NCBI GenBank assembly: GCA_963667175.2
Contig: CAXXXF010000013.1
Span: 128,001-192,000, forward strand
DNA: 64,000 nt
Direction: 5' to 3'
Source: Candidatus Latescibacterota bacterium
GTDB lineage: Bacteria; Latescibacterota; UBA2968; GCA-2709665
The position numbers were made by a program, and so were the translations under genes. Shown one piece after another: positions 1 through 64,000 of this stretch (position 1 is the stretch's first letter; each line of letters starts with the position of its first letter). Below the pieces are notes generated by a model that saw only the letters and a program-made list of their open reading frames with translations, was not told the DNA's origin and made no database searches.

Positions 1-85
1 CAATTGTGTCGTCATTTTCCGATAGATCCACTGACTCCAGAATCAAGGAATGAAGGTAGTCGAGATATGGTGCGAATTTGTCCAT
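1..85 (-). CDS. Possible 5' end of a gene running off the window (MDKFAPYLDYL...)
   Basis: ATG at 85 opens a frame to the window edge; a TTGACG-17bp-TACATT promoter-like motif lies upstream on the minus strand (187..159). Confidence 0.3.
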   Translation of the reverse strand, partial: MDKFAPYLDYLHSLILESVDLSENDDTI

Positions 86-258
86 AGGCGCCGCATCTTT
101 CAACCACGCTCGCAGAGTTACCGCTTGAAACAGCAATTATCACGAAAGGCCCTGCGAAAATGTACGGCAGATTACGATTATCGTCAAGCTGGAGGCAATT
201 GACGCCTGATCAAATAACGCCGTGATTGCCACTTGAACGGGCTCTCCGATACCTTGAT

Positions 259-1611
259 TTACACGCTCTCCGTCGCCACCTGTTCCAGCGCGTCGACCAG
301 GCTCTTGCGTACGAGGTCGCACAGTTCGTCGATGTCCTCCCGCTGTACGATCAGCGCCGGGCCCACGGCGAACCATGTGGGGTCGACGCGGATCAGCAGC
401 CCGTTTTCCAGAGAGGTACGTTTCAGCGCCTGGCCCAGTTCCGGAAACGGCGCCATCGACTTCGTGTCCCTTACCAGTTCCACGCCCTGCAACAGCCCCC
501 GGCCCCGCACCTCGCGCACCACGCCCAGGTCCTTCAACCCTTCCAGCTTCGATGCCAGGTATCGGCCGAGTTCCCCGGCCTTCCTGTCCAGTTCCTGCTC
601 GACGATTTCATCGATTACGGCCATACCCACGGCGCAGGCGACCGGATTGGCCGCGAACGTATGTCCGTGCGCGAAGTTGACGTCCGCCTCCACCGGGCCG
701 AGAAAGACGGCTCCCATATCCTCCCGCGCCATCATCGCGCCCACGGGATACGCCCCGCTGGAGATTCCCTTTCCCGCGCAGATGATATCGGGCGTGACCC
801 CGAAGGTCTGGGCGGCGAACATCGAACCGGTCTTGCCGAACCCCGTGATGATCTCGTCGTAGATCAACGCCACGTTGTGCCGGTCGCAGACGTCGCGGAC
901 AATCTGAAAATACTCCTCGGTGGGCGTAATGATCCCACCGGTATTGCCGATCGGTTCCAGAATGACGCCGGCCACGGTGTCCGGGTCTTCGTTGACGATC
1001 ACGTCCTCGAACGTCTCCGCGCAGAAGCGGTTGCAATCCTCCCACGAAGCGAACCGGTCTCGGTAATAGGTGGGCGGAAAGACCTTCAGAAAGCCGCCCG
1101 GCTGGGGCTCGAACGGGGTCTTGCGTTTTCCCGTCCCGCTGGCGGCCATTGCGCCGAAGGTGGCGCCGTGATACCCGAAGTAACGGCTGACGAACTTGTA
1201 CTTGCCCGGATAGCCGCTTTGCTTGAAGTATTGCCGCGTGAATTTCAGCGCGGATTCCACGGCCTCCGATCCACCGCTGTAGGACTTGATGAAATTCAAA
1301 TTCTCCGGCGTCACCTCGCTCAGCTTCTCGACGAAATCCAGCGCCACGTCCGAAAGCCCGTGCATGGGCGGCGAGAATCCCAGTGTCTCCGCCTGCGTTC
1401 GCATCGCCTCCAGCACCCGGGGGTGCCCGTGTCCGAGCGAGGCCACGAAGATGCCGCCGATCCCGTCGAAATAACGTTTGCCCTCCGTATCCCAATAGTG
1501 GATTCCGTGCGCTTTCTTCACGACGAACGGACGCTCCAGGAATGCCGACGTCTGTTGATAATCCAGAAACGTCCGCTCGAGGAGCCGCCGCTGGCGGCCG
1601 TCCAGCTTCAT
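259..1611 (-). CDS. Class III PLP-dependent aminotransferase (omega-amino acid/BioA-like)
   Basis: Motifs GSEAVESALK, YHGAT, LIYDEIITGFGKTG, PDIICAGKGISSG, HGHTF; GGAGG RBS. Confidence 0.9.
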   Translation of the reverse strand: MKLDGRQRRLLERTFLDYQQTSAFLERPFVVKKAHGIHYWDTEGKRYFDGIGGIFVASLGHGHPRVLEAMRTQAETLGFSPPMHGLSDVALDFVEKLSEVTPENLNFIKSYSGGSEAVESALKFTRQYFKQSGYPGKYKFVSRYFGYHGATFGAMAASGTGKRKTPFEPQPGGFLKVFPPTYYRDRFASWEDCNRFCAETFEDVIVNEDPDTVAGVILEPIGNTGGIITPTEEYFQIVRDVCDRHNVALIYDEIITGFGKTGSMFAAQTFGVTPDIICAGKGISSGAYPVGAMMAREDMGAVFLGPVEADVNFAHGHTFAANPVACAVGMAVIDEIVEQELDRKAGELGRYLASKLEGLKDLGVVREVRGRGLLQGVELVRDTKSMAPFPELGQALKRTSLENGLLIRVDPTWFAVGPALIVQREDIDELCDLVRKSLVDALEQVATESV

Positions 1612-1672
1612 CTATTCATTCCTCCGGCCTCATGGCCTCAACGTCATCGACAACCTCTACGACAAACCCTTA

Positions 1673-1861
1673 GAAGCTGTCTTAAAATTCCAAGCGGTCT
1701 TCGCACCTGCCTGCTGCCGCAGGCAAGGCAGGCGGCTGCAAAAGCGCCGGTCGGCGTTGGTCAAACCCACCCGTATAGACAAATATGGGCGGATTTTCCC
1801 GCCTTGACCGCCACTTTTTCGCTCGTGCTCGGGAACTCACCGGTAATTTTAAAACAACTTC
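1673..1861. mobile_element. MITE (family A), 189 bp, 17-bp imperfect TIRs, TTA target duplication
   Basis: GAAGCTGTCTTAAAATT (1673-1689) vs AATTTTAAAACAACTTC (1845-1861), 15/17 inverted match; TTA at 1670-1672 and 1862-1864. Confidence 0.8.
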
Positions 1862-2616
1862 TTAGGCGCCAGCACGAGCCGTTCCGCATTCTTGTAGGCG
1901 ATCTGCTCCCTTTCCTGTTCCGTAATATCCGCCGCGGCCAGCAGGGTGGGGAACGCCATCGGCTCGTACAGAGGCGAATCCGTTCCGAAGAGGACCCTGT
2001 CCGCGCCCACCTCACGCACGACCAGCCCGATGATGCCGGTCCGAATCGCCCGCGCGGTGCCCATGTCCGTGTAGAGGTTGCCCGTTCTGCAATCCTGCAG
2101 CGCGTCGATCGCCTCGTACGTCTGGCCCGGCTGTCCGGCGCCGAAATGCGCCGTTATCAACGTCAGGGACGGGAATGCTTCGGCCAGCCGCCGCAAACGG
2201 GCCGGGGCCGCGTAGGACTCGTTTTCTCCGTGGGAAAGCACGGGAAGCCCGAGCGGCTCCAACTTTTCGAAAAGCCGGAAAGTGGGCTTGATGTCGGCCG
2301 GATACTTGTGCTGTACCGGGTGGATTTTGATGCCGGCGACCATGGGATGATCCTTGAACCGCTCCAGCAACTCCAGCGACTCGCTCATTTTCAGCGGGTT
2401 CAAAACCAGCCAGACGAGCAGATGGTTCAGCTTCTCAGCCTGCTCTATGGTCCATTCGTTCCCGTACGTCAGCTCCGTAAACAGCGCGGAACCGGACGTG
2501 ACCACGGTCCGTTCGATGCCCGCGCGCTCCTGCAGCGCCACGAATCCCTCGGCCGTAAACGTTGTAACGTCGTCGAACCACGGCCCCAGATGGGCGTGCG
2601 TGTCGATATATCGCAT
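1849..2616 (-). CDS. Amidohydrolase family protein (Amidohydro_2, TIM barrel)
   Basis: IDTHAH, GIKIHP, LSHG, TAHFG, VLFGTDSP motifs; ATG 2616 with GGAGGG RBS. Confidence 0.85.
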   Translation of the reverse strand: MRYIDTHAHLGPWFDDVTTFTAEGFVALQERAGIERTVVTSGSALFTELTYGNEWTIEQAEKLNHLLVWLVLNPLKMSESLELLERFKDHPMVAGIKIHPVQHKYPADIKPTFRLFEKLEPLGLPVLSHGENESYAAPARLRRLAEAFPSLTLITAHFGAGQPGQTYEAIDALQDCRTGNLYTDMGTARAIRTGIIGLVVREVGADRVLFGTDSPLYEPMAFPTLLAAADITEQEREQIAYKNAERLVLAPKKLF

Positions 2617-2661
2617 GTGACGTCCCTCCGGTTTCAACTTCCCGCTTATTCGTCCCTGGAA

Positions 2662-3987
2662 TTACACGACCCTGCCCACGGCCTCGATCAATCCGTCCAC
2701 GTGGCTTTCGTCCATCGGCGCGGAGACGGCGCACATCACCAGGCCGTTCCCCAGGTAATATCCCTCTTCGATCAGACCGAGCAACAGCCGGTGCGCCGCC
2801 GCCTTGTCCGTTCCCGCCAGGTGGCGGTAATTCAGCATCTCTTCGCACGAAAAGTGAATGCTGAACAGTGAGCCGACACCGACCGCGGTCGCATTCACAT
2901 TTTTCGCCGAAAACAGGCGATTCAACCCATGCCTGAGCCGCTCTCCCAGCCGGTTCAGGTGCGCGAATACATCCGGCGTCAACTGCTTCAGGGTCGCCAG
3001 GCCCGCGGCCATGGCCACAGGATGCCCGCTGAACGTGCCGCTCTGAAAGAAACCTGTCGGCCCCCGGGACGAATCGAAGCGATCCATCAGGTCGGCCCGG
3101 CCTCCGAAGGCCCCCACAGGAAACCCGCCGCCGATGACCTTTCCAAACGTCGTCAGGTCGGGCGCGATGCCGTAGTGTTCCTGCAGACCCCCGGCGCCGA
3201 CCCGGAACCCCACGATCTCGTCGAATATCACCAGCACATTGATCCGGCGCGCCATGTCACACACGAACTGCGCAAACTCCGCGCGTTGAGACAAGATGCC
3301 GGCCCTGGGGTCGAAGATCACACACGCCAGTTCGTTCCGGTGTCGCGCGAGCAATCTCTCAACCGCGTTCTCGTCGTCATACGGCAGGACCACCACCTCG
3401 CCGGCAGCGTTCGGTGATGCGCCGCCCGCCGTGGAAACCGAATGCGGAGCCGACGCGGGGCCCGCCTTTTCCAGCGGCGGCGCCACGCTCACCTCCACCA
3501 CGTCGTGGCTGCCGTGGTACCCGCCCTCGAACTTGGCGATTTTCGTCCGGCCGCTGACGCCCCGCGCCAGGCGAATGGCGTGCAGGGTCGCTTCGGTGCC
3601 GGAATTGCAGAACCGGATCTTTTCCACGGACTTCACTCGCCCGCACATCTCTTCGGCCAGCTCTGTCTCTACCCCCGCGGGCGCGCTGAGCGCGATGCCT
3701 CGGGAAACCTGTCCCTGCACGGCGGCTACGACCGCCGGATGGTTGTGGCCCAGAATCTGCGCGGTATGGTGGTTGTTGAAGTCCGTCAGTTTGCGGCCGT
3801 CCAGGTCGTATACGTAACACCCCTCGCCTCGCTCGACGGTCAGCGGATAGGGCTCGTAATAGTACGCGCCTTTCACCCCGCCGGGCATCACCGACCTGGC
3901 CTGCTCGAAGGCCGCCCCGGAGCGCGGACTCCCCGCACGGTAACGTTCCGCCGATGACGGCCTGCTTTCAGCCGATGTCTCATCCAT
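2662..3987 (-). CDS. Class III aminotransferase, glutamate-1-semialdehyde aminomutase-like
   Basis: RFCNSGTEAT, KFEGGYHG, FDEIVGFR, PDLTTFGKVIGGGFPVGAFGG, SGTFSG. Confidence 0.85.
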   Translation of the reverse strand: MDETSAESRPSSAERYRAGSPRSGAAFEQARSVMPGGVKGAYYYEPYPLTVERGEGCYVYDLDGRKLTDFNNHHTAQILGHNHPAVVAAVQGQVSRGIALSAPAGVETELAEEMCGRVKSVEKIRFCNSGTEATLHAIRLARGVSGRTKIAKFEGGYHGSHDVVEVSVAPPLEKAGPASAPHSVSTAGGASPNAAGEVVVLPYDDENAVERLLARHRNELACVIFDPRAGILSQRAEFAQFVCDMARRINVLVIFDEIVGFRVGAGGLQEHYGIAPDLTTFGKVIGGGFPVGAFGGRADLMDRFDSSRGPTGFFQSGTFSGHPVAMAAGLATLKQLTPDVFAHLNRLGERLRHGLNRLFSAKNVNATAVGVGSLFSIHFSCEEMLNYRHLAGTDKAAAHRLLLGLIEEGYYLGNGLVMCAVSAPMDESHVDGLIEAVGRVV

Positions 3988-3996
3988 GCCGATTTC

Positions 3997-4998
3997 TCAA
4001 TCCATCCGGAAACGCTCGAAAACAACGTGCTGGTAGGGGGATTCCGATCCTGCTTCGTACAGGCAGCCGACCGAGCCGTCCGAAAGCAACGCAAGACACG
4101 AATACGCCGCCGGTCCTTCGTGCAGCAGTTTCGCCGAGGACCAGGTCATGCCACCGTCGTTACTCGATCGGACGGTCATATTCACCCGCTCGCCTCCATC
4201 CGGGCTTGCGGGCTCCGGCGCCGCGGGATTCGAAAACAGCAGGCTGTTCTTCCCGATGCCTTCGACCATGCTGGCCTGGCATTTGGGACAGGGAAGGTTG
4301 CGGTCGTGTGTGAACCCGGTCCAGGACGCCCCGCCGTCCCGGCTGAACGCCGTTCCGCGATACCCTTCGCTGTGCGTCTGCATCCGGGTATTCATGACCA
4401 CGGTCCCGTCCGCGAGTTCGACGAACTGGCACTCGTTGGCCCCCGGCCGGACCGAGCCCCCGAGCCGCCAGGACGCCCCGCCGTCGTCGCTGTACACCGA
4501 ATGGGAACCGCAGTCGTACGTTTCCGGATTCCGGTGGTCGCAGGGAATCAGCAGCCGCCCTTTCCGCGCGCCCCTCCTGAGCTGGATGCCCACCCCCGGA
4601 CCCGTCGCGTACCAGGACCACGCCTCCTCTTTCACGTCTTGCGTGACGTCGATGGGATCGGACCACGAGAGGCCGTCGTCGGAACTGTGCGTGAGCAGCA
4701 CGTCGATATTGTCCCTGCAGAACAACATCCGGATCGTGCCCGTCTCCGCGTGTACCACGGGGCACGGGTTGCCGATGGTCACCTCTCCCGCTTCACAATA
4801 GACGACTGCCTGCTCTGACCAGGTACGCCCTCCGTCTTCCGAACGCTTCACCAGGAGATCGATATCGCCGTGGTCCGCCCGGCTGTTTCGCCTGCCCTCG
4901 CAGAAGGCCAGCAGCGATCCCCCGGGCGCAGCAAGCAGCGCCGGAATCCGGTACGTGTGGTACCCATCCCGTCCGCTGGTGAATACATTCGTCTTCAC
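3997..4998 (-). CDS. Exo-alpha-sialidase (GH33-like, BNR/Asp-box), no signal peptide
   Basis: YRIP motif; Asp-boxes SEDGGRTWS, SDDGLSWS, SDDGGASW, SRDGGASW, SNDGGMTW; AYSCL/LYE. Confidence 0.85.
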   Translation of the reverse strand: MKTNVFTSGRDGYHTYRIPALLAAPGGSLLAFCEGRRNSRADHGDIDLLVKRSEDGGRTWSEQAVVYCEAGEVTIGNPCPVVHAETGTIRMLFCRDNIDVLLTHSSDDGLSWSDPIDVTQDVKEEAWSWYATGPGVGIQLRRGARKGRLLIPCDHRNPETYDCGSHSVYSDDGGASWRLGGSVRPGANECQFVELADGTVVMNTRMQTHSEGYRGTAFSRDGGASWTGFTHDRNLPCPKCQASMVEGIGKNSLLFSNPAAPEPASPDGGERVNMTVRSSNDGGMTWSSAKLLHEGPAAYSCLALLSDGSVGCLYEAGSESPYQHVVFERFRMD

Positions 4999-5007
4999 GC
5001 GTTTCCC

Positions 5008-5820
5008 TCAATGCTGGTCGCGCCGGTCCATGATCTCCGTCGCCTTCAGTTCCCGAACCAGTTCGATCAGGCCCTCTGTGGCCGCCTCCAGGAATTCCTC
5101 CCCCTTCTCGCGGCTGGCCTTTGTCGCGTCGCCCATCACGCCGCTCGCCGTTTTCGTGCTCCAGTACGGCGTGAAATTCGCGCTGGATCCATCCGGATGG
5201 CCGCCTGACAGCAGATCGGACTGGAAACTGTTCGAGAGGGGCGACCTCTCGTCGACCGCCTTGCTCATGTCCACCAGGTCCGGCTTCAACGCGAGATACA
5301 GGGACGTCTCGAACTCTCCTCCGTGCGAGGTCCCGCCGTAGTCCGACTCCCTCAACTTGCGTCCGGCTTCTTTCACTTTCCGGAGCCCCCAATGATTCAC
5401 CGAGCCGCACAGAATTCTGCCCTCGTATTCGATGACCGACAGCCGGGCCGCCAGATCCAGCGGGGACGTATTGCTTCCGTGGCCGTTCACGACCAGGATC
5501 CGCTTGAAGCCGTGGTGGGCGAGGCTGCAGCAGACGTCCTTGACGTATCGGATGAAGGTATCCCACGTGATCGTCAGCGTCCCGTGAAAATCCATATGGT
5601 GGGGGCTGTACCCGTGCGGAACCGCCGGGACCAGAACGGCCTCGGACGGGATCCGCGACACGGCCCGTTCGCAGATTCCGGTACAGAGAACAACGTCGGT
5701 ATCCACCGGAAGATGGGGTCCGTGATCCTCGTACGTCGCCACCGGCAGTACCGCGACGCGGTCCTGCTCCGCGGCTTCCTTGATTTCATACCAGATCATC
5801 TCGGCAAATCGATATTTCAT
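5008..5820 (-). CDS. Creatininase/mycofactocin MftE-like amidohydrolase
   Basis: EDHGPHLPVDTD, NGHGSN, HGGEFETS. Confidence 0.9.
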   Translation of the reverse strand: MKYRFAEMIWYEIKEAAEQDRVAVLPVATYEDHGPHLPVDTDVVLCTGICERAVSRIPSEAVLVPAVPHGYSPHHMDFHGTLTITWDTFIRYVKDVCCSLAHHGFKRILVVNGHGSNTSPLDLAARLSVIEYEGRILCGSVNHWGLRKVKEAGRKLRESDYGGTSHGGEFETSLYLALKPDLVDMSKAVDERSPLSNSFQSDLLSGGHPDGSSANFTPYWSTKTASGVMGDATKASREKGEEFLEAATEGLIELVRELKATEIMDRRDQH

Positions 5821-5930
5821 CCTCTGCTCCTTCAGCCGCCATTGATATCCCGATTACGCAAACGAGGGCCGATGCCTGTCCGCAAACGGCCCATCCGGAG
5901 TCCACTGGACTTGCGTTCCCGCGCTTCCGC

Positions 5931-6392
5931 TCAATGCACTGGGAAGAAGACGTCGGTGCGCCATTTCGACGGGTCGGGCTCCTCGCCCGGATCCGTCATA
6001 TAGACCTCCCATGGCGCTCCCGCCGCCTGCAAACCCGACTCGTCCATCCATTCCTTCAGCGCCGACCATGTCTGCCCCAACTGCTCGTATGGCCCCATAT
6101 GGGTAACGGTTGCGACCTTTCCCGCGGGCAGTTCACCCGGTCGGACCCTTTCGGCGCCCTCTACTGCCGAAGCCACCGGCATCCCGCATTCCATTTCCAG
6201 CTTTTCGGAGTCCATCTCGTGGTAAACGGTAAAGGGCATTCCCGCCGGCGCAAGACCGTTCCGGGTGAGATATTCCATGATCTCGCCGAAAAGAGCGCCA
6301 ATGACCTGGGCGATCTCCTCCATCGAGGTTGTGGCGCGGATGCCAACAAAGGGCTGCGACTCGACTTCCGTTGTAGCGAAATTCAAACGCAT
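5931..6392 (-). CDS. GyrI-like small-molecule-binding domain protein
   Basis: ATVTHMGPYEQL, PWEVYMTDP...WRTDVFFP. Confidence 0.8.
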   Translation of the reverse strand: MRLNFATTEVESQPFVGIRATTSMEEIAQVIGALFGEIMEYLTRNGLAPAGMPFTVYHEMDSEKLEMECGMPVASAVEGAERVRPGELPAGKVATVTHMGPYEQLGQTWSALKEWMDESGLQAAGAPWEVYMTDPGEEPDPSKWRTDVFFPVH

Positions 6393-6485
6393 CGATGGCT
6401 CCTCAATGATCAGGGTGTTTTCGGACCGGAGTTCAAATCGTCCGTGTAAGGCGGCAAGACCTGGCAGGGCGCCGCGGCCGGCTGC

Positions 6486-6899
6486 TCAATCTTCGTCGTC
6501 CGCGTCTTTCACCACAAAGTCCAGCGCCGCGGAGTTCATGCAGTACCTCAACCCCGTGGGCCGAGGTCCGTCGTCGAACACATGCCCGAGATGGGCGTCG
6601 CACCGGCTGCACTTCACCTCCGTCCGCACCATGCCGTAGGACGAATCCGCTTCGGTTTCCACGTTTGCGTTATCCGTCGGCGCCCAGAAGCTGGGCCAGC
6701 CCGTACAGGAATCATACTTGGTGTCCGAACGGAAGAGTTCGTTTCCGCAGCACACACAAAGGTAGATCCCCGTCCCCTTGAAGTCGTGATACCGGCCCGT
6801 AAACGCCCGTTCCGTTCCGCTTCTTCTCGTTACGTGGTACTGTTCCGGCGTGAGCATCTGCCGCCATTCCTCGTCGGTCTTCTCGATTTTTTCCGCCAA
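6486..6899 (-). CDS. msrB: Peptide-methionine (R)-S-oxide reductase MsrB
   Basis: [29 protein letters not shown]; TTG start with GGAGG RBS. Confidence 0.95.
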
Positions 6900-6920
6900 T
6901 GCGTCCTCCAGGTTGGTCGT

Positions 6921-8720
6921 TTACAATATCTCCGCCGCCATCAACCGGTGCCCGGAAGAGAAATAGAGATCCCTGCCAATGATGGGCCCGGCCGCCGCGT
7001 GGCCGGTCAATCTCTCATCAAATTCCACGATCACGTCAAATGTCAGCGAACCGGGATCAAGCCGGTAGATCAGGGTGTGGGTGAGGCCGTAGATCATCCC
7101 GTCCGGCCCAAGCTGCAGCCCGTTGTCCACCGGGCCGCCCTCCGGCGCGGCGATCCGGTCCGTAAACGCCCGCGTCGCGGGGTCGAACACAAAGAGCTCA
7201 GGTCCCCGCTCATCGCCGCTGAACGTCCCGAACAGCCTTCCCTCCGGTACGGTTGCCAGCGCATTGAAGACGTGTACCGGCGGGTCGGCCGCGCCTTCCC
7301 ACACTTTCTCTTCCCTGTTGTAATCGAAGAGGAAAAGCACGGCCTCGTCCACCCTGGGCTGGGTCCCGCTTCCCGCACTGATGGTTGTGCCGACGGCGAT
7401 CAGAGACTCCGCCTCCAGATGCGCCAGCGTATAGCAGCTTCCGTCTCCCACAATTCGATAATATGCCTTCTTCTCCTCTGTTCCAGGGTCGTAATACGAC
7501 AGCGGCCCGCCCCACATCCCGTAGTCGGGAATGGATGCCAGCCAGACCTTTCCGCCGGGACCCGCCAACGTCGTACGCGGCCGGTACGATATGTCGTCCA
7601 CCCGCCCGATGTCCCATGGGTTGCTGCCCCGGCTTTCGCCGAAACGGTACGGTTGCGACGGATCGTAAATGGAGATTCTCGCACCGGGATACGAGGAGAT
7701 ATATACCTTCCCGTCGAGATTCGCCATCGAATAGGCCTCGCCGGTAGCCGTCGAACAGATGCCCAGGTCCGCGAGGTCGTCCCCGTCCGGGTCGTAGCGA
7801 AACAGCCGCTCCGGCAGGACGCTGGATCCGTAAACGCATCCGTCGGGGCCGCCGTGCAGGCAGAAGATATCCGTTCCGGCCGCCTCGAATTCGATATTGA
7901 AGGTCTTCGCCGCGCCGCCGGGGTCTGTAACTTCGAGAATCCGGCACGTCTGCTCCGCCGCGTCCACGAACCGGAAGGTGCTGCCGTCCGGCAGCTTCGG
8001 CGTGACGGATTCCGCCGGTACGGTTGCTTCCACCGGGACGGCGTCCATGCCCTCCAGACGGAAATTCCCTTCGCTCGATTCAATATAGAGGTTGCCATCC
8101 GACCCGCGGTGAAGGTTCAGCGACCCGTCGCCGCGCGTAACCACCGGCCCGACGGTCCGTTTTTCACCGGTCTTCGGGTCCAGGACGACAACGTGCGGCC
8201 GGGTCTGCATGATCAGCGACGCGACCGTATCGTCGGTATTCACGTGGCAGTAGGCGTACATATCCACTTCGTCCAGCCGTCCGTACCGGGTAAACTCCCC
8301 GGTTTCGGGATTGAAGCTCGTCAGGTCCGCCGTGCCGTAGCTGGAAATCCAGATCAGTCCCCTGGAATCCTCGTCGATGCTGCACGGAAAGATGGCCGCC
8401 GTTCCGTTGATCGTGCCGAAATTCACCAGATCGTCCTGCTCCGGATCGAAGCAGTACAGCTGTCCGGAGTGCGCCGCCCCGATGTACAGCCGCCCGTTTC
8501 GGGCCTGATATACCGCCGTGGTATAGTTCGAATCCGGAACGTCCGGCCAGAATTGACGCAGCCGCCCGGTTTCCGGATCGATCTGCAAGACGAAGAGATT
8601 CGCTGCCTGTTGCGACATCGTCGCATACAGACACGGGTCGCCGGCGCCGTTTCGCCCTGCAAATAACTGCGCCCGGTTTACCGCGCGAACCGGAATGCCA
8701 ACTTCCCTCACCTGCGACAT
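6921..8720 (-). CDS. Hypothetical beta-propeller repeat protein
   Basis: Repeated G-x-(L/I/V)-Y and (F/Y)DP-x-TG blade motifs; ATG 8720 with GGAGG RBS. Confidence 0.65.
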   Translation of the reverse strand: MSQVREVGIPVRAVNRAQLFAGRNGAGDPCLYATMSQQAANLFVLQIDPETGRLRQFWPDVPDSNYTTAVYQARNGRLYIGAAHSGQLYCFDPEQDDLVNFGTINGTAAIFPCSIDEDSRGLIWISSYGTADLTSFNPETGEFTRYGRLDEVDMYAYCHVNTDDTVASLIMQTRPHVVVLDPKTGEKRTVGPVVTRGDGSLNLHRGSDGNLYIESSEGNFRLEGMDAVPVEATVPAESVTPKLPDGSTFRFVDAAEQTCRILEVTDPGGAAKTFNIEFEAAGTDIFCLHGGPDGCVYGSSVLPERLFRYDPDGDDLADLGICSTATGEAYSMANLDGKVYISSYPGARISIYDPSQPYRFGESRGSNPWDIGRVDDISYRPRTTLAGPGGKVWLASIPDYGMWGGPLSYYDPGTEEKKAYYRIVGDGSCYTLAHLEAESLIAVGTTISAGSGTQPRVDEAVLFLFDYNREEKVWEGAADPPVHVFNALATVPEGRLFGTFSGDERGPELFVFDPATRAFTDRIAAPEGGPVDNGLQLGPDGMIYGLTHTLIYRLDPGSLTFDVIVEFDERLTGHAAAGPIIGRDLYFSSGHRLMAAEIL

Positions 8721-9007
8721 GTCAACCTCCTCCGAAAAGCCGTTGATGCGAGCCCGCTGTCGGCGTTGTGCCCGGAGTCCGGGCCGTTCCCGATTTCCGC
8801 CAATATTGATCTTTCCCCGGGCAGTGTCAAGGCCCTTCTCACCCCGTGATCCTCTACTCGATTCACCCTCCCGAATGCGTCCTTGGAGAAAACGGAATCT
8901 CAACTTACCTTCGAAAAACGTCCATCTGACCGGCCACCGGCGTCACCTCGGCGATGGCATCGACTTCCACGCCGCGGCGTCCGATTCATCGATTTGAGGA
9001 GACCGGA

Positions 9008-9880
9008 ATGAAACAGCTCAGAGGCATCTGCGCGGCACTTTGCACCCCCTTTACGGACGACGGCGAACACATCGACGAAACCGCGCTGAGACATCATATC
9101 GACTCCATGCTGGAAGCCGGCGTCCACAGTATCCTCATCAACGGCGGCACGGGCGAGTTCGCCTGCCTGCGACCGGAAGAACGCAGGCAGCTGGTCGAAC
9201 TGGCTGCCAAACACATCGACGGCAGGGCCGACTTCGTTGCCATGGCCTCCGCGGTCAGTACGTCGGAGACGATCGAATACGCCAGACACGCGGAAGGCGC
9301 CGGCGCGGACTGCCTCCTGGTACTCCCGCCCTATTTTGAAGGCCCTGATATGGAAGGCGTGTACGAGCACTACGCGGAAATCTCCGAAACCGTCAGCACG
9401 CCCATGATGGTCTACAATATCCCCGTCCATACCGGCATCGACGTCACGCCTGCCTTCTTCAGGCGCCTTATGGAAATCGAAAACATCCAATACATCAAGG
9501 ACAGCATGGCCGACGTTCTGCGCATCCAGGAACTGTTGGCCGTTGGCGCACGGGTCTTCAATGGCGGGGATCCCATCGCCTTCTTCAGCCTGGTTGCAGG
9601 ATGCCCCGGCTGCGTTTGGGGGGCGGTCAACGCCATGCCGAAAGAAGCCGTAGATCTGTACAATCTGGTCGCCGGGGGAAGTCTTGCCGAAGCCCGGGAC
9701 CTCTGGCGCCGCATGTTTCCCGCCAACCGCTTTTTCTGGACCCACGTATACAACGCTTCCGTAAAGGCCGCAACCAATCTGTCCGGCAGACCCGTGGGCC
9801 CGTGCCGCAAACCCGTCAAGCCCCTCACGGAAATTGAAACGGCCGAACTCAGAGAGGCCATGAAACCCCTGCTGGACTGA
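9008..9880 (+). CDS. Dihydrodipicolinate synthase/N-acetylneuraminate lyase family aldolase
   Basis: CTPF, GGTGEF, MVYNIP, YIKDS (Schiff-base Lys); GAGGAG RBS. Confidence 0.9.
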   Translation: MKQLRGICAALCTPFTDDGEHIDETALRHHIDSMLEAGVHSILINGGTGEFACLRPEERRQLVELAAKHIDGRADFVAMASAVSTSETIEYARHAEGAGADCLLVLPPYFEGPDMEGVYEHYAEISETVSTPMMVYNIPVHTGIDVTPAFFRRLMEIENIQYIKDSMADVLRIQELLAVGARVFNGGDPIAFFSLVAGCPGCVWGAVNAMPKEAVDLYNLVAGGSLAEARDLWRRMFPANRFFWTHVYNASVKAATNLSGRPVGPCRKPVKPLTEIETAELREAMKPLLD

Positions 9881-9907
9881 AAAAAAGGGCGCACTCCGAT
9901 GCGCCCT
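9880..9907 (-). terminator. Intrinsic terminator
   Basis: AGGGCGCA-ctccga-TGCGCCCT hairpin with an A7 tract (U-tract on minus) between convergent genes. Confidence 0.7.
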
Positions 9908-9986
9908 GTTCACAGCCGGAAACAGGAGATACCCGCCGCCTTTACCCGGCGGCTTCCGGGACAGAAACCTCGCTCAGGCCGGCGCG

Positions 9987-10385
9987 TCACGTCAGATCTA
10001 TGGCGCCGCCCGGCGGCGGCGCGGCCGGCAATCCGCCGGCGCCCGGCACCACGATCCGGGAGGACTCCTGTCGCCGCTTTTCCTTGGCATCCTCCATCAT
10101 CTCCTCCACGGCCCTTGCAAGGGCCTGCGGGAACTTCCGGAGCGCTTCTTCCAGGTCTGCGGCTTCGATGTCGCATTGCACGGGGAGCGGGCCGACCTGG
10201 GACATCAGATGGGTCTGTCCGATAAACTTCTGGCGACGGGACCCGTCCGGAGATCCATCCTGATTTATCGGTACCAGTCTCCGAATCGACGCCACTTTCA
10301 GGTCTGTATAGTTCTCTTCTCGGTACAGGTTGGTCCGATCAACCTGTATCTCGCCCAGCGGCTGCTGTTCGTTTCGGTTCACCAA
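9987..10385 (-). CDS. Conserved hypothetical cytoplasmic protein
   Basis: Protein-like 132-aa ORF (NLYREENYTDLKVASIRRLVP); GGAGAG RBS before GTG. Confidence 0.7.
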   Translation of the reverse strand: MVNRNEQQPLGEIQVDRTNLYREENYTDLKVASIRRLVPINQDGSPDGSRRQKFIGQTHLMSQVGPLPVQCDIEAADLEEALRKFPQALARAVEEMMEDAKEKRRQESSRIVVPGAGGLPAAPPPGGAIDLT

Positions 10386-10487
10386 CTCTCTCCTTTCAAC
10401 GGGCTGCTCATGTTCTGTCCCGGAATACAGTCGTTTCCGAACTGCCTTACGGATTCTGTGCCTCTTGTGCTTTTTGCGGCGATTGCC

Positions 10488-11138
10488 CTACCGGAATCTC
10501 GACGGCCAGAACGCCTCGGGCGCCGCATTGAACGTCATCTCCTCCCTTCGGGTCGGATGCGACAGCGTGAGCGACCGCGCGTGGAGCGCCAGGCTTTTCT
10601 CCGGAAATCGGATCCTCGATCCATACCGGAAATCGCCGAGAACAGGATGCCCGCGGTGCGCGAACTGAACCCGGATCTGGTGGCGCCTTCCCGTTTCCGG
10701 CCGCACCTCCACCCAGGAAATCCCGCGTTCGAACCGCAATCGCCGGAACCCGAGCACCGCCTCCCGGCCCCTTCCGGACACGGCGCTTGACGGTCCGGCG
10801 CGCAACAGCCGGTCGGCCATCCGGCCCTCTCCCGGCGTCTTCCCCTCCACCAACGCCCAGTACACCTTTCCGATTTTGTGGGCGCGAAACTGTTCGGACA
10901 GTCTGGCAGCCGCCTTGGAGGTCCGGGCAAATACCATGACGCCGGACGTCGGCCGGTCCAGCCGATGCACCAGCCCCAGAAAGGCGTCGCCCGGCTTGTT
11001 GAACGCCTCCTTCACGTACGCCTTGCCGTGTTCCAGAAGCGAAACGTCGCCGGTACGGTCTCCCTGGACGAGCATGCCCGCGGGTTTCCGGACCACCAGC
11101 AGGTGGTTGTCCATATAGATGACGTCAAGAGCATTCAT
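10488..11138 (-). CDS. RluA-family pseudouridine synthase
   Basis: [38 protein letters not shown]. Confidence 0.92.
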
Positions 11139-12502
11139 CGCACCCTGTTCAGCCCGTTAAGCGCCGCCACCCGGTATGCTTCGGCCATTGTCGGATAGTT
11201 GAACGTGGTGTTGATGAAGTACATCAACGTATTGCCCGCGCCTTGCTGCGCCATAATTGCCTGGCCGATGTGGACAATTTCCGACGCCTCGGACCCGAAA
11301 CAGTGAATGCCCAGAATCGCCAGGGTCTCCCGATGAAACAGGATTTTCAACATCCCGGTGGTCCGTCCGGTGATCTGGGCCCGCGCAAGATGTCTGAACG
11401 ACGCATGGCCGACCTCGTAGGGGATTTTGTTCGCCGTCAATTCTCTTTCAGTCAGTCCCACGGAACTGATTTCGGGCAGGGTATAGATCCCCGTCGGAAT
11501 GTCCTTGACAAGATGGGCCTCACATTCCCCGAATATCAGGTGGGTGGCCGCGAACCGCCCCTGGTCGTATGCCGCGCTGGCGAGACTGGGGTATCCCGCC
11601 ACGTCGCCGACCGCATAGATGTGTTTCCTGGCGGTCTGGTAGGAATCGTTTACGACAACCGAACCCCGAATGTCCCTCTGAACACCGATCTCCTCCAGGC
11701 CCATGCCGTCCGAATTCCCCGTTCGGCCCTGCGCCCAGAACAGACAGTCGCTGAGGATTTCCTTATTGGATTTGAGGTGCAGGCGCACGCCGTCGTCGTC
11801 CGCAGCCACCCTCTCGTACTCCTCGTTGTGCCTGATCAGCACACCCTGTTCGCGCAGGTGATAGCTGAGCGCGTCCACGATCTCGTCATCCAGAAACGTC
11901 AGCAGCCGATCCAGGCTGTTGATCAGATTCACCTTGATCTGCAGGCCCCTGAAAATGGATGCATACTCGCAGCCGATCACGCCCGCGCCATATATCGTCA
12001 CCGACCTGGGATGGTCCTTAAGCTCCAGAATCGAGTCGCTGTCCAGGATGCGCGGATGTGAAAAGTCCACGTCCGGCGGGTGGTACGGCCTTGCGCCGGT
12101 GGCGATGACGAATCCGTCCGCGCGACAATGTCCCGCGCCCCCGTTCCGAAGGCGAACCAGAATTCGATGACTGTCTTCGAACGCGGCGCGTCCGTGGAAG
12201 ACGTCGACAAAATTCCTTGCGTAGAATCCCTTGCGTAAGTCCACCTGCTGCCGGATGACGCCCTCCGCCTCGCGCAGCAGGTCCTGAAATCGGGAATCAC
12301 GGGTACGGCCCGTATCCACCAGTTGCTGGATCGCGTGGCGCAGCGCCTTGCTGGGAATCGTGGTCTGGTGCGTGCACGTTCCTCCCACCGAGGGCCGGTC
12401 GTCCACCATGGCGACCCTCTTTCCCTCCTTGGTCGCCTTCATCGCCGCCCCCTCTCCGCCCGGACCGCTCCCAATGACGATTACGTCGTAGTGGTTTTCC
12501 AT
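11135..12502 (-). CDS. sthA: Soluble pyridine nucleotide transhydrogenase
   Basis: [28 protein letters not shown]-terminal [23 protein letters not shown]. Confidence 0.93.
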
Positions 12503-12705
12503 AACGCAGGATTCTCTTCACACGGTTGCAGGAAATAGCTATCGAGGGCCTGCGCCGGCGACTTCGAACCCGTTCCGGCATACCCGGGGCGCCCGATCAC
12601 ACCCGGAATCCCCGGTAAAAGTAAAGGATTGTTGCGCACAATATCAAGCCCTCTCTTGTGTCCTGTCCCGGAATCCGAAAAGCCTTCCGGCCACCTTACG
12701 TGCGC

Positions 12706-12742
12706 AATAAATAAGGACGCCGATTCAGGAATCGGCGTCCTT
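12706..12742 (-). terminator. Intrinsic terminator after csp
   Basis: 14-bp stem AAGGACGCCGATTC/GAATCGGCGTCCTT followed by an A/T run. Confidence 0.7.
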
Positions 12743-12794
12743 CGAATGGATCGATAGAGGATTCAGATGCGGAAAAATGGACCGTGCCTACCGG

Positions 12795-13004
12795 TTAAAC
12801 CTGCCCCAGTTTCACGACGTCCGCGGCCTGGTAGCCCTTGGGCCCCTGCACAACTTCAAATGAAACGACTTCACCTTCGGTTAACGACTTGAATCCCTCG
12901 CCCTGGATAGCCGAAAAATGCACGAAGACGTCTTCGCCCTCATCCCTTTCGATAAAGCCGTAACCCTTGGCGTCGTTGAACCACTTCACGCGACCTTCTG
13001 GCAC
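12795..13004 (-). CDS. Cold-shock protein (CspA family)
   Basis: [26 protein letters not shown]. Confidence 0.95.
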
Positions 13005-13147
13005 AGTGCTTCACCACCTTTCAGCGTTAGAATATCGATGAAACCAAAAACGGCAAGGACCGGAACTTCTGATCCTTGCCAGACACACTTCAGGACTGCA
13101 AAGGAGACAGAAACTTCATCCTTCTACGTCATGTTGCCAATTGATGC

Positions 13148-13176
13148 ATAATAATTCATTTTGGTTCAATTGTCAA
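13148..13176 (-). promoter_or_regulatory. Sigma70-like promoter of csp (long 5' UTR)
   Basis: TTGACA-17bp-TATTAT ~140 nt upstream of the start codon. Confidence 0.65.
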
Positions 13177-13475
13177 CCCTTTTTAAGCGGTTTTTCCGTA
13201 CAAGTTTTCCTCGCGTGCGTGGACACGTTTCCCGGCAGGATCCACGCGTGGGACGATCCGAACAAGTTATTGATATTCAATATGATATGACGGTTCATTT
13301 CTGAATTCCGGCATGAAATCACCGGCCGGGCGCCGTCAAAGGCGCCGAATTCGTACGAATCCTCCTTTACTCTTGACAGGCGCGAACTCGTTCTCCATTT
13401 TGGTTTTTTCGATCGGCGAACCGATCGAACGTGTCGTGGTTCGTGCACGGTCGTTCTCTTGAGGAAGGAGATCCC

Positions 13476-16400
13476 ATGCCCTCCTGGAACAGCACCGAAG
13501 AGAGAGAATGCAGGCGTCGACTTGAAGAACGGAAGGCAATGTACAGTCGGAGCGCCGGAGACGTCGAACACCCCTGCCTCAGTGTAAGGGACGACAACGT
13601 CAGTATCGCCCGCGCCAATATCCGCCGCCATGACTGGGCGAAAAAGCACTACGAGGGTATGCTCGAACTGGGCGATCACTATGCAGACCGTTCCGACGCG
13701 TGGATTGCCGGTATGGTCCCGGAACCAGGCCCCGCGCAGATCTACGGGACCTTCTGCCCCGTCTGCGGCGCGGACAACACCTACAACATGCGATGGAACG
13801 ATCGCGCTCCGGACAGACTGGTCTGTTTCCACTGCGGCGCCGCCATGACCGACGAGGCGTTTCCGGAAGAGGGGCGCCTCGATCTGCCGCGCTCCGGCCA
13901 GACCCTCACGTATTACATCCGGCCTGAAGAGAAAAACGACCCGGAGTTCACGACCGGCCGAAACGCCTTCGCCTGGGCGGGGCGCCGGGTCCACTCATCG
14001 TACAGCGGCGCCGTCCGGCAGCAGAAGGTCCACCGCATGCCGGCGGTGGCGCGGAACCTGGCCATCCTTTATCGGATGGAAGGCGAGGACCGCTACGCCC
14101 GCGCGTCGGCAGCCGTCCTGAAACGCTTTGCCGCCGTGTATCCCGCCTACCTGTTCCGCGACTACTGGAACACCTACATGGACTGCGATCCCCTGTACGC
14201 GTGCGAACTCATGGCGCAGGACAGGGATATCGCCCGGTACGAAGTCAACCCGTGTCCCGACCAGAACGCGCGTTCGCCAATGAAAAGCGGCAGGCTCATT
14301 CAGACGTTCTGGGGTTGCGGACGCCTGTCCGGCGGCGGCGTGCAGTCCGAAGCCCATTTCATCTCGATGCTGGCCGAAGCCCTGGACCTGCTCTGGGACG
14401 AAAGGGATGGCCGCGGCGCCCTCTACCTCACGGAACAGGAACGCGAGCGCATCGTCAAAGATCTGCTCGTGGAGGGCCTCTTCACCTTTACGCACTGGGA
14501 GGGCATCAACAACAAGGTCGCGGGTTGCCGCGAGGGCGAAGTCGTTCTCGGGCGGTTTCTGGGCGTTCCCGACTACGTGCATCGGGGAGTCGAGGGGTTT
14601 GAGCCATACCTGAACGGGTTCTTCAAATTCGACGGCAGCACGGCAGAAGGCGCCAGCTACTATCTCTATGCCGTGGCCAACGTGCGAAACCTGCCCGAGG
14701 CGGCCCACGGGTATTCCGATCCGCCAGCCTACGCTGGCAGAGACCGTTACGACGACCTCAATCTCTATGCCCCTGGCGGGCCCTACCACACCGTACTCCG
14801 GGCACGGACGTTGATGACCCTGCCCGACGGACGCCTGCCGCACACGGCCGACGCCCGAGAAGGGCCGTCCGATTGGCCGTATCCGGCGTGGATTCACAAC
14901 GTGGGTCTCGTGCGTCTGGGCGACGATTTCGCGCCATTCGTACGCATGGACACGGGGGACGCGTACGCCCTGTTCAACCGGCCGGCGGAACTGCGGTCCG
15001 CCCCTCCGCCGCCGGTACGCGACCGGTTCTTCCCGGGATGGCTGCTGGCGATCTTCAACACCGGCTACGACGGCATGTTCCCGTCCGACCTCACCGGAAC
15101 GGCCACCCTGCTGATGAACTTCTACCAGCCGGAAGGCCACGACCACCCGGACGCCCTCAACGTTGCCATGAACGTGGAGGGCGTGGAAGTCCTTTCCGAT
15201 CTCGGATACATTGGAGACCATCCTCTGAACGCGAGTATCCGAAGCACGCTCAAACACAACCTGGTGGTCGTCGACGAGCAGGAGCAGCTATTACGGGGCC
15301 GGCGGCCTCCCGGCAATCTCCAACTCCTGGCCGCATCGCAGGCGACGAAAGTGATCGAAGCCGACTGCGGCGCCTACGAACAGGCCGAAACGTACCGCCG
15401 CTTCTGCGCCATGGTCCACAGGGGGACCGGCCCTGCCTATCTCGTCGACGTGTTCCGAGTCGAGGGCGGCGCGGTCCACGACTACGCCATCCACGGAGAG
15501 GGCCGCATCAGCGCGCAGCCGGCCGACGACCGGCCGATTCCATTGAGGCGCCGTCCCGGAGTCATGGGGAGAGACATCGAGAAGCTCCGCGTCGGCCGAC
15601 CTGCAGGCCCGTGGACCGTGTCCTGGACCGACAGCGGCATGACCATGCGCGCCAGGCTGATGTCGCCCGTGGACGAAGTCATTGTGGGCGAAGGCCCGGG
15701 ACAGCGGGACCATGCGGAAATCGGCGCCCGTAACGACTACCTCTTCGCGCGCAAGACGGAAGCCGGAAACGGAAGCACGTTTGTGGCCGTGATCGACCAC
15801 TTCCGGAGCGACCCCGACGTCCGCGAGGTTCAACCTCTCTGTCTTCCCGACGACGCCGGCGGACCGGTGGCGATTCGCATCTGCCGCCGGACCGGAGTCG
15901 ACACGGTCATCCAGACCATGGATCAGACCGAACGCACCTATGGAGACGTCGCCTTTGCAGGTCGCGCCGCCGTTTACACCCGGTGTGACGCTACCGGTCC
16001 ATCGCTCTTTCTGGCGGAAGCGACCCGTTTTGCTTCCCCCGACCTGGCCGTCGACCTGGATGCAGACTCGATCAAGGGGGAAATCTCGGATTGCGACGAA
16101 TCCGGGTTCAGGATCGGCGAGACCCTCCCGTATCCCGATGCCCTCGCGGACCATTTCGTCCGGGTACAGGATCCCGAGCAGGGCTGCTGGACGGCCTACC
16201 GCATCAGGTCCGCGACCGCCGGCCGGATCGACGTGGACGAGTTTCCCTTCAACGCGGGCGTGTCCTGGCAAATCTCCTCGCTCTTCCGGATCGAACAGAT
16301 TTCGGCGGATGCCTTCCTCGTACAAACCACAGCCCCGGCCCGGTTCTCCATCCGGACGCCGCACCGTCGCGCCTTCATCGAACACGAAGACGGCATGCGG

Positions 16401-16496
16401 ACCCACCTGGAGTCGCAGAAAACAGCCGGTATGCTGCCCCTTTCCATCAACCCCCGGACTCTCCAGCCGGGCGGATCCATTTTACGTCTCGAATAG
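13476..16496 (+). CDS. Heparinase II/III-like polysaccharide lyase family protein
   Basis: GHDHPDALN, SDLGY, STLKHNLVVVD, EGASYY motifs; N-terminal CPVC...CFHC; AAGGAG RBS. Confidence 0.7.
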   Translation: MPSWNSTEERECRRRLEERKAMYSRSAGDVEHPCLSVRDDNVSIARANIRRHDWAKKHYEGMLELGDHYADRSDAWIAGMVPEPGPAQIYGTFCPVCGADNTYNMRWNDRAPDRLVCFHCGAAMTDEAFPEEGRLDLPRSGQTLTYYIRPEEKNDPEFTTGRNAFAWAGRRVHSSYSGAVRQQKVHRMPAVARNLAILYRMEGEDRYARASAAVLKRFAAVYPAYLFRDYWNTYMDCDPLYACELMAQDRDIARYEVNPCPDQNARSPMKSGRLIQTFWGCGRLSGGGVQSEAHFISMLAEALDLLWDERDGRGALYLTEQERERIVKDLLVEGLFTFTHWEGINNKVAGCREGEVVLGRFLGVPDYVHRGVEGFEPYLNGFFKFDGSTAEGASYYLYAVANVRNLPEAAHGYSDPPAYAGRDRYDDLNLYAPGGPYHTVLRARTLMTLPDGRLPHTADAREGPSDWPYPAWIHNVGLVRLGDDFAPFVRMDTGDAYALFNRPAELRSAPPPPVRDRFFPGWLLAIFNTGYDGMFPSDLTGTATLLMNFYQPEGHDHPDALNVAMNVEGVEVLSDLGYIGDHPLNASIRSTLKHNLVVVDEQEQLLRGRRPPGNLQLLAASQATKVIEADCGAYEQAETYRRFCAMVHRGTGPAYLVDVFRVEGGAVHDYAIHGEGRISAQPADDRPIPLRRRPGVMGRDIEKLRVGRPAGPWTVSWTDSGMTMRARLMSPVDEVIVGEGPGQRDHAEIGARNDYLFARKTEAGNGSTFVAVIDHFRSDPDVREVQPLCLPDDAGGPVAIRICRRTGVDTVIQTMDQTERTYGDVAFAGRAAVYTRCDATGPSLFLAEATRFASPDLAVDLDADSIKGEISDCDESGFRIGETLPYPDALADHFVRVQDPEQGCWTAYRIRSATAGRIDVDEFPFNAGVSWQISSLFRIEQISADAFLVQTTAPARFSIRTPHRRAFIEHEDGMRTHLESQKTAGMLPLSINPRTLQPGGSILRLE

Positions 16497-16725
16497 CAGT
16501 CCGTTGAAAAAGTCGCCCATATTGCGGAAATGCGGCATTGGACAGCCACCCGACGAGCATCCCGGAGGCCCCGGAATTCGAGGGCGATATCAGACTTGCA
16601 ATCCCGGCGGGTATGTTGTAGACTCTTGATATCGGTTTCGCAGGAACGCGCGCGCCGATCCTCGCCGGCATCCGCCGGAACGATACACCTCATCTGCCGA
16701 ACCTTTCTCCAGCGGGATTCCGTCC

Positions 16726-17841
16726 ATGTCCGCGCCGCCTCAACCCTGCGTCACGTACGAGTCTCTCGGGGTTCGCCCCCTGATCAATTGTATGGGAACC
16801 TACACCATCATCTCGGGTTCTCTGATGCTGCCGGAAGTCCGCCAGGCCATACAGGATGCCTCGAAAGCGTACGTGCATCTGGACGAACTGATGGAAAGGG
16901 TGGGCGCCAGGATCGCTGAACTGATGGCATGCGAATGGGGCATGGTTACCAGCGGTTGCGCTGCCGCGTTGTGCCAGGTCACCGCCGCCTGCGTGGCGGG
17001 CATGGATCCTGAACGCATGAAACGCCTGCCCGATACCTCCGGCATGAAGAACCGGGTCATCACGCAGCCCTCCCACCGGCACGTCTATGACCACGCCATC
17101 CGAATGGTCGGCGTACAAATCGTCGAGGTCGAAACCCTTCGCCAGATGGAGGCGGCCATCGACGAATCCACCGCCATGATCGCCATTTTCGGCGACGCGG
17201 CCGACCGGGGCACGATCTCCGTGCCCGCCATGGTCAGCATCGCCCGGAAATACGGCGTGCCGACGTTCGTCGACGCGGCCGCGGAACGTCCGGACGTGCC
17301 CAATCCCTATCTGACGGACGGCGTGGACGTGGTCGCGTACAGCGGCGGCAAGTGCCTTCGCGGTCCCCAGGCGTCCGGTCTGGTTCTGGGACGAAAAGAC
17401 GTCCTCCACGCCGCCTTTATGAACGGCGCGCCGCACCATTCGCTTGCCCGTCCGATGAAGGCGGGCAAGGAGGAAGTGATGGGACTCCTCGCTGCGGTGG
17501 AACAGTGGGTCAGGCGAGACCACGTCGCGGAATGGCAGGAGTGGGAGCGCCGCCTCGAAACCATCGTGAATGAGGTCGCGCATATCCCAACCCTGACGTC
17601 GGAAATCCTTCAGCCCGGCCGGTCCAACGTCGCCCCGGTGCTTGCCGTCAACTGGGATCCGGAAGCCGTCCGAGTTACGCCGGAAGAGGCCAGGCGGCAA
17701 CTTTCAGAAGGCAACCCGCGCATCGAACTCTTCCACACGGGGAGCGGCGTGGAAGTTATGCCCTACATGATGGAATCCGGCGAAGACGTCCTCGTCGCCC
17801 GCCGCCTCAAACAGGTCCTCGAAGCCGCGCTGCCGAACTGA
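16726..17841 (+). CDS. SelA-like PLP-dependent enzyme (DgaE-like)
   Basis: LGVRPLINCMGTYT, VDAAAE, YSGGKCLRGPQASG, RPMKAGKEE. Confidence 0.85.
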   Translation: MSAPPQPCVTYESLGVRPLINCMGTYTIISGSLMLPEVRQAIQDASKAYVHLDELMERVGARIAELMACEWGMVTSGCAAALCQVTAACVAGMDPERMKRLPDTSGMKNRVITQPSHRHVYDHAIRMVGVQIVEVETLRQMEAAIDESTAMIAIFGDAADRGTISVPAMVSIARKYGVPTFVDAAAERPDVPNPYLTDGVDVVAYSGGKCLRGPQASGLVLGRKDVLHAAFMNGAPHHSLARPMKAGKEEVMGLLAAVEQWVRRDHVAEWQEWERRLETIVNEVAHIPTLTSEILQPGRSNVAPVLAVNWDPEAVRVTPEEARRQLSEGNPRIELFHTGSGVEVMPYMMESGEDVLVARRLKQVLEAALPN

Positions 17842-17911
17842 AATTTCAATCGGGTCACGATAGCCCGCACGCGGCGCATCTCGCCGATCCGGGCCCCCGA
17901 CGGAGGCCCTG

Positions 17912-19147
17912 ATGCGCGTCGAAATCACCCGCCATGCGCTGGACCGCGTCCCCCTCTCCATCATCTTCGACGACTCCACCCTGCTGGTCAACCTCAACTA
18001 CTTCTTCATGCGGGACAGAAACCCCATCGACGGCCAGCGCCGCCGATGGGAGGACGTGCCGGTCGTCCACCCGGAGTCCTTCACGCGGGAATTCGCCGAG
18101 TACTGCCTCGACCAGGGTGTCAAGGGGAAATTCAGCGTCGTCCCATGTCCGGCGGCGCTGGGGCGGATCGACCATGGGCTGCCGCTCTTCAGCAAGGCGC
18201 AGCAGGAAAGTTGGCTGGATATGTGCAGGGAGCTCATCGTACCCAATTTCGACGTCACACCGGAGATGATGACCCACACGTTCGTGGTGGACCTGGAGAC
18301 GTTGAAGCCGGTGGACCCCAACCTCTGGGAACAGTGGGGCTGGAACCAGTTGCCCACGGACCGGGAGGACCTGGTGACCGACTACATCGCGCTTGCCTGT
18401 GAGATTCTCCACAACGTCGGCCTGACGCCCGACGGCGTCACTTCGCCCGGCGGATTCGGCAATCCGCTCGACTTCTACGCCAGATGCGCCGAAGCCGCCT
18501 GCCGCCGCGTCACCGGCAACCCCACGCCCTATCTGTTCAAACGCGTGTCCAACGGCGCGGTGGAGACGCCCGTGTGGCACCCCGACCGCGACGCGGGAAC
18601 GGCGATGGGCGAGATCATCGCCGGCACGGGAGACTGGACAGGGTCCTGGACGGGATACGGGGAAGTCAACCCCGATCGATACATCACGGCCGACCTTCAG
18701 GGAGGGCGATTGCCGGCCCTTATCGACGCGGCCGACCCCGCCGTCCTCATCAGCCACTGGCAGGGCTTCTATGGCCTCCACGACGCCGACCGCCGCGGAT
18801 TCAATGCCTTCAAGACCGTTGTCCGCCGGCTGAAAGAACGGGACCCTGCCGGCGAACGCACCCGGTGGCGCAAATGCAGCGAGATTACAACCTACGCCAT
18901 CATGCGGGAGATGGCCGAACTCACGTTCGAAGGCAACACGGTCACGCTCGACCTGCCCGTGCGCGTGCCGGAGTTGACGTTGTGCGTGAGGGAGAAGAGA
19001 ATCAGGTCCGTGGCGGCAGACGGTGCGCCGCTTGCCCGCGCCCCGATCAGGGCCGCATTCCGAAGTCAGACCTTCTACGAGGAGAACGGCGCAACCTTCA
19101 TCGCCGTCGATCCGCAACGTCGAACAACCACCCTGGAACTCCAGTAA
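17912..19147 (+). CDS. Hypothetical protein, possibly NodB/polysaccharide deacetylase-like barrel
   Basis: Long coding-like ORF with GGAGG RBS; FDDS, MTHT, TSPGGFG, SHWQG. Confidence 0.55.
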   Translation: MRVEITRHALDRVPLSIIFDDSTLLVNLNYFFMRDRNPIDGQRRRWEDVPVVHPESFTREFAEYCLDQGVKGKFSVVPCPAALGRIDHGLPLFSKAQQESWLDMCRELIVPNFDVTPEMMTHTFVVDLETLKPVDPNLWEQWGWNQLPTDREDLVTDYIALACEILHNVGLTPDGVTSPGGFGNPLDFYARCAEAACRRVTGNPTPYLFKRVSNGAVETPVWHPDRDAGTAMGEIIAGTGDWTGSWTGYGEVNPDRYITADLQGGRLPALIDAADPAVLISHWQGFYGLHDADRRGFNAFKTVVRRLKERDPAGERTRWRKCSEITTYAIMREMAELTFEGNTVTLDLPVRVPELTLCVREKRIRSVAADGAPLARAPIRAAFRSQTFYEENGATFIAVDPQRRTTTLELQ

Positions 19148-19163
19148 ACCGGATATCAGCGCC

Positions 19164-19622
19164 ATGAGACTCTGCGACGCATTGGTCAGCGACCGTATCG
19201 AACTCAATCTGACCAGCCCCGATCGGAACGGCGCCATTCGCGAGTTGATCGAAATGATCGGCCGGTCGGTGGACCTGCCCGATCCCGACGCCCTGCTTGG
19301 CCTGATCCTTGAACAGGAGGCCATCAAAACCAGCGGCGTGGACCAGGACGTGGCGATTCCGCACGCCCGGACGGACGACGTTGTGGGCGTGGTCGTGGGG
19401 CTGGGTATTTCCAGAGACGGCATCGACTTCCGGAGCCTCGACGGGCAACCCGTACACCTGATCTTCCTGATCCTTTCTTCCGAAGCGTCGATGCCGGCCT
19501 ACATGAGCGTTCTGAGCCGTACCGCCCGCATTTTCGACCGCGAGGCGATCCGGCGGCAGGTTCTGGGGGCCGCGTCGCCCGACGAGATTATGGAAATCAT
19601 CCGCGCACAGGAGCCGTTTTAA
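19164..19622 (+). CDS. PTS EIIA (Ntr/Fru-type) domain protein
   Basis: TSGVDQDVAIPHART (phospho-His motif), GIDFRSLDGQPVHLIFLIL. Confidence 0.88.
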   Translation: MRLCDALVSDRIELNLTSPDRNGAIRELIEMIGRSVDLPDPDALLGLILEQEAIKTSGVDQDVAIPHARTDDVVGVVVGLGISRDGIDFRSLDGQPVHLIFLILSSEASMPAYMSVLSRTARIFDREAIRRQVLGAASPDEIMEIIRAQEPF

Positions 19623-19684
19623 AAGCCGGGACACCGGATCCCGTTCGACGTCCGGCTGCGATCCCCGTCAGGTCGCCTATTGCC

Positions 19685-20020
19685 ATGCATTTGCTCTTTA
19701 TCACTCTCTATCGCGAGGACCTCCTCGACGAGGTCCTCTCCGGCCTCGTGGAATTGGAAATCACGGGCGCGACGGTTCTTGAAGGAACCGCCATGGAACG
19801 CATCCTCGCCGAGGAAGTGCCCATTTTCGCGGGTCTGCTGCCGGCCGGACCCGGTCGGACGAGCGCTATCGCGGCGCCCCTCGACGATCGCGCCTTGCTC
19901 GAGCCGCTCGTCCGGCTTTTCAGAGAAACCGGTGTCGACTTCAAGCAGCCCGGCGTCGGGAGGCTCTTTCTGCTGCCTGTCGATTTCTGCCTTGGACCGG
20001 AAAGTCGAGAACCTCCATGA
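19685..20020 (+). CDS. Small P-II-like (ferredoxin-fold) hypothetical protein
   Basis: 111 aa; LVELEITGATVLEG...GVGRLFLLPVD resembles the P-II superfamily. Confidence 0.55.
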   Translation: MHLLFITLYREDLLDEVLSGLVELEITGATVLEGTAMERILAEEVPIFAGLLPAGPGRTSAIAAPLDDRALLEPLVRLFRETGVDFKQPGVGRLFLLPVDFCLGPESREPP

Positions 20021-21204
20021 AGCTGGTTGTCGCCGCCATTCTGATCGTCGCCATCGCATTCGTCGGTTCCCGCCTCAGTTTCGTCCAAATCCGCCTGCCC
20101 CTCGGCGTCCGGAATCTCTTTCTCACCGGTATGGAATTCGTCCTGGTCGGCTTTCTTCTCGGCGGGGCCGTCCTCGATCTGCTTGACGTGAAGACCCTGG
20201 ACGGTCTCTATCCGTTCCTGGGCATGGGTCTCTCGTGGATCGGCATGCTCTTCGGTGTTCAGTGGGAGTTTCGACGGCTGAACCACATTCCCGCGAGGGT
20301 CTTCGGCGTCGCGTTCGTACAGAGTCTGATCACCATCTTCGTTGTTGCGGTACCGTTCTTCCTGCTGTTCAGCCGCTTTTTTTCGCACGGAACGGAACTC
20401 CTCGTCATCGCCGCGGTCACACTGGCCGCCGCGGCATCCGGCACGGCTTCAAGCGGTCTGACGCTGTTCGCACGAGACACCCCGTCTCGCGCGCGTCCCC
20501 TCATGCGGCTTCTCACGAACGTCTCCAATATCGACGACGTCGTCGGTCTCACCGCCTTCGGCCTCATTTCCTGCCTGGCCGTTCTGCACGCGGGCGCATC
20601 CACCATTCTCTGGATCGGCGTCTCCGTGGGGCTCGGTCTTAGCGTCGGTCTGCTGGTCGTCGCCCTCACCGCCTACCGCCTCAGGAACGACGAGATGCTG
20701 CTGGTCGTGATCGGCGCGATCACGTTTTCCGGTGGCCTTGCGCTGTATCTCAGCCTGTCTCCACTGCTCGTTAATCTGATCGCGGGCGTCATTGTGGCAA
20801 ACATGGCGAGAGGTCGCGCCAGAGCGGGTATTCGCAGCGTACTGCTGAGGGGAGAACACTCCATCTACATCATTTTTCTGATCCTGGTGGGCGCCGGATG
20901 GCGAATCGAATCCGTCTGGATTCTGGCGCTCGTGCCCGTCTACGTTCTCGTCCGGACGCTCGGCAAGGCTGCTGGCGGGTCCGTCTCCGTTCGCCTGTTT
21001 CTGCCCGGGTCACGTGCGCTGAGTAAATTGGGCCTGGGCCTGCTTTCTCACGGGGGAATGGCCGTGGCCATCGTGGTCAACCTGCACCAGATCCACCGCT
21101 CCGAACTGACGGACGCCGTGATTTCCGTCGTGCTGCCGGGCATCATCCTCAGCGAGCTCATTGCTCCGGCCTCGACGCGACGCCTGCTGGAAAACGCCCC
21201 ATGA
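20017..21204 (+). CDS. Cation:proton antiporter (CPA2/Kef-like membrane domain), subunit 1
   Basis: ~12 hydrophobic segments, SNIDDVVG, LSPLLVNLIAG, VRTLGK; ATGA overlap. Confidence 0.75.
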   Translation: MKLVVAAILIVAIAFVGSRLSFVQIRLPLGVRNLFLTGMEFVLVGFLLGGAVLDLLDVKTLDGLYPFLGMGLSWIGMLFGVQWEFRRLNHIPARVFGVAFVQSLITIFVVAVPFFLLFSRFFSHGTELLVIAAVTLAAAASGTASSGLTLFARDTPSRARPLMRLLTNVSNIDDVVGLTAFGLISCLAVLHAGASTILWIGVSVGLGLSVGLLVVALTAYRLRNDEMLLVVIGAITFSGGLALYLSLSPLLVNLIAGVIVANMARGRARAGIRSVLLRGEHSIYIIFLILVGAGWRIESVWILALVPVYVLVRTLGKAAGGSVSVRLFLPGSRALSKLGLGLLSHGGMAVAIVVNLHQIHRSELTDAVISVVLPGIILSELIAPASTRRLLENAP

Positions 21205-22517
21205 GGCTGATTCTCGTCTTTATCGCTCTGAGTCTGCTCATGGCGTGGGCCGGCTCCACTCCGCCCGGAGACGCGCCCGGCGCGTACGCGACCCTGGTTG
21301 TGGGTCTGCTCCTGCTCTCCGGCTACGTGGCGGGTCATGTCCTCGCGACGTTGCGGCTGCCCCGGATCACGGGATACCTCTGCGTGGGCATGCTCACGGG
21401 TCCGTTTCTCCTGGGCTTCCTGACGAGAGAAGCCGTAAGCCAACTCGGTTTTGTGAACGAACTGGCCGTGACGTTCATCGCACTGGCGGCTGGGGGCGAG
21501 TTGCGGGTTGCCCAACTCAGGGAGCGGATGAACGTCATTTTTCTTTCGATGCTCTCCCAGACCACCGTTGTCTTCATCATCGTCACCGTCTTCGTGTTCC
21601 TTGCCGCGCCGCTGCTTCCCTTCACCGCCACCTTCACCAGTCTGCAGATACTCACCGTCGGCATGCTCTTCGGCGTGCTCGCCGTGGCGCGTTCGCCGTC
21701 CAGCGCCATCGCCATTATCAACGAGACGCGGGCGATGGGTCCGTTCACGGAAACCGCGCTGGGCGTCACCGTGGCGCTGGACGTCCTGGTGATCATACTG
21801 TTCGGCGCCGCGGTTTCCTTCTGTGAGGTCGTGATGTCTCCCGCTACCGCCCTGGACACCGGATTTGTCGCCACCCTGGGCGGCGAGGTTCTCCTCGGTA
21901 TCGGCGCCGGCCTGGTCGTGGGCCTGGCCCTGGGTTACTATATCGACCGGGTTCGGGTGAACCTTCCGCTTCTGCTGCTGGGCGCTGCCCTTCTGGTGAC
22001 CAGCATCTCGCACGGCTTCGCCGCGTATCTGAAGGAGGCTTACGGCCTCAATATTCACCCGGAGCCCCTGCTGATCTGCGTGACCGCCGGCTTCACCGTG
22101 CAGAACGTCTCCCGCCAGGGTTTCCGATTCATAGAAGCAATCGAGTCCGTCAGCCTTCCCGTGTACGTGCTGTTCTTCACGCTGGCCGGAGCGGGCCTGA
22201 ACCTGGACGCCCTCAGGCAGACGTGGACCATCGCGATACTGCTCGTGGCCGTGAGAACCGGCGCCATCTACCTGAGCGCGTACGCCGGAGGCCGTCTCGG
22301 AGGCGACCCGCCGCGCTTCAACCGGCTCGCGGGCCTGACTTATCTCACGCAGGCCGGCGTCAGTCTGGGCCTGGCTATGGAGGTCACCCGGCGCTTTCCG
22401 GGCTGGGGAGACGCCTTCGTGACCGTGATCGTCGCCGTCATCGCGGTCAATCAGATGATCGGCCCCATCGCGATGAAACATGCGCTGACGCGCGCCGGAG
22501 AAACCCGGGAAGCCTGA
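21201..22517 (+). CDS. Cation:proton antiporter (CPA2/Kef-like), subunit 2
   Basis: LPRITGY, FIALAAGGEL, SPSSAIAII, FFTLAGA, QAGVSLGL, IGP. Confidence 0.8.
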   Translation: MRLILVFIALSLLMAWAGSTPPGDAPGAYATLVVGLLLLSGYVAGHVLATLRLPRITGYLCVGMLTGPFLLGFLTREAVSQLGFVNELAVTFIALAAGGELRVAQLRERMNVIFLSMLSQTTVVFIIVTVFVFLAAPLLPFTATFTSLQILTVGMLFGVLAVARSPSSAIAIINETRAMGPFTETALGVTVALDVLVIILFGAAVSFCEVVMSPATALDTGFVATLGGEVLLGIGAGLVVGLALGYYIDRVRVNLPLLLLGAALLVTSISHGFAAYLKEAYGLNIHPEPLLICVTAGFTVQNVSRQGFRFIEAIESVSLPVYVLFFTLAGAGLNLDALRQTWTIAILLVAVRTGAIYLSAYAGGRLGGDPPRFNRLAGLTYLTQAGVSLGLAMEVTRRFPGWGDAFVTVIVAVIAVNQMIGPIAMKHALTRAGETREA

Positions 22518-22795
22518 TCGCAATGCCCATTCTGCAGTGACGTCCGCAAACGCCGGCGAGGACCCGATCGCGTAACGGTCTTCAAACCGGTCGAGGTCAC
22601 GCGCGGCAGGCGCGAAGTACCGGTCGATCGTCCGCCACGATGGGAAGTATCTGGTCGATTCGGCTTGCCGTAATGCAGTAATGGCTTACATTATTATCAT
22701 AAGACGAACGACGTTGCGGCCAATTGAAGAGTTCATTCCGGCTTGCGCCTCCCGGTCCATCGTTGCCTTGTATGGAAACGCAAGGAAACTGCAGA

Positions 22796-24352
22796 ATGTC
22801 CATTGAGGGAAAACCACAGCCGTCGGAGGATGCCGGCGAGCACCGCAGGCTGCTCGGCCTGGATATCTACCTGACACCCGTGTTTGTAATATCCAGCATT
22901 AGCATCGTCGCCTTTGTTGCAGGGGCGCTGTTCTTCCAGGAAACCGCGACGGTCGTATCTAAAGAGACGCGCACGTGGCTGACAACGAATCTCGACTGGT
23001 TCTTTATGAGCGCGGCCAACCTCGTCGTACTCTTCTGCGTCTACGTCGCCGTTTCGCCGATGGGGCGGGTGCGCCTGGGAGGGCCGCGCGCGAAACCGGA
23101 ATACACGAACGTCTCCTGGCTTGCCATGCTCTTTGCCGCCGGCGTAGGCATCGGTCTTCTGTTCTTCGGAGTCGCGGAGCCGGTCTACCACTTCATGAGC
23201 CCGCCGCTGGGCATCGCGCCCGGGACGGAGGCAGCCGTCGTCGCGGGCATCGCGGCCACGACGTTTCACTGGGGCCTGCACGGCTGGGCCATCTACGGCG
23301 TCGTCGGAATGTCGCTCGCTTATTTCGCTTACAACCGCGGATTACCGCTCACGATTCGCTCGGCGTTTTATCCCCTTTTCCGCGACCGCGTCTGGGGCTG
23401 GCCTGGCCACGTTATCGACACGTTTGCAATATTCGCCGGGTTGTTCGGGCTGGCAACGTCGCTCGGTCTCGGGGTTCAACAGGTAACGTCCGGCTTCAAC
23501 TATCTGTTCGACGTTCCGGTAAGCAGCGCCACGATGGTGGTCATGATTGTGGCGATCACCGCCATTGCCCTGATTTCGGTGCTGACCGGTATCGACGTCG
23601 GCATCAAACGTCTGAGTCAGTTCAACGTGGTCGTCGCGCTTGGGCTGCTTCTCGCCGTCATCCTGCTCGGTCCGACGGCTTACATCCTGAGCAGTATCGC
23701 CCGTGGGCTTGGCGGATACCTGACAGAGATCGGTCCTCTCAGCAACTGGATCGGCCGCGAGGACACGGGATTCGTTCGAGACTGGACCACGTTCTACTGG
23801 GCATGGTGGTTCGCCTGGGCGCCGTTCGTGGGGACGTTCATCGCCAGGATTTCGAAGGGACGCACGGTTCGCGAGTTCGTGATCTTCGTTCTGTTGTTGC
23901 CGACTCTGTTTGGCCTGATCTGGTTCGGATCCTTCGGCGGCGGCGCTTTTTACCAGTACATCGTCGAGGGTTACGCAGGGGTTGCCGAGAACGTGGAGGC
24001 ATCGCGACTGGAGATCGCGCTATTCAAAATGCTGGACAGATTGCCTGCGTCGGTCCCGTTATCGTGTGTCGCGATGCTTCTGACGATTGTCTTTTTTGTG
24101 ACGTCGTCGGACTCCGGTTCGCTGATCATCGACACGATTGCGGCCGGCGGCAGGGTTGACGCACCGGTGACGCAACGGGTTTTCTGGTGTACGATTGAGG
24201 GGCTGGTGGCGATTGCGCTCCTGCTTGGCGGAGGATTGGAGGCCTTGCAGGCCGCCTCGCTGGCCACCGGTCTCCCGTTTGCCATCGTTCTGTTGGGAAT
24301 GGCGTTTTGCGTCTGGCGAGGGCTGCGCCGGGAATCGCGCGAGTTGTCCTGA
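22796..24352 (+). CDS. BCCT family (betaine/carnitine/choline) transporter
   Basis: SWLAMLFAAGVGIGLLFFG, FHWGLHGWAIY, WTTFYWAWW, FIARISKGRTVREF, FFVTSSDS. Confidence 0.95.
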   Translation: MSIEGKPQPSEDAGEHRRLLGLDIYLTPVFVISSISIVAFVAGALFFQETATVVSKETRTWLTTNLDWFFMSAANLVVLFCVYVAVSPMGRVRLGGPRAKPEYTNVSWLAMLFAAGVGIGLLFFGVAEPVYHFMSPPLGIAPGTEAAVVAGIAATTFHWGLHGWAIYGVVGMSLAYFAYNRGLPLTIRSAFYPLFRDRVWGWPGHVIDTFAIFAGLFGLATSLGLGVQQVTSGFNYLFDVPVSSATMVVMIVAITAIALISVLTGIDVGIKRLSQFNVVVALGLLLAVILLGPTAYILSSIARGLGGYLTEIGPLSNWIGREDTGFVRDWTTFYWAWWFAWAPFVGTFIARISKGRTVREFVIFVLLLPTLFGLIWFGSFGGGAFYQYIVEGYAGVAENVEASRLEIALFKMLDRLPASVPLSCVAMLLTIVFFVTSSDSGSLIIDTIAAGGRVDAPVTQRVFWCTIEGLVAIALLLGGGLEALQAASLATGLPFAIVLLGMAFCVWRGLRRESRELS

Positions 24353-24451
24353 AGCAAAACTCACTCGGGACGGACGTGAAACCCGCATCCTCGGCTGGGC
24401 CTGCGCGCCAGCTTTCTTCCAAACCTTATTACACGTGACAAGGAGGTTCGC

Positions 24452-27400
24452 ATGAAGTGCAGAGGGATGCATCTGTCGTTTCTTGTATGCGTTGCCGTTG
24501 TTCTCTCGGCGCAATGGGTGTGGGCGCAGTCTACCGGCACCGTGACCGGAACCGTGGTCGACGCGGAGACCGGGGAGCCGCTGGAAGGCGCGAACGTGTC
24601 CATCGAGGCGTTGAAGCTGAACCAGTGGTCGGACCCGGCAGGACGCTTTACCATCCGAGACGTGCCGGCCGGCGTCCACGAGCTGAGCGTGCGACTCATC
24701 GGGTATACGGCCGAGCCACGCGCGATCACCGTCACCTCCGGAGCGACCCTGACCGTTGCGTTGCGTATGGAGCTGGCGCTGCTGTTCATGGATGAGCTCG
24801 TCGTGACCGGCACGGCCGTCAAGAAATCTCCCATAAACCAGCCATACGCGGTTGTGGCGGTTGGACGCGAGGAGATGGCGGAGCAGGGTTCCCCGCAGGC
24901 CGTTGATTTCTTCAAGAACCTGGGCGCGAGCCACGGCGTGATCGGCGAGCGCAGCAGTTGGTACAACGCAGGCCAGGCCGCCACCCTTGCCGAGAGCATC
25001 GCCAATGTGAACCTGCGGGGCCTGGGAGCGTCGCGCACCCTGGTGTTGATCAACAGTCGCCGCCAGACCTACGTCCCGGCGCGTCTGATCGGAGGACGCT
25101 TCGTCGACGTGAACGCCATCCCCGCCATCGCTCTGGATCGGGTCGAGGTGCTCAAGGAGGGCGCCTCGGCCATTTACGGATCGGACGCGGTGGGCGGCGT
25201 CGCCAATTTCCTGACCCGCTCCGACTTCGAGGGCTTCGAGGTCTCTGCCGAGCACGACTATTTCGCCAATGCAGGCGACACGAACGCAGGCGCAATCTGG
25301 GGCGGGAAAATCGGCGAAGCCCACGCGGTTGTCGCCGCGGAGTGGCGGGGCCGGCGGGAGTTGAAGCTATCGGAAAGAGAATATCTGCTGCAGCCATGGC
25401 ACGGCGGCGGGCAGCGTCTGGGATGGTCAAGCCTGGGGAATCCCGGCACCTTCGCCGTCGGGTCGCCAGCCCCGTGGACAGCGACCATCCACGCGCCCCG
25501 TTGCGAGGAATTCGGCGGCTTCCGGGAATCCTGGACCTGTCGTTTTCGGTATCAGCCATGGGACAATCTGATCGAGGAAATGAGTCATAGCCGCGTTTTT
25601 GCCGAAGTCAACGGCAAGCTGGCCAACGGCGCTGAATATCACGTTGAGGGTCTTTGGTCCGAAGCCAGGATTCCCAATTGGTACACCACGCCTTCGTACC
25701 CGCCCTTTCCCCTTACCGACACGAGCATCATGGAAGCCGCGCCGAACCATCCGGGCAGGCAGGCCTTCTGCGCGGACTACGGCGCAGATCCGACCGACCC
25801 GTATTACGAAGCATGTCAGGGCGAAGAGAACTGGTATTTCAACGGACGCCCCTTTGGCAACTCGGGCCCGGAACGTCTCTTAAGCCGCAAATCCCGCACG
25901 TATCGCATGGCGGCGTCCTTAAACGGGGACTTCGAGGGAATCGGCGGTCGAGACGCCCATTTCGATCTCGGTATCGCCTACTCGGGCACGTCCGGCAACT
26001 ACAACCTGCCCGGGGTGTACGTCGAGCGGCTCTTCCTCGGCTTCCGGGGATTCGGGGGCCCGCGTTGCGGAGTGGGCGTCGTGGCAGACCCTGCGTCCCT
26101 CGCCGGAATGCGGCTCGGCCCCCTCAGCGGCCAGGTTGCCGGCCAGGGCGACTGCCAGTATTACAACCCGTTCAGCAACGCCATCGAGTACTCGCAGCAA
26201 CCCGGCTCGGCATTTGAGAACAGGGCGAATCCCGACTACCGCTCGGGGCTCGCCAACAGCCCGGAGTTGAGGCAATGGCTCAATCAGGAAGTCGATCTGC
26301 AGAGCACCGCGGATATGCTGGTCGCCGACGCCACGCTGAGCGGAATCTGGATTGAGGACGTCGCGAGCTACGCGGCGGGCTACCAGTTCCGCCTGCTCAA
26401 CGCCACCGGCGATCCCAACGATGAGGGCGACGTTACCCGCAACCCTTGCCCGGTCATCGGCGACAAGAGCTGCTCGGAAGAGGATAAGTTCGGCCCTTAC
26501 GCGTTTACCAACGTGCATCTGCCGTACGACGAATCCCAGACCGTGCATCGCTTCTTTTCCGAAATTCCCCTGCGCCTGGGGTCGCGCTTCGACGTCCAGC
26601 TCGCCGCCAACTACGAGTTTCACGACGTGGCGAGCAGTTTCGATCCCAAGTTCGGCTGGCGCTATCAGCTGGTGGATTCCCCGGCGCAATCCCTGTTTCT
26701 CCGCGGCTCAGTTCAAACGACGTTTCGCACCCCGTCCCTGGACGACGTGAATGAAAGCCCGCTGACGACGCTCGAGTGGATCAACGAAACGGGCGCGTAT
26801 CAAGCGGTGGACCGAATCGGCAGCAAGGACCTCAGACCCGAACAGGCTTTTACCTATAACGCGGGCCTCGCGCTTATTACCGAGACGGGATTCGAAGCGA
26901 CCGTGGACTACTGGAGTTACGACTTCAGCGACGTGATCGGTTCCATGCCCCACGGCGCCATTACCGCCCTATACGCGGTTGAAGCAAATAAGGATGCGCT
27001 GAAACAGTTCATCGTCTGCCCCGACGGGCTGGGCACGGGCACGTGCGAGGCCTCCCAACTCGAGCGGGTGCAAGTCGACATCGTGAATTGGCCTGGGCTC
27101 AAAACCTCCGGAATCGATCTGCACCTGAATGCGCGGGCGCAGCGTGGCACGGGGCTGTTCAGGGCCAGCCTGGAAGGCACCTATACGCTGGCGTACGAGA
27201 CAAAATCCCTGCGGTTGGGCGGCCTGGCGCTTCAGGACGCCGCAGACGCCGCGGGCTACCTGAATTTCGGCAATCCGATCGCAACGTCGCTTCCCAAGTT
27301 CAAGGGACGGATTTCCGGGAGCTATTACAGGCAAGACTGGACCTTCGCGAGCTATCTGAATTACATCTCGTCTTACGAAGACCGGGGGTCGACAGCATCG

Positions 27401-27628
27401 GATAATTCGACGATCAAGAGCATATTCGGCACAATCGAATCGCATCTGACCTGGGACGCGACGTTCATGTGGAACCTGCCAAACGGGATAAACCTTACGC
27501 TGTCCGGGGTGAATCTGCTCGATAAGAGGCCCCCGCTCGTGAATATGGAGCAGGCCTACGACGGCTTCACCCACGATCCGAAGGGCCGGCGGGTGAAGCT
27601 GGCCGTTACCTATCGCCTCGGGGGTTGA
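24452..27628 (+). CDS. TonB-dependent outer-membrane receptor with N-terminal carboxypeptidase-regulatory-like domain
   Basis: Signal peptide, GTVTGTVVDAETGEPL, plug NLRGLGASRTLVLIN / RVEVLKEGASAIYGSDAVGGVAN, C-terminal NLLD...GRR. Confidence 0.92.
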   Translation: MKCRGMHLSFLVCVAVVLSAQWVWAQSTGTVTGTVVDAETGEPLEGANVSIEALKLNQWSDPAGRFTIRDVPAGVHELSVRLIGYTAEPRAITVTSGATLTVALRMELALLFMDELVVTGTAVKKSPINQPYAVVAVGREEMAEQGSPQAVDFFKNLGASHGVIGERSSWYNAGQAATLAESIANVNLRGLGASRTLVLINSRRQTYVPARLIGGRFVDVNAIPAIALDRVEVLKEGASAIYGSDAVGGVANFLTRSDFEGFEVSAEHDYFANAGDTNAGAIWGGKIGEAHAVVAAEWRGRRELKLSEREYLLQPWHGGGQRLGWSSLGNPGTFAVGSPAPWTATIHAPRCEEFGGFRESWTCRFRYQPWDNLIEEMSHSRVFAEVNGKLANGAEYHVEGLWSEARIPNWYTTPSYPPFPLTDTSIMEAAPNHPGRQAFCADYGADPTDPYYEACQGEENWYFNGRPFGNSGPERLLSRKSRTYRMAASLNGDFEGIGGRDAHFDLGIAYSGTSGNYNLPGVYVERLFLGFRGFGGPRCGVGVVADPASLAGMRLGPLSGQVAGQGDCQYYNPFSNAIEYSQQPGSAFENRANPDYRSGLANSPELRQWLNQEVDLQSTADMLVADATLSGIWIEDVASYAAGYQFRLLNATGDPNDEGDVTRNPCPVIGDKSCSEEDKFGPYAFTNVHLPYDESQTVHRFFSEIPLRLGSRFDVQLAANYEFHDVASSFDPKFGWRYQLVDSPAQSLFLRGSVQTTFRTPSLDDVNESPLTTLEWINETGAYQAVDRIGSKDLRPEQAFTYNAGLALITETGFEATVDYWSYDFSDVIGSMPHGAITALYAVEANKDALKQFIVCPDGLGTGTCEASQLERVQVDIVNWPGLKTSGIDLHLNARAQRGTGLFRASLEGTYTLAYETKSLRLGGLALQDAADAAGYLNFGNPIATSLPKFKGRISGSYYRQDWTFASYLNYISSYEDRGSTASDNSTIKSIFGTIESHLTWDATFMWNLPNGINLTLSGVNLLDKRPPLVNMEQAYDGFTHDPKGRRVKLAVTYRLGG

Positions 27629-27656
27629 CAGCCCGCTCCGGTTGACGAATTCGAGG

Positions 27657-27690
27657 AAGGCATCCGGCAGGCTCGCGGGTGCCTTTTCTA
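27657..27690 (+). terminator. Intrinsic terminator
   Basis: AAGGCATCC...GGGTGCCTT followed by a T run. Confidence 0.55.
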
Positions 27691-27869
27691 TTTGGATTCG
27701 CCTCAAATTTACCGATATCGCCGCGGCATAAGAAAACGTTGCAAACTCGATACCCAAACGGCATATTAACGGCGTTCGAGTGGAGCCCCGATTGGATTGA
27801 ACGACCGTGATCTTCGATTCCAGGCCCCACGATCAGATGCGAACCGCACCCGCGCCACCCGGAATTTGA

Positions 27870-28364
27870 ATGAACAAACGCGAAGATTATCTGTCCTGGG
27901 ACGAATATTTCATGGGCGTTGCGCTGCTTTCCGCGCTCCGGAGCAAGGACCCCAACACCCGCGTGGGCGCCTGTATCATCAACGAGAAGAAGAAAATCGT
28001 CGGAATCGGTTACAACGGCCTGCCCCTCGGCTGTTCGGACGACGAATATCCGTGGGCGAGAGAGGGCGACTTTCTCAACACCAAATACCCGTACGTCTGC
28101 CACGCCGAACTCAACGCGATCCTGAACAAGATCGACACCAACCTCTACGATTGTACGATCTACGTCACCCACTTTCCCTGCAACGAGTGCGCGAAAGTGA
28201 TCATTCAGTCCGGCATTCGAGAAGTCATCTACCTGGCGGACAAATACGCCGAGACCGATTCGGTCAAAGCCTCCAGACGCATGTTCAACAGCGCCGGCGT
28301 CGTCTACCGGCAACTTACCGGGCACCGGGAGCACGTGCACATCGAATTCAAGGATCTCGCCTGA
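27870..28364 (+). CDS. dCMP deaminase
   Basis: SWDEYFM, RSKDP, CHAELNAI, FPCNEC. Confidence 0.93.
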   Translation: MNKREDYLSWDEYFMGVALLSALRSKDPNTRVGACIINEKKKIVGIGYNGLPLGCSDDEYPWAREGDFLNTKYPYVCHAELNAILNKIDTNLYDCTIYVTHFPCNECAKVIIQSGIREVIYLADKYAETDSVKASRRMFNSAGVVYRQLTGHREHVHIEFKDLA

Positions 28365-28376
28365 AAGGAATCCGCT

Positions 28377-29210
28377 ATGCCCGCTGCCGACTGGCTGCCG
28401 GCCGGTTCGGACCTCACGTCCGTCGCATCCCGATACGCAAACCCGCTCCACGCCCTGGCAGCCGCCGAGATTCCCGCCATCCTTCTAAGGCAGGCCTACA
28501 ACCCGGGCCACTGTGAGGGCCTTATCCGCCGGTTCATAGACCGCGGCCTGATGCGGGATCCGGCGGACACGGCGTCCGGCGATACACGCACCCGTATCGA
28601 CGTCGGCACCAGTCTCGGAAACAGGGGCGGCGACCGGAAGGGGTTTTTCGAACACGCCGGACAGACCCACGCCCTGTTCGAACGCCTCTTCGACGGTTTC
28701 GACAATCCGGTCGACGTCATCTACAACAGCCTCGCCGCTCTTGCCGGCGGCAAACGGGTGATGACGGCGCGTGAACCGGACGGCCGCCGATACGGTCCCG
28801 CCATCTTCCGCATTCACTACACCCATCACGTCTACCAGCCGCACATCGACCACGTCTCGCTTCGTGAAAAACGTTTCGATTACGAGGTCTCCCGGTTCGA
28901 GCACCAGTTTGCGGGTGTGCTGTGCTTCCAGAACGCGGACCAGGCCGGACCGGCCACCCAGGCCATCCTGCATCGCTGCCTGTGGACGGAGGACGTCGAG
29001 GTCCATATTGCCGCAAACACCTTTCACGAATACGCCCGGCTGAACAACGTCGAGCGCTGCCGGGTCGCCCTTGAACCGGGCGACCTGTACTTCTTCAACA
29101 CCCGCTGCATTCACGAAGTCCCCGCGGTCGAGGGAAGCGATCCCAGGATTGTCCTGGCCGTATTTATCGGCTATTCCGACGACGATGGCGAGGTTTACGT
29201 CTGGGCCTAG
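28377..29210 (+). CDS. Putative 2OG-Fe(II) oxygenase-fold protein
   Basis: HxD (HID), PGDLYFFN...HEV...R motif arrangement. Confidence 0.55.
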   Translation: MPAADWLPAGSDLTSVASRYANPLHALAAAEIPAILLRQAYNPGHCEGLIRRFIDRGLMRDPADTASGDTRTRIDVGTSLGNRGGDRKGFFEHAGQTHALFERLFDGFDNPVDVIYNSLAALAGGKRVMTAREPDGRRYGPAIFRIHYTHHVYQPHIDHVSLREKRFDYEVSRFEHQFAGVLCFQNADQAGPATQAILHRCLWTEDVEVHIAANTFHEYARLNNVERCRVALEPGDLYFFNTRCIHEVPAVEGSDPRIVLAVFIGYSDDDGEVYVWA

Positions 29211-29311
29211 CACGATCCCGTGGCCCACGCTCGAAACCCGCCCCCCGTAGCCGGTCTCACACCGCGTCTCTTGTCCGGGAGCAATACAAGCGGATCCCTG
29301 GAGCCGCCGCC

Positions 29312-30697
29312 ATGCCGGAAGTCGTGTACCGGGGAATTCTCCTGCCGGAATGCCCTGCCACCGCCGACGTCAAGTCGGTCCTGCCGGACTACCGGGCCAT
29401 GCTGCTTGCCGTGATGGCCGCCATCGCGGACCGCTACGAACGCACCCCCGGGTACCCATTTATCGATACCAAACTGGATCTCATTAGCGGCGAGGACTTC
29501 GATGCTGACGATCCTCTGAAGGGTCCGAACGCGGTCTATGGATGGATTCAGGGGCGCGGGTTGGAATCTCTGGCCGGGCACTGCCGCTGGATGCGCCGCC
29601 ACAACCTGAACGCGGAACTCCGACGCCGCCTGGAGCGCATCACGGCCGACGTACTCGAGGCGCTGCTCGACGTTCGCGACCGAAACGCCGGCCACCTTTC
29701 GTTCTTCATGTCGCCGCGAGGGATTCCGTTTGCGCCGGACGGGGAAGGCGGGATCCGGACGTTGAGGTTCTCGGAGGAGTCGAGTTACGGCTTCAGCGAC
29801 CTGTTCAGCGCCAAGGGCATGGTCGCCGCGGCGAGATACCTCGGGTTGCGGGAGGCCGAAACGGAAGCCAGGGAATACTGCCGCCGCGTGGACGACGCCA
29901 TTCACGAGGGCCGTTTTACCACCGACCAGATTTCGCTGGATCCCAGGAATCCCACCGGGCCCCGGCCGGGCCGCCACCCTCACGGCGCGTTCATGATTCA
30001 GATCGGCGCGGCGGCGCTGCTGGCCGAACACGGCGTTTGCGACGGCGTGGAGATGGGGCTCCGCCTCATCCGTCACGAACTGCAGACCTACGTCAACCTG
30101 GATGGACGGGTTCCGCGCCTCCGGGAGTACGACTTCTGGGAGGCCGTGGACGACGACGGCCGGCCCTGCGAGGAGAACGGGAGGGTCCTTTGCGATCCGG
30201 GACACGTCCTCGAATTCATCGGCCTGACGCTGAAATTCACCTTGGCCGTCAGAAAGAACGGCCTCGCGGATGCTGACCAGATCGAGGAAATCGACGGCGT
30301 CGAATCCCATATGCCCGCCCTGCTGTCACATACCTTTGCGGGGGGGTTCCAGCCTGGTCCCGGCGGCATCTGCAAGGCGTTCGACCTGGTTTCCCGCACG
30401 CCCGCCAATACCGACATGCCGTGGTGGAACCTGCCCGAGACGCTGCGCGCCGCCGCGTATTGTTTTTCGATCGCCCGAACCGGGGCGCAACGACGGAACG
30501 CCCTCGGCATATTCAGCGCGTGCCACAACGCCTTCACAAGGCACTTCGTTCGTCCGGACCTTCATCTGATGGCCTATCAGACCCGCGACGAAGCCGGGCG
30601 GGTCGTGCCGGTCATACCCGCCACCGCGGACGCGGACCCGGGATACCACACCGGCCTGAGCATCATCGACGTGCTCGAAGTCTTCGAAAACACGTAG
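29312..30697 (+). CDS. AGE/N-acylglucosamine 2-epimerase-like (alpha/alpha barrel) protein
   Basis: YGWIQGRG, DPGHVLEF, PWWNLPE, DPGYH. Confidence 0.6.
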   Translation: MPEVVYRGILLPECPATADVKSVLPDYRAMLLAVMAAIADRYERTPGYPFIDTKLDLISGEDFDADDPLKGPNAVYGWIQGRGLESLAGHCRWMRRHNLNAELRRRLERITADVLEALLDVRDRNAGHLSFFMSPRGIPFAPDGEGGIRTLRFSEESSYGFSDLFSAKGMVAAARYLGLREAETEAREYCRRVDDAIHEGRFTTDQISLDPRNPTGPRPGRHPHGAFMIQIGAAALLAEHGVCDGVEMGLRLIRHELQTYVNLDGRVPRLREYDFWEAVDDDGRPCEENGRVLCDPGHVLEFIGLTLKFTLAVRKNGLADADQIEEIDGVESHMPALLSHTFAGGFQPGPGGICKAFDLVSRTPANTDMPWWNLPETLRAAAYCFSIARTGAQRRNALGIFSACHNAFTRHFVRPDLHLMAYQTRDEAGRVVPVIPATADADPGYHTGLSIIDVLEVFENT

Positions 30698-30720
30698 CGA
30701 CTCGAGAATTTCAGGCAGCC

Positions 30721-31383
30721 ATGCGACTCGAGATCAAAAATCTCTCACTTCGGTACGGCACAAAACCCCCCCTGTTCGAACGGGTAAATCTCACCGTTGA
30801 CAGCGGAGATTTCATCCTCATACACGGACCTTCGGGAAGCGGGAAATCCAGCCTCCTCAGGCTGCCCAGCCGGCTGCAGGAACCGGCCTCGGGCGAGATC
30901 CTGCTGGATGGCCTCTCCGTGAGGCGGCACAACGTCACCGAATTGCGGCGAACGGTCGGTTACGTGCAGCAGACACCCGAAATGGCCGTCGGTGCCGTGC
31001 GTTCCAACCTGACCCTGTCGTTCACGTTCAGGGCCGCCCGCGAAAAGCGATTGCCGGACGAAAACAGACTCCGAACCCTTCTGGACGATTTTCTGCTTCA
31101 GGACGTGGACCTCGACGACGACGCGGAAACCCTCTCCGTGGGCCAGAAGCAACGTATCGCCCTGATCCGGACCCTGTTGTCCGAACCCCGTTTTCTCCTT
31201 TGTGACGAACCCACGTCCGCCCTCGACCCCGAGTCCAAATCGGTGGTCGAAACCTGGCTGGAACGCCTCGCGCTGGAGCAGAACATCGGCATCGTGCAGG
31301 TTACCCATCTGGACTTCAGGCCGGATCGGGTCGGGGCCCGACGCTATCGCCTCGATGGCGATCTGCGGGAGGTCTGCGGATGA
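30721..31383 (+). CDS. ABC ATP-binding protein (FetA/YbbL-like)
   Basis: GPSGSGKS, LSVGQKQR, LLCDEPTSALD. Confidence 0.88.
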   Translation: MRLEIKNLSLRYGTKPPLFERVNLTVDSGDFILIHGPSGSGKSSLLRLPSRLQEPASGEILLDGLSVRRHNVTELRRTVGYVQQTPEMAVGAVRSNLTLSFTFRAAREKRLPDENRLRTLLDDFLLQDVDLDDDAETLSVGQKQRIALIRTLLSEPRFLLCDEPTSALDPESKSVVETWLERLALEQNIGIVQVTHLDFRPDRVGARRYRLDGDLREVCG

Positions 31384-32153
31384 ACCTGATCGAGATCTCC
31401 CCGCTGCAGTTGCTTCTGTGTCTCGTATTCGTCCTGATCGCGGGCACGGGCTCGGTCATCTTCCGGCTCAACCTGGAAAAGGACCTCGCGTGGGGCACGG
31501 TGCGCACCTTCGCGCAACTCTTCCTGGTCGGCTACGTCCTCAAATACATCTTTCGAATCAACAACCCGTACCTGATTCTCATCCTCTTCGTCTGGATGGT
31601 CTTCTGGGCCGCTCACGCCATCCGTGGCCGGGTGAAGGAAAAGGAGGTGGCCTACTTCGTGCCCACCTTCATTTCCATGGTCGCCAGCTACACCACCGTG
31701 TCCATCCTGGTCACCGCCGCAATCGTGCAGGTCAAACCCTGGTACACGCCGCAGTACTTCATTCCCCTGGGCGGCATGATTGTCGGCAATTCCATGAACG
31801 CGGTCACGATCGCGCTGGAACGTCTCTTCTCCGATTTGCGGAAACAAAGAGCCCGGATCGAACTCGCCCTCTGCCTCGGCGCCACTTACCAGGAAGCCAC
31901 GACCGCCATCCTGCGCGACGTGGTCAAAGCCGGCATGATTCCCTCCATCAACGCCCTGATGACCGTCGGCCTCGTCTCCCTTCCCGGGATGATGACCGGC
32001 CAGATTCTGGCCGGCTCGGATCCGATGACCGCGATCAAGTATCAGATCATCGTGATGCTGATGATTGTCGCCGCCACCGCCATCGGTTCCGTGATCGTCG
32101 TGCACGTCGTCCGGCGCCGCTGCTTTACGCGGGCGCACCAGCTGTCCATATAA
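31380..32153 (+). CDS. fetB: ABC permease FetB/YbbM (UPF0014)
   Basis: IPLGGMIVGNSM, GLVSLPGMMTGQILAG, AIKYQI. Confidence 0.88.
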   Translation: MNLIEISPLQLLLCLVFVLIAGTGSVIFRLNLEKDLAWGTVRTFAQLFLVGYVLKYIFRINNPYLILILFVWMVFWAAHAIRGRVKEKEVAYFVPTFISMVASYTTVSILVTAAIVQVKPWYTPQYFIPLGGMIVGNSMNAVTIALERLFSDLRKQRARIELALCLGATYQEATTAILRDVVKAGMIPSINALMTVGLVSLPGMMTGQILAGSDPMTAIKYQIIVMLMIVAATAIGSVIVVHVVRRRCFTRAHQLSI

Positions 32154-32158
32154 ATCGG

Positions 32159-32944
32159 CTAGACCGTCTCTCCCGATCCTCCGTCGATATTGATTGCCGC
32201 GCCGGTAATGAAGGCTCCCCGGTCCGACACCAGAAACGCGACCAGATCGGCCACCTCGCCGGGTTCGCCCATCCGTCCAAGGGGGACGTCCTTTCCGAGT
32301 TCTTCGCACCAGGCATCGAAACCCAGGTCGCTGCCGGACGCCGTCCACGCCCGCTGCGCCTGCGCGGACCTGATGTTCGTCAGACATACCGTGTTCACCC
32401 GGATCATATGTTGCGCCAGATCCTTGGACATGGCTTTGGTCAACGCGATACCGGCGGCCCGGCTCACCGACGTGGGCACGGAGCCCGGTCCGGGCGCCTT
32501 GCCTCCCGGATGCGTGATATTCACAATGCTGCCCCCGCCGCGGGCCTTCATATGCGGAACGGTCAGTTTCGAGCCGCGTACCGCGGCCCAGAACTTCAGA
32601 TCGAAGTCCGCCAGCCAGACCGACTCGGCCGCGTCCTCGAAGTGATGGCCTTCCGAACGCCCCGCGTTGTTCACGAGAATGTCGACGCCGCCGAATTCGG
32701 AAACCGCAGCGTCCACAAACCGCTCCAGGTCCGCCGCTCGCGTCACGTCCGCCGGCAACGCAAGCACCTCCGCGCCGCATTCCGACCTGATGGCCCGTGC
32801 CGCGCTGGCGAGGACGTCCTCACGCCGCGCGCACACGGCAACCCTGCACCCCTCCCCGGCCAACTTGCGGGCGATTCCTTCTCCAATGCCCTCGCTGCCC
32901 CCCGTCACCAGCGCTACCCTGCCCGACAGATTCAATTCCAGCAT
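32159..32944 (-). CDS. Short-chain dehydrogenase/reductase
   Basis: VTGGSEGIG, DILVNNAG, PLGRMG, INIDGG; GGAGG RBS. Confidence 0.9.
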   Translation of the reverse strand: MLELNLSGRVALVTGGSEGIGEGIARKLAGEGCRVAVCARREDVLASAARAIRSECGAEVLALPADVTRAADLERFVDAAVSEFGGVDILVNNAGRSEGHHFEDAAESVWLADFDLKFWAAVRGSKLTVPHMKARGGGSIVNITHPGGKAPGPGSVPTSVSRAAGIALTKAMSKDLAQHMIRVNTVCLTNIRSAQAQRAWTASGSDLGFDAWCEELGKDVPLGRMGEPGEVADLVAFLVSDRGAFITGAAINIDGGSGETV

Positions 32945-33061
32945 CTCGATTCCTCCTTCCCTGCCAACCCATGTTGAGGTTCCCCACGCACGCGGATCCG
33001 GTCCCCGCGGCCTCAAACGCGTATAGACGTCGCTGGAAGCACAGCATTCAGCCCGTGACGT

Positions 33062-33700
33062 TCAGCCTGCGGCCCAGCGCACGCCCTGGCAGAGCATCGC
33101 CTGAACCGGAGGCCTCGCGAACGTCCCCGGCCCGTGGCCGAGCGCCGTGTAGAAGACCCGCCCCGATCCGTACGCTTTCACCCAGGCAACGGGAAACGTC
33201 CCGCCATGCCATTGCGCGGAGGCGAGAATCCGCAGTTGAGGCTCATACGCCGATAGGTAGATTTCATCGTCCACCTCAAAATCATCGATACCTTCCATCG
33301 CGGGGTGAGCCTCATCTTCCACCCGTACGGTGAACGTCAAACCGGGCGGGTGCCAATTGGCATGCCCGCCCAGCAGATCCGCCGCGCGTCCGCCGATCCA
33401 CCAGCCCGATCCGTGAATTCCAACCAGGCCCTTGCCACTCGAAACGAACTCGAAGAGACCGTCCTCCTGCGCGGCGGTCAGGTCCGGCTCGCGCGCGATC
33501 GAACCGTCCTCCCGTTTTACCGTCCGGGTGAAACCCGTTCCGAACACGCAGACGTCGTACGGTTCCATCCCGCCCGCCAGCAGGTCCTTGTCTGCGCTCA
33601 AGTCCACCGAAATATCGGGTTGGGCATCCAGAAAGCCGCGGATCAAGCCGGCGCTCTGATCGAACCCATGGTTCGTTCCCGAAAGTACCAATGCGTTCAT
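33062..33700 (-). CDS. ThuA-like (class I glutamine amidotransferase-fold) protein
   Basis: GLVGIH, DEIY, PVAWVKAYGSGRVFYTALGH. Confidence 0.85.
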   Translation of the reverse strand: MNALVLSGTNHGFDQSAGLIRGFLDAQPDISVDLSADKDLLAGGMEPYDVCVFGTGFTRTVKREDGSIAREPDLTAAQEDGLFEFVSSGKGLVGIHGSGWWIGGRAADLLGGHANWHPPGLTFTVRVEDEAHPAMEGIDDFEVDDEIYLSAYEPQLRILASAQWHGGTFPVAWVKAYGSGRVFYTALGHGPGTFARPPVQAMLCQGVRWAAG

Positions 33701-34113
33701 CGCAATCCCTCCTGTCAGTCCGTTGAAAACCTGTCCCCTGGAATCCACGTACGCGCGCGATACCGGCGTCCATCCCGGAGGCATGTCGCACGTTGAGAAA
33801 TCCGTCTGTTCAGGCTGTAGGCAGCGGTCTGTAATCGGACCGCCTCGGGAGGGCGCGGCGCCAGCGGAGACGTGCGTCCACGTCCGGCGGCTACTGCCTC
33901 CGGCTGAACCTGACGGATTTCTTATCTAGTTGATTTTATTCATCTTCAATCCAGTATCCTCACGTCGTTCAAAACATGCATTGTGAGAATTCCGATGTCA
34001 ACGGTTTTTCTCGGCGTCGGCGTCGGGAGAACGCGCCCCTTGATTCGGGTTCTCATATCCCCTAAATTCAACAGAGATTTCGAGGTGGGCATTCTCCCGC
34101 ATGGAGCGGTGTT

Positions 34114-35133
34114 ATGGCCGTTCGGCCGCTTAGCGAAGCCATTCTGAATTATATGGTCTCCTGGACCCGGTTGGACTGGCCGCCGGACTGGAGTGCGATC
34201 TTCGGCCGTTCGGGGCTGCTGGTCGTGGAGATCGGCTTCGGCACCGGAGAGTTCCTGGTCGATCGGGCCCTCGCGTGTCCGGAGTTGGACTTCGTAGGCA
34301 TCGAGCGGTCATGGGTGTCCGTTCAGAGGTTGTTCAGGCGGATGGACCGGGAAAGGACGAAGAACGTGCGCGTGGTTCACGGCGGAGCGGAATTTGCGTT
34401 CGAACGCCTCTTCCCGGTGGATAGCGTCGCAGAGGCCTATATCAACTTCCCGGATCCCTGGCCGAAGGAGCGGCATCACGGCAGGCGCCTCATTCAGCCG
34501 GCATTCGTCAAGGCGCTGGCGGAACGTCTGTCTCCGGGCGGCGAGGTGACCGTGGCGACGGACCATGGGGAATACGCGTCGTGGATTGCAGAGGTGCTGG
34601 AAGGTCAGCCGCTTCTGCGATCCGTCTATCCGTCCGCATCGGCGCCGGGGCTGCGGGGGCGGAATCCCACCAAATACGAACGGAAGGCCCTGGATGCCGG
34701 GGCGCCCGTCAGTTATTTCGTCTGGCGGCGAGATGCCCGCGCGACCCTCCCGAAGCCCGTTGAAAAGGTCGGAACGATGCCGAATATGTTGCTGGAAGGG
34801 AAGTACGACCGTGCCCGATTACCGGCGGACTTTAAGCCCTGTTCGTGGCAGACGAACCACCACGGCGTAACCGTGGTGATCAAGCTGGTGGCCGTGTACA
34901 CCGACACAGACGGGGACTGTCTGGTGGAGACGATGGTGAAGGAGGGCGCGTTCTCCCAGCACTTCGGCGTTCTGGTTCTGGCGCGCCCCGGAAACCGGGT
35001 GCTGGTCAAATTGTCCCCGATCGGGCAGCCGCGGCCCACCTGGGGGGTGAAGCAGGCGGTGGGCAGGGTAGGAGAACTGGTCCTGGCGAAATGCTCCGGC
35101 CTGAGGGTGGCGGAAAGCGCGGTGGGGCGATAG
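34114..35133 (+). CDS. trmB: tRNA (guanine-N7)-methyltransferase with C-terminal extension
   Basis: VEIGFGTGEF, NFPDPWPKERH, TVATD, TKYERK. Confidence 0.88.
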   Translation: MAVRPLSEAILNYMVSWTRLDWPPDWSAIFGRSGLLVVEIGFGTGEFLVDRALACPELDFVGIERSWVSVQRLFRRMDRERTKNVRVVHGGAEFAFERLFPVDSVAEAYINFPDPWPKERHHGRRLIQPAFVKALAERLSPGGEVTVATDHGEYASWIAEVLEGQPLLRSVYPSASAPGLRGRNPTKYERKALDAGAPVSYFVWRRDARATLPKPVEKVGTMPNMLLEGKYDRARLPADFKPCSWQTNHHGVTVVIKLVAVYTDTDGDCLVETMVKEGAFSQHFGVLVLARPGNRVLVKLSPIGQPRPTWGVKQAVGRVGELVLAKCSGLRVAESAVGR

Positions 35134-35180
35134 GCGCCTTACAGGGTCGGGTCGTTTCGTCCAGTTTTCTGACACGGCAA

Positions 35181-36239
35181 TCAGGCAAAGACGATCTGCG
35201 CGGCGCCATCCAGCGGTCTGGCGGTCCCGATGACGCGGGCGCCGGCCTCCCCGGCGTCGTTCAGGGCGGACAGGAGACCCGGGGCCTGATCGGCCGGAAC
35301 CGAGACCAGCAGACCTCCGCTGGTCTGGGGATCGACGAATATCTCTTTTTGACGTTCAGGCAGGGCCGCGTCGAATCGGGCCGCGCCTTTTATGAGTTCC
35401 CTGTTCGCGGCGTTGGCACCGGTGCCCACGCCCTTAACGTACATCTGGATGGCTTCCGGCATTACCGGGACGTCGGCGGTTGAGATCTCCAGGGTGAGGC
35501 CCGAACCCCTGGCGATTTCCAGGGCGTGGCCGGCCAGTCCGAAGCCGGTGACGTCGGTAGCGGCGTGAACGTCGAAGCCGGCCATGACACAAGCCGCGGT
35601 CTTGTTCAGGGCGGCCGTGGTGTTGAGGCATGCCCGCATCGCCGCATCCGTGACCCATCCTTTGAGATTTGCATTGAAGAGAACGCCGCTGCCGACGGGT
35701 TTGGTCAGGATGAGCGCGTCTCCCGGACGGGCGCCGGCGTTGTGCCAGTATTTATCGGGGTGCACGACCCCGGTTACGGAAAGGCCGAATTTGGGTTCCT
35801 CGTCGTCGGTGGTGTGCCCCCCCGCCAGCACGGCGCCGGCTTCCGTGATTTTGTTGAGCGCCCCCTCGACGATGCCCTCCAGTACCTCCGGCCCCAGGTT
35901 CCGGGATGGAAATCCGATGAGGTTCAGGCACGCGACGGGCCGTCCACCCATCGCGTAGACGTCGCTGAGGGCGTTGGCCGCGCCGATCTGACCGAACAGG
36001 TACGGATCGTCCACCGGCGGCGTGATGAAGTCCGCCGTAAGCACGAGCGCCGTCTCATTGTCTATACGGTAGACACCGGCGTCGTCGCTGGTCTGAAATC
36101 CCACCAACAGGTTCGGATCGACGTTTTGAGGCAGGCGGTCCAGAAGTTGCTTCAGTCCGACCGGACTGACTTTGGCCGCTCAGCCGCAGGTCCGCGCAAG
36201 CCCTGTAAGGGTGTGTTTTTTTCTGAAGAGAGAAGACAC
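35181..36239 (-). CDS. selD: Selenide, water dikinase (selenoprotein; in-frame TGA = Sec)
   Basis: GTG 36239 (AGGAG RBS) gives LTGLARTCG-U(TGA 36180-36182)-AAKVSP, continuing in frame into DDAGVY, NALSDVYAMGG, GGHT, DVTGFGL, DPQTSGGLL. Confidence 0.92.
36152..36169 (-). promoter_or_regulatory. Putative bacterial SECIS hairpin
   Basis: TCAGTCC-GGTC-GGACTGA stem-loop starting ~10 nt 3' of the UGA. Confidence 0.6.
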
Positions 36240-36384
36240 CAGGACGTCTCCTGACATTTACGCGCATTGCGAACGATGGTGAATTAGATACGGGAAAAGA
36301 GTCCCGATTGCAACCCCATTCCAACGGCGAACGCCTGCCGGATCCTCGGACCGGTTCGGCCCGTCCTCCCCGCTATGGTTCCTG

Positions 36385-37095
36385 ATGAAAGTTCAAATTG
36401 ACACGACGCCCGCGCTCTCGTTCGATAGCGTTTCCAGGGCGTACGACGCTGGAAGCGGGCTGCGTTACGCGCTGCGCGACGTGTCCTTCGACGTCGAGCC
36501 CGGCCGAAGGGTGGCCGTGGTCGGGCGCAGCGGCAGCGGGAAATCGACCCTGCTGCACCTTGCGGCGGGTATTGACGTTCCCACCGAGGGGGTGGTGCGG
36601 GTGCGACAACGGGACCTGAGCGCGTTGTCTGAAGAAGCGCGAACGATGGTGAGACGAGACGAGATCGGCCTTATCTTTCAATTTTTCTATCTGATGCCGC
36701 ACCTGCCGGTTGCCGAGAACGTCGCGTTGCCCGCGATGATCGCCGGGGAGAAGCCGCGAACGTACCGCCCGCGGGTTCGTGAACTGCTGGAGCGCGTGGA
36801 ACTGGCTGACCGGGCGCTGGACCCGGTGCAGAAGCTGTCCGGCGGCGAACAGCAGCGGGTGGCCATCTGCCGGGCGTTGTTGCGCCGGCCCGGTTTGTTG
36901 CTGGCCGATGAGCCGACGGGCAATCTGGACGACGAAAACGGCCGGCGGGTCATGAACCTGATGATGGATCTGGTTGAGAATGAGGGCGCGACGCTGGTGT
37001 ACGTGACCCACAGCCGGGAGTTCGCCTCGCTGGCCGATGAGGTCTGGGAGCTGCACAGCGGCAAGATCGGTCTTCCGCCGCGCCGCTCCGCGTGA
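36385..37095 (+). CDS. ABC ATP-binding protein (LolD/AttE-like)
   Basis: GRSGSGKST, LSGGEQQRVAI, LADEPTGNLD, VTH. Confidence 0.92.
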   Translation: MKVQIDTTPALSFDSVSRAYDAGSGLRYALRDVSFDVEPGRRVAVVGRSGSGKSTLLHLAAGIDVPTEGVVRVRQRDLSALSEEARTMVRRDEIGLIFQFFYLMPHLPVAENVALPAMIAGEKPRTYRPRVRELLERVELADRALDPVQKLSGGEQQRVAICRALLRRPGLLLADEPTGNLDDENGRRVMNLMMDLVENEGATLVYVTHSREFASLADEVWELHSGKIGLPPRRSA

Positions 37096-37153
37096 CCCGC
37101 CCGTGGCCGCGTTCCGGGTTGCACTGCTTCCTCTGGACATCAGGGCACATCTT

Positions 37154-39685
37154 TTGGTCCGATATTTTACACATTCGCTGGGCGCGCAACTTCGCTCGGG
37201 AGGCAGTCTTTACCTGCTGACGGTATTCGGGGTGGCGCTGGGCGTTGCGTCGGTGCTCTCTATCCAGATCGTGAATTACAACGCACTGGCCGCCTTCGAG
37301 GGGACGGTGCGAGCCGTCAGCGGGGAGGCCGAAATAAGCGTTTTTGGAAAAACGCCGGCGTTTCCGGAGCGACATTACGCAGAGGTGCTGTCCGTGGATG
37401 GGGTGGCGGCGGCCTGGCCGCTCTATCGGGTGGACGTGGCGCTGGCGGATCGCGACAGGTTCTATCTGGAGGTGTTGGGGGTCGACTTCTTTACGCCCAT
37501 GCGGATCCCGTGGCGCGGCGACCCGGACGACGTCTCGGCGGCGCTTGCGGGAGATGGATGGAGCGCGGTTACGCCGGCCCTTGCAGCGCGGTTCGGCTGG
37601 GCCGTGGGCGACACGTTCGAAGTTCACAGCGGGGTTCGACGGGTGCGGTTGCGCGTAGGAGCGATGGTGGACTTTCAGGAGTTGAGCCCGCTGGCCAGCC
37701 GGAAGCTGGTGGTGATGGATATTGCGCAGGCGCAGGCGCTGATGGGTCGGCGAGGCGAACTCCATCAGATCGACGTGCGTACGGCTCGCGGCACGGACGC
37801 CGAAGGGGTCCGGAGACGATTGCAGGACCGGCTCGGTCCCGGGATGCGGGTTGTTACGCCCGGGCAGCGTTCGGAGCAAGCGGAAGGACTGCTTTCGGCG
37901 TTTCGGCTGAACCTGTCCGCGATGAGTCTGATCAGCCTGTTTGTGGGGCTGTTTCTCGTCTACAGCAGCACGCAGGCGGGGCTGATACGGCGGCGGATGG
38001 AATTCGGGCTGCTGCGATCTCTGGGCGCGACGCGGACTCAGGTCCTGGCGCTGATCCTCGGGGAGGTGGCGCTTCTGGGAGCGCTGGGGGTCGTGCTTGG
38101 CCTGCCGCTGGGTTACTGGGCCGCAGATGCGAACCTCGAGGTCGTGAGCGCGACGCTTACGAATCTGTACCTGCTGGAGGAGATTTCATCCCTGGCGCTG
38201 CCGCGCTGGCTGTACGGGTTGGGCGCCGCGATTGGAATGGGCGGCGCCCTGGCGGGCGCGCTGGCGCCCGCGCTGGATATGAGCCGGCGGGATACGCGCG
38301 CTTTGCTTTCGGCGGTTCCGCTTCAGGAGCGGACGGAATCGCTGGTGTTCCGTCTTTTTGCAGCGGGCGCGGGCATTCTGGCAGCGACGGGCCTCTGGTA
38401 CCTGGGATGGGGGCGTGAATGGAAACACGCGGGGTTCGTACTCTGCGTGGCGCTCCTGATCGGGCTGCCGTTGTGCGCGCCGTTTGCCATCCGCCAGGTG
38501 TGCGGACGGGTGCGTGTAAGGGGATTCGGGCCGGGGTACAGTCTGAGAGGGCTGAGCGTCCGGATCCGCACGGCGTCGTTCGCGGTGGCGTCGTTGGCCA
38601 TTGCCGTAAGCATGCTGGTTGGCATCACGCTGATGATCGGGAGTTTCCGCCGGACCATGGAGGTGTGGGTCAACGCGTCAATCCGGGCGGACGTGTACAT
38701 TTCGCCCGCGTCGTGGCGGGGGCGCGGAACCGCGGGTACCCTGGAGGATGAGCTGGTCGAGGCCCTGGCGAGTCATCCGGGGGTGGCGGCGGTGGACCGC
38801 CTCCGCGGATTCCCTGCGTGGTCCGGCGACCGTCAGATCGGACTGGCGGGCGTGGACATGCAGCTCCCCGGGGGCGAGGTGCGTTTTCCACTTCTGGATG
38901 GGAACGTGGATGAAGCGTTTCGGCGGGTACGTGAGGACGGGGCGGTTCTCGTCGGCGAAACGCTGGCCCGGGGGGTCAACAAATGGACCGGTGACGAAAT
39001 CGCGATTGCCGGGCCGGAAGGGGAGGTCCGGTTTTCCGTGGCGGGCGTGTATTACGACTACCATACCGGCGGCGGCGCGGTCGTCATGGATCTGACAACC
39101 CTTGAGGCCTTCATCGGCCCGGGACCGGTCAACGGAGCGGCGCTATACCTGAAATCAGGCTGGGACGGAAATGCCGTCGTCGAGAGCCTTGAGGCCCGGT
39201 TTTCAGAGGCGCCGCTTCAGATTCGCAGCAATCGCCGGCTCAGAGACGAAGTGTTCCGGATATTCGACCAGACGTTTCTGGTCACACGCGTTCTGCAGGG
39301 CATGAGTCTGCTGATCGCCGTGTGCGGGATTATGTTGATGCTGCTGGTGCTCGTGCGCGAGCAGGTGACCGAATTGGCGTTGTATCGCGCGGTGGGCGCG
39401 AGGCGCGGGCAGGTTTTCGGGGTGTTCCTGGGCCAGGGGTTGGGATTTGGATTGCTGGGTTTGGGGCTGGGACTTGTGGGGGCCGTCCTGCTGGCCGGGG
39501 TTCTGGTTTTCGAGATCAACCGGGCGTATTTCGGATGGACCATACAGGTTTACTGGCCGTGGGGACCTGTCCTTCAGCAGGTGGCGGCCATCCTTGGCGC
39601 GGCCCTCCTGGCGAGTCTCTATCCGGCGATGCGCGCGAGCCGTACACCGGCTGCCGAGTTGGGCCGGGACGACCTGATGGCGTGA
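37154..39685 (+). CDS. Double FtsX/MacB-type ABC permease (AttF/G-like); start uncertain
   Basis: GVALGVAS, RRMEFGLLRSLGAT, ELALYRAVGA; two FtsX halves. Confidence 0.88.
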   Translation: MVRYFTHSLGAQLRSGGSLYLLTVFGVALGVASVLSIQIVNYNALAAFEGTVRAVSGEAEISVFGKTPAFPERHYAEVLSVDGVAAAWPLYRVDVALADRDRFYLEVLGVDFFTPMRIPWRGDPDDVSAALAGDGWSAVTPALAARFGWAVGDTFEVHSGVRRVRLRVGAMVDFQELSPLASRKLVVMDIAQAQALMGRRGELHQIDVRTARGTDAEGVRRRLQDRLGPGMRVVTPGQRSEQAEGLLSAFRLNLSAMSLISLFVGLFLVYSSTQAGLIRRRMEFGLLRSLGATRTQVLALILGEVALLGALGVVLGLPLGYWAADANLEVVSATLTNLYLLEEISSLALPRWLYGLGAAIGMGGALAGALAPALDMSRRDTRALLSAVPLQERTESLVFRLFAAGAGILAATGLWYLGWGREWKHAGFVLCVALLIGLPLCAPFAIRQVCGRVRVRGFGPGYSLRGLSVRIRTASFAVASLAIAVSMLVGITLMIGSFRRTMEVWVNASIRADVYISPASWRGRGTAGTLEDELVEALASHPGVAAVDRLRGFPAWSGDRQIGLAGVDMQLPGGEVRFPLLDGNVDEAFRRVREDGAVLVGETLARGVNKWTGDEIAIAGPEGEVRFSVAGVYYDYHTGGGAVVMDLTTLEAFIGPGPVNGAALYLKSGWDGNAVVESLEARFSEAPLQIRSNRRLRDEVFRIFDQTFLVTRVLQGMSLLIAVCGIMLMLLVLVREQVTELALYRAVGARRGQVFGVFLGQGLGFGLLGLGLGLVGAVLLAGVLVFEINRAYFGWTIQVYWPWGPVLQQVAAILGAALLASLYPAMRASRTPAAELGRDDLMA

Positions 39686-39846
39686 ATCGCAGCGCGCCTC
39701 GGATTCTGTTTGCCAGCGGAAATACGAAGAGGGATATTTCCAACGTCGCGATTCAGTCGCCGTGTAGCGAATACATCACGCGGCGGCGGTTCAGGAAGAC
39801 AATCGGCGCACCATTTTCATAGCCGACACTAAACCGGGAGGACCCG

Positions 39847-41106
39847 ATGAATCTTCATTCGATTTTGCAGACCGTCGCTATCGGCCTGCTCGTACTGGCG
39901 TTCGGGGCATTTGTAACCCTTCTGCTTTTCCCCGGCGCCGGGATGCAGATATCCAGACTGCTTGGATTGTATCAGAAGGCCCAGGCGCTTCAGTTCCTGG
40001 GAATCGGCGTTGCGGGTATCCTGGTCGCCTTGAACGCACTGACGTCCTACAGGCGCGCCAGAGCAATGGAGGGGGTCGCAAAGGAACTGGCCGTCGCGTC
40101 GCGCGAACAGGCCCGGGCCGCAACGGAGCAGGCGCGAGCCACCTGCGACGCTGAACTCGGACGGCGGCAGGAACGCCTGCACCAGGGCGTGGAACACCTC
40201 GGGCACGAGTCGGTGGCGGTGCGGCTGGGCGGCGCCTACGAACTCTTCCACCTCGCCGAGGACACTGCGACGCTGCGCCAGACCGTGCTGGACATTCTCT
40301 GCTCACATATCCGCCGCACGACAAACCAGGACACGTACCGGAGTAGGCAGAGGTCAAACCCTTCGGAAGAGGTCCAGAGCCTGCTGACCCTGCTGTTCAC
40401 GTCGCGTCAAGTGATCTGTCAAGGTCTTCGGATCGACCTGCAGGGAAGCTGGCTGAACGGAGCCACGCTTTGCGCCGCGTACCTTTGCGGCGCCAATCTT
40501 TCGGAGGCGAGGCTGAAGGGCGCGGACCTGGTCGGCGCGCAACTCCAGGGCGCCGACCTGTCGTGGGCGCGCCTGCAGGCGTCCGGTCTTACCTGGGCGA
40601 AGTTACAGGGCGCGGACCTGGTTGGGGCGCGACTCGATGCCGCGAGCCTTTCCAGGGCAAATCTCCACGGGGCCGATCTTGCCCGTTCGACGTTGCGCGG
40701 CGCCGTACTATCCCGTACGCATCTCCAGGGCGCGTTTATTGTGGGGGCGAATCTGCAGGGCGCGGACCTCACGGAGGCGCAGTTCCAGGGCGTGAGGAGT
40801 CACGTGGATTACCCCGAATCCTTCGCCCAGCGCGTCACGCAGTCCATCGGCGAAGAGACCGACCTGAGCGGGGCGATTTTCGGAGGCGGATTGAAACCGA
40901 CGGACGTGGAGTCCATTCTTGGCGGGATGTACAGCGACGCGGCAGACGACCTGCGGGAAAAGCTGACGCCCCACGTCGACAAGAGCGTCACGTACGAACT
41001 TCCGGAACACAGCGGCGCGGTCACAGGCGCCTACACGGAAGAAGAAGCCAAAAAGTGGATCGCGGAATACGAGGAGGCCGTGGGGGAGTCGGAGGAAGAA
41101 GGATGA
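39847..41106 (+). CDS. Membrane-anchored pentapeptide-repeat protein (paralogue 1)
   Basis: Two N-terminal hydrophobic segments, VEHLGHESVAVRLGGAYELF, A(D/N)Lxx repeats. Confidence 0.88.
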   Translation: MNLHSILQTVAIGLLVLAFGAFVTLLLFPGAGMQISRLLGLYQKAQALQFLGIGVAGILVALNALTSYRRARAMEGVAKELAVASREQARAATEQARATCDAELGRRQERLHQGVEHLGHESVAVRLGGAYELFHLAEDTATLRQTVLDILCSHIRRTTNQDTYRSRQRSNPSEEVQSLLTLLFTSRQVICQGLRIDLQGSWLNGATLCAAYLCGANLSEARLKGADLVGAQLQGADLSWARLQASGLTWAKLQGADLVGARLDAASLSRANLHGADLARSTLRGAVLSRTHLQGAFIVGANLQGADLTEAQFQGVRSHVDYPESFAQRVTQSIGEETDLSGAIFGGGLKPTDVESILGGMYSDAADDLREKLTPHVDKSVTYELPEHSGAVTGAYTEEEAKKWIAEYEEAVGESEEEG

Positions 41107-41270
41107 TGGCAGATCGAACTCAGCTGGGCCAGGAAATCGAGACCGCACTTGGGGAAGTGCTCGCCCACGTTCGTGGCGAAACAGATCTTCCGTGCCGAAT
41201 CGTGGATGACCCTACCGCGGAACGGATTCGCGCCCTTCGCAACGGAACGCGGGCAGATCATTCGCATTGA
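41103..41270 (+). pseudogene. Truncated XRE/HigA-like antitoxin N-terminus
   Basis: LGQEIETALGEVLAHVRGE...AERIRALR ends just before the expected HTH. Confidence 0.5.
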
Positions 41271-41315
41271 AGCGCTATAACACAACCCGCTTCATTACGT
41301 TTCGGGAAATTCACG

Positions 41316-42824
41316 GTGAGACTTCCTTCTCAAATCAAAGAGAATCCTCTTCTGAGCTTTCTTGTTTTCCTGCTCGTCCTGGGTTTCGGGACATTCATGG
41401 GTGTCCTGTTTTGCGATGGTTTTCAAAAGTACGTTTCTTCGCGGCTTGACATATGGGAGAAATCCGAGGTTCTCCAATTTATCGGATTTGCCATGGGCGG
41501 AATCCTGATCGCCGTGCAAGCCCTGATGTCATACAAGCGCGCCACGGCATTGGAGGATACCGCGAGAGCCCAGGCCGATGCGGCGAACGCACAAGCGGAT
41601 GCGGCGAACACGCAGGCCAGAGCCACGGAGGAGCAGGCAAAAGCCAACCAGCACACCGAGCAAGGACAGCGACAGGAACGCCTGAAAAACGCCATCGAAC
41701 ACCTGGGGCATGAATCGGATTCCGTGCGACTGGGAGGTGCATACGAACTGTTCCATCTGGCGGAAGACACGAAATCGATGTGTCAGACGGTACTGGACAT
41801 TCTCTGCGCTCACATCCGGCGGACGACAGGCGAAAGGAAGTATCGGGAAGAGTACAAGTCTAATCCGTCGGAAGAAATCCAGAGCATTCTGAGCATGTTG
41901 TTTGTTCAGGAGCATGATGTATTTGAAGATTTGCCGATAGACTTGAGGGGAAGTTGGCTAACAGGGGCTGAGCTTCGGAACGCACGATTAAGAGCGGCTA
42001 TTCTACGAGAAGTGAATTTGCAAAAGGCCGATCTTATCGGTGCCCACTTGGAAAGGGCTGTTTTGGCGAGGGCGCAGTTGCAAGGGGCGATTCTTCAAGG
42101 TGCACACATGCAGGAAGCAAAGCTTCATAGTGCAACTCTGATCGGGGCGAACTTCAATGATGTAAATCTGCAAGGCGCAACCCTGGCGGATGCGCATCTC
42201 GAACGGACAGACCTTCGGATGGTACATTTGGAAGCAGCGGATTTTGACGGTGCATTCTTGACGGGGTCTAACCTCAGCCATGCGTACATGCAAGAAGCCC
42301 TGCTTTCCGGTGCGGACCTAAAAGGTGCGAATTTACAGGGTGCACGCCTTCACGGAACACATCTTAATGACGCACACCTGCAAGGGGCAAACCTCCGACA
42401 CGCGCGGCTTTACGGGGCTCATCTCAACGGCGCACACCTACAAGGGGCATGTGTTTCAGAAGCTCATTTTAATTATGCCGTTCTTGACAGAGCAGACCTT
42501 CGTGGCGTCAGATGCAAGGGGTGTTTACCTGCTATATTCGCGCAACGAATAATGCAGGTAGTAGACAGCGAAAGTGATTTGTCGACAGCAATATTCGCCG
42601 GTGGGTTAACGAACGAGGATTTGGATTCCATTGGAGAAGGTGTGTTCAGCGAATCAGCAAATGCGCTGCGTGAAGTGTTGGCATCTCATATTTGTCAACC
42701 AATACGTCATAGCCCACTGAAGGATAGCGGCACGATTACCGGTTCCTACACACAAGAAGAAGCCGAGAAATGGATCGCGGAATACCAGGAGGCGACGGCG
42801 GCGGAGTCGGAGGAGGATGGCTGA
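41316..42824 (+). CDS. Membrane-anchored pentapeptide-repeat protein (paralogue 2, longer repeat tract)
   Basis: IEHLGHESDSVRLGGAYELF, long A(H/D/N)LxG tract; C-terminus similar to paralogue 1. Confidence 0.88.
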   Translation: MRLPSQIKENPLLSFLVFLLVLGFGTFMGVLFCDGFQKYVSSRLDIWEKSEVLQFIGFAMGGILIAVQALMSYKRATALEDTARAQADAANAQADAANTQARATEEQAKANQHTEQGQRQERLKNAIEHLGHESDSVRLGGAYELFHLAEDTKSMCQTVLDILCAHIRRTTGERKYREEYKSNPSEEIQSILSMLFVQEHDVFEDLPIDLRGSWLTGAELRNARLRAAILREVNLQKADLIGAHLERAVLARAQLQGAILQGAHMQEAKLHSATLIGANFNDVNLQGATLADAHLERTDLRMVHLEAADFDGAFLTGSNLSHAYMQEALLSGADLKGANLQGARLHGTHLNDAHLQGANLRHARLYGAHLNGAHLQGACVSEAHFNYAVLDRADLRGVRCKGCLPAIFAQRIMQVVDSESDLSTAIFAGGLTNEDLDSIGEGVFSESANALREVLASHICQPIRHSPLKDSGTITGSYTQEEAEKWIAEYQEATAAESEEDG

Positions 42825-42926
42825 GACGAGACGCCGTCACCATAGTCGTAGGGTTTTTGGCAGAGGAGACGGCAGGCAGGACCGCGGCGTTTTTTCAAGG
42901 AAACTGAAACGAACGAGGATAGAGGA

Positions 42927-43247
42927 ATGGCTTCGAAGGAGATCCTCGAGCAAGTACGTCTCGCCGCGTCTCACCGCATTCTATTTCTCCCCCATGCCGT
43001 TCGCCAGATGGCAAGGCCAGACAGAATGATTGCGGCAATTGACATTCGTACCGTTATCATGCACGGGGAGTTAATCGAGGATTATCCCGATGATGTTCGC
43101 GGTCACAGTTGCCTTATTCACGGACAAGGCAGTGACCAGCGAGATATTCACGTAGTCTGCGCTCCGAAAGGAGATTTCGTTGCAGTAATCACTGCGTACC
43201 TGCCCTCAGATGACGAGTGGGAGCAAGACTTGCGGACAAGGAGATGA
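42927..43247 (+). CDS. DUF4258 domain protein (putative toxin)
   Basis: FLPHAVRQM, GELIEDYPDD, SCLIHG, IHVVC, VITAYLP...W. Confidence 0.85.
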   Translation: MASKEILEQVRLAASHRILFLPHAVRQMARPDRMIAAIDIRTVIMHGELIEDYPDDVRGHSCLIHGQGSDQRDIHVVCAPKGDFVAVITAYLPSDDEWEQDLRTRR

Positions 43248-43249
43248 CG

Positions 43250-43462
43250 ATGAACTGCATCCATTGCCATGGGCAAATGGCGCGTTCGAAAGCACCCTTC
43301 CATGTTGACCGCAGCGGTTATCACCTGGTCTTCAATACCGTTCCAGCGTGGGTCTGTGCCCAATGTGGCGAGGCCTACTTCGAAGAGCGCGAAGTCGACG
43401 CGATTCAGAACGCCATAAAAGGACTCGACCGTCAGGCTCGGGTGATTGTTGCTGAAAGTTGA
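43250..43462 (+). CDS. YgiT-type zinc finger protein (MqsA-like, putative antitoxin)
   Basis: CIHC...VPAWVCAQCGEAYF. Confidence 0.85.
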   Translation: MNCIHCHGQMARSKAPFHVDRSGYHLVFNTVPAWVCAQCGEAYFEEREVDAIQNAIKGLDRQARVIVAES

Positions 43463-43470
43463 TTCGCTGT

Positions 43471-43755
43471 CACTGCTGTCCAAGAACCGTCGGATTCCCA
43501 GAGATAAGGTTCGAAAAATGGCTTCAATAGGCGATTTTGGACGGGTTTGACCCGGATATTGAAAACCAGGTTTGCCATCGTCTGCGCAATGCTGTCCAAG
43601 AACAAGGTGACGTTTCCAGCGGCCATAATTGTGCTGTTTCCATCTCAATAAGCCCGTGAAATAAGCATTTTGTGAATCTCAGGCGATCTTGGTCGAGGGA
43701 TGGCTTCGCGGAAGTGAACCAGATGCTGTCCAAGACAGAAACTGATTTTGGACAG
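43471..43755. repeat. 285-bp direct repeat, copy 1 (identical to 46667-46951)
   Basis: Base-by-base match CACTGCTGTCCAAG...GATTTTGGACAG. Confidence 0.92.
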
Positions 43756-43818
43756 GTGTGATCATCCATATGAACTCGAGAACAATGTAGTTTGCGTTTG
43801 CTACAGTAGAGGGGAATA

Positions 43819-44892
43819 ATGGGTAATAATCACGCGACTCCTGCCCAGCAACTCGCAGGCAGAGACCTGCCTAATGGTTGGAAGGTCGGTAAGTTGATTG
43901 AGCGACCAGAAACAGCAACCGGGGGACACTTCTCCACGTCTTACATCGTTCGCTCTGAAACTGGGGAAGAGGCATTTCTCAAGGCAATGGATTACACCAA
44001 AGCGCTTGAGTCACCGGACCCGGCACGGGCACTGCAATTAATGACGGCTGCGTATAACTTCGAACGGGACATACTAGAAAAATGTAAATCAAAACACCTA
44101 TCTCGCATTGTTAGAGTTCTTGACTACGGAACGCTCCCGTCCCAAAAGGGTAATCCAAGTAGCGTGGTCCAGTATCTGATTTTCGAATTGGCAAAACACG
44201 ACATTCGGTCATTCGTAGGTTGGGAGCGAAATTTCGATACAGCTTGGTCATTGCGTACGATGCATCAGGCAACAGCGGCATTGCAGCAACTTCACTCTTT
44301 GGAAATAGCCCATCAAGATCTAAAACCGTCGAACGTTCTGATTTTTGAAGATGACCAATCAAAGTTGGCAGATTTGGGACGAGCATTTGATCGCCACAGC
44401 AGGTCGCCTCATGACGAGTCAGCCTGCGCGGGTGATTTAACCTATGCGCCGCCGGAGCTATTATATAGCCATGTTCCAGCAGACTGGAGGGTTCGTCGGT
44501 TAGGATGCGACCTGTACCTATTGGGCAGTCTTGTAGTGTTCTTTTGCACGGGAGTATCCCTGACTCACTTGCTTCTTATGAGGCTTGACGAGGAACACCG
44601 ACCCACGAAATGGGGCGGCACGTACAAAGAGGTATTGCCATATCTCCAACATCGTTTAATGCAGATCATTCGGGAGTTACGTGGGATGATTCGGATAGAC
44701 TTCGCTGATGAAATCGCAGATATAGTGAAACAGCTTTGTAATCCTGATCCCACATTGCGGGGCCATCCCAAGAACAACAAATTTAACCGCAACCAGTACT
44801 CTCTCGAGCGGTATGTGTCCATTTTTAACCTTCTCGCCAAGAAGGCAGAATGGTCACTGACGCGTAGAGATCCGATCAGGAGGTCGAACTAG
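43819..44892 (+). CDS. Hanks-type Ser/Thr protein kinase
   Basis: GGHFS loop, AFLK, IAHQDLKPSNVL, LADLG, YAPPE, DLYLLG. Confidence 0.92.
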   Translation: MGNNHATPAQQLAGRDLPNGWKVGKLIERPETATGGHFSTSYIVRSETGEEAFLKAMDYTKALESPDPARALQLMTAAYNFERDILEKCKSKHLSRIVRVLDYGTLPSQKGNPSSVVQYLIFELAKHDIRSFVGWERNFDTAWSLRTMHQATAALQQLHSLEIAHQDLKPSNVLIFEDDQSKLADLGRAFDRHSRSPHDESACAGDLTYAPPELLYSHVPADWRVRRLGCDLYLLGSLVVFFCTGVSLTHLLLMRLDEEHRPTKWGGTYKEVLPYLQHRLMQIIRELRGMIRIDFADEIADIVKQLCNPDPTLRGHPKNNKFNRNQYSLERYVSIFNLLAKKAEWSLTRRDPIRRSN

Positions 44893-44894
44893 CC

Positions 44895-46427
44895 ATGGCC
44901 GGATTTAGTACGGACAAAGACCGGAGAGTCATCCCTCGTTGGAGAACTCTCGACAAGACTATTGTGCTTGGCGAACTCAATTCGGTCGCGCCACCTCTCG
45001 CCTATCAGATGGTTACTGCCGATTCCTTGAAATCAAGAATCATGGATTGGTTGGAACACCAGACGGTAGGCCATGCGGCAGATCTTGTTGGTGCAAGTCT
45101 CACACTCGGTGCAGAAACAGAGGTCGCCAAAGCTGCAAAGTTTCTATTGCAAGACGATCGCAATGCATCGCCGTGGGCTAGAGAGCTTGCAGAGCACGCG
45201 TTAAAGACTACATACATCGATAAGGCAAATCCGATCTCAGCCGTAACTGGAGATGAACTTTCGCAAAATAGCATCGCAACTTTACGTAAACTGCTTCGAA
45301 ACGAACCTAGGGATCCAATCACTTGGGTGGAACTCTCGCGCGCATATACCATTCTTGGGCACGGAAAACAGGCTGAACGAGCTATGACCGTTGCGTTGCA
45401 GCTTGCTTTTGACAACCGTTTCGTTCTTCGTGCCGCGAGTAGGCTCTGGGTACATCGCAAGGATCCGGAGAAAGCGCACGACATAATCGCCAAATCAGAA
45501 AGAACCCCTTTTGATCCGTGGTTGTTGGCTGCCGAGATCGCGATAGGTAGTATTGATGGAAGGAAACCAAGATTCGTTAAGGCTGCACGGCGAATGCTTC
45601 ACGAAAGCCATTTTTCGCGTGTCCACATAAGTGAACTTGCGTCAGCGATAGCCACATTGGAATTCAATCATGGAAACGTAAAAAGATCTCGTCAGCTCTT
45701 TGACCTATCTCTAGAAAATCCGACTGAAAACAGTATTGCTCAAGCCGCTTGGGCATCGAGACAAAACACGTCAATTTGCATCGACGAGGGACATTTGGAT
45801 CGCCCCAATACATTCGAGGCACGCGCTTGGTCATTTTACAATCGAAGTCAGTGGAACCGGGTAATCGAAGAATGCCGGCTGTGGCAGTCAGATCAACCAT
45901 TTTCGAGTCGGCCAAGTGTTCTAGGTTCCTATGTGGCAGCGGTTGCGCTTGAAGATTACGATACGAGTACATCGTTTGCCGAACCCGGTCTAAAGGCTAA
46001 TCCGGCTAATGTCACGTTGCTGAATAACATGGCGTTCGCGTTAATAAACCGTAGCGGGAAGGGTGACATTGACAAAGCGAAAAGAGCGCTTTCGCGAGTG
46101 GATCATTTGCCTGTATCTAAGCAGGAGCGCGTTGCTATTAAAGCGACTCGTGGACTATTGGCGTTCCAGACAGGAGATGTAGCCGAGGGTCATCGAATGT
46201 ATTCGGATGCACGATCGGATGCCCGAAGATTGCAGGATAATAAATTACATGCCTTGGCATCTGCTTTTCATGTCATTGCTGGCTCGTTAGATAGATCCTC
46301 TGACAAAAGTCCCACAGGTTCTGAGCCGTTGGACAGGTTGCGACGCGAGCCCGATCCAATCTTCAGGGTGCTCGAACGCAGGCTTGCTAAGATTAAAATA
46401 AAACCTATTACCAGGAGCAGCAAATAG
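44895..46427 (+). CDS. TPR-like all-helical protein
   Basis: TPR-like segments (ITWVELSRAYTILG...AERAMTVALQLA; GLKANPANVTLLNNMAFAL); starts 2 nt after the kinase stop. Confidence 0.7.
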   Translation: MAGFSTDKDRRVIPRWRTLDKTIVLGELNSVAPPLAYQMVTADSLKSRIMDWLEHQTVGHAADLVGASLTLGAETEVAKAAKFLLQDDRNASPWARELAEHALKTTYIDKANPISAVTGDELSQNSIATLRKLLRNEPRDPITWVELSRAYTILGHGKQAERAMTVALQLAFDNRFVLRAASRLWVHRKDPEKAHDIIAKSERTPFDPWLLAAEIAIGSIDGRKPRFVKAARRMLHESHFSRVHISELASAIATLEFNHGNVKRSRQLFDLSLENPTENSIAQAAWASRQNTSICIDEGHLDRPNTFEARAWSFYNRSQWNRVIEECRLWQSDQPFSSRPSVLGSYVAAVALEDYDTSTSFAEPGLKANPANVTLLNNMAFALINRSGKGDIDKAKRALSRVDHLPVSKQERVAIKATRGLLAFQTGDVAEGHRMYSDARSDARRLQDNKLHALASAFHVIAGSLDRSSDKSPTGSEPLDRLRREPDPIFRVLERRLAKIKIKPITRSSK

Positions 46428-46458
46428 TGGTCAGTGGCCGGTGGTCAGGAAGAGCAGT

Positions 46459-47517
<1,059 letters not shown>

Positions 47518-47815
47518 TGTCAGCTTCCGTTTATTTTCATGAATTGCAAATAGTCGACATCCAGGCCCCACCAAGCAAGAGTGGGAGGATGTAAACAATA
47601 CGGTGCTCCCCGTAATAAGTGCGAGACCACGTAATCAACCAATGACCATTGCGGAGTCTACATCGGGTACGAAGCTGACCTCGCTGCAGTAATTGGATCC
47701 CGTTGTACCGATATATTAATGAGACAATTCTCCTTTATAGAGAGAATAATGACGAGGTTGAAGGGGCGCCGACCGAGATACCGCCCGTTACCTATTACGC
47801 CAGATGGAGTGTATT

Positions 47816-48265
47816 ATGGATATGATCAAGATTCTTGCTGGTGGTTTTGTAGGCGCGCTAATTTCCGCGTTTGTCACTTGGCTGATCGCAGCAAAACGTA
47901 CCGTCATCGAGAACATCACTCACGAGCGAGCTAAATGGCGTGAAAAAGTTCGGGAGAGAGCGATGCTCGTTCACGATGCCATGATCAAGAGAAGTGAAGA
48001 AGATCTCGATCGGCATAGAAATGAGTTTCGTGCGCTACTCAATCCGTTCGACTGTGAAGACATGAGCATTATTCGGTGCATTGAACTTCCGAAAAATGGT
48101 GGTGAATTGGTGCACGCTGAGGAATTCGCCGAACGGATAGCGCGACTACTGAAGCACGACTGGGAACGAGCAAAACGTGAAGCCAAAACTTTCTCCTTCC
48201 TCCGACGCAAGCCGAAACTCAAACCCTACCGCGTGTGCTGTTGCCGTTCTACGCGGGGCAGGTGA
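47816..48265 (+). CDS. Small hypothetical protein with N-terminal TM helix; 3' end runs into mod
   Basis: Hydrophobic N-terminus, NITHERAKWRE, LLKHDWERAK; GGAG RBS. Confidence 0.65.
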   Translation: MDMIKILAGGFVGALISAFVTWLIAAKRTVIENITHERAKWREKVRERAMLVHDAMIKRSEEDLDRHRNEFRALLNPFDCEDMSIIRCIELPKNGGELVHAEEFAERIARLLKHDWERAKREAKTFSFLRRKPKLKPYRVCCCRSTRGR

Positions 48266-49635
48266 AGTGCATCTATATCGATCCGCCGTACAACACGCGT
48301 TCGGCCTTTGAGCATTATGACGACAACCTCGAACACACGAAATGGTTGGCGATGATGTGGCCGCGCCTTGAACTCCTGCGCGACTTGCTGGCGGAGGACG
48401 GTTCGATTTGGGTGTCGATTGACGACAACGAGGCGCACTATCTCAAGATCATTATGGACGAAGTATTCGGAAGAAGGAATTTCGTGGCAAACGTGTTTTG
48501 GCAGAAGACCCACACACGAGAGAATCGAACGGATGTATCGGCTGTACATGACCATATAATACTTTTCGCACGCGACCGGGATGCTTGGAAGGAAGTTCGA
48601 AATGTCCTTCCTGCGTCAGAGAGTCAACTTGAAAGATTCACAAATCCAGATAATGACCCAAGAGGTTCTTGGTCTTCGCTTCCAGCCCATGCAAAGGCTG
48701 AGAAGGGCCGCAGAAAGGAACAGTTTTTCACAGTGACTACCCCAACAGGACGTACGGTTAATCCCCCTCCGGGCCGATGCTGGCTATATACGGAAGAGCG
48801 ATTTGCAGAAATGGTTGCAGACAACCGTATATGGTTTGGAACTGAAGGCACTAACGTCCCCCGGGTAAAGAAATTCCTGTCGGAAGTTCAACAAGGACTC
48901 GTTCCATCTACACTCTGGCTTTACAGAGACGTCGGTACGACTGGAGAAGCAAAAAGTGAAACCACGGGCCTGTTTCCTGGAGAGATACCTTTTTCAACCC
49001 CGAAACCGGAACGTCTGCTTCAACGAATCCTTCATATCGCTACCAATCCAGGCGATCTCGTCCTCGATTCCTTCCTCGGCTCCGGCACGACCGCAGCGGT
49101 GGCGCACAAGATGGGTCGGCGGTACATTGGCATAGAAATGGGTCAACACGCGGTGACACATTGTGTTCCGCGTTTGAGGAAAGTGATCGACGGCGAACAG
49201 GGCGGCATCTCAAAGCTTGTAAATTGGCAGGGCGGTGGTGGATTTCGCTTCTATCGGCTCGGTCCGCCCGTCTTCGACGAGGACGGGCACATTCGATCGG
49301 ATATCCGCTTTTCCGTGCTGGCCGCACATGTCTATTTCAGCGAGACCGGGCGTCCTTGGCGCGGCAACGACGATTCGCCACTCCTCGGTCTGCACGAGGG
49401 GCGCGCCTACGCGCTACTGTACAACGGCATCCTCGGCGACGGGCAACCGGGCCCCGGCAATGTCTTGACCCGAAGGACTCTGACGATGATTCGTCGAGAG
49501 ATTGCGCGAAAGGATGCGGGTTTCGACGGTCCAGTGACCATCTACGGCGAACAGTCGCGCTTATCGCCTTCAACTCTCGATCGTGAGGGCATCGTTTACA
49601 AGCAGACACCTTATGACGTCAAAGTGAGTCGATGA
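48235..49635 (+). CDS. mod: Type III R-M methyltransferase Mod, apparently 5'-truncated
   Basis: CIYIDPPYN, FSTPKPERLL, DSFLGSGTTAAVA; begins at LLPFYAG without the preceding GDNL segment or an RBS. Confidence 0.85.
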   Translation: MLLPFYAGQVKCIYIDPPYNTRSAFEHYDDNLEHTKWLAMMWPRLELLRDLLAEDGSIWVSIDDNEAHYLKIIMDEVFGRRNFVANVFWQKTHTRENRTDVSAVHDHIILFARDRDAWKEVRNVLPASESQLERFTNPDNDPRGSWSSLPAHAKAEKGRRKEQFFTVTTPTGRTVNPPPGRCWLYTEERFAEMVADNRIWFGTEGTNVPRVKKFLSEVQQGLVPSTLWLYRDVGTTGEAKSETTGLFPGEIPFSTPKPERLLQRILHIATNPGDLVLDSFLGSGTTAAVAHKMGRRYIGIEMGQHAVTHCVPRLRKVIDGEQGGISKLVNWQGGGGFRFYRLGPPVFDEDGHIRSDIRFSVLAAHVYFSETGRPWRGNDDSPLLGLHEGRAYALLYNGILGDGQPGPGNVLTRRTLTMIRREIARKDAGFDGPVTIYGEQSRLSPSTLDREGIVYKQTPYDVKVSR

Positions 49636-49675
49636 ACCTGCGGAATGCGTCAGCATGTGGGTGTAATCCTACGTC

Positions 49676-51073
49676 GTGCTGTCATTTACGGAGGAGCATT
49701 CACGAGGAGAATGGACGATCGATAGTGAAACATCGCGCATCCGCGACCCGGTCCATGGGCTAATTGTGTTCGGGGACCGAAATGACAAAGCCCGAAACGA
49801 GACGGATGACATCGCCTGGCGTCTGCTCAATACGCCCGAGTTTCAGCGATTGCGCCGAATCCGCCACTTGGGTTTCTCCGACCTGGTATATCCCGGCGCG
49901 ACGCATAGCCGATTTGCACACGCGGTCGGCGTCTATCACACAGCACGTCTGCTCATTGAAGTGATCAGGCGCCGCCTGAAGAACCGTGAGTTTGACAAGG
50001 AACGAGCAACGGTTGCGCTGTTGGCAGCGCTTCTGCACGATATCGGGCATGGGCCTCTGAGTCACGTCTTCGAACAAGCGTCTCAGGCCACGGGCGGTAC
50101 AAAACGCCATGAAGACTGGAGTGCGGAGATCCTCCAGGGAGATACGGAGGTCAACAGCATATTACAGGAGGTGGACAAGGGGTTACCGAGAGAAATTAGC
50201 GCGGTTATTAAGGAGGAAGAGCCGAAGGACATCTACGCCACTGTGGTTTCCAGTCAGTTCGACGCCGACCGACTCGACTACCTGCAGCGGGACCGCCTGA
50301 TGACCGGTGTCGAGTTCGCGCATCTCGATCGTGACTGGCTGTTCGACTGCCTGGAGGTCGGCTCGGTCACAATAGATGAGGATGCGCCGGTAAGGGTACC
50401 CTGTCTATATCTCAATCTCAAGGGTCTGCAAGTGGCGGAGGAATATCTGGAGGCCCGTTTCCGCCTCTACAAGGCGGTCTATATGCACAAGACCACACGG
50501 GCCGCCGAGAAGATGCTTGGCTCTATGCTAAAAACCTTCACGCTGGATTATCGAGACAGCCAACTGGCACAGCAAGAGCCATTATTGCGGTATTTTGTGG
50601 ACGAATCGCCGTCGTTGGGTTCGTATCTCGAACTCGACGATGCGTCGGTTTGGACCACCCTGGCGACTCTTGCTGCTTCATCCGACACTCACGTCGCTGA
50701 GTTAGCAAGCCGTCTGCGCGAACGCCGTCTATACAAGTGCCTGGACGTCGGAATGCAGGCGCAGGACGAAGCACAAGGCAATCTATTCCTCCGCTTCCGG
50801 CGAGAATTGAGGTATCGTTACCTGGGCTTCGACAGCCTTCTGTTCGACGACGCGCCGGTCACGCTATACGACTGGTACAGTTTCGAGGATTCCTCTGCAC
50901 TCAATAAAATACTCGTCAAGACGCGCGCCGAAGATCACGAACCAAAGGACATCGCCAACGTGTCGAGCATTGTACCTGCGCTTCGAGACGCGGAGCGTAT
51001 TCAGCGGGTTTACGCCCCGTGCCAACGCCAAATAGAAGAAATCACTCGCATTATGGAGGAGATCAATAAATGA
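49676..51073 (+). CDS. HD-domain phosphohydrolase, SAMHD1/YwfO-like dNTP triphosphohydrolase; start uncertain
   Basis: IRDPVHG, FQRLRRI, PGATHSRFAH, LLHDIGHGPLSH, DADRLDY, VYMHKT. Confidence 0.88.
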   Translation: MLSFTEEHSRGEWTIDSETSRIRDPVHGLIVFGDRNDKARNETDDIAWRLLNTPEFQRLRRIRHLGFSDLVYPGATHSRFAHAVGVYHTARLLIEVIRRRLKNREFDKERATVALLAALLHDIGHGPLSHVFEQASQATGGTKRHEDWSAEILQGDTEVNSILQEVDKGLPREISAVIKEEEPKDIYATVVSSQFDADRLDYLQRDRLMTGVEFAHLDRDWLFDCLEVGSVTIDEDAPVRVPCLYLNLKGLQVAEEYLEARFRLYKAVYMHKTTRAAEKMLGSMLKTFTLDYRDSQLAQQEPLLRYFVDESPSLGSYLELDDASVWTTLATLAASSDTHVAELASRLRERRLYKCLDVGMQAQDEAQGNLFLRFRRELRYRYLGFDSLLFDDAPVTLYDWYSFEDSSALNKILVKTRAEDHEPKDIANVSSIVPALRDAERIQRVYAPCQRQIEEITRIMEEINK

Positions 51074-51603
51074 ACGCGAAAGACGTCGTAGTCGACATAG
51101 TTAAACTGAGCGGTCACGAATTGAACGGCCAGACCCGGCTGCAGAGGGAAGCCTACCTGCTGGATCGCTGCGGGGCGAAATTCGGGATCTCGTTCTTCTA
51201 CTACCATCACGGTCCGTATTCCTTCGAGCTAGCGGATGGATGGGCCGACGCAAAAGCCGAAGATCGGATTGAAATCAAGCAAAAGCTCGGCCGGTACGAT
51301 GTCTCATACTTGAGTTTCAAGAAGAAAGCGGCCGATGCCCATCCGGAAAACCTGGGCGAACTTTCAGCCGCCGATGCTCGGGAACGACTACAGAAAATGG
51401 CGCAGGTATCAGACGTCGTTTTGGAACTCGCCGCTACTATCGTATTTCTGAAGGAAAATGGTTATAGTGAGCGGCCAATTGAAGAGTTGAAAATGCGCAA
51501 GCCTATCAAAGCCGCGGGTGGTCGGACCGAGAAAGCCAGGGCTCTTCTCTGCGACCTCGGCCTCAAAAGTGAAGCGACGCTTTCAGAGTCGGCTGCGATT
51601 TAG
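51070..51603 (+). CDS. YwgA-like (winged-helix; DUF4065-related) protein
   Basis: GQTRLQREAYLL, FFYYHHGPYSFEL, LELAAT; ATGA overlap with the HD gene. Confidence 0.65.
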   Translation: MNAKDVVVDIVKLSGHELNGQTRLQREAYLLDRCGAKFGISFFYYHHGPYSFELADGWADAKAEDRIEIKQKLGRYDVSYLSFKKKAADAHPENLGELSAADARERLQKMAQVSDVVLELAATIVFLKENGYSERPIEELKMRKPIKAAGGRTEKARALLCDLGLKSEATLSESAAI

Positions 51604-51625
51604 ATAGGATTTCAGGAACTGATCC

Positions 51626-54271
51626 ATGCAACTCAAACAATTCCAGATAGATACTCTCTCAGTCCTGCGCCGGTTTTTTGAGGAGGCACGAATCGCCGGG
51701 CCGAAGAACGCCTATGAAGCGATAACGACGGAACCGGAGCAGGCCGCGCGGCTTGGCGGATATTGCGCAGAATATATACCCTTGATGGAATTGCCTGACG
51801 TTCCGTATATCTGCCTGCGCCTGCCCACGGGCGGTGGCAAGACCATCCTGGCTGCGCATTCCGTTTCCGTTGCCCAGGGCGCATGGATTGAGAAGGACTA
51901 TCCGTTGGTTCTGTGGCTTGTGCCGACGAATACGATCCGTCGGCAGACGGTCGACGCGCTGAAGAACACGCGCCACGGTTATCGGCAGGTGCTGGACGAG
52001 GCATTTGAGGGGCGAGTGCGAATATTTGACATCTCAGATTTCACGTATATCCGCCCTCACGACCTGAGAGACCGGTGCTGCATTGTGGTGGGTACGATCC
52101 AGACGTTGAGGGTGAGAAGCACCGAGGGCCGCAAGGTCTACGCGCACAGCGAAGAAATGGAACCCCACTTCGCCAGGGCGCCGATGAAGGCGCCTGGTCT
52201 GGAGTTGCTGAATAACGGAACGGCCAAATACTCCTTTGCCAACCTGCTGCATCTGCATCGCCCGCTGATGGTGGTCGACGAGGCGCACAACGCCGTGACC
52301 GGGCTCACCAGGGAGATGCAGGCGCGAGTAAACCCATGCGGTATTATCGAGTTTACCGCTACGCCACGGACAAGATCAAACATTCTGCACAGCGTTTCCG
52401 CGCTCGAACTCAAGCGTGAGGAGATGATCAAGTTGCCGATCGCACTTTCCGAGTGCGACACGTGGCAGAGCGCCGTTAACGGCGCAGTGGCCGCCCGTGC
52501 CGCGTTGTCGGAAAAAGCCCGGGATGACTCCGCCTACGTCCGTCCAATCGTTCTCTTACAGGCGCAGGCGAGAAATCAGGACGTGCCGGTTCAGGCGTTG
52601 AAAGCGCATTTGATTGACGTCGAGCAGGTAACTGAAGAGAAGATCGCTGTGGCGACCGGCGATCAGCGGCAGCTCGACGGTATAGACCTATTCGACCGGG
52701 CTTGCCCTATCGAGTACGTCATTACGGTCGAGGCGCTCAAGGAAGGGTGGGACTGTTCGTTTGCGTACGTTTTCTGCTCTGTCTCGCGCATTCAGAGCGC
52801 GAAAGACGTGGAGCAGTTACTCGGTCGCGTGCTTCGAATGCCTTACGCGAAAAGGCGAGAGGTTGCAGATCTCAATAAGGCTTATGCCTTCCTTTCCGAA
52901 CCGTCTTTTGGACAGGCTGCGCGTGGGCTTGCTGACAAGCTTGTGGCCATGGGCTTTGAGGAAGACGAGGCTTTGGAAAATATCGAGCATGTTCAGCGCA
53001 CGTTCGACGATGAGGGTGACCTGTATCGCACACGGGACAAGCAGGATCCGATATTTGCCCACGAGGTCACAGCGACTACCGAGGTCTTGTATGCACTCAA
53101 GGAGGTCAACCACGAGAGATTGCTGGTGCGCGAAACGGCTGAGGGGAAGGTCGAAATCGCGATAGCGGGCTGGATCAACGAGAGCAGCGAGAAGGCCATT
53201 TGGGAGACGTTGCCTGCGCCGGAGAGAAAGCCTTTCGCCAATGCCGTTGCGAAATATCGCGTCAACGTCAAGGATCAAGTCGCACCCGCCGAACAGGGCC
53301 TGGAATTCCAGGTTCCGCGTTTAATGTCGGAAATTCAGGGGACGCATGAATTCGCCGATGCCGACGTGTTCATGGAATATAACGAATGGTCGTTGCTCAA
53401 CCATTCTCCAAAGATTGATGAGCACGAGTTTTCGATCCATGAGACTGCCCGCAGCTTCGAGATCGACCTGGACGGTAAGCGCGTTACCTACCGTTTCGCC
53501 AGCACGGAGGAACAAATGACGCTGAACGTCGACGTGGAAGGTTGGACACCGGAAGCACTCGTCCTGTGGCTCGACCGAAAGGTGCGCCAGGTGGATATTC
53601 ATCAGCGCGAACTATTAAGATGGCTGCGCGATTTGGTTGGCCATCTGCTTAACGTACGCGGCATGGGCATCTCTGCGCTGATGCGCTGCAAATTTCTGCT
53701 TGCCAGGAAGATTCAGGACAAGATCAACGGTATTCGCAAGATGGAACGGGACGCCGTATACCAGCGTTACCTATTCGCGCCCGGGTCTGGAGTATCGGTA
53801 TCGTTCGATAACGCCTTTTCGTTCCAAGCCGGTATGTACCGGGATCAAAGAAATTATCGCGGGCGCTGGAAACCACGAAAGCACTACTTGGGTTCAGATA
53901 ACGTTCCGGCCTTTGACGGCGCTGAAGACGGTGAGGAGGTTCAGTGCGCTCAGGTAATCGACAGCCTCCCGGAAGTCGCATACTGGATTCGCAACGTGGC
54001 GCGTCATCCGAGTTCGTTCTGGTTGCCGACTGCGACGGGTAAGTTCTATCCAGACTTCGTAGCGCAAATGTCGGATAGCCGCCTCTTTGTGGTCGAATAC
54101 AAAGGCGCGCATATTGCTGATGGGCCGGATACCGCTGAAAAGCGCACGATTGGCGCCCTATGGGAGAAAGCGAGCGAGGGGAAGGGTCTTTTTATCGTCG
54201 CTGAGAAAACCGTCGACGGGAGCGACGTTCGAGAGCAACTGACGCAGAAAATCCGCAGTTTCAGATATTAG
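51626..54271 (+). CDS. res: Type III restriction enzyme Res subunit (SF2 helicase + PD-(D/E)xK)
   Basis: PTGGGKT, VDEAH, FTATP, LKEGWD, QLLGRVLR, YPDF...VEYKG. Confidence 0.9.
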   Translation: MQLKQFQIDTLSVLRRFFEEARIAGPKNAYEAITTEPEQAARLGGYCAEYIPLMELPDVPYICLRLPTGGGKTILAAHSVSVAQGAWIEKDYPLVLWLVPTNTIRRQTVDALKNTRHGYRQVLDEAFEGRVRIFDISDFTYIRPHDLRDRCCIVVGTIQTLRVRSTEGRKVYAHSEEMEPHFARAPMKAPGLELLNNGTAKYSFANLLHLHRPLMVVDEAHNAVTGLTREMQARVNPCGIIEFTATPRTRSNILHSVSALELKREEMIKLPIALSECDTWQSAVNGAVAARAALSEKARDDSAYVRPIVLLQAQARNQDVPVQALKAHLIDVEQVTEEKIAVATGDQRQLDGIDLFDRACPIEYVITVEALKEGWDCSFAYVFCSVSRIQSAKDVEQLLGRVLRMPYAKRREVADLNKAYAFLSEPSFGQAARGLADKLVAMGFEEDEALENIEHVQRTFDDEGDLYRTRDKQDPIFAHEVTATTEVLYALKEVNHERLLVRETAEGKVEIAIAGWINESSEKAIWETLPAPERKPFANAVAKYRVNVKDQVAPAEQGLEFQVPRLMSEIQGTHEFADADVFMEYNEWSLLNHSPKIDEHEFSIHETARSFEIDLDGKRVTYRFASTEEQMTLNVDVEGWTPEALVLWLDRKVRQVDIHQRELLRWLRDLVGHLLNVRGMGISALMRCKFLLARKIQDKINGIRKMERDAVYQRYLFAPGSGVSVSFDNAFSFQAGMYRDQRNYRGRWKPRKHYLGSDNVPAFDGAEDGEEVQCAQVIDSLPEVAYWIRNVARHPSSFWLPTATGKFYPDFVAQMSDSRLFVVEYKGAHIADGPDTAEKRTIGALWEKASEGKGLFIVAEKTVDGSDVREQLTQKIRSFRY

Positions 54272-54303
54272 TGGAATTCTCGTGCGGGATCATTGACATG
54301 CGT

Positions 54304-57177
54304 CTACCTCGGCGCCAGATATCGATCTCCATTGAAGTGAATCATGTGATCCGGTATTTCGGATAACCAGACTTCCGTCTGCCAAGCGATTTCGGTGATG
54401 AAATCCTTGAAGATGTTGAAGTCCGGGAATGCACTCACGTAAACTCGGGTGGCAGGACAATCTCCAAACATCTCCTCGAGTTCGACGTGGCGTTTCGGAG
54501 AAACCGGACCGTGGGATGTGACGGCTTCGATCAAGTACAGTCGACTCTGATTTTCTCCATAAAGTACGATATCCGGCAATTTGTCGTGACTGGGAACAGG
54601 TAGACCAAGCCCGTCGAAACCTTTTTCATTGAGGATCAACGACTTATTTTCTGCATCGCCAAGATAGAGAAGCTGGGCGCCGGGGGCGAATCTTGGCCCG
54701 AATTCCTCAACAACGGCGGCCTGTAATTCGTTGTGTTGCCCGGGCGAGAGGTGAAATTCCTCGCCAGTTGGCAGTTGTAAAGGCACTCTGTGCTGATCTC
54801 GGCGTTTCTGATAGACTTCGAAGAGTGCGCCCTTTACCTCGTTGAAGGATGCGATTGCCTGTTGCCACATCTCGGTACCGTACGCGCTAATTGTCCGAAT
54901 CGCGGATTCAGATAGTGTGTAATGGGTGCGCGGACTGTTTGTCGGGAGGGACACGTCATCAGGGTTTCGAATTACGAGACCTGCCTGCTCGAATTGATGA
55001 ATGACCCGGCGACGAATGGTCTCTCGCGTATTCTCCGCGTATTCGCGATCGTATCTGTCCCTGATTTCTTCCAATACGTCGTGAATCCGCAAACTACGGG
55101 ATCTCGCTTCAGCCCAGGGGGTATCTTCAGAAAGTTGCGCAAGGACAAGCAATGTCAGAGCCGACGTTTCGTTTTGTTGTGCGGGTGGCAGCCCTAAGGA
55201 TTTCAATACCTCTTGAGCCTCCTGTATTCTTCCGATTGACATACGGGATTCCTTTATTGTAGGGAAATCTCTCGGAATACATCCGGTTTCTCTCAACGTG
55301 GTAAAAACCAGAGCGTCTGAATCCACTCCTTTTTTTGATTCTTCGACTGACCGATGCCGTTCTCCAATTCGCCTGATGACTTTTCGGGGCGGAAGCGGCA
55401 ATGCGCGCAATTCCATTGCGTTTACCTGGGTGTTTCCACTTGAAATGCGGAAATACCGATCCAATAGCGCGCAATTTAACACGGCTGACAGTCCAAGCGT
55501 TTCTTCGACGTCGAGTTCGCCGTTCTTCCTGTATATGTAATTGAGATGATTCTCAAGCCCGATCCTCTTATGGCTAAATTGGTCTTTCAGTAACGGCGCT
55601 GAAATCAGACGACGTGGTTCTTCCTTTGCGCTAAACCGGCAAAGCAGGACGTAGTTCGAAACCGGGACGGACAGATCCTCAGCGGATTCACCGAGAGAAA
55701 GGCCCTGTGGTTTGGCGCCTTTTAACGCGGGCCATTCAACCTTTCGGCGTCGCACATTGTTCATCCACAGAAGCGGGACCGCGTGGTCGCGTTCAACTGC
55801 GACTTCATCTGTCAGAGACCCTCTGGCACGGAAGCCAACCACCGGACCCGTTGACACTTCCAAACCGTATTTCTGCAGGGTGCCCGGCCAGCGATCCACG
55901 ATTTCGATAACCTGCTCGTCGAACTCGCTCGTGGGCAATCTGAAATTGAGCTTGTTCTTGTACTCCCGTATGAAATGCCTCCGGGTCACCATGCGGGCTA
56001 TCGATTCGCCCAAATCCAGCGCGTTTTTCGATGATGAAATCTTGATAAATGAAGACTCGGGTGCTTTTTCGTCCGGTAATCTTCGGAACGCAACGATAAC
56101 ATTTTCCTGAAGGACGGAATCTTTACCAAATGTGTCGTGGCGCGATTCAAACAAGTGAACAGACACAGGGAGCGTTAGGTCGACAAACTCCCGCCTGAAT
56201 GCGGAAAAGTAAGCGCCCGAACAGAAGCTTCGTGGGACGATAAAACACGCGCATCCCTGAGGCGCAAGCATTCTTGCGGAGAGCGCCATGAACAGTGTAT
56301 AGATATTCGAATGTCCTTTTATCTGGCCTGCTACTGCTTTTACGCGAGGGTCGTTGCTATTCAGTTTGAAATACGGTGGATTCGCGATAATCTTGTCATA
56401 CAGTAATGGCTTTCTCGGATTGACTGGATTGTCGACCTGGAAGAGCGAAGGCTGAGGCGATGGGATGCAATCAACGACAAAATCGCGATTATATACATGT
56501 GCGTGAACGGTAATGCCTCTTTCTTGAGCGCGTCTTGCTGCCCGTTCAAGTGCCGTGCGGGCAACTTCAGACAAGCCCTCGTCGATTTCATATCCGTCGA
56601 TCCATAATTCCATCGGGCGGCCTGCGATTATCGTGCGTTCAATGAGCGCACATGCCAAAACGCCGGAACCAATGGATGGATCGAGCAACCTTTCACCGTC
56701 TCGCACCGGCCCGAGTTGCCCGGCCATAAAGCGGCCAACCAGCTCGGGCGTGAGGAATTGGCCGTTTTGCTTGCGGTGAGCAATAGGCCGTTCTGATAGA
56801 GCGTCTTCACCCAACTTAAGACTGAAATCCACTAAGTCCGGTACTCGATATGCAGGGACGCTTTCTGCGACGGACATCGTCGACACACGGCGCAGGACGG
56901 ATGTGGCAAATTCAGGATCTTTTTTTATAAACTCCCTCATCGAGGTTGTTTGTCTTCCGGACAGAAGCTGCAGTTCCTCCGGATCGCATTTCAGAATCTG
57001 GGTCAGCCGTAAGATTAACGACTCAGATGGCCGGACTTTTCCAGCTTCGATTCGTGACAGGTGAGCCGGGTCGACTCCAATCGCAAACGAGAGTGACCGT
57101 AAGCTGATATTTTCCCTTTCTCTCAGCGAACGCATGTACTGGCCGAATTCCATTCGCATCCTTCGCCTGTAAACCAT
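54304..57177 (-). CDS. Fusion protein: XRE HTH + N6-adenine MTase (PstI/BsuBI-type) + BsuBI/PstI-type restriction endonuclease
   Basis: LRSLS...HLSRIEAG (HTH); GQFLTP, DPSIGSG, IANPPY, RFSAKEE; YAENTRETIRR, HDKLPDIVL, IEAVTSHGPVS, IAWQTEVW; no stop in 957 codons. Confidence 0.9.
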   Translation of the reverse strand: MVYRRRMRMEFGQYMRSLRERENISLRSLSFAIGVDPAHLSRIEAGKVRPSESLILRLTQILKCDPEELQLLSGRQTTSMREFIKKDPEFATSVLRRVSTMSVAESVPAYRVPDLVDFSLKLGEDALSERPIAHRKQNGQFLTPELVGRFMAGQLGPVRDGERLLDPSIGSGVLACALIERTIIAGRPMELWIDGYEIDEGLSEVARTALERAARRAQERGITVHAHVYNRDFVVDCIPSPQPSLFQVDNPVNPRKPLLYDKIIANPPYFKLNSNDPRVKAVAGQIKGHSNIYTLFMALSARMLAPQGCACFIVPRSFCSGAYFSAFRREFVDLTLPVSVHLFESRHDTFGKDSVLQENVIVAFRRLPDEKAPESSFIKISSSKNALDLGESIARMVTRRHFIREYKNKLNFRLPTSEFDEQVIEIVDRWPGTLQKYGLEVSTGPVVGFRARGSLTDEVAVERDHAVPLLWMNNVRRRKVEWPALKGAKPQGLSLGESAEDLSVPVSNYVLLCRFSAKEEPRRLISAPLLKDQFSHKRIGLENHLNYIYRKNGELDVEETLGLSAVLNCALLDRYFRISSGNTQVNAMELRALPLPPRKVIRRIGERHRSVEESKKGVDSDALVFTTLRETGCIPRDFPTIKESRMSIGRIQEAQEVLKSLGLPPAQQNETSALTLLVLAQLSEDTPWAEARSRSLRIHDVLEEIRDRYDREYAENTRETIRRRVIHQFEQAGLVIRNPDDVSLPTNSPRTHYTLSESAIRTISAYGTEMWQQAIASFNEVKGALFEVYQKRRDQHRVPLQLPTGEEFHLSPGQHNELQAAVVEEFGPRFAPGAQLLYLGDAENKSLILNEKGFDGLGLPVPSHDKLPDIVLYGENQSRLYLIEAVTSHGPVSPKRHVELEEMFGDCPATRVYVSAFPDFNIFKDFITEIAWQTEVWLSEIPDHMIHFNGDRYLAPR

Positions 57178-57212
57178 GCTCCCAAATACATTCTCACGGC
57201 GCCACCATTGCT

Positions 57213-57242
57213 AATGTATTCGCTGTTGATCGATTTGTCAAC
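57213..57242 (-). promoter_or_regulatory. Sigma70-like promoter with overlapping palindromes (candidate auto-operator)
   Basis: TTGACA-17bp-TACATT; GTTGA-N8-TCAAC (57225-57242) over the -35 box. Confidence 0.55.
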
Positions 57243-57435
57243 GGCATATATTCGGTTCGATCGGGTATGAGACTGTCTTGATACTTCGGCTTGAAAGACC
57301 GACACCATTTGGTTCTTGTGTGTTTGGCACGCGGACCCACGCTTCACGTCGCGTGAGGATGCTTCCGCTGACTGACTCACGCCAGTACCAAAAAAGATCC
57401 TGAATTTGTGCCAGCTTCCAACCCGGGAGTCTACG

Positions 57436-58753
57436 ATGGGTATCTTGCGAGGCCACATTATCGACGGCGCGACGGGAGAGCCAATCGACGCCAAGGTCCA
57501 CGTGCTGACGTCCGACGGCCGTTTTACGCAACCACGCGACGCCGTGTTGAAGCGTGGCCCGGGCACGCCGTTCTTCTTTTGCGACGGTTCCTTCGAGGTT
57601 CGGACGGGTCGTGGACGCACCGACGTTCGGGTCGAACGCGGCACGGAGTACGAGCCCCTGCGCACGGTTATCGATATGCCGGAACACGGCGCCAGGGACG
57701 TCCAGATCGTCCTGAACCGATGGTATTTCCCGCAGGAGAACAACTGGTATCCCGGCAACACCCACATCCACTACGATGAAAGGGAAACGCGGCCTGACGA
57801 CAGGCTGGCGATCGACTGCAGCGTCGAAGGCTATAACGTGACCGTCGTCAGCGTTCTGGACAGAAGGCAACTTCCGTACGCCAGCAACAAATATCCCATT
57901 GGCGTGATGAACGATTTCACCACCGCCCATCACGTGCTGGACATTGGTGAAGAGAACCGCCACTACGGTGAAAGCTCGCCATGGGGTTTCGGATACGGAC
58001 ACGTGATGTTTCTCAACATCCGGAACCTCGTCCAGCCCGTCAGCCGCGGTGCTGGGGAAACTGGACGCCTTCAATCTGTTCGATCCATTCTGGATGGACC
58101 CCGAATACGATCTCTGGTACAAGCTGCTCAATTGCGGCATCGCTCTGCCCGCTTCCACCGGCACGGACTGGTTCGTCTGCTCCAACAACCGCGTGTACGT
58201 CAACACCAGCGATACGTTCTCCTACGAGAACTGGATCGCCGGCATGAAGGCGGGCAATACGTTCATCACCAACGGTCCCGCCGTCGATCTGCGCGTCAAC
58301 GACCACCCGATGGGATCTACGGTTCAGTTGCCCACCGGCGGCGCCCTCGACGTCGAGGCAAATTATACGTCATTCTACCCCGTTCATCGCGCGGAGATCG
58401 TGATGAACGGCCGCGTGATTCACTCCGAGTACGAGCCAGAAGGCAAACGCGATGGCTCGCTCCGCCACCGCGCGGAGGTCGATCGCGACGGCTGGATCGC
58501 AGCGCGGCTCTGGGGCGACGGGCGCGACAGTTTCGACCAGTCCATCTACGCCCACAGCAGCCCGGTCTATTTTTCGTGTGGCCGTCCGCCCGCCGAACGG
58601 GAGGACTCCGCCCGGCATTTCATAAACGGGATCGACGACTCGCTCAAATGGATCGACACCTGGGGACGTTTCAACACCGACCGGCAACGCGAAGACGTGC
58701 GGGAACTCTTCCGCCGCGGGCGGGAAGGTTTCCTGGGGCTGGCAAAGGGTTAA
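57436..58753 (+). pseudogene. PHP-like (CehA/McbA-type) metallohydrolase, frameshifted near 58050
   Basis: N-half (WYPGNTHIHY, GEENRH, YGHVM) and C-half (ASTGTDW, TFITNGP, YAHSSPVY) lie in different frames. Confidence 0.75.
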
Positions 58754-58946
58754 CAGTCCGTTGAAAAAGTCGCTCTGCAGGCGAGGCCGAGCCATTGTGG
58801 CCGAAGACAAGGCGCGCGACCGACGCGAATCCCTGGATTCGGGGAGGGAGCGCCTGCCTGCCGCGCTTCGCTTGGCGCAGGCAGGCAACGCCGTACTTCG
58901 GTCACAAGGGCCGGACACAGCCCGGATGGACTTTTTCAACGGGCTG
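58754..58946. mobile_element. MITE (family B), 193 bp, 18-bp TIRs, flanked by TTAA
   Basis: CAGTCCGTTGAAAAAGTC / GACTTTTTCAACGGGCTG (17/18 inverted); TTAA at 58750-58753 and 58947-58950. Confidence 0.85.
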
Positions 58947-58967
58947 TTAAGCTTAGTGAAAAGAAAA

Positions 58968-60107
58968 ATGAAGCGCGCCCCCGCGTGGGTTAACAGAATG
59001 AGGGTCGCGCTCGCTCTTTGCCTGCTCGGCGCCGCGCCTTCGGTCCACGCCGAGGACTGGAATGCGGCGCGCCCCGATTACGCGTGGTCCTTTCCGCGCG
59101 ATCACTGGGCCCGGGCTGGATACAAGACCGAGTGGTGGTACTTCACGGGGCATCTGGCGTCCGCGGACGGCCGGCGTTTCGGGTACCAGTTCACCTTCTT
59201 CAGGGTCGGGATGTTGCCCCAAACGCCTTCGCTGGCGTCGGAATGGGCGACCGCCGATCTGATCATGGGCCACGCGGCCATCGGCGATCCGGCTACGGGA
59301 CGGCATTTGTTCAGCGAGATCATCTACCGGGTCACGCCGCTGCTGGGCGGGTTCGGCGCGTATCCCGACGCGCTTATCGCCTGGAGCCGGGCGCCCGCGG
59401 GTACGGACGGGACGTGGACCCTGCGCTGGAACGGGTCCGGCTTCGATTTTTCGATGACCGACGTCCGGCAGGGTATCGCGTTTTCGCTGTCGACCACGCC
59501 GGCGAAGCCGCTGGTATTTCAGGGGCCGGACGGATACAGCCGAAAAGGAAAGGGACCGGCGTCCGCCAGCCAGTATTACAGCTTTACGCGCCTTGCGACG
59601 ACCGGCGAGATCAGGCTGGCCGATGAGCGATTGGCGGTAACCGGCCAGAGCTGGATGGACAAGGAATTCGGGTCGCAACAACTCGAACCCCATCAGGCGG
59701 GGTGGGACTGGTTCAGCCTGCAGCTTGACGACGGGCGGGAGGCGATGCTGTACGTGCTTCGCGATACGACTGGCGCCGTGGATTTTTCGGGAGCGACCAT
59801 CGTCTCGGCGGCTGGCGACGCCCGTTATCTGGCGCCGGAAGCGTTTTCCATTCGCGCGACGGAGACGTGGGAGAGCCCGGAGACCGACGCGGTCTATCCC
59901 GCGCGATGGGAGATCGCGCTGCCGGGCGAGGGCCTTCGGATGCTGATCCGGCCGGTCATGGCCGACCAGGAGAACCGCAGCCGGCTGATGAAATCGATGT
60001 TCTACTGGGAAGGCGCGGTGGAAATCACCGGCCCCGACGGCAAATCTATGGGGCGGGGTTACGTGGAACTCGTGGGGTACGGGACGGGCAGCCGCCCGCG
60101 GCTATAG
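58968..60107 (+). CDS. AttH-like lipocalin / carotenoid 1,2-hydratase-family secreted protein
   Basis: Signal peptide; FPRDH, TEWWYFTG, FGYQFTFFR, SWMDKEF, GWDWFSLQL, YWEGAV, GYVELVGY. Confidence 0.88.
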   Translation: MKRAPAWVNRMRVALALCLLGAAPSVHAEDWNAARPDYAWSFPRDHWARAGYKTEWWYFTGHLASADGRRFGYQFTFFRVGMLPQTPSLASEWATADLIMGHAAIGDPATGRHLFSEIIYRVTPLLGGFGAYPDALIAWSRAPAGTDGTWTLRWNGSGFDFSMTDVRQGIAFSLSTTPAKPLVFQGPDGYSRKGKGPASASQYYSFTRLATTGEIRLADERLAVTGQSWMDKEFGSQQLEPHQAGWDWFSLQLDDGREAMLYVLRDTTGAVDFSGATIVSAAGDARYLAPEAFSIRATETWESPETDAVYPARWEIALPGEGLRMLIRPVMADQENRSRLMKSMFYWEGAVEITGPDGKSMGRGYVELVGYGTGSRPRL

Positions 60108-60136
60108 CAAAGAGCCGATTGAAGACGCGGATGGCG

Positions 60137-60179
60137 TGGGGATTCCTTCCAATGGATCGGGAACGGGATCCCCATTTTT
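60137..60179 (+). terminator. Intrinsic terminator between convergent genes
   Basis: TGGGGATTCC...GGGATCCCCA followed by TTTTT. Confidence 0.55.
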
Positions 60180-60185
60180 CATGCC

Positions 60186-61424
60186 CTATCTGATTGACGT
60201 CGTTTCCTCCGGGAGTTCGCCCACGTACCGCGCGCGCGGGCGGATGATCCGTCCGATGCCGTACTGTTCGATCGCGTGGCCGATCCAGCCGACGGTTCTG
60301 CCCATCGCGAACAGCGTCATCGCGCCCCCTGGCGGCAGGTTGAGAACGCGGGCGAGCGTTGCCAGCGCAAGGTCGACGTTATACGAAAGGCTGGTGACCT
60401 CGGACGCCGCCGCAATGATCTCGAACGCGAGACCCACGGCCGGATGCTCCGAATGGGTTTCCCGGAGCATCCGGAGCAGAAGTCTCGCCCGGGGGTCATG
60501 GTCCCGGTAGATGACGTGACCGAAGCCCGGAAGGGCTTCGCCCCGCTTGAGGCGGTCGCGCATGGCCTGCTTTACGTCGGGACGGCTCTCCAACTCTTTG
60601 AAGAGGGCCTCGACCTGTTCGCTGGCGCCGCCGTGTTTATGGCCCTGAAAGGCGCTGAGTGCTGCCGTCACGACGGCATAGAGCGTCGCCCCTGTCGAGG
60701 CCACGCAACGCGCCGTGAAGGCCGAAGCATTGAGTTCGTGGTCGGCGCAGAGGATGAGCGCGGCATTGATGAGAAACTCGGCGTGGTCGTCGCAGGGAGC
60801 CCAGGCCTGCTGGAGCGTACTCGCGATGCCCCCGCCATGGGTCCCGCCGCAGGCGACGGTTGCAAACCGGCGAAGGATTCGGCTGCCCGTCCGGACGGCC
60901 GATTCCGTTCGCAGGTCGTAGGACGCGTAGTCTTCACGCGCGGCCAGCGGCAGAAGGGTCTGGAGCGCCTCGACGGGCCGCATGTCCGGAAAGGCAGGCA
61001 GACCCATCTCGAGGGTCGGAGAGACAAGGCTGCCGCCGGAAGAGACCAATTCGGGAATTTCCGCTTCAGGGTTGCCCGTCCAGATGAGCGCCGCGACCTG
61101 TTCGATACTGCGCTGCCGGGCGAGAACCATCGCGCTGCGGCCCCGGTAGTAGACGCAATCGTCGGTGATGAGGGTAATGGCCGATTCGAGGACCGGCGCG
61201 CCCGCGTGCAAGGCGTCTTCCGCGACGGTCTCCGGATTCCTGCGGCCCTTTTTCCTCGCCTTGTGCGTCCGCACGTCGTCTGCGTGGTACCTGCGGGTCC
61301 GACGGTTGTGTCCCGACGCCTCGGAGCGGATCAATCCGCGGCTCACGTAGGCGTAGAGGCTGTCCACGGAGACGTTCAACTCGCCGGCCGCCTCCCGGGC
61401 GGTGAGGTATCGGGCGTTTTTCAT
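60186..61424 (-). CDS. Citrate synthase-family protein with N-terminal excisionase-like HTH
   Basis: LTAREAAGELNV...LYAYVSRGLIRS; DHELNAS, HGGA, GFGH, NVD. Confidence 0.88.
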   Translation of the reverse strand: MKNARYLTAREAAGELNVSVDSLYAYVSRGLIRSEASGHNRRTRRYHADDVRTHKARKKGRRNPETVAEDALHAGAPVLESAITLITDDCVYYRGRSAMVLARQRSIEQVAALIWTGNPEAEIPELVSSGGSLVSPTLEMGLPAFPDMRPVEALQTLLPLAAREDYASYDLRTESAVRTGSRILRRFATVACGGTHGGGIASTLQQAWAPCDDHAEFLINAALILCADHELNASAFTARCVASTGATLYAVVTAALSAFQGHKHGGASEQVEALFKELESRPDVKQAMRDRLKRGEALPGFGHVIYRDHDPRARLLLRMLRETHSEHPAVGLAFEIIAAASEVTSLSYNVDLALATLARVLNLPPGGAMTLFAMGRTVGWIGHAIEQYGIGRIIRPRARYVGELPEETTSIR

Positions 61425-61465
61425 GGCCAAGCCCTTTCTGAGAATACGATTAAATATACGATATA

Positions 61466-61500
61466 TTGATTTTACAATCAAGGTTGACAATATATATCAA
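61466..61500. promoter_or_regulatory. Tandem palindromic operator-like sites in the divergent promoter
   Basis: TTGATT-TTAC-AATCAA (61466-61481) and TTGA-N9-TCAA (61484-61500) in an AT-rich spacer. Confidence 0.5.
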
Positions 61501-61593
61501 TTGTTTAGAATTCATACAGAAACGGCGAATGCAAGCGGCAATTCGGTGTGTGCAAAACGCCCGCGAACGCGGGCAAGATTACAGGAGGACGAT

Positions 61594-62730
61594 ATGCCGG
61601 AACTGGAATTCGTTCCCGGCCTCAAGGGCGTGGTCGCGGCGCGGACGCGGCTGAGCAGGATCGACGGCGATGCGGGCGAGTTGATCCTTGGCGGGTTTCC
61701 GCTGGAATCGGTGGCGCGCAACGCGTCGTTTGAAGAGATGCTCTCCCTGTTGTGGCACGATCGGCTTCCGGATGCCGGTAAGTTGAACGAAGTCACGGAG
61801 GCGCTGGCAATACGGCGCGGGCTTCCTGAGGCGACCCACGCGGTACTCCGGGCAGCGGCAGCGAAGCGCGCGCCGGTGATCGATGCGCTCAGAATGGGCA
61901 CGGCCGCGTTGAGCCTCGGGGTCGATGAAGACTCGGACGCATGGATGGACGCGTTGACTGTCGTCGCCCGGTTCCCCACGCTGGTCGCGGCATATTGGAG
62001 GTTGCTGAACGACGAGGAACCGGTTGGGCCGCGTCACGATTTGGGTCATGCGGCGAACTATCTATACATGTTGAATGGCGAGGAGGCGAGCGCCGCCCGG
62101 GTCCGCGCGATCGAAACCTACCTGAATACCGTGATGGACCACGGGATGAATGCATCCACCTTTACGGCGCGGGTAATTATCTCCACGCGATCCGATATGG
62201 TCTCCGCGGTAACGGGCGCCATTGGCGCTTTGAAGGGACCGCTGCACGGCGGCGCGCCGGGACCGGCGCTGGATATGGTGTTCGAGATCGGGAGCGTGGA
62301 AAACGTGGAGCCGTATCTGCGTGCGAAACTGGATCGCGGGGAGCGGCTGATGGGGTTCGGCCACGCGGTCTACCGGGTGCGGGATCCGCGCGCGTCGGTG
62401 CTGGCGGCGGAGGCGGCGCGGTTCTTCAGCGAAGAAGGCGACCGGAAGGTGTACGATCTCGCCCTCGAGGTGGAACGTACCGCCGTGCGCCTGCTGGCCG
62501 AATTCAAACCGGGCCGGAATCTGGAGACGAACGTGGAGTTTTACACGGCGTTGCTGCTGCACGGTCTGGGCCTGCCGTCCGCGTTGTTCACGCCCACGTT
62601 TGCGGTGGGCCGCGTGGTTGGGTGGACGGCGCACGCACTCGAGCAGCGGGCGCAGGACCGGATCATCCGGCCGCGGGCGGAATACGTCGGCGCGACGGAC
62701 CGGCGCTGGAAGCCTCTCGGCGAGAGATGA
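61594..62730 (+). CDS. Citrate synthase / methylcitrate synthase
   Basis: GLKGVVA, DHGMNASTF, LKGPLHGGA, MGFGHAVY, NVEFY, IIRP; GGAGG RBS. Confidence 0.92.
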   Translation: MPELEFVPGLKGVVAARTRLSRIDGDAGELILGGFPLESVARNASFEEMLSLLWHDRLPDAGKLNEVTEALAIRRGLPEATHAVLRAAAAKRAPVIDALRMGTAALSLGVDEDSDAWMDALTVVARFPTLVAAYWRLLNDEEPVGPRHDLGHAANYLYMLNGEEASAARVRAIETYLNTVMDHGMNASTFTARVIISTRSDMVSAVTGAIGALKGPLHGGAPGPALDMVFEIGSVENVEPYLRAKLDRGERLMGFGHAVYRVRDPRASVLAAEAARFFSEEGDRKVYDLALEVERTAVRLLAEFKPGRNLETNVEFYTALLLHGLGLPSALFTPTFAVGRVVGWTAHALEQRAQDRIIRPRAEYVGATDRRWKPLGER

Positions 62731-62794
62731 CGTTGACGCAGGGCGGTTGAACTGCCTTGTGCAGTGAAACCGTCGCGCGGTTACCTGTTCGGAC

Positions 62795-62821
62795 GTACGG
62801 GCGACCCTTGTGGTCGCCCGT
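62795..62821. repeat. REP-like palindrome
   Basis: GTAC+GGGCGACC-cttgt-GGTCGCCC hairpin. Confidence 0.45.
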
Positions 62822-62955
62822 TGTCATAATGGTTTGCTGTCAGAAAGGAATTGATCGGCTGGATTGCCAAAGGTATCTTGTCGGCGGTGTCAGAAGCGAA
62901 TGGCGCCGCCGATTTTCAGTCTTTGCGTAGAGTACTTCCCGTACAAGAGGTGGGT

Positions 62956-64000
62956 ATGGACAGCGAAAGAGGGCGTCGGATATACGAAGATTTGGGCGTG
63001 AACCCCGTGATCAATGCGATGGGCAGCCAGACCGTTCTGGGCGGTTCACGGCTGTCTCCCGGGGTGCTGCGGGCCATGCAGGACGCGAACCGGTATTTTG
63101 TGGATATGAAGGAACTGCTGAAGCGCTCGGGGGAAGTGATCGCCGGGATGCTCGGGGCGGAGGCGGCGCTGGTGACGCCCGGGTGCGCCTCGGTGCTGTC
63201 GCTGGGGTCGGCCGCGTGCATGACGGGAAACGACCCTGGAAGGATGGAACGGCTGCCGGACACCGCGGGGATGCGCGACGAGTTTCTGATTCAGTCCCGG
63301 CAGCGTTACAAGTACGAACGCTGTGTGACGGTGTACGGCGGAAAACTGGTGGAGGTGGGCGCCGAGAGCGGCACGACCGCGAGCCAGTTGCGGGAGGCGA
63401 TGACCGGTCGAACGGCCGGCCTGCTCTACGTTGCGCCCGGGGGCGGGGATGGCGTCGTTCCGCTGGAAGACGCCCTGGGCGTCGCGAAGGAGTGCGGTGT
63501 ACCGGTGATCGTAGACGCGGCCTCCCAGATATTCCCGCTGGACGACATGTGCCGGTATCCGAGGATGGGCGCGGACGTGGTGGGGTACGGCGCCAAATAT
63601 TTCGGGTCGTGCAACTCCACGGGGATCATGTGCGGGCGGAAAGACCTGGTGGACGCGGCTTTCACGCAGGGCTTTATCGGATTCGAGACCGAGGAACGGC
63701 GCACGGTGGGACGCCCCATGAAGGTGGACCGCCAGGAGGTGATTGCCGTCACGGCCGCGCTGAAGGAGTGGTTCGAGATGGACCACGACGCGCGCTTTGC
63801 CGATCACCGGCGCAAGGCCGATGAACTTTCTCACGCCCTGGATGGCGTCGTTCACGTCGAAGTCAATCACGTCGACGAAAAGCGCGGGCTCGGAAGCGGG
63901 CTGCTGATCCGGTTCGACGAGAACGCCGTGGGCAAGACCCGGTCGCAGGTCCTGGCCGAACTGAAGGAGGGCCGCCCGAGTATCGTGCTGGGGGATTCCG
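62956..64000 (+). CDS. SelA-like PLP-dependent enzyme (second paralogue), runs off the window
   Basis: YEDLGVNPVINAMGSQT, VDAASQ, YGAKYF, RPMKVDRQE; open to the end. Confidence 0.85.
   Translation, partial: MDSERGRRIYEDLGVNPVINAMGSQTVLGGSRLSPGVLRAMQDANRYFVDMKELLKRSGEVIAGMLGAEAALVTPGCASVLSLGSAACMTGNDPGRMERLPDTAGMRDEFLIQSRQRYKYERCVTVYGGKLVEVGAESGTTASQLREAMTGRTAGLLYVAPGGGDGVVPLEDALGVAKECGVPVIVDAASQIFPLDDMCRYPRMGADVVGYGAKYFGSCNSTGIMCGRKDLVDAAFTQGFIGFETEERRTVGRPMKVDRQEVIAVTAALKEWFEMDHDARFADHRRKADELSHALDGVVHVEVNHVDEKRGLGSGLLIRFDENAVGKTRSQVLAELKEGRPSIVLGDS

Follow-up and report, generated by a model that had tools for sequence, protein, structure and literature searches.

The genes for a Type III methyltransferase (mod), an HD hydrolase, a small partner protein and a Type III restriction subunit (res) follow one another in this order on the + strand of the window, i.e. 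the whole 64-kb stretch of DNA analysed (Table 1). The ORF coordinates and the Pfam and PADLOC matches of mod, HD and res confirm the order mod-HD-YwgA-res proposed in the first-pass annotation. The proposed coupling of the HD and partner genes was also confirmed, with the HD stop overlapping the partner start in an ATGA at 51070-51073. In the plasmid relatives L081 and L082, the stop codon of mod overlaps the start codon of res (TGATG). Because mod and res abut in these relatives, the pair of HD and partner genes was regarded as a 1,990-bp insert. No meaningful direct or inverted repeats were found flanking the insert, and no terminator-like site was found on the + strand within it. The locus sits in a low-GC defence island, whose genes have GC3 values of 0.45-0.67 compared with 0.76-0.80 in the core. 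Other systems of the island are PDC-M71A/B and a BsuBI/PstI-type R-M fusion (Pfam, PADLOC). The defence setting first claimed for the pair is thus supported by PADLOC defence matches in the same island.

Table 1. Features of the mod-HD-partner-res locus (positions in the window).
Feature	Position	Strand	Basis
mod, Type III R-M methyltransferase, 5'-truncated	48235..49635	+	Pfam N6_N4_Mtase 3.2e-47; PADLOC MTase_III 3.9e-165
Insert between mod stop and res start, 1,990 bp (HD gene and partner)	49636..51625	+	mod/res overlap in plasmid relatives
GAGGAG Shine-Dalgarno (49704-49709) and ancestral HD start, now ACG (49715-49717)	49704..49717	+	sequence; aligned homologues
EF1143/SAMHD1-type HD phosphohydrolase, putative dNTP triphosphohydrolase	49676..51073	+	Pfam HD 1.6e-11; HD_assoc_2 1.2e-10
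YwgA-type small partner, 177 aa, winged helix and helical bundle	51070..51603	+	ATGA overlap; DarG-C homology; AF2 model
res, Type III R-M restriction subunit, full length	51626..54271	+	Pfam ResIII 3.1e-14; PADLOC REase_III 8e-171

The HD protein matched the Pfam HD family above its cut-off, together with HD_assoc_2 (PF19276; 41.6 bits versus a cut-off of 23.1). EF1143 was the best solved match (PDB 2o6i, E = 1.1e-43, residues 46-449), and the HD motifs lined up with those of EF1143; SAMHD1 chains in the PDB matched at 5e-18 to 3e-15. The metal/catalytic residues H82, H121-D122, H125, H130, D196/D198 and R205-D206 were invariant in 13 aligned sequences. The earlier description of a SAMHD1-like HD hydrolase with intact catalytic motifs therefore stands, in the form of an EF1143/SAMHD1-type putative dNTPase. 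PMC3190883 describes EF1143 as a dNTPase. The window HD protein belongs to the same HD family as EF1143 and SAMHD1 and keeps the H...HD...D catalytic motifs, whereas it has no SAM domain and is only ~30-35% identical to them. Enterococcus-type relatives among the 80 related HD loci also have no partner gene, unlike the window. To judge from these comparisons, the HD protein is of the EF1143/SAMHD1 type and most likely hydrolyses dNTPs. A full-length defence dGTPase of the Dgt type was not recognized by the NCBIfam Dgt-type models, which gave 18-23 bits against cut-offs of 152-439. The PADLOC dGTPase model gave a partial and weak match (E = 7e-4, 17 bits, residues 40-135 only), and the window HD protein differs in this respect from the single-gene dGTPase defence. 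The pLDDT of an HD monomer modelled with the 13-row alignment was 45, too low for the model to be used.

The partner (177 aa) belonged to no Pfam family and contained no enzyme domain. Its AF2 model (pLDDT 89.2) consisted of a winged helix followed by a helical bundle. The best Foldseek match of this model was 7yk3_B, DarG-C in complex with DarT (TM 0.59/0.56, E = 2.6e-3), and the partner profile also matched 7yk3_B in the PDB at 0.0023. With the DarG models of NCBIfam and PADLOC, the C-terminal part was matched by 25 out of 25 partner-family members (best 3.6e-10 and 4.1e-12), although the matches were far under the family cut-off (20.1 bits for the window partner versus 250 in NCBIfam; E = 3.6e-10 for the best member). 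Profiles and fold thus show the partner to be a homologue of the C-terminal domain with which DarG binds DarT. In contrast to DarTG, the locus has neither a DarG macrodomain nor an adjacent DarT; the partner is without any Pfam domain, and the candidate "toxin" encoded upstream is the HD hydrolase. The darT-darG genes are arranged as the effector followed by the binder, with an overlap, and the HD-partner order matches this arrangement. According to PMC13621843, the C-terminal domain of DarG binds and inhibits DarT, and DUF4065 proteins are homologous to this domain. The earlier proposal that the enzyme is restrained by its small partner is compatible with homology to the toxin-binding domain of an antitoxin.

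The relation to DUF4065/Panacea antitoxins that was also proposed did not pass a direct Pfam test. PF13274 was found in 0 of the 25 partner-family members at E up to 1, and the proposed relation rests on the statement in PMC13621843 cited above and on a weak lead, one Atlas cluster near the partner with PF13274 on 13% of its members. Like PanA, the partner is a small stand-alone protein beside a potentially toxic enzyme, but its family differs in being without a PF13274 match. An HD-domain toxin is not mentioned in the main text of the PanA/Panacea paper (PMC8832971), and the papers found that link DUF4065 with an HD domain concern RSH toxins. Compared with viral structures, the partner fold gave no better than weak matches, to archaeal-virus proteins that are uncharacterised. 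At E up to 1e-3, the partner family had 5,723 representatives, and almost every one of the best 150 was 160-190 aa long. We defined the YwgA-type family as stand-alone proteins of ~165-180 aa whose genes directly follow a COG1078-type HD gene and which share the motifs RxQK, YGP(Y/F)S and LE(L)A; Q25, G48, L54, L118 and E119 were invariant. The window partner falls within this definition, as do the partners in 13 of the 80 loci.

Prediction of the HD-partner complex gave a median score of 0.40 (runs 0.81, 0.00 and 0.40), and the best of three controls scored 0.00. The runs shared at least 23% of contacts, with a partner pLDDT of at least 76. Of 157 solved complexes, 116 attained the complex mark, as did 2 of 215 mismatched pairs; with scores no higher than 0.60, just 18 of the 157 solved complexes attained it, together with both of the passing mismatches. 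The model thus weakly supports direct binding of the partner to the HD enzyme.

In a scan of genome contigs for related HD loci, of which only two were above 45% identity, a partner homologue was located directly downstream and on the same strand in 13 of the 80 loci. The distance from the HD stop to the partner start ranged from −29 to +27 nt in all 13, with a 4-nt overlap in four of them as well as in the window. These partner-bearing loci come from Bacillota, Planctomycetota, Pseudomonadota, Rhodothermota, Fidelibacterota and a Nitrosopumilus archaeon. Among the 77 related loci in which the downstream sequence was long enough, 64 had no partner, and the HD enzyme therefore does not need it. 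The neighbours of partner-bearing loci include uvrB (L004, L008), smc (L003) and his genes (L033). In Bacillus alkalicola (L013), the partner adjoins YwhD, PBP, speE and speB, which bears out the designation YwgA-like; we take this to be the ywfO-ywgA neighbourhood of B. subtilis. The window pair shares with the ywfO-ywgA type the same two families, the same order and tight linkage, but is only 18-31% identical to the Bacillota pairs. The B. alkalicola pair also differs in being chromosomal and housekeeping, outside any R-M locus or island. On these sequence comparisons, the HD and partner genes are an old, tightly coupled pair of the B. subtilis ywfO-ywgA type. As far as titles and the beginnings of abstracts tell, the literature holds no functional data on YwgA and only passing mentions of YwfO. 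No HD dNTPase with a DarG-C-like partner or within a Type III R-M locus was found in the literature covered.

In a quick tree of 80 rows (the window and 79 loci; L014, in which the HD gene is split, was left out), the window grouped with L001 (Rhodothermales) and L002 (Alphaproteobacteria) with an SH-aLRT of 99. This close clade crosses phyla at ~60-65% identity, and two of its three loci lie among defence genes. In L001, PDC-M03A/B and Druantia DruE are located no more than 5 kb from the pair, and an MgsA-type AAA gene is directly downstream; this locus is the only one of the 13 partner-bearing loci with clear defence neighbours. L002 has no partner gene. In L039, a SoFic gene is located ~5 kb from the pair, and the remaining partner-bearing loci have housekeeping or unknown neighbours. 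A prevalence of housekeeping contexts had been named in the first-pass annotation as evidence against a defence system. Such contexts do prevail in the wider family; the close clade of the window, with two of three loci among defence genes, does not follow this pattern. The partner had no match in the plasmid collection, where HD matches were 26-41% identical, or in the phage collection, where they were 31-37% identical and most records were unannotated. Related HD genes were present in other defence-like operons on plasmids.

Because the pair is widespread and mostly located elsewhere, it looks self-contained rather than a dedicated guard. We therefore favour, at about an even chance, the view that HD and its partner form an autonomous dNTPase-plus-regulator module that has been captured by the defence island. 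The HD enzyme would hydrolyse dNTPs to deoxynucleosides and triphosphate. The translationally coupled partner would most likely bind the enzyme directly via its DarG-C-like domain and restrain it, either as an antitoxin-like inhibitor or as a regulator. If the partner were lost or displaced, dNTP depletion would be unleashed. The window copy would derive from a horizontally moving clade, the 1,990-bp block having been inserted exactly at the junction of Type III mod and res, and the inserted pair probably shares a transcript with mod and res. The nesting itself would be opportunistic, through defence-island clustering or operon hitch-hiking. We infer a defence role for the pair.

The R-M system in the window is damaged. 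Res is complete: its residues 2-872 correspond to positions 3-890 of 898 in the PADLOC REase_III profile, it is covered 99-100% by homologues of 876-886 aa among the matches listed, and its gene has a ribosome-binding site of its own (AGGAA). Its C-terminal stretch YPDF...VVEYK is also present, which we take to be the PD...ExK nuclease motif. The mod ORF retains DPPY and an FxGxG-type motif but is short of ~51 N-terminal residues, including a conserved stretch ahead of DPPY. Its residues 2-464 correspond to positions 53-541 of 542 in the PADLOC MTase_III profile, and its alignment with the 551-aa mod homologue of L081 begins at residue 52 of the latter. In the mod frame, a stop is located 18 codons upstream of the GTG start, and more stops are found further upstream. 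This 5' truncation was overlooked in the first-pass annotation. A group II intron remnant is located ~750 bp upstream of the mod ORF.

The start of the HD gene is also altered. In all 12 aligned homologues, the start Met was in the column of the window residue T14, encoded by the ACG at 49715-49717, and the Shine-Dalgarno sequence GAGGAG is located 5 nt upstream of this codon. Among the 120 listed HD homologues, which include the window's own protein, 10 residues, the length that a start at T14 would give, precede the DPVHG motif in 72 and 12 in 22, and the motif is absent in nine; the window ORF has 23 residues before it. The sole canonical in-frame start is the GTG at 49676. On the evidence of the alignment, the usual HD ATG is replaced by ACG in the window. 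A GTG at 49725 had been noted as out of frame, which is correct, but it has no bearing on the HD start. Because the frame is continuous and the homologues place the start at 49715, the frameshift suspected at the A-run (49728-49730) is not needed and was rejected.

Since the usual HD start is ACG and mod is truncated, the function of the cassette in the window genome is uncertain, and it may be weakened or decaying. In the extreme case, the whole mod-HD-partner-res block would be a decaying relic without current function in this genome. The truncation of mod with its conserved stretch, the loss of the HD ATG, the nearby intron remnant and the plasmid relative L082, in which the R-M copy is likewise broken, are consistent with such a relic. 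We consider it doubtful, if far from negligible, as the frames of HD, partner and res are open over their full length and their motifs are intact, HD could still start at the in-frame GTG, the truncated mod retains a GTG start and both catalytic motifs, and copies of HD and partner with 99% identity are present in other assemblies.

Alternatively, the pair may be purely housekeeping, i.e. a triphosphohydrolase of the dNTP-pool or "house-cleaning" kind plus an accessory subunit, brought into the island by chance and without a part in defence. This would agree with the location of most partner-bearing loci among uvrB, smc, his and speE/speB-type genes, with the conservation of the pair in Bacillus and an archaeon, and with the incomplete match to the PADLOC dGTPase model. 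YwfO is also discussed as a candidate house-cleaning pyrophosphohydrolase in PMC4993169. Nevertheless, we regard a purely housekeeping pair as rather unlikely in the window: its close clade crosses phyla and is found mostly amid defence genes, the island departs from the core in GC3, the partner shares homology with a domain of an antitoxin, and related HD genes occur in defence-like plasmid operons.

The captured module may be taken a step further. The mobile YwfO/YwgA-type clade may constitute a toxin-antitoxin-like nucleotide-depletion defence, in which a DarG-C/Panacea-like clamp on the SAMHD1-like dNTPase would be released by infection and the pair, through its nesting between mod and res, would act as a co-expressed second line when restriction is evaded. 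We think this improbable. A conceptual parallel to the HD-partner pair is Clover, in which, according to PMC12265719, the antiviral dNTPase CloA is restrained by the product of a neighbouring gene. In Clover, an inhibitory nucleotide is made by CloB, a nucleotidyltransferase. The concept of a dNTPase restrained by a neighbour gene product is common to both, whereas CloB is of the Pol-beta type and the partner here has no NTase or other Pfam domain. Depletion of dNTPs is a bacterial defence (10.1101/2021.04.26.441389), and as an antiviral strategy it is common to animals (SAMHD1) and bacteria (dGTPase, Clover). How such enzymes are kept harmless to the cell is a live question. A DarG/Panacea-related protein inhibitor would be a third restraint of dNTPases, beside allostery and the CloB nucleotide signal. 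If the clamp were real, it would give a first mechanism for the housekeeping YwfO-YwgA pairs, that of a dNTPase controlled by a protein inhibitor, and the present proposal would be the first functional hypothesis for several thousand uncharacterised YwgA-like proteins, including those of the Bacillus and archaeal pairs.

The first-pass annotation had read the pair as a guard of the R-M system. In a PrrC-like version of this, Mod and Res would silence the dNTPase, with or without the partner, and a phage anti-restriction protein would release dNTP depletion. The exact nesting of the pair at the mod/res junction, the lack of a terminator-like site on the + strand of the insert and the similar GC3 of HD, partner and res (0.64, 0.61 and 0.67) fit a guard, and four equal contig sizes (2380734, 255283, 5545486 and 1779616) hint at co-occurrence, not adjacency, of res with HD/partner homologues. 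With PrrC, an effector encoded within an R-M locus is already known, and prrC is "always linked" to R-M (PMC3458546). The window resembles the EcoprrI Type Ic locus in that an effector gene is nested between R-M genes, but the effector chemistry and the R-M type differ. Furthermore, homologues of the window mod or res were found in 0 of the 80 related HD loci, 13 of them partner-bearing, so that a consistent linkage of the HD gene to this R-M was not seen. Apparent co-occurrence with HD/partner homologues was limited to 4 of the 120 listed res homologues, and the closest listed res homologues (89% and 88%) and HD/partner homologues (91% and 89%) were on non-matching contigs. The pair includes a candidate regulator of its own, and it is found alone across phyla. 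Housekeeping surroundings prevail, mod is damaged and the usual HD start is lost. The guard reading, which would be the more surprising claim, was thus not borne out by the comparisons; an obligate guard is unlikely, and we give the PrrC-like mechanism very little credence.

It is similarly hard to credit that the partner is a winged-helix transcription factor autoregulating the operon instead of an enzyme inhibitor: the winged-helix-like unit that opens its model, PadR/VanR-type regulators among the lower Foldseek matches and weak Pfam HTH_45 and EarA matches (2 of 25 family members each) would allow it, but the regulator folds matched poorly (TM ~0.3, compared with 0.59 for DarG-C), DarG-C was matched by every family member, the partner gene is downstream and translationally coupled as in darT-darG, and binding to HD was weakly predicted whereas the controls gave 0.00.

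ORF prediction with Pfam and PADLOC searches confirmed the gene order mod-HD-partner-res given in the first-pass annotation, in which a SAMHD1-like HD hydrolase gene (HD) and a small YwgA-type gene (partner) lie between the Type III restriction-modification (R-M) genes mod and res. The ATGA overlap, in which the HD stop is overlapped by the ATG of the partner, was also confirmed. The four genes are consecutive on the + strand (48235-54271), and their setting is a defence island. The G+C content was 49-56% across ~16 kb (roughly 41-57.5 kb) around the block compared with 60-66% outside, and GC3 was 0.45-0.67 for the island genes compared with 0.76-0.80 for the flanking genes. Within 39847-43247, two pentapeptide-repeat proteins span the G+C drop at the left island edge (GC3 0.76 versus 0.53). 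The D1-D4 and domain V/VI matches of the group II intron lie just ~1 kb apart; the intron is therefore ORF-less or degraded. A 196-codon + strand ORF (46868-47458) within the span of the remnant is probably spurious. No tRNA genes were found within the 64,000-nt window, and no integrase was present among the window ORFs scanned.

Features of the mod-res block and the surrounding island
Feature	Coordinates	Strand	Evidence and remarks
DUF4258 ORF	42927-43247		6.3e-21; near left island edge
PDC-M71A/B candidate defence pair	43819-46427	+	Kinase, 357 aa, PADLOC 5.8e-121; TPR protein, 510 aa, 5.3e-137; full-length matches
Group II intron remnant	46459-47491	-	D1-D4 model 47353-47491, 100.7 bits, E 8e-22; domain V/VI model 46459-46606, 46.5 bits
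153-codon gene, hydrophobic N-terminus	47804-48265	+	Without family match; overlaps truncated mod start by 31 nt
mod, Type III methyltransferase	48235-49635	+	Pfam N6_N4_Mtase 3.2e-47; PADLOC MTase_III 3.9e-165
HD, 465-codon ORF	49676-51073	+	Pfam HD 1.6e-11, HD_assoc_2 1.2e-10
Partner, 177-codon ORF	51070-51603	+	Without any Pfam family
res, Type III restriction subunit, complete	51626-54271	+	PADLOC REase_III 8e-171
957-aa fusion of HTH, N6-adenine methylase (Eco57I/N6_Mtase) and BsuBI/PstI endonuclease	54304-57177	-	Convergent with res; endonuclease domains 2.3e-55 and 2.4e-41; PADLOC MTase_II 9.5e-162, REase_II 1.5e-103

The best solved relative of HD was EF1143 of Enterococcus faecalis (2o6i; 1.1e-43, residues 46-449), which is described in PMC3190883 as a dNTP triphosphohydrolase; SAMHD1 chains ranked after it, at about 1e-17. 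All HD motif residues were kept in an alignment with homologues and EF1143. These matches and the motif alignment bear out the earlier description of a SAMHD1-like enzyme with intact catalytic motifs. HD did not qualify for membership in the PADLOC and NCBIfam models of Dgt-type dGTPases that act in defence.

The start of HD had been reported as unclear, owing to an out-of-frame GTG at 49725 and a suspect A-run at 49728-49730. The GTG is indeed out of frame, but the HD reading frame is unbroken, so that neither element is relevant; a frameshift at the A-run was ruled out by the continuous frame and by the homologues, which place the start at 49715. The Met start of all 12 aligned homologues (61-91% identical) aligned with window Thr14, encoded by ACG at 49715-49717, and GAGGAG (49704-49709) stands 5 nt before this codon. 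Among the matches listed, 72 of 120 HD homologues have 10 residues ahead of DPVHG and 22 have 12 (motif absent from nine); the window ORF has 23. The homologue Met column and these N-terminal lengths indicate that the usual HD ATG is ACG in the window, where the GTG at 49676 is the only canonical in-frame start.

The structure model of the partner was confident (pLDDT 89.2). The top structural match of this predicted model was the DarG C-terminal domain bound to DarT (7yk3_B; TM 0.59/0.56, E 2.6e-3), which the partner family profile also found (0.0023). In addition, all 25 aligned family members matched the C-terminal part of DarG models (best 3.6e-10 in NCBIfam and 4.1e-12 in PADLOC). According to PMC13621843, the toxin DarT is bound and inhibited by the DarG C-terminal domain, to which DUF4065 proteins are homologous. 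The previously suggested Panacea/DUF4065 link of the partner was not recovered in a direct Pfam test (0 of 25 members), although in one nearby Atlas cluster 13% of the members have PF13274. The family comprises 5,723 representatives at E <=1e-3 (2,017 at <=1e-10), and of the best 150 of the 5,723, nearly all stand alone and are 160-190 aa long.

The mod stop and the res start of the window are separated by 1,990 bp (49636-51625). Nothing separates mod from res in either of the plasmid relatives opened, CP115967.1 (res 51% identical) and NZ_CP117412.1 (64% identity across the first half); their stop and start overlap as TGATG. By this comparison, the HD-partner pair is an insert in the R-M system. 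No repeats marking an insert were found at the ends of 49636-51625. Since no terminator-like site was found on the + strand within it, co-transcription of HD and partner with mod and res is plausible.

The first-pass annotation had the gene order right but missed a 5' truncation of mod, which is indicated by profile and homologue alignments. The match of mod to the PADLOC profile starts at position 53 of 542, and its first codon aligns exactly with residue 52 of a 551-aa plasmid homologue. In the mod frame, a stop lies 18 codons 5' of the GTG start, with more stops further 5'. The region 5' of mod holds instead the 153-codon gene, which is probably real because Atlas clusters of 'hypothetical proteins' score 0.96, and which may belong to whatever replaced the 5' end of mod. 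Because Type III Res depends on Mod and mod is shortened, the R-M system in the window may be inactive. The mod truncation and the HD ATG-to-ACG change suggest that the window copy is weakening or decaying. The window is not the only case of decay in this Type III family, since a copy on a Sphingomonas naphthae plasmid (L082, 4752-7497) is also broken, with two CDSs annotated for mod and res shortened to 1,497 nt.

Scanning species-representative genomes yielded 80 loci (numbered L001 onwards) with HD relatives of 30-62% identity. In 13 of these, HD was directly followed by a partner homologue in the same orientation; the homologue was absent from 64, and the remaining three were cut too short. 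The spacing between the HD stop and the start of the partner was -29 to +27 nt in 13 of 13 loci, four of which had the 4-nt overlap seen in the window. These loci cover six phyla, with Bacillaceae and a Nitrosopumilus archaeon among the carriers. The 114 neighbouring ORFs were scanned with Pfam, and the same 114 plus five of L002 with PADLOC; most were housekeeping or of no assigned function. For example, uvrB was directly 5' of the pair in L004 and L008, smc was found in L003, and his genes were found in L033. The Bacillus alkalicola pair adjoins YwhD, a class A PBP, speE and speB, which we take to be the ywfO-ywgA neighbourhood of B. subtilis. Clear defence neighbours, PDC-M03A/B and a Druantia DruE helicase (1,949 bits), were found in L001, a Rhodothermales MAG locus (13372-21117) in which an MgsA-type AAA gene is directly 3' of the closest HD-partner pair. 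After the AAA gene come the HipA_C kinase and HIRAN protein of PDC-M03A/B (1.4e-79 and 8.7e-74); the DruE-type helicase (1,652 aa) neighbours an unassigned 341-aa protein. A SoFic gene is ~5 kb from the pair in L039. In L014, a Desulfitobacterium MAG locus (961-2304), HD consists of two separate ORFs (961-1629 and 1651-2304) beside an intact partner, and the locus is adjoined by an ADP-ribosylglycohydrolase and a UvrD-like helicase fragment.

A quick tree was built for the window and 79 loci (80 rows; L014 omitted for its split HD), and in it the window, L001 and L002 (Alphaproteobacteria) formed one group (SH-aLRT 99). This group is contained in a nine-row clade (SH-aLRT 99) with the partner in seven rows, absent from one (L002) and unscored in one; partner presence across the tree requires at least 4-6 gains or losses. 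L002 is at the edge of a short-ORF stretch and adjoins metabolic genes, and the window and L001 are the two of three loci of the close clade among defence genes. It is apparent from the neighbour scans and the tree that HD-partner is an old, mostly housekeeping pair, inside which a clade crosses phyla. Neighbourhood analysis of homologous pairs had been proposed earlier as a check, with mostly housekeeping contexts counting against the reading; in the wider family, most partner-bearing loci have such contexts.

The first-pass annotation took the pair for a candidate R-M guard, with PrrC as a precedent: a dNTPase restrained or triggered by its small partner as a second line when restriction fails. 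Constant linkage to R-M, described in PMC3458546, is the defining feature of PrrC, whereas no homologue of the window mod or res was detected in any of the 80 HD loci (tblastn, E 1e-3). Because this linkage fails in these loci, the position between mod and res is poorly explained by PrrC-like dependence, and the guard reading is improbable. For four of 120 res homologues among the matches listed, the longest contigs had exactly the same length as those of listed HD or partner homologues (2,380,734, 255,283, 5,545,486 and 1,779,616 bp), which suggests co-occurrence, not adjacency, in a few genomes. No contig match was found between the closest listed homologues of res (89% and 88%) and of HD/partner (91% and 89%). 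The best reading of the mod/res position is that the pair was captured by a defence island and operon.

Complex prediction for HD and partner gave a median of 0.40 (runs 0.81, 0.00 and 0.40; best of three controls 0.00), on a scale where 116 of 157 solved complexes reach the mark, as do 2 of 215 mismatched pairs; only 18 of the 157, but both passing mismatches, do so at scores <=0.60. The runs share at least 23% of contacts, with partner pLDDT of at least 76. This prediction weakly supports binding; taken with the conserved translational coupling and the homology to a toxin-binding domain, it makes direct binding of the partner to HD likely. The module would then consist of an autonomous, putative dNTP-hydrolysing enzyme and a coupled binder that most probably restrains it, as DarG-C restrains DarT; loss of restraint would deplete dNTPs. 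A comparable logic, a dNTPase restrained by the product of a neighbouring gene, is described for Clover in PMC12265719. The module in the mobile clade could act as a toxin-antitoxin-like, nucleotide-depleting defence, a testable reading, and housekeeping copies may simply tune dNTP pools. The HD enzyme family and dNTP depletion as defence are already known; the literature searched yielded no account of the YwgA-type partner, its DarG-C homology or the pairing of a dNTPase with this type of protein. Nesting between Type III genes makes the arrangement an unusual variant.

In two plasmid loci, of Roseibium (L083, 267-3886) and Rhizobium (L084, 2622-6413), a 35%-identical HD homologue ends a four-gene operon (radical SAM, 3'-5' exonuclease, AAA ATPase, HD), which may represent a further role of this HD family in defence. 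IS elements adjoin the operon in both, and L084 also carries a VapC toxin-antitoxin pair and an ABC-3C system.
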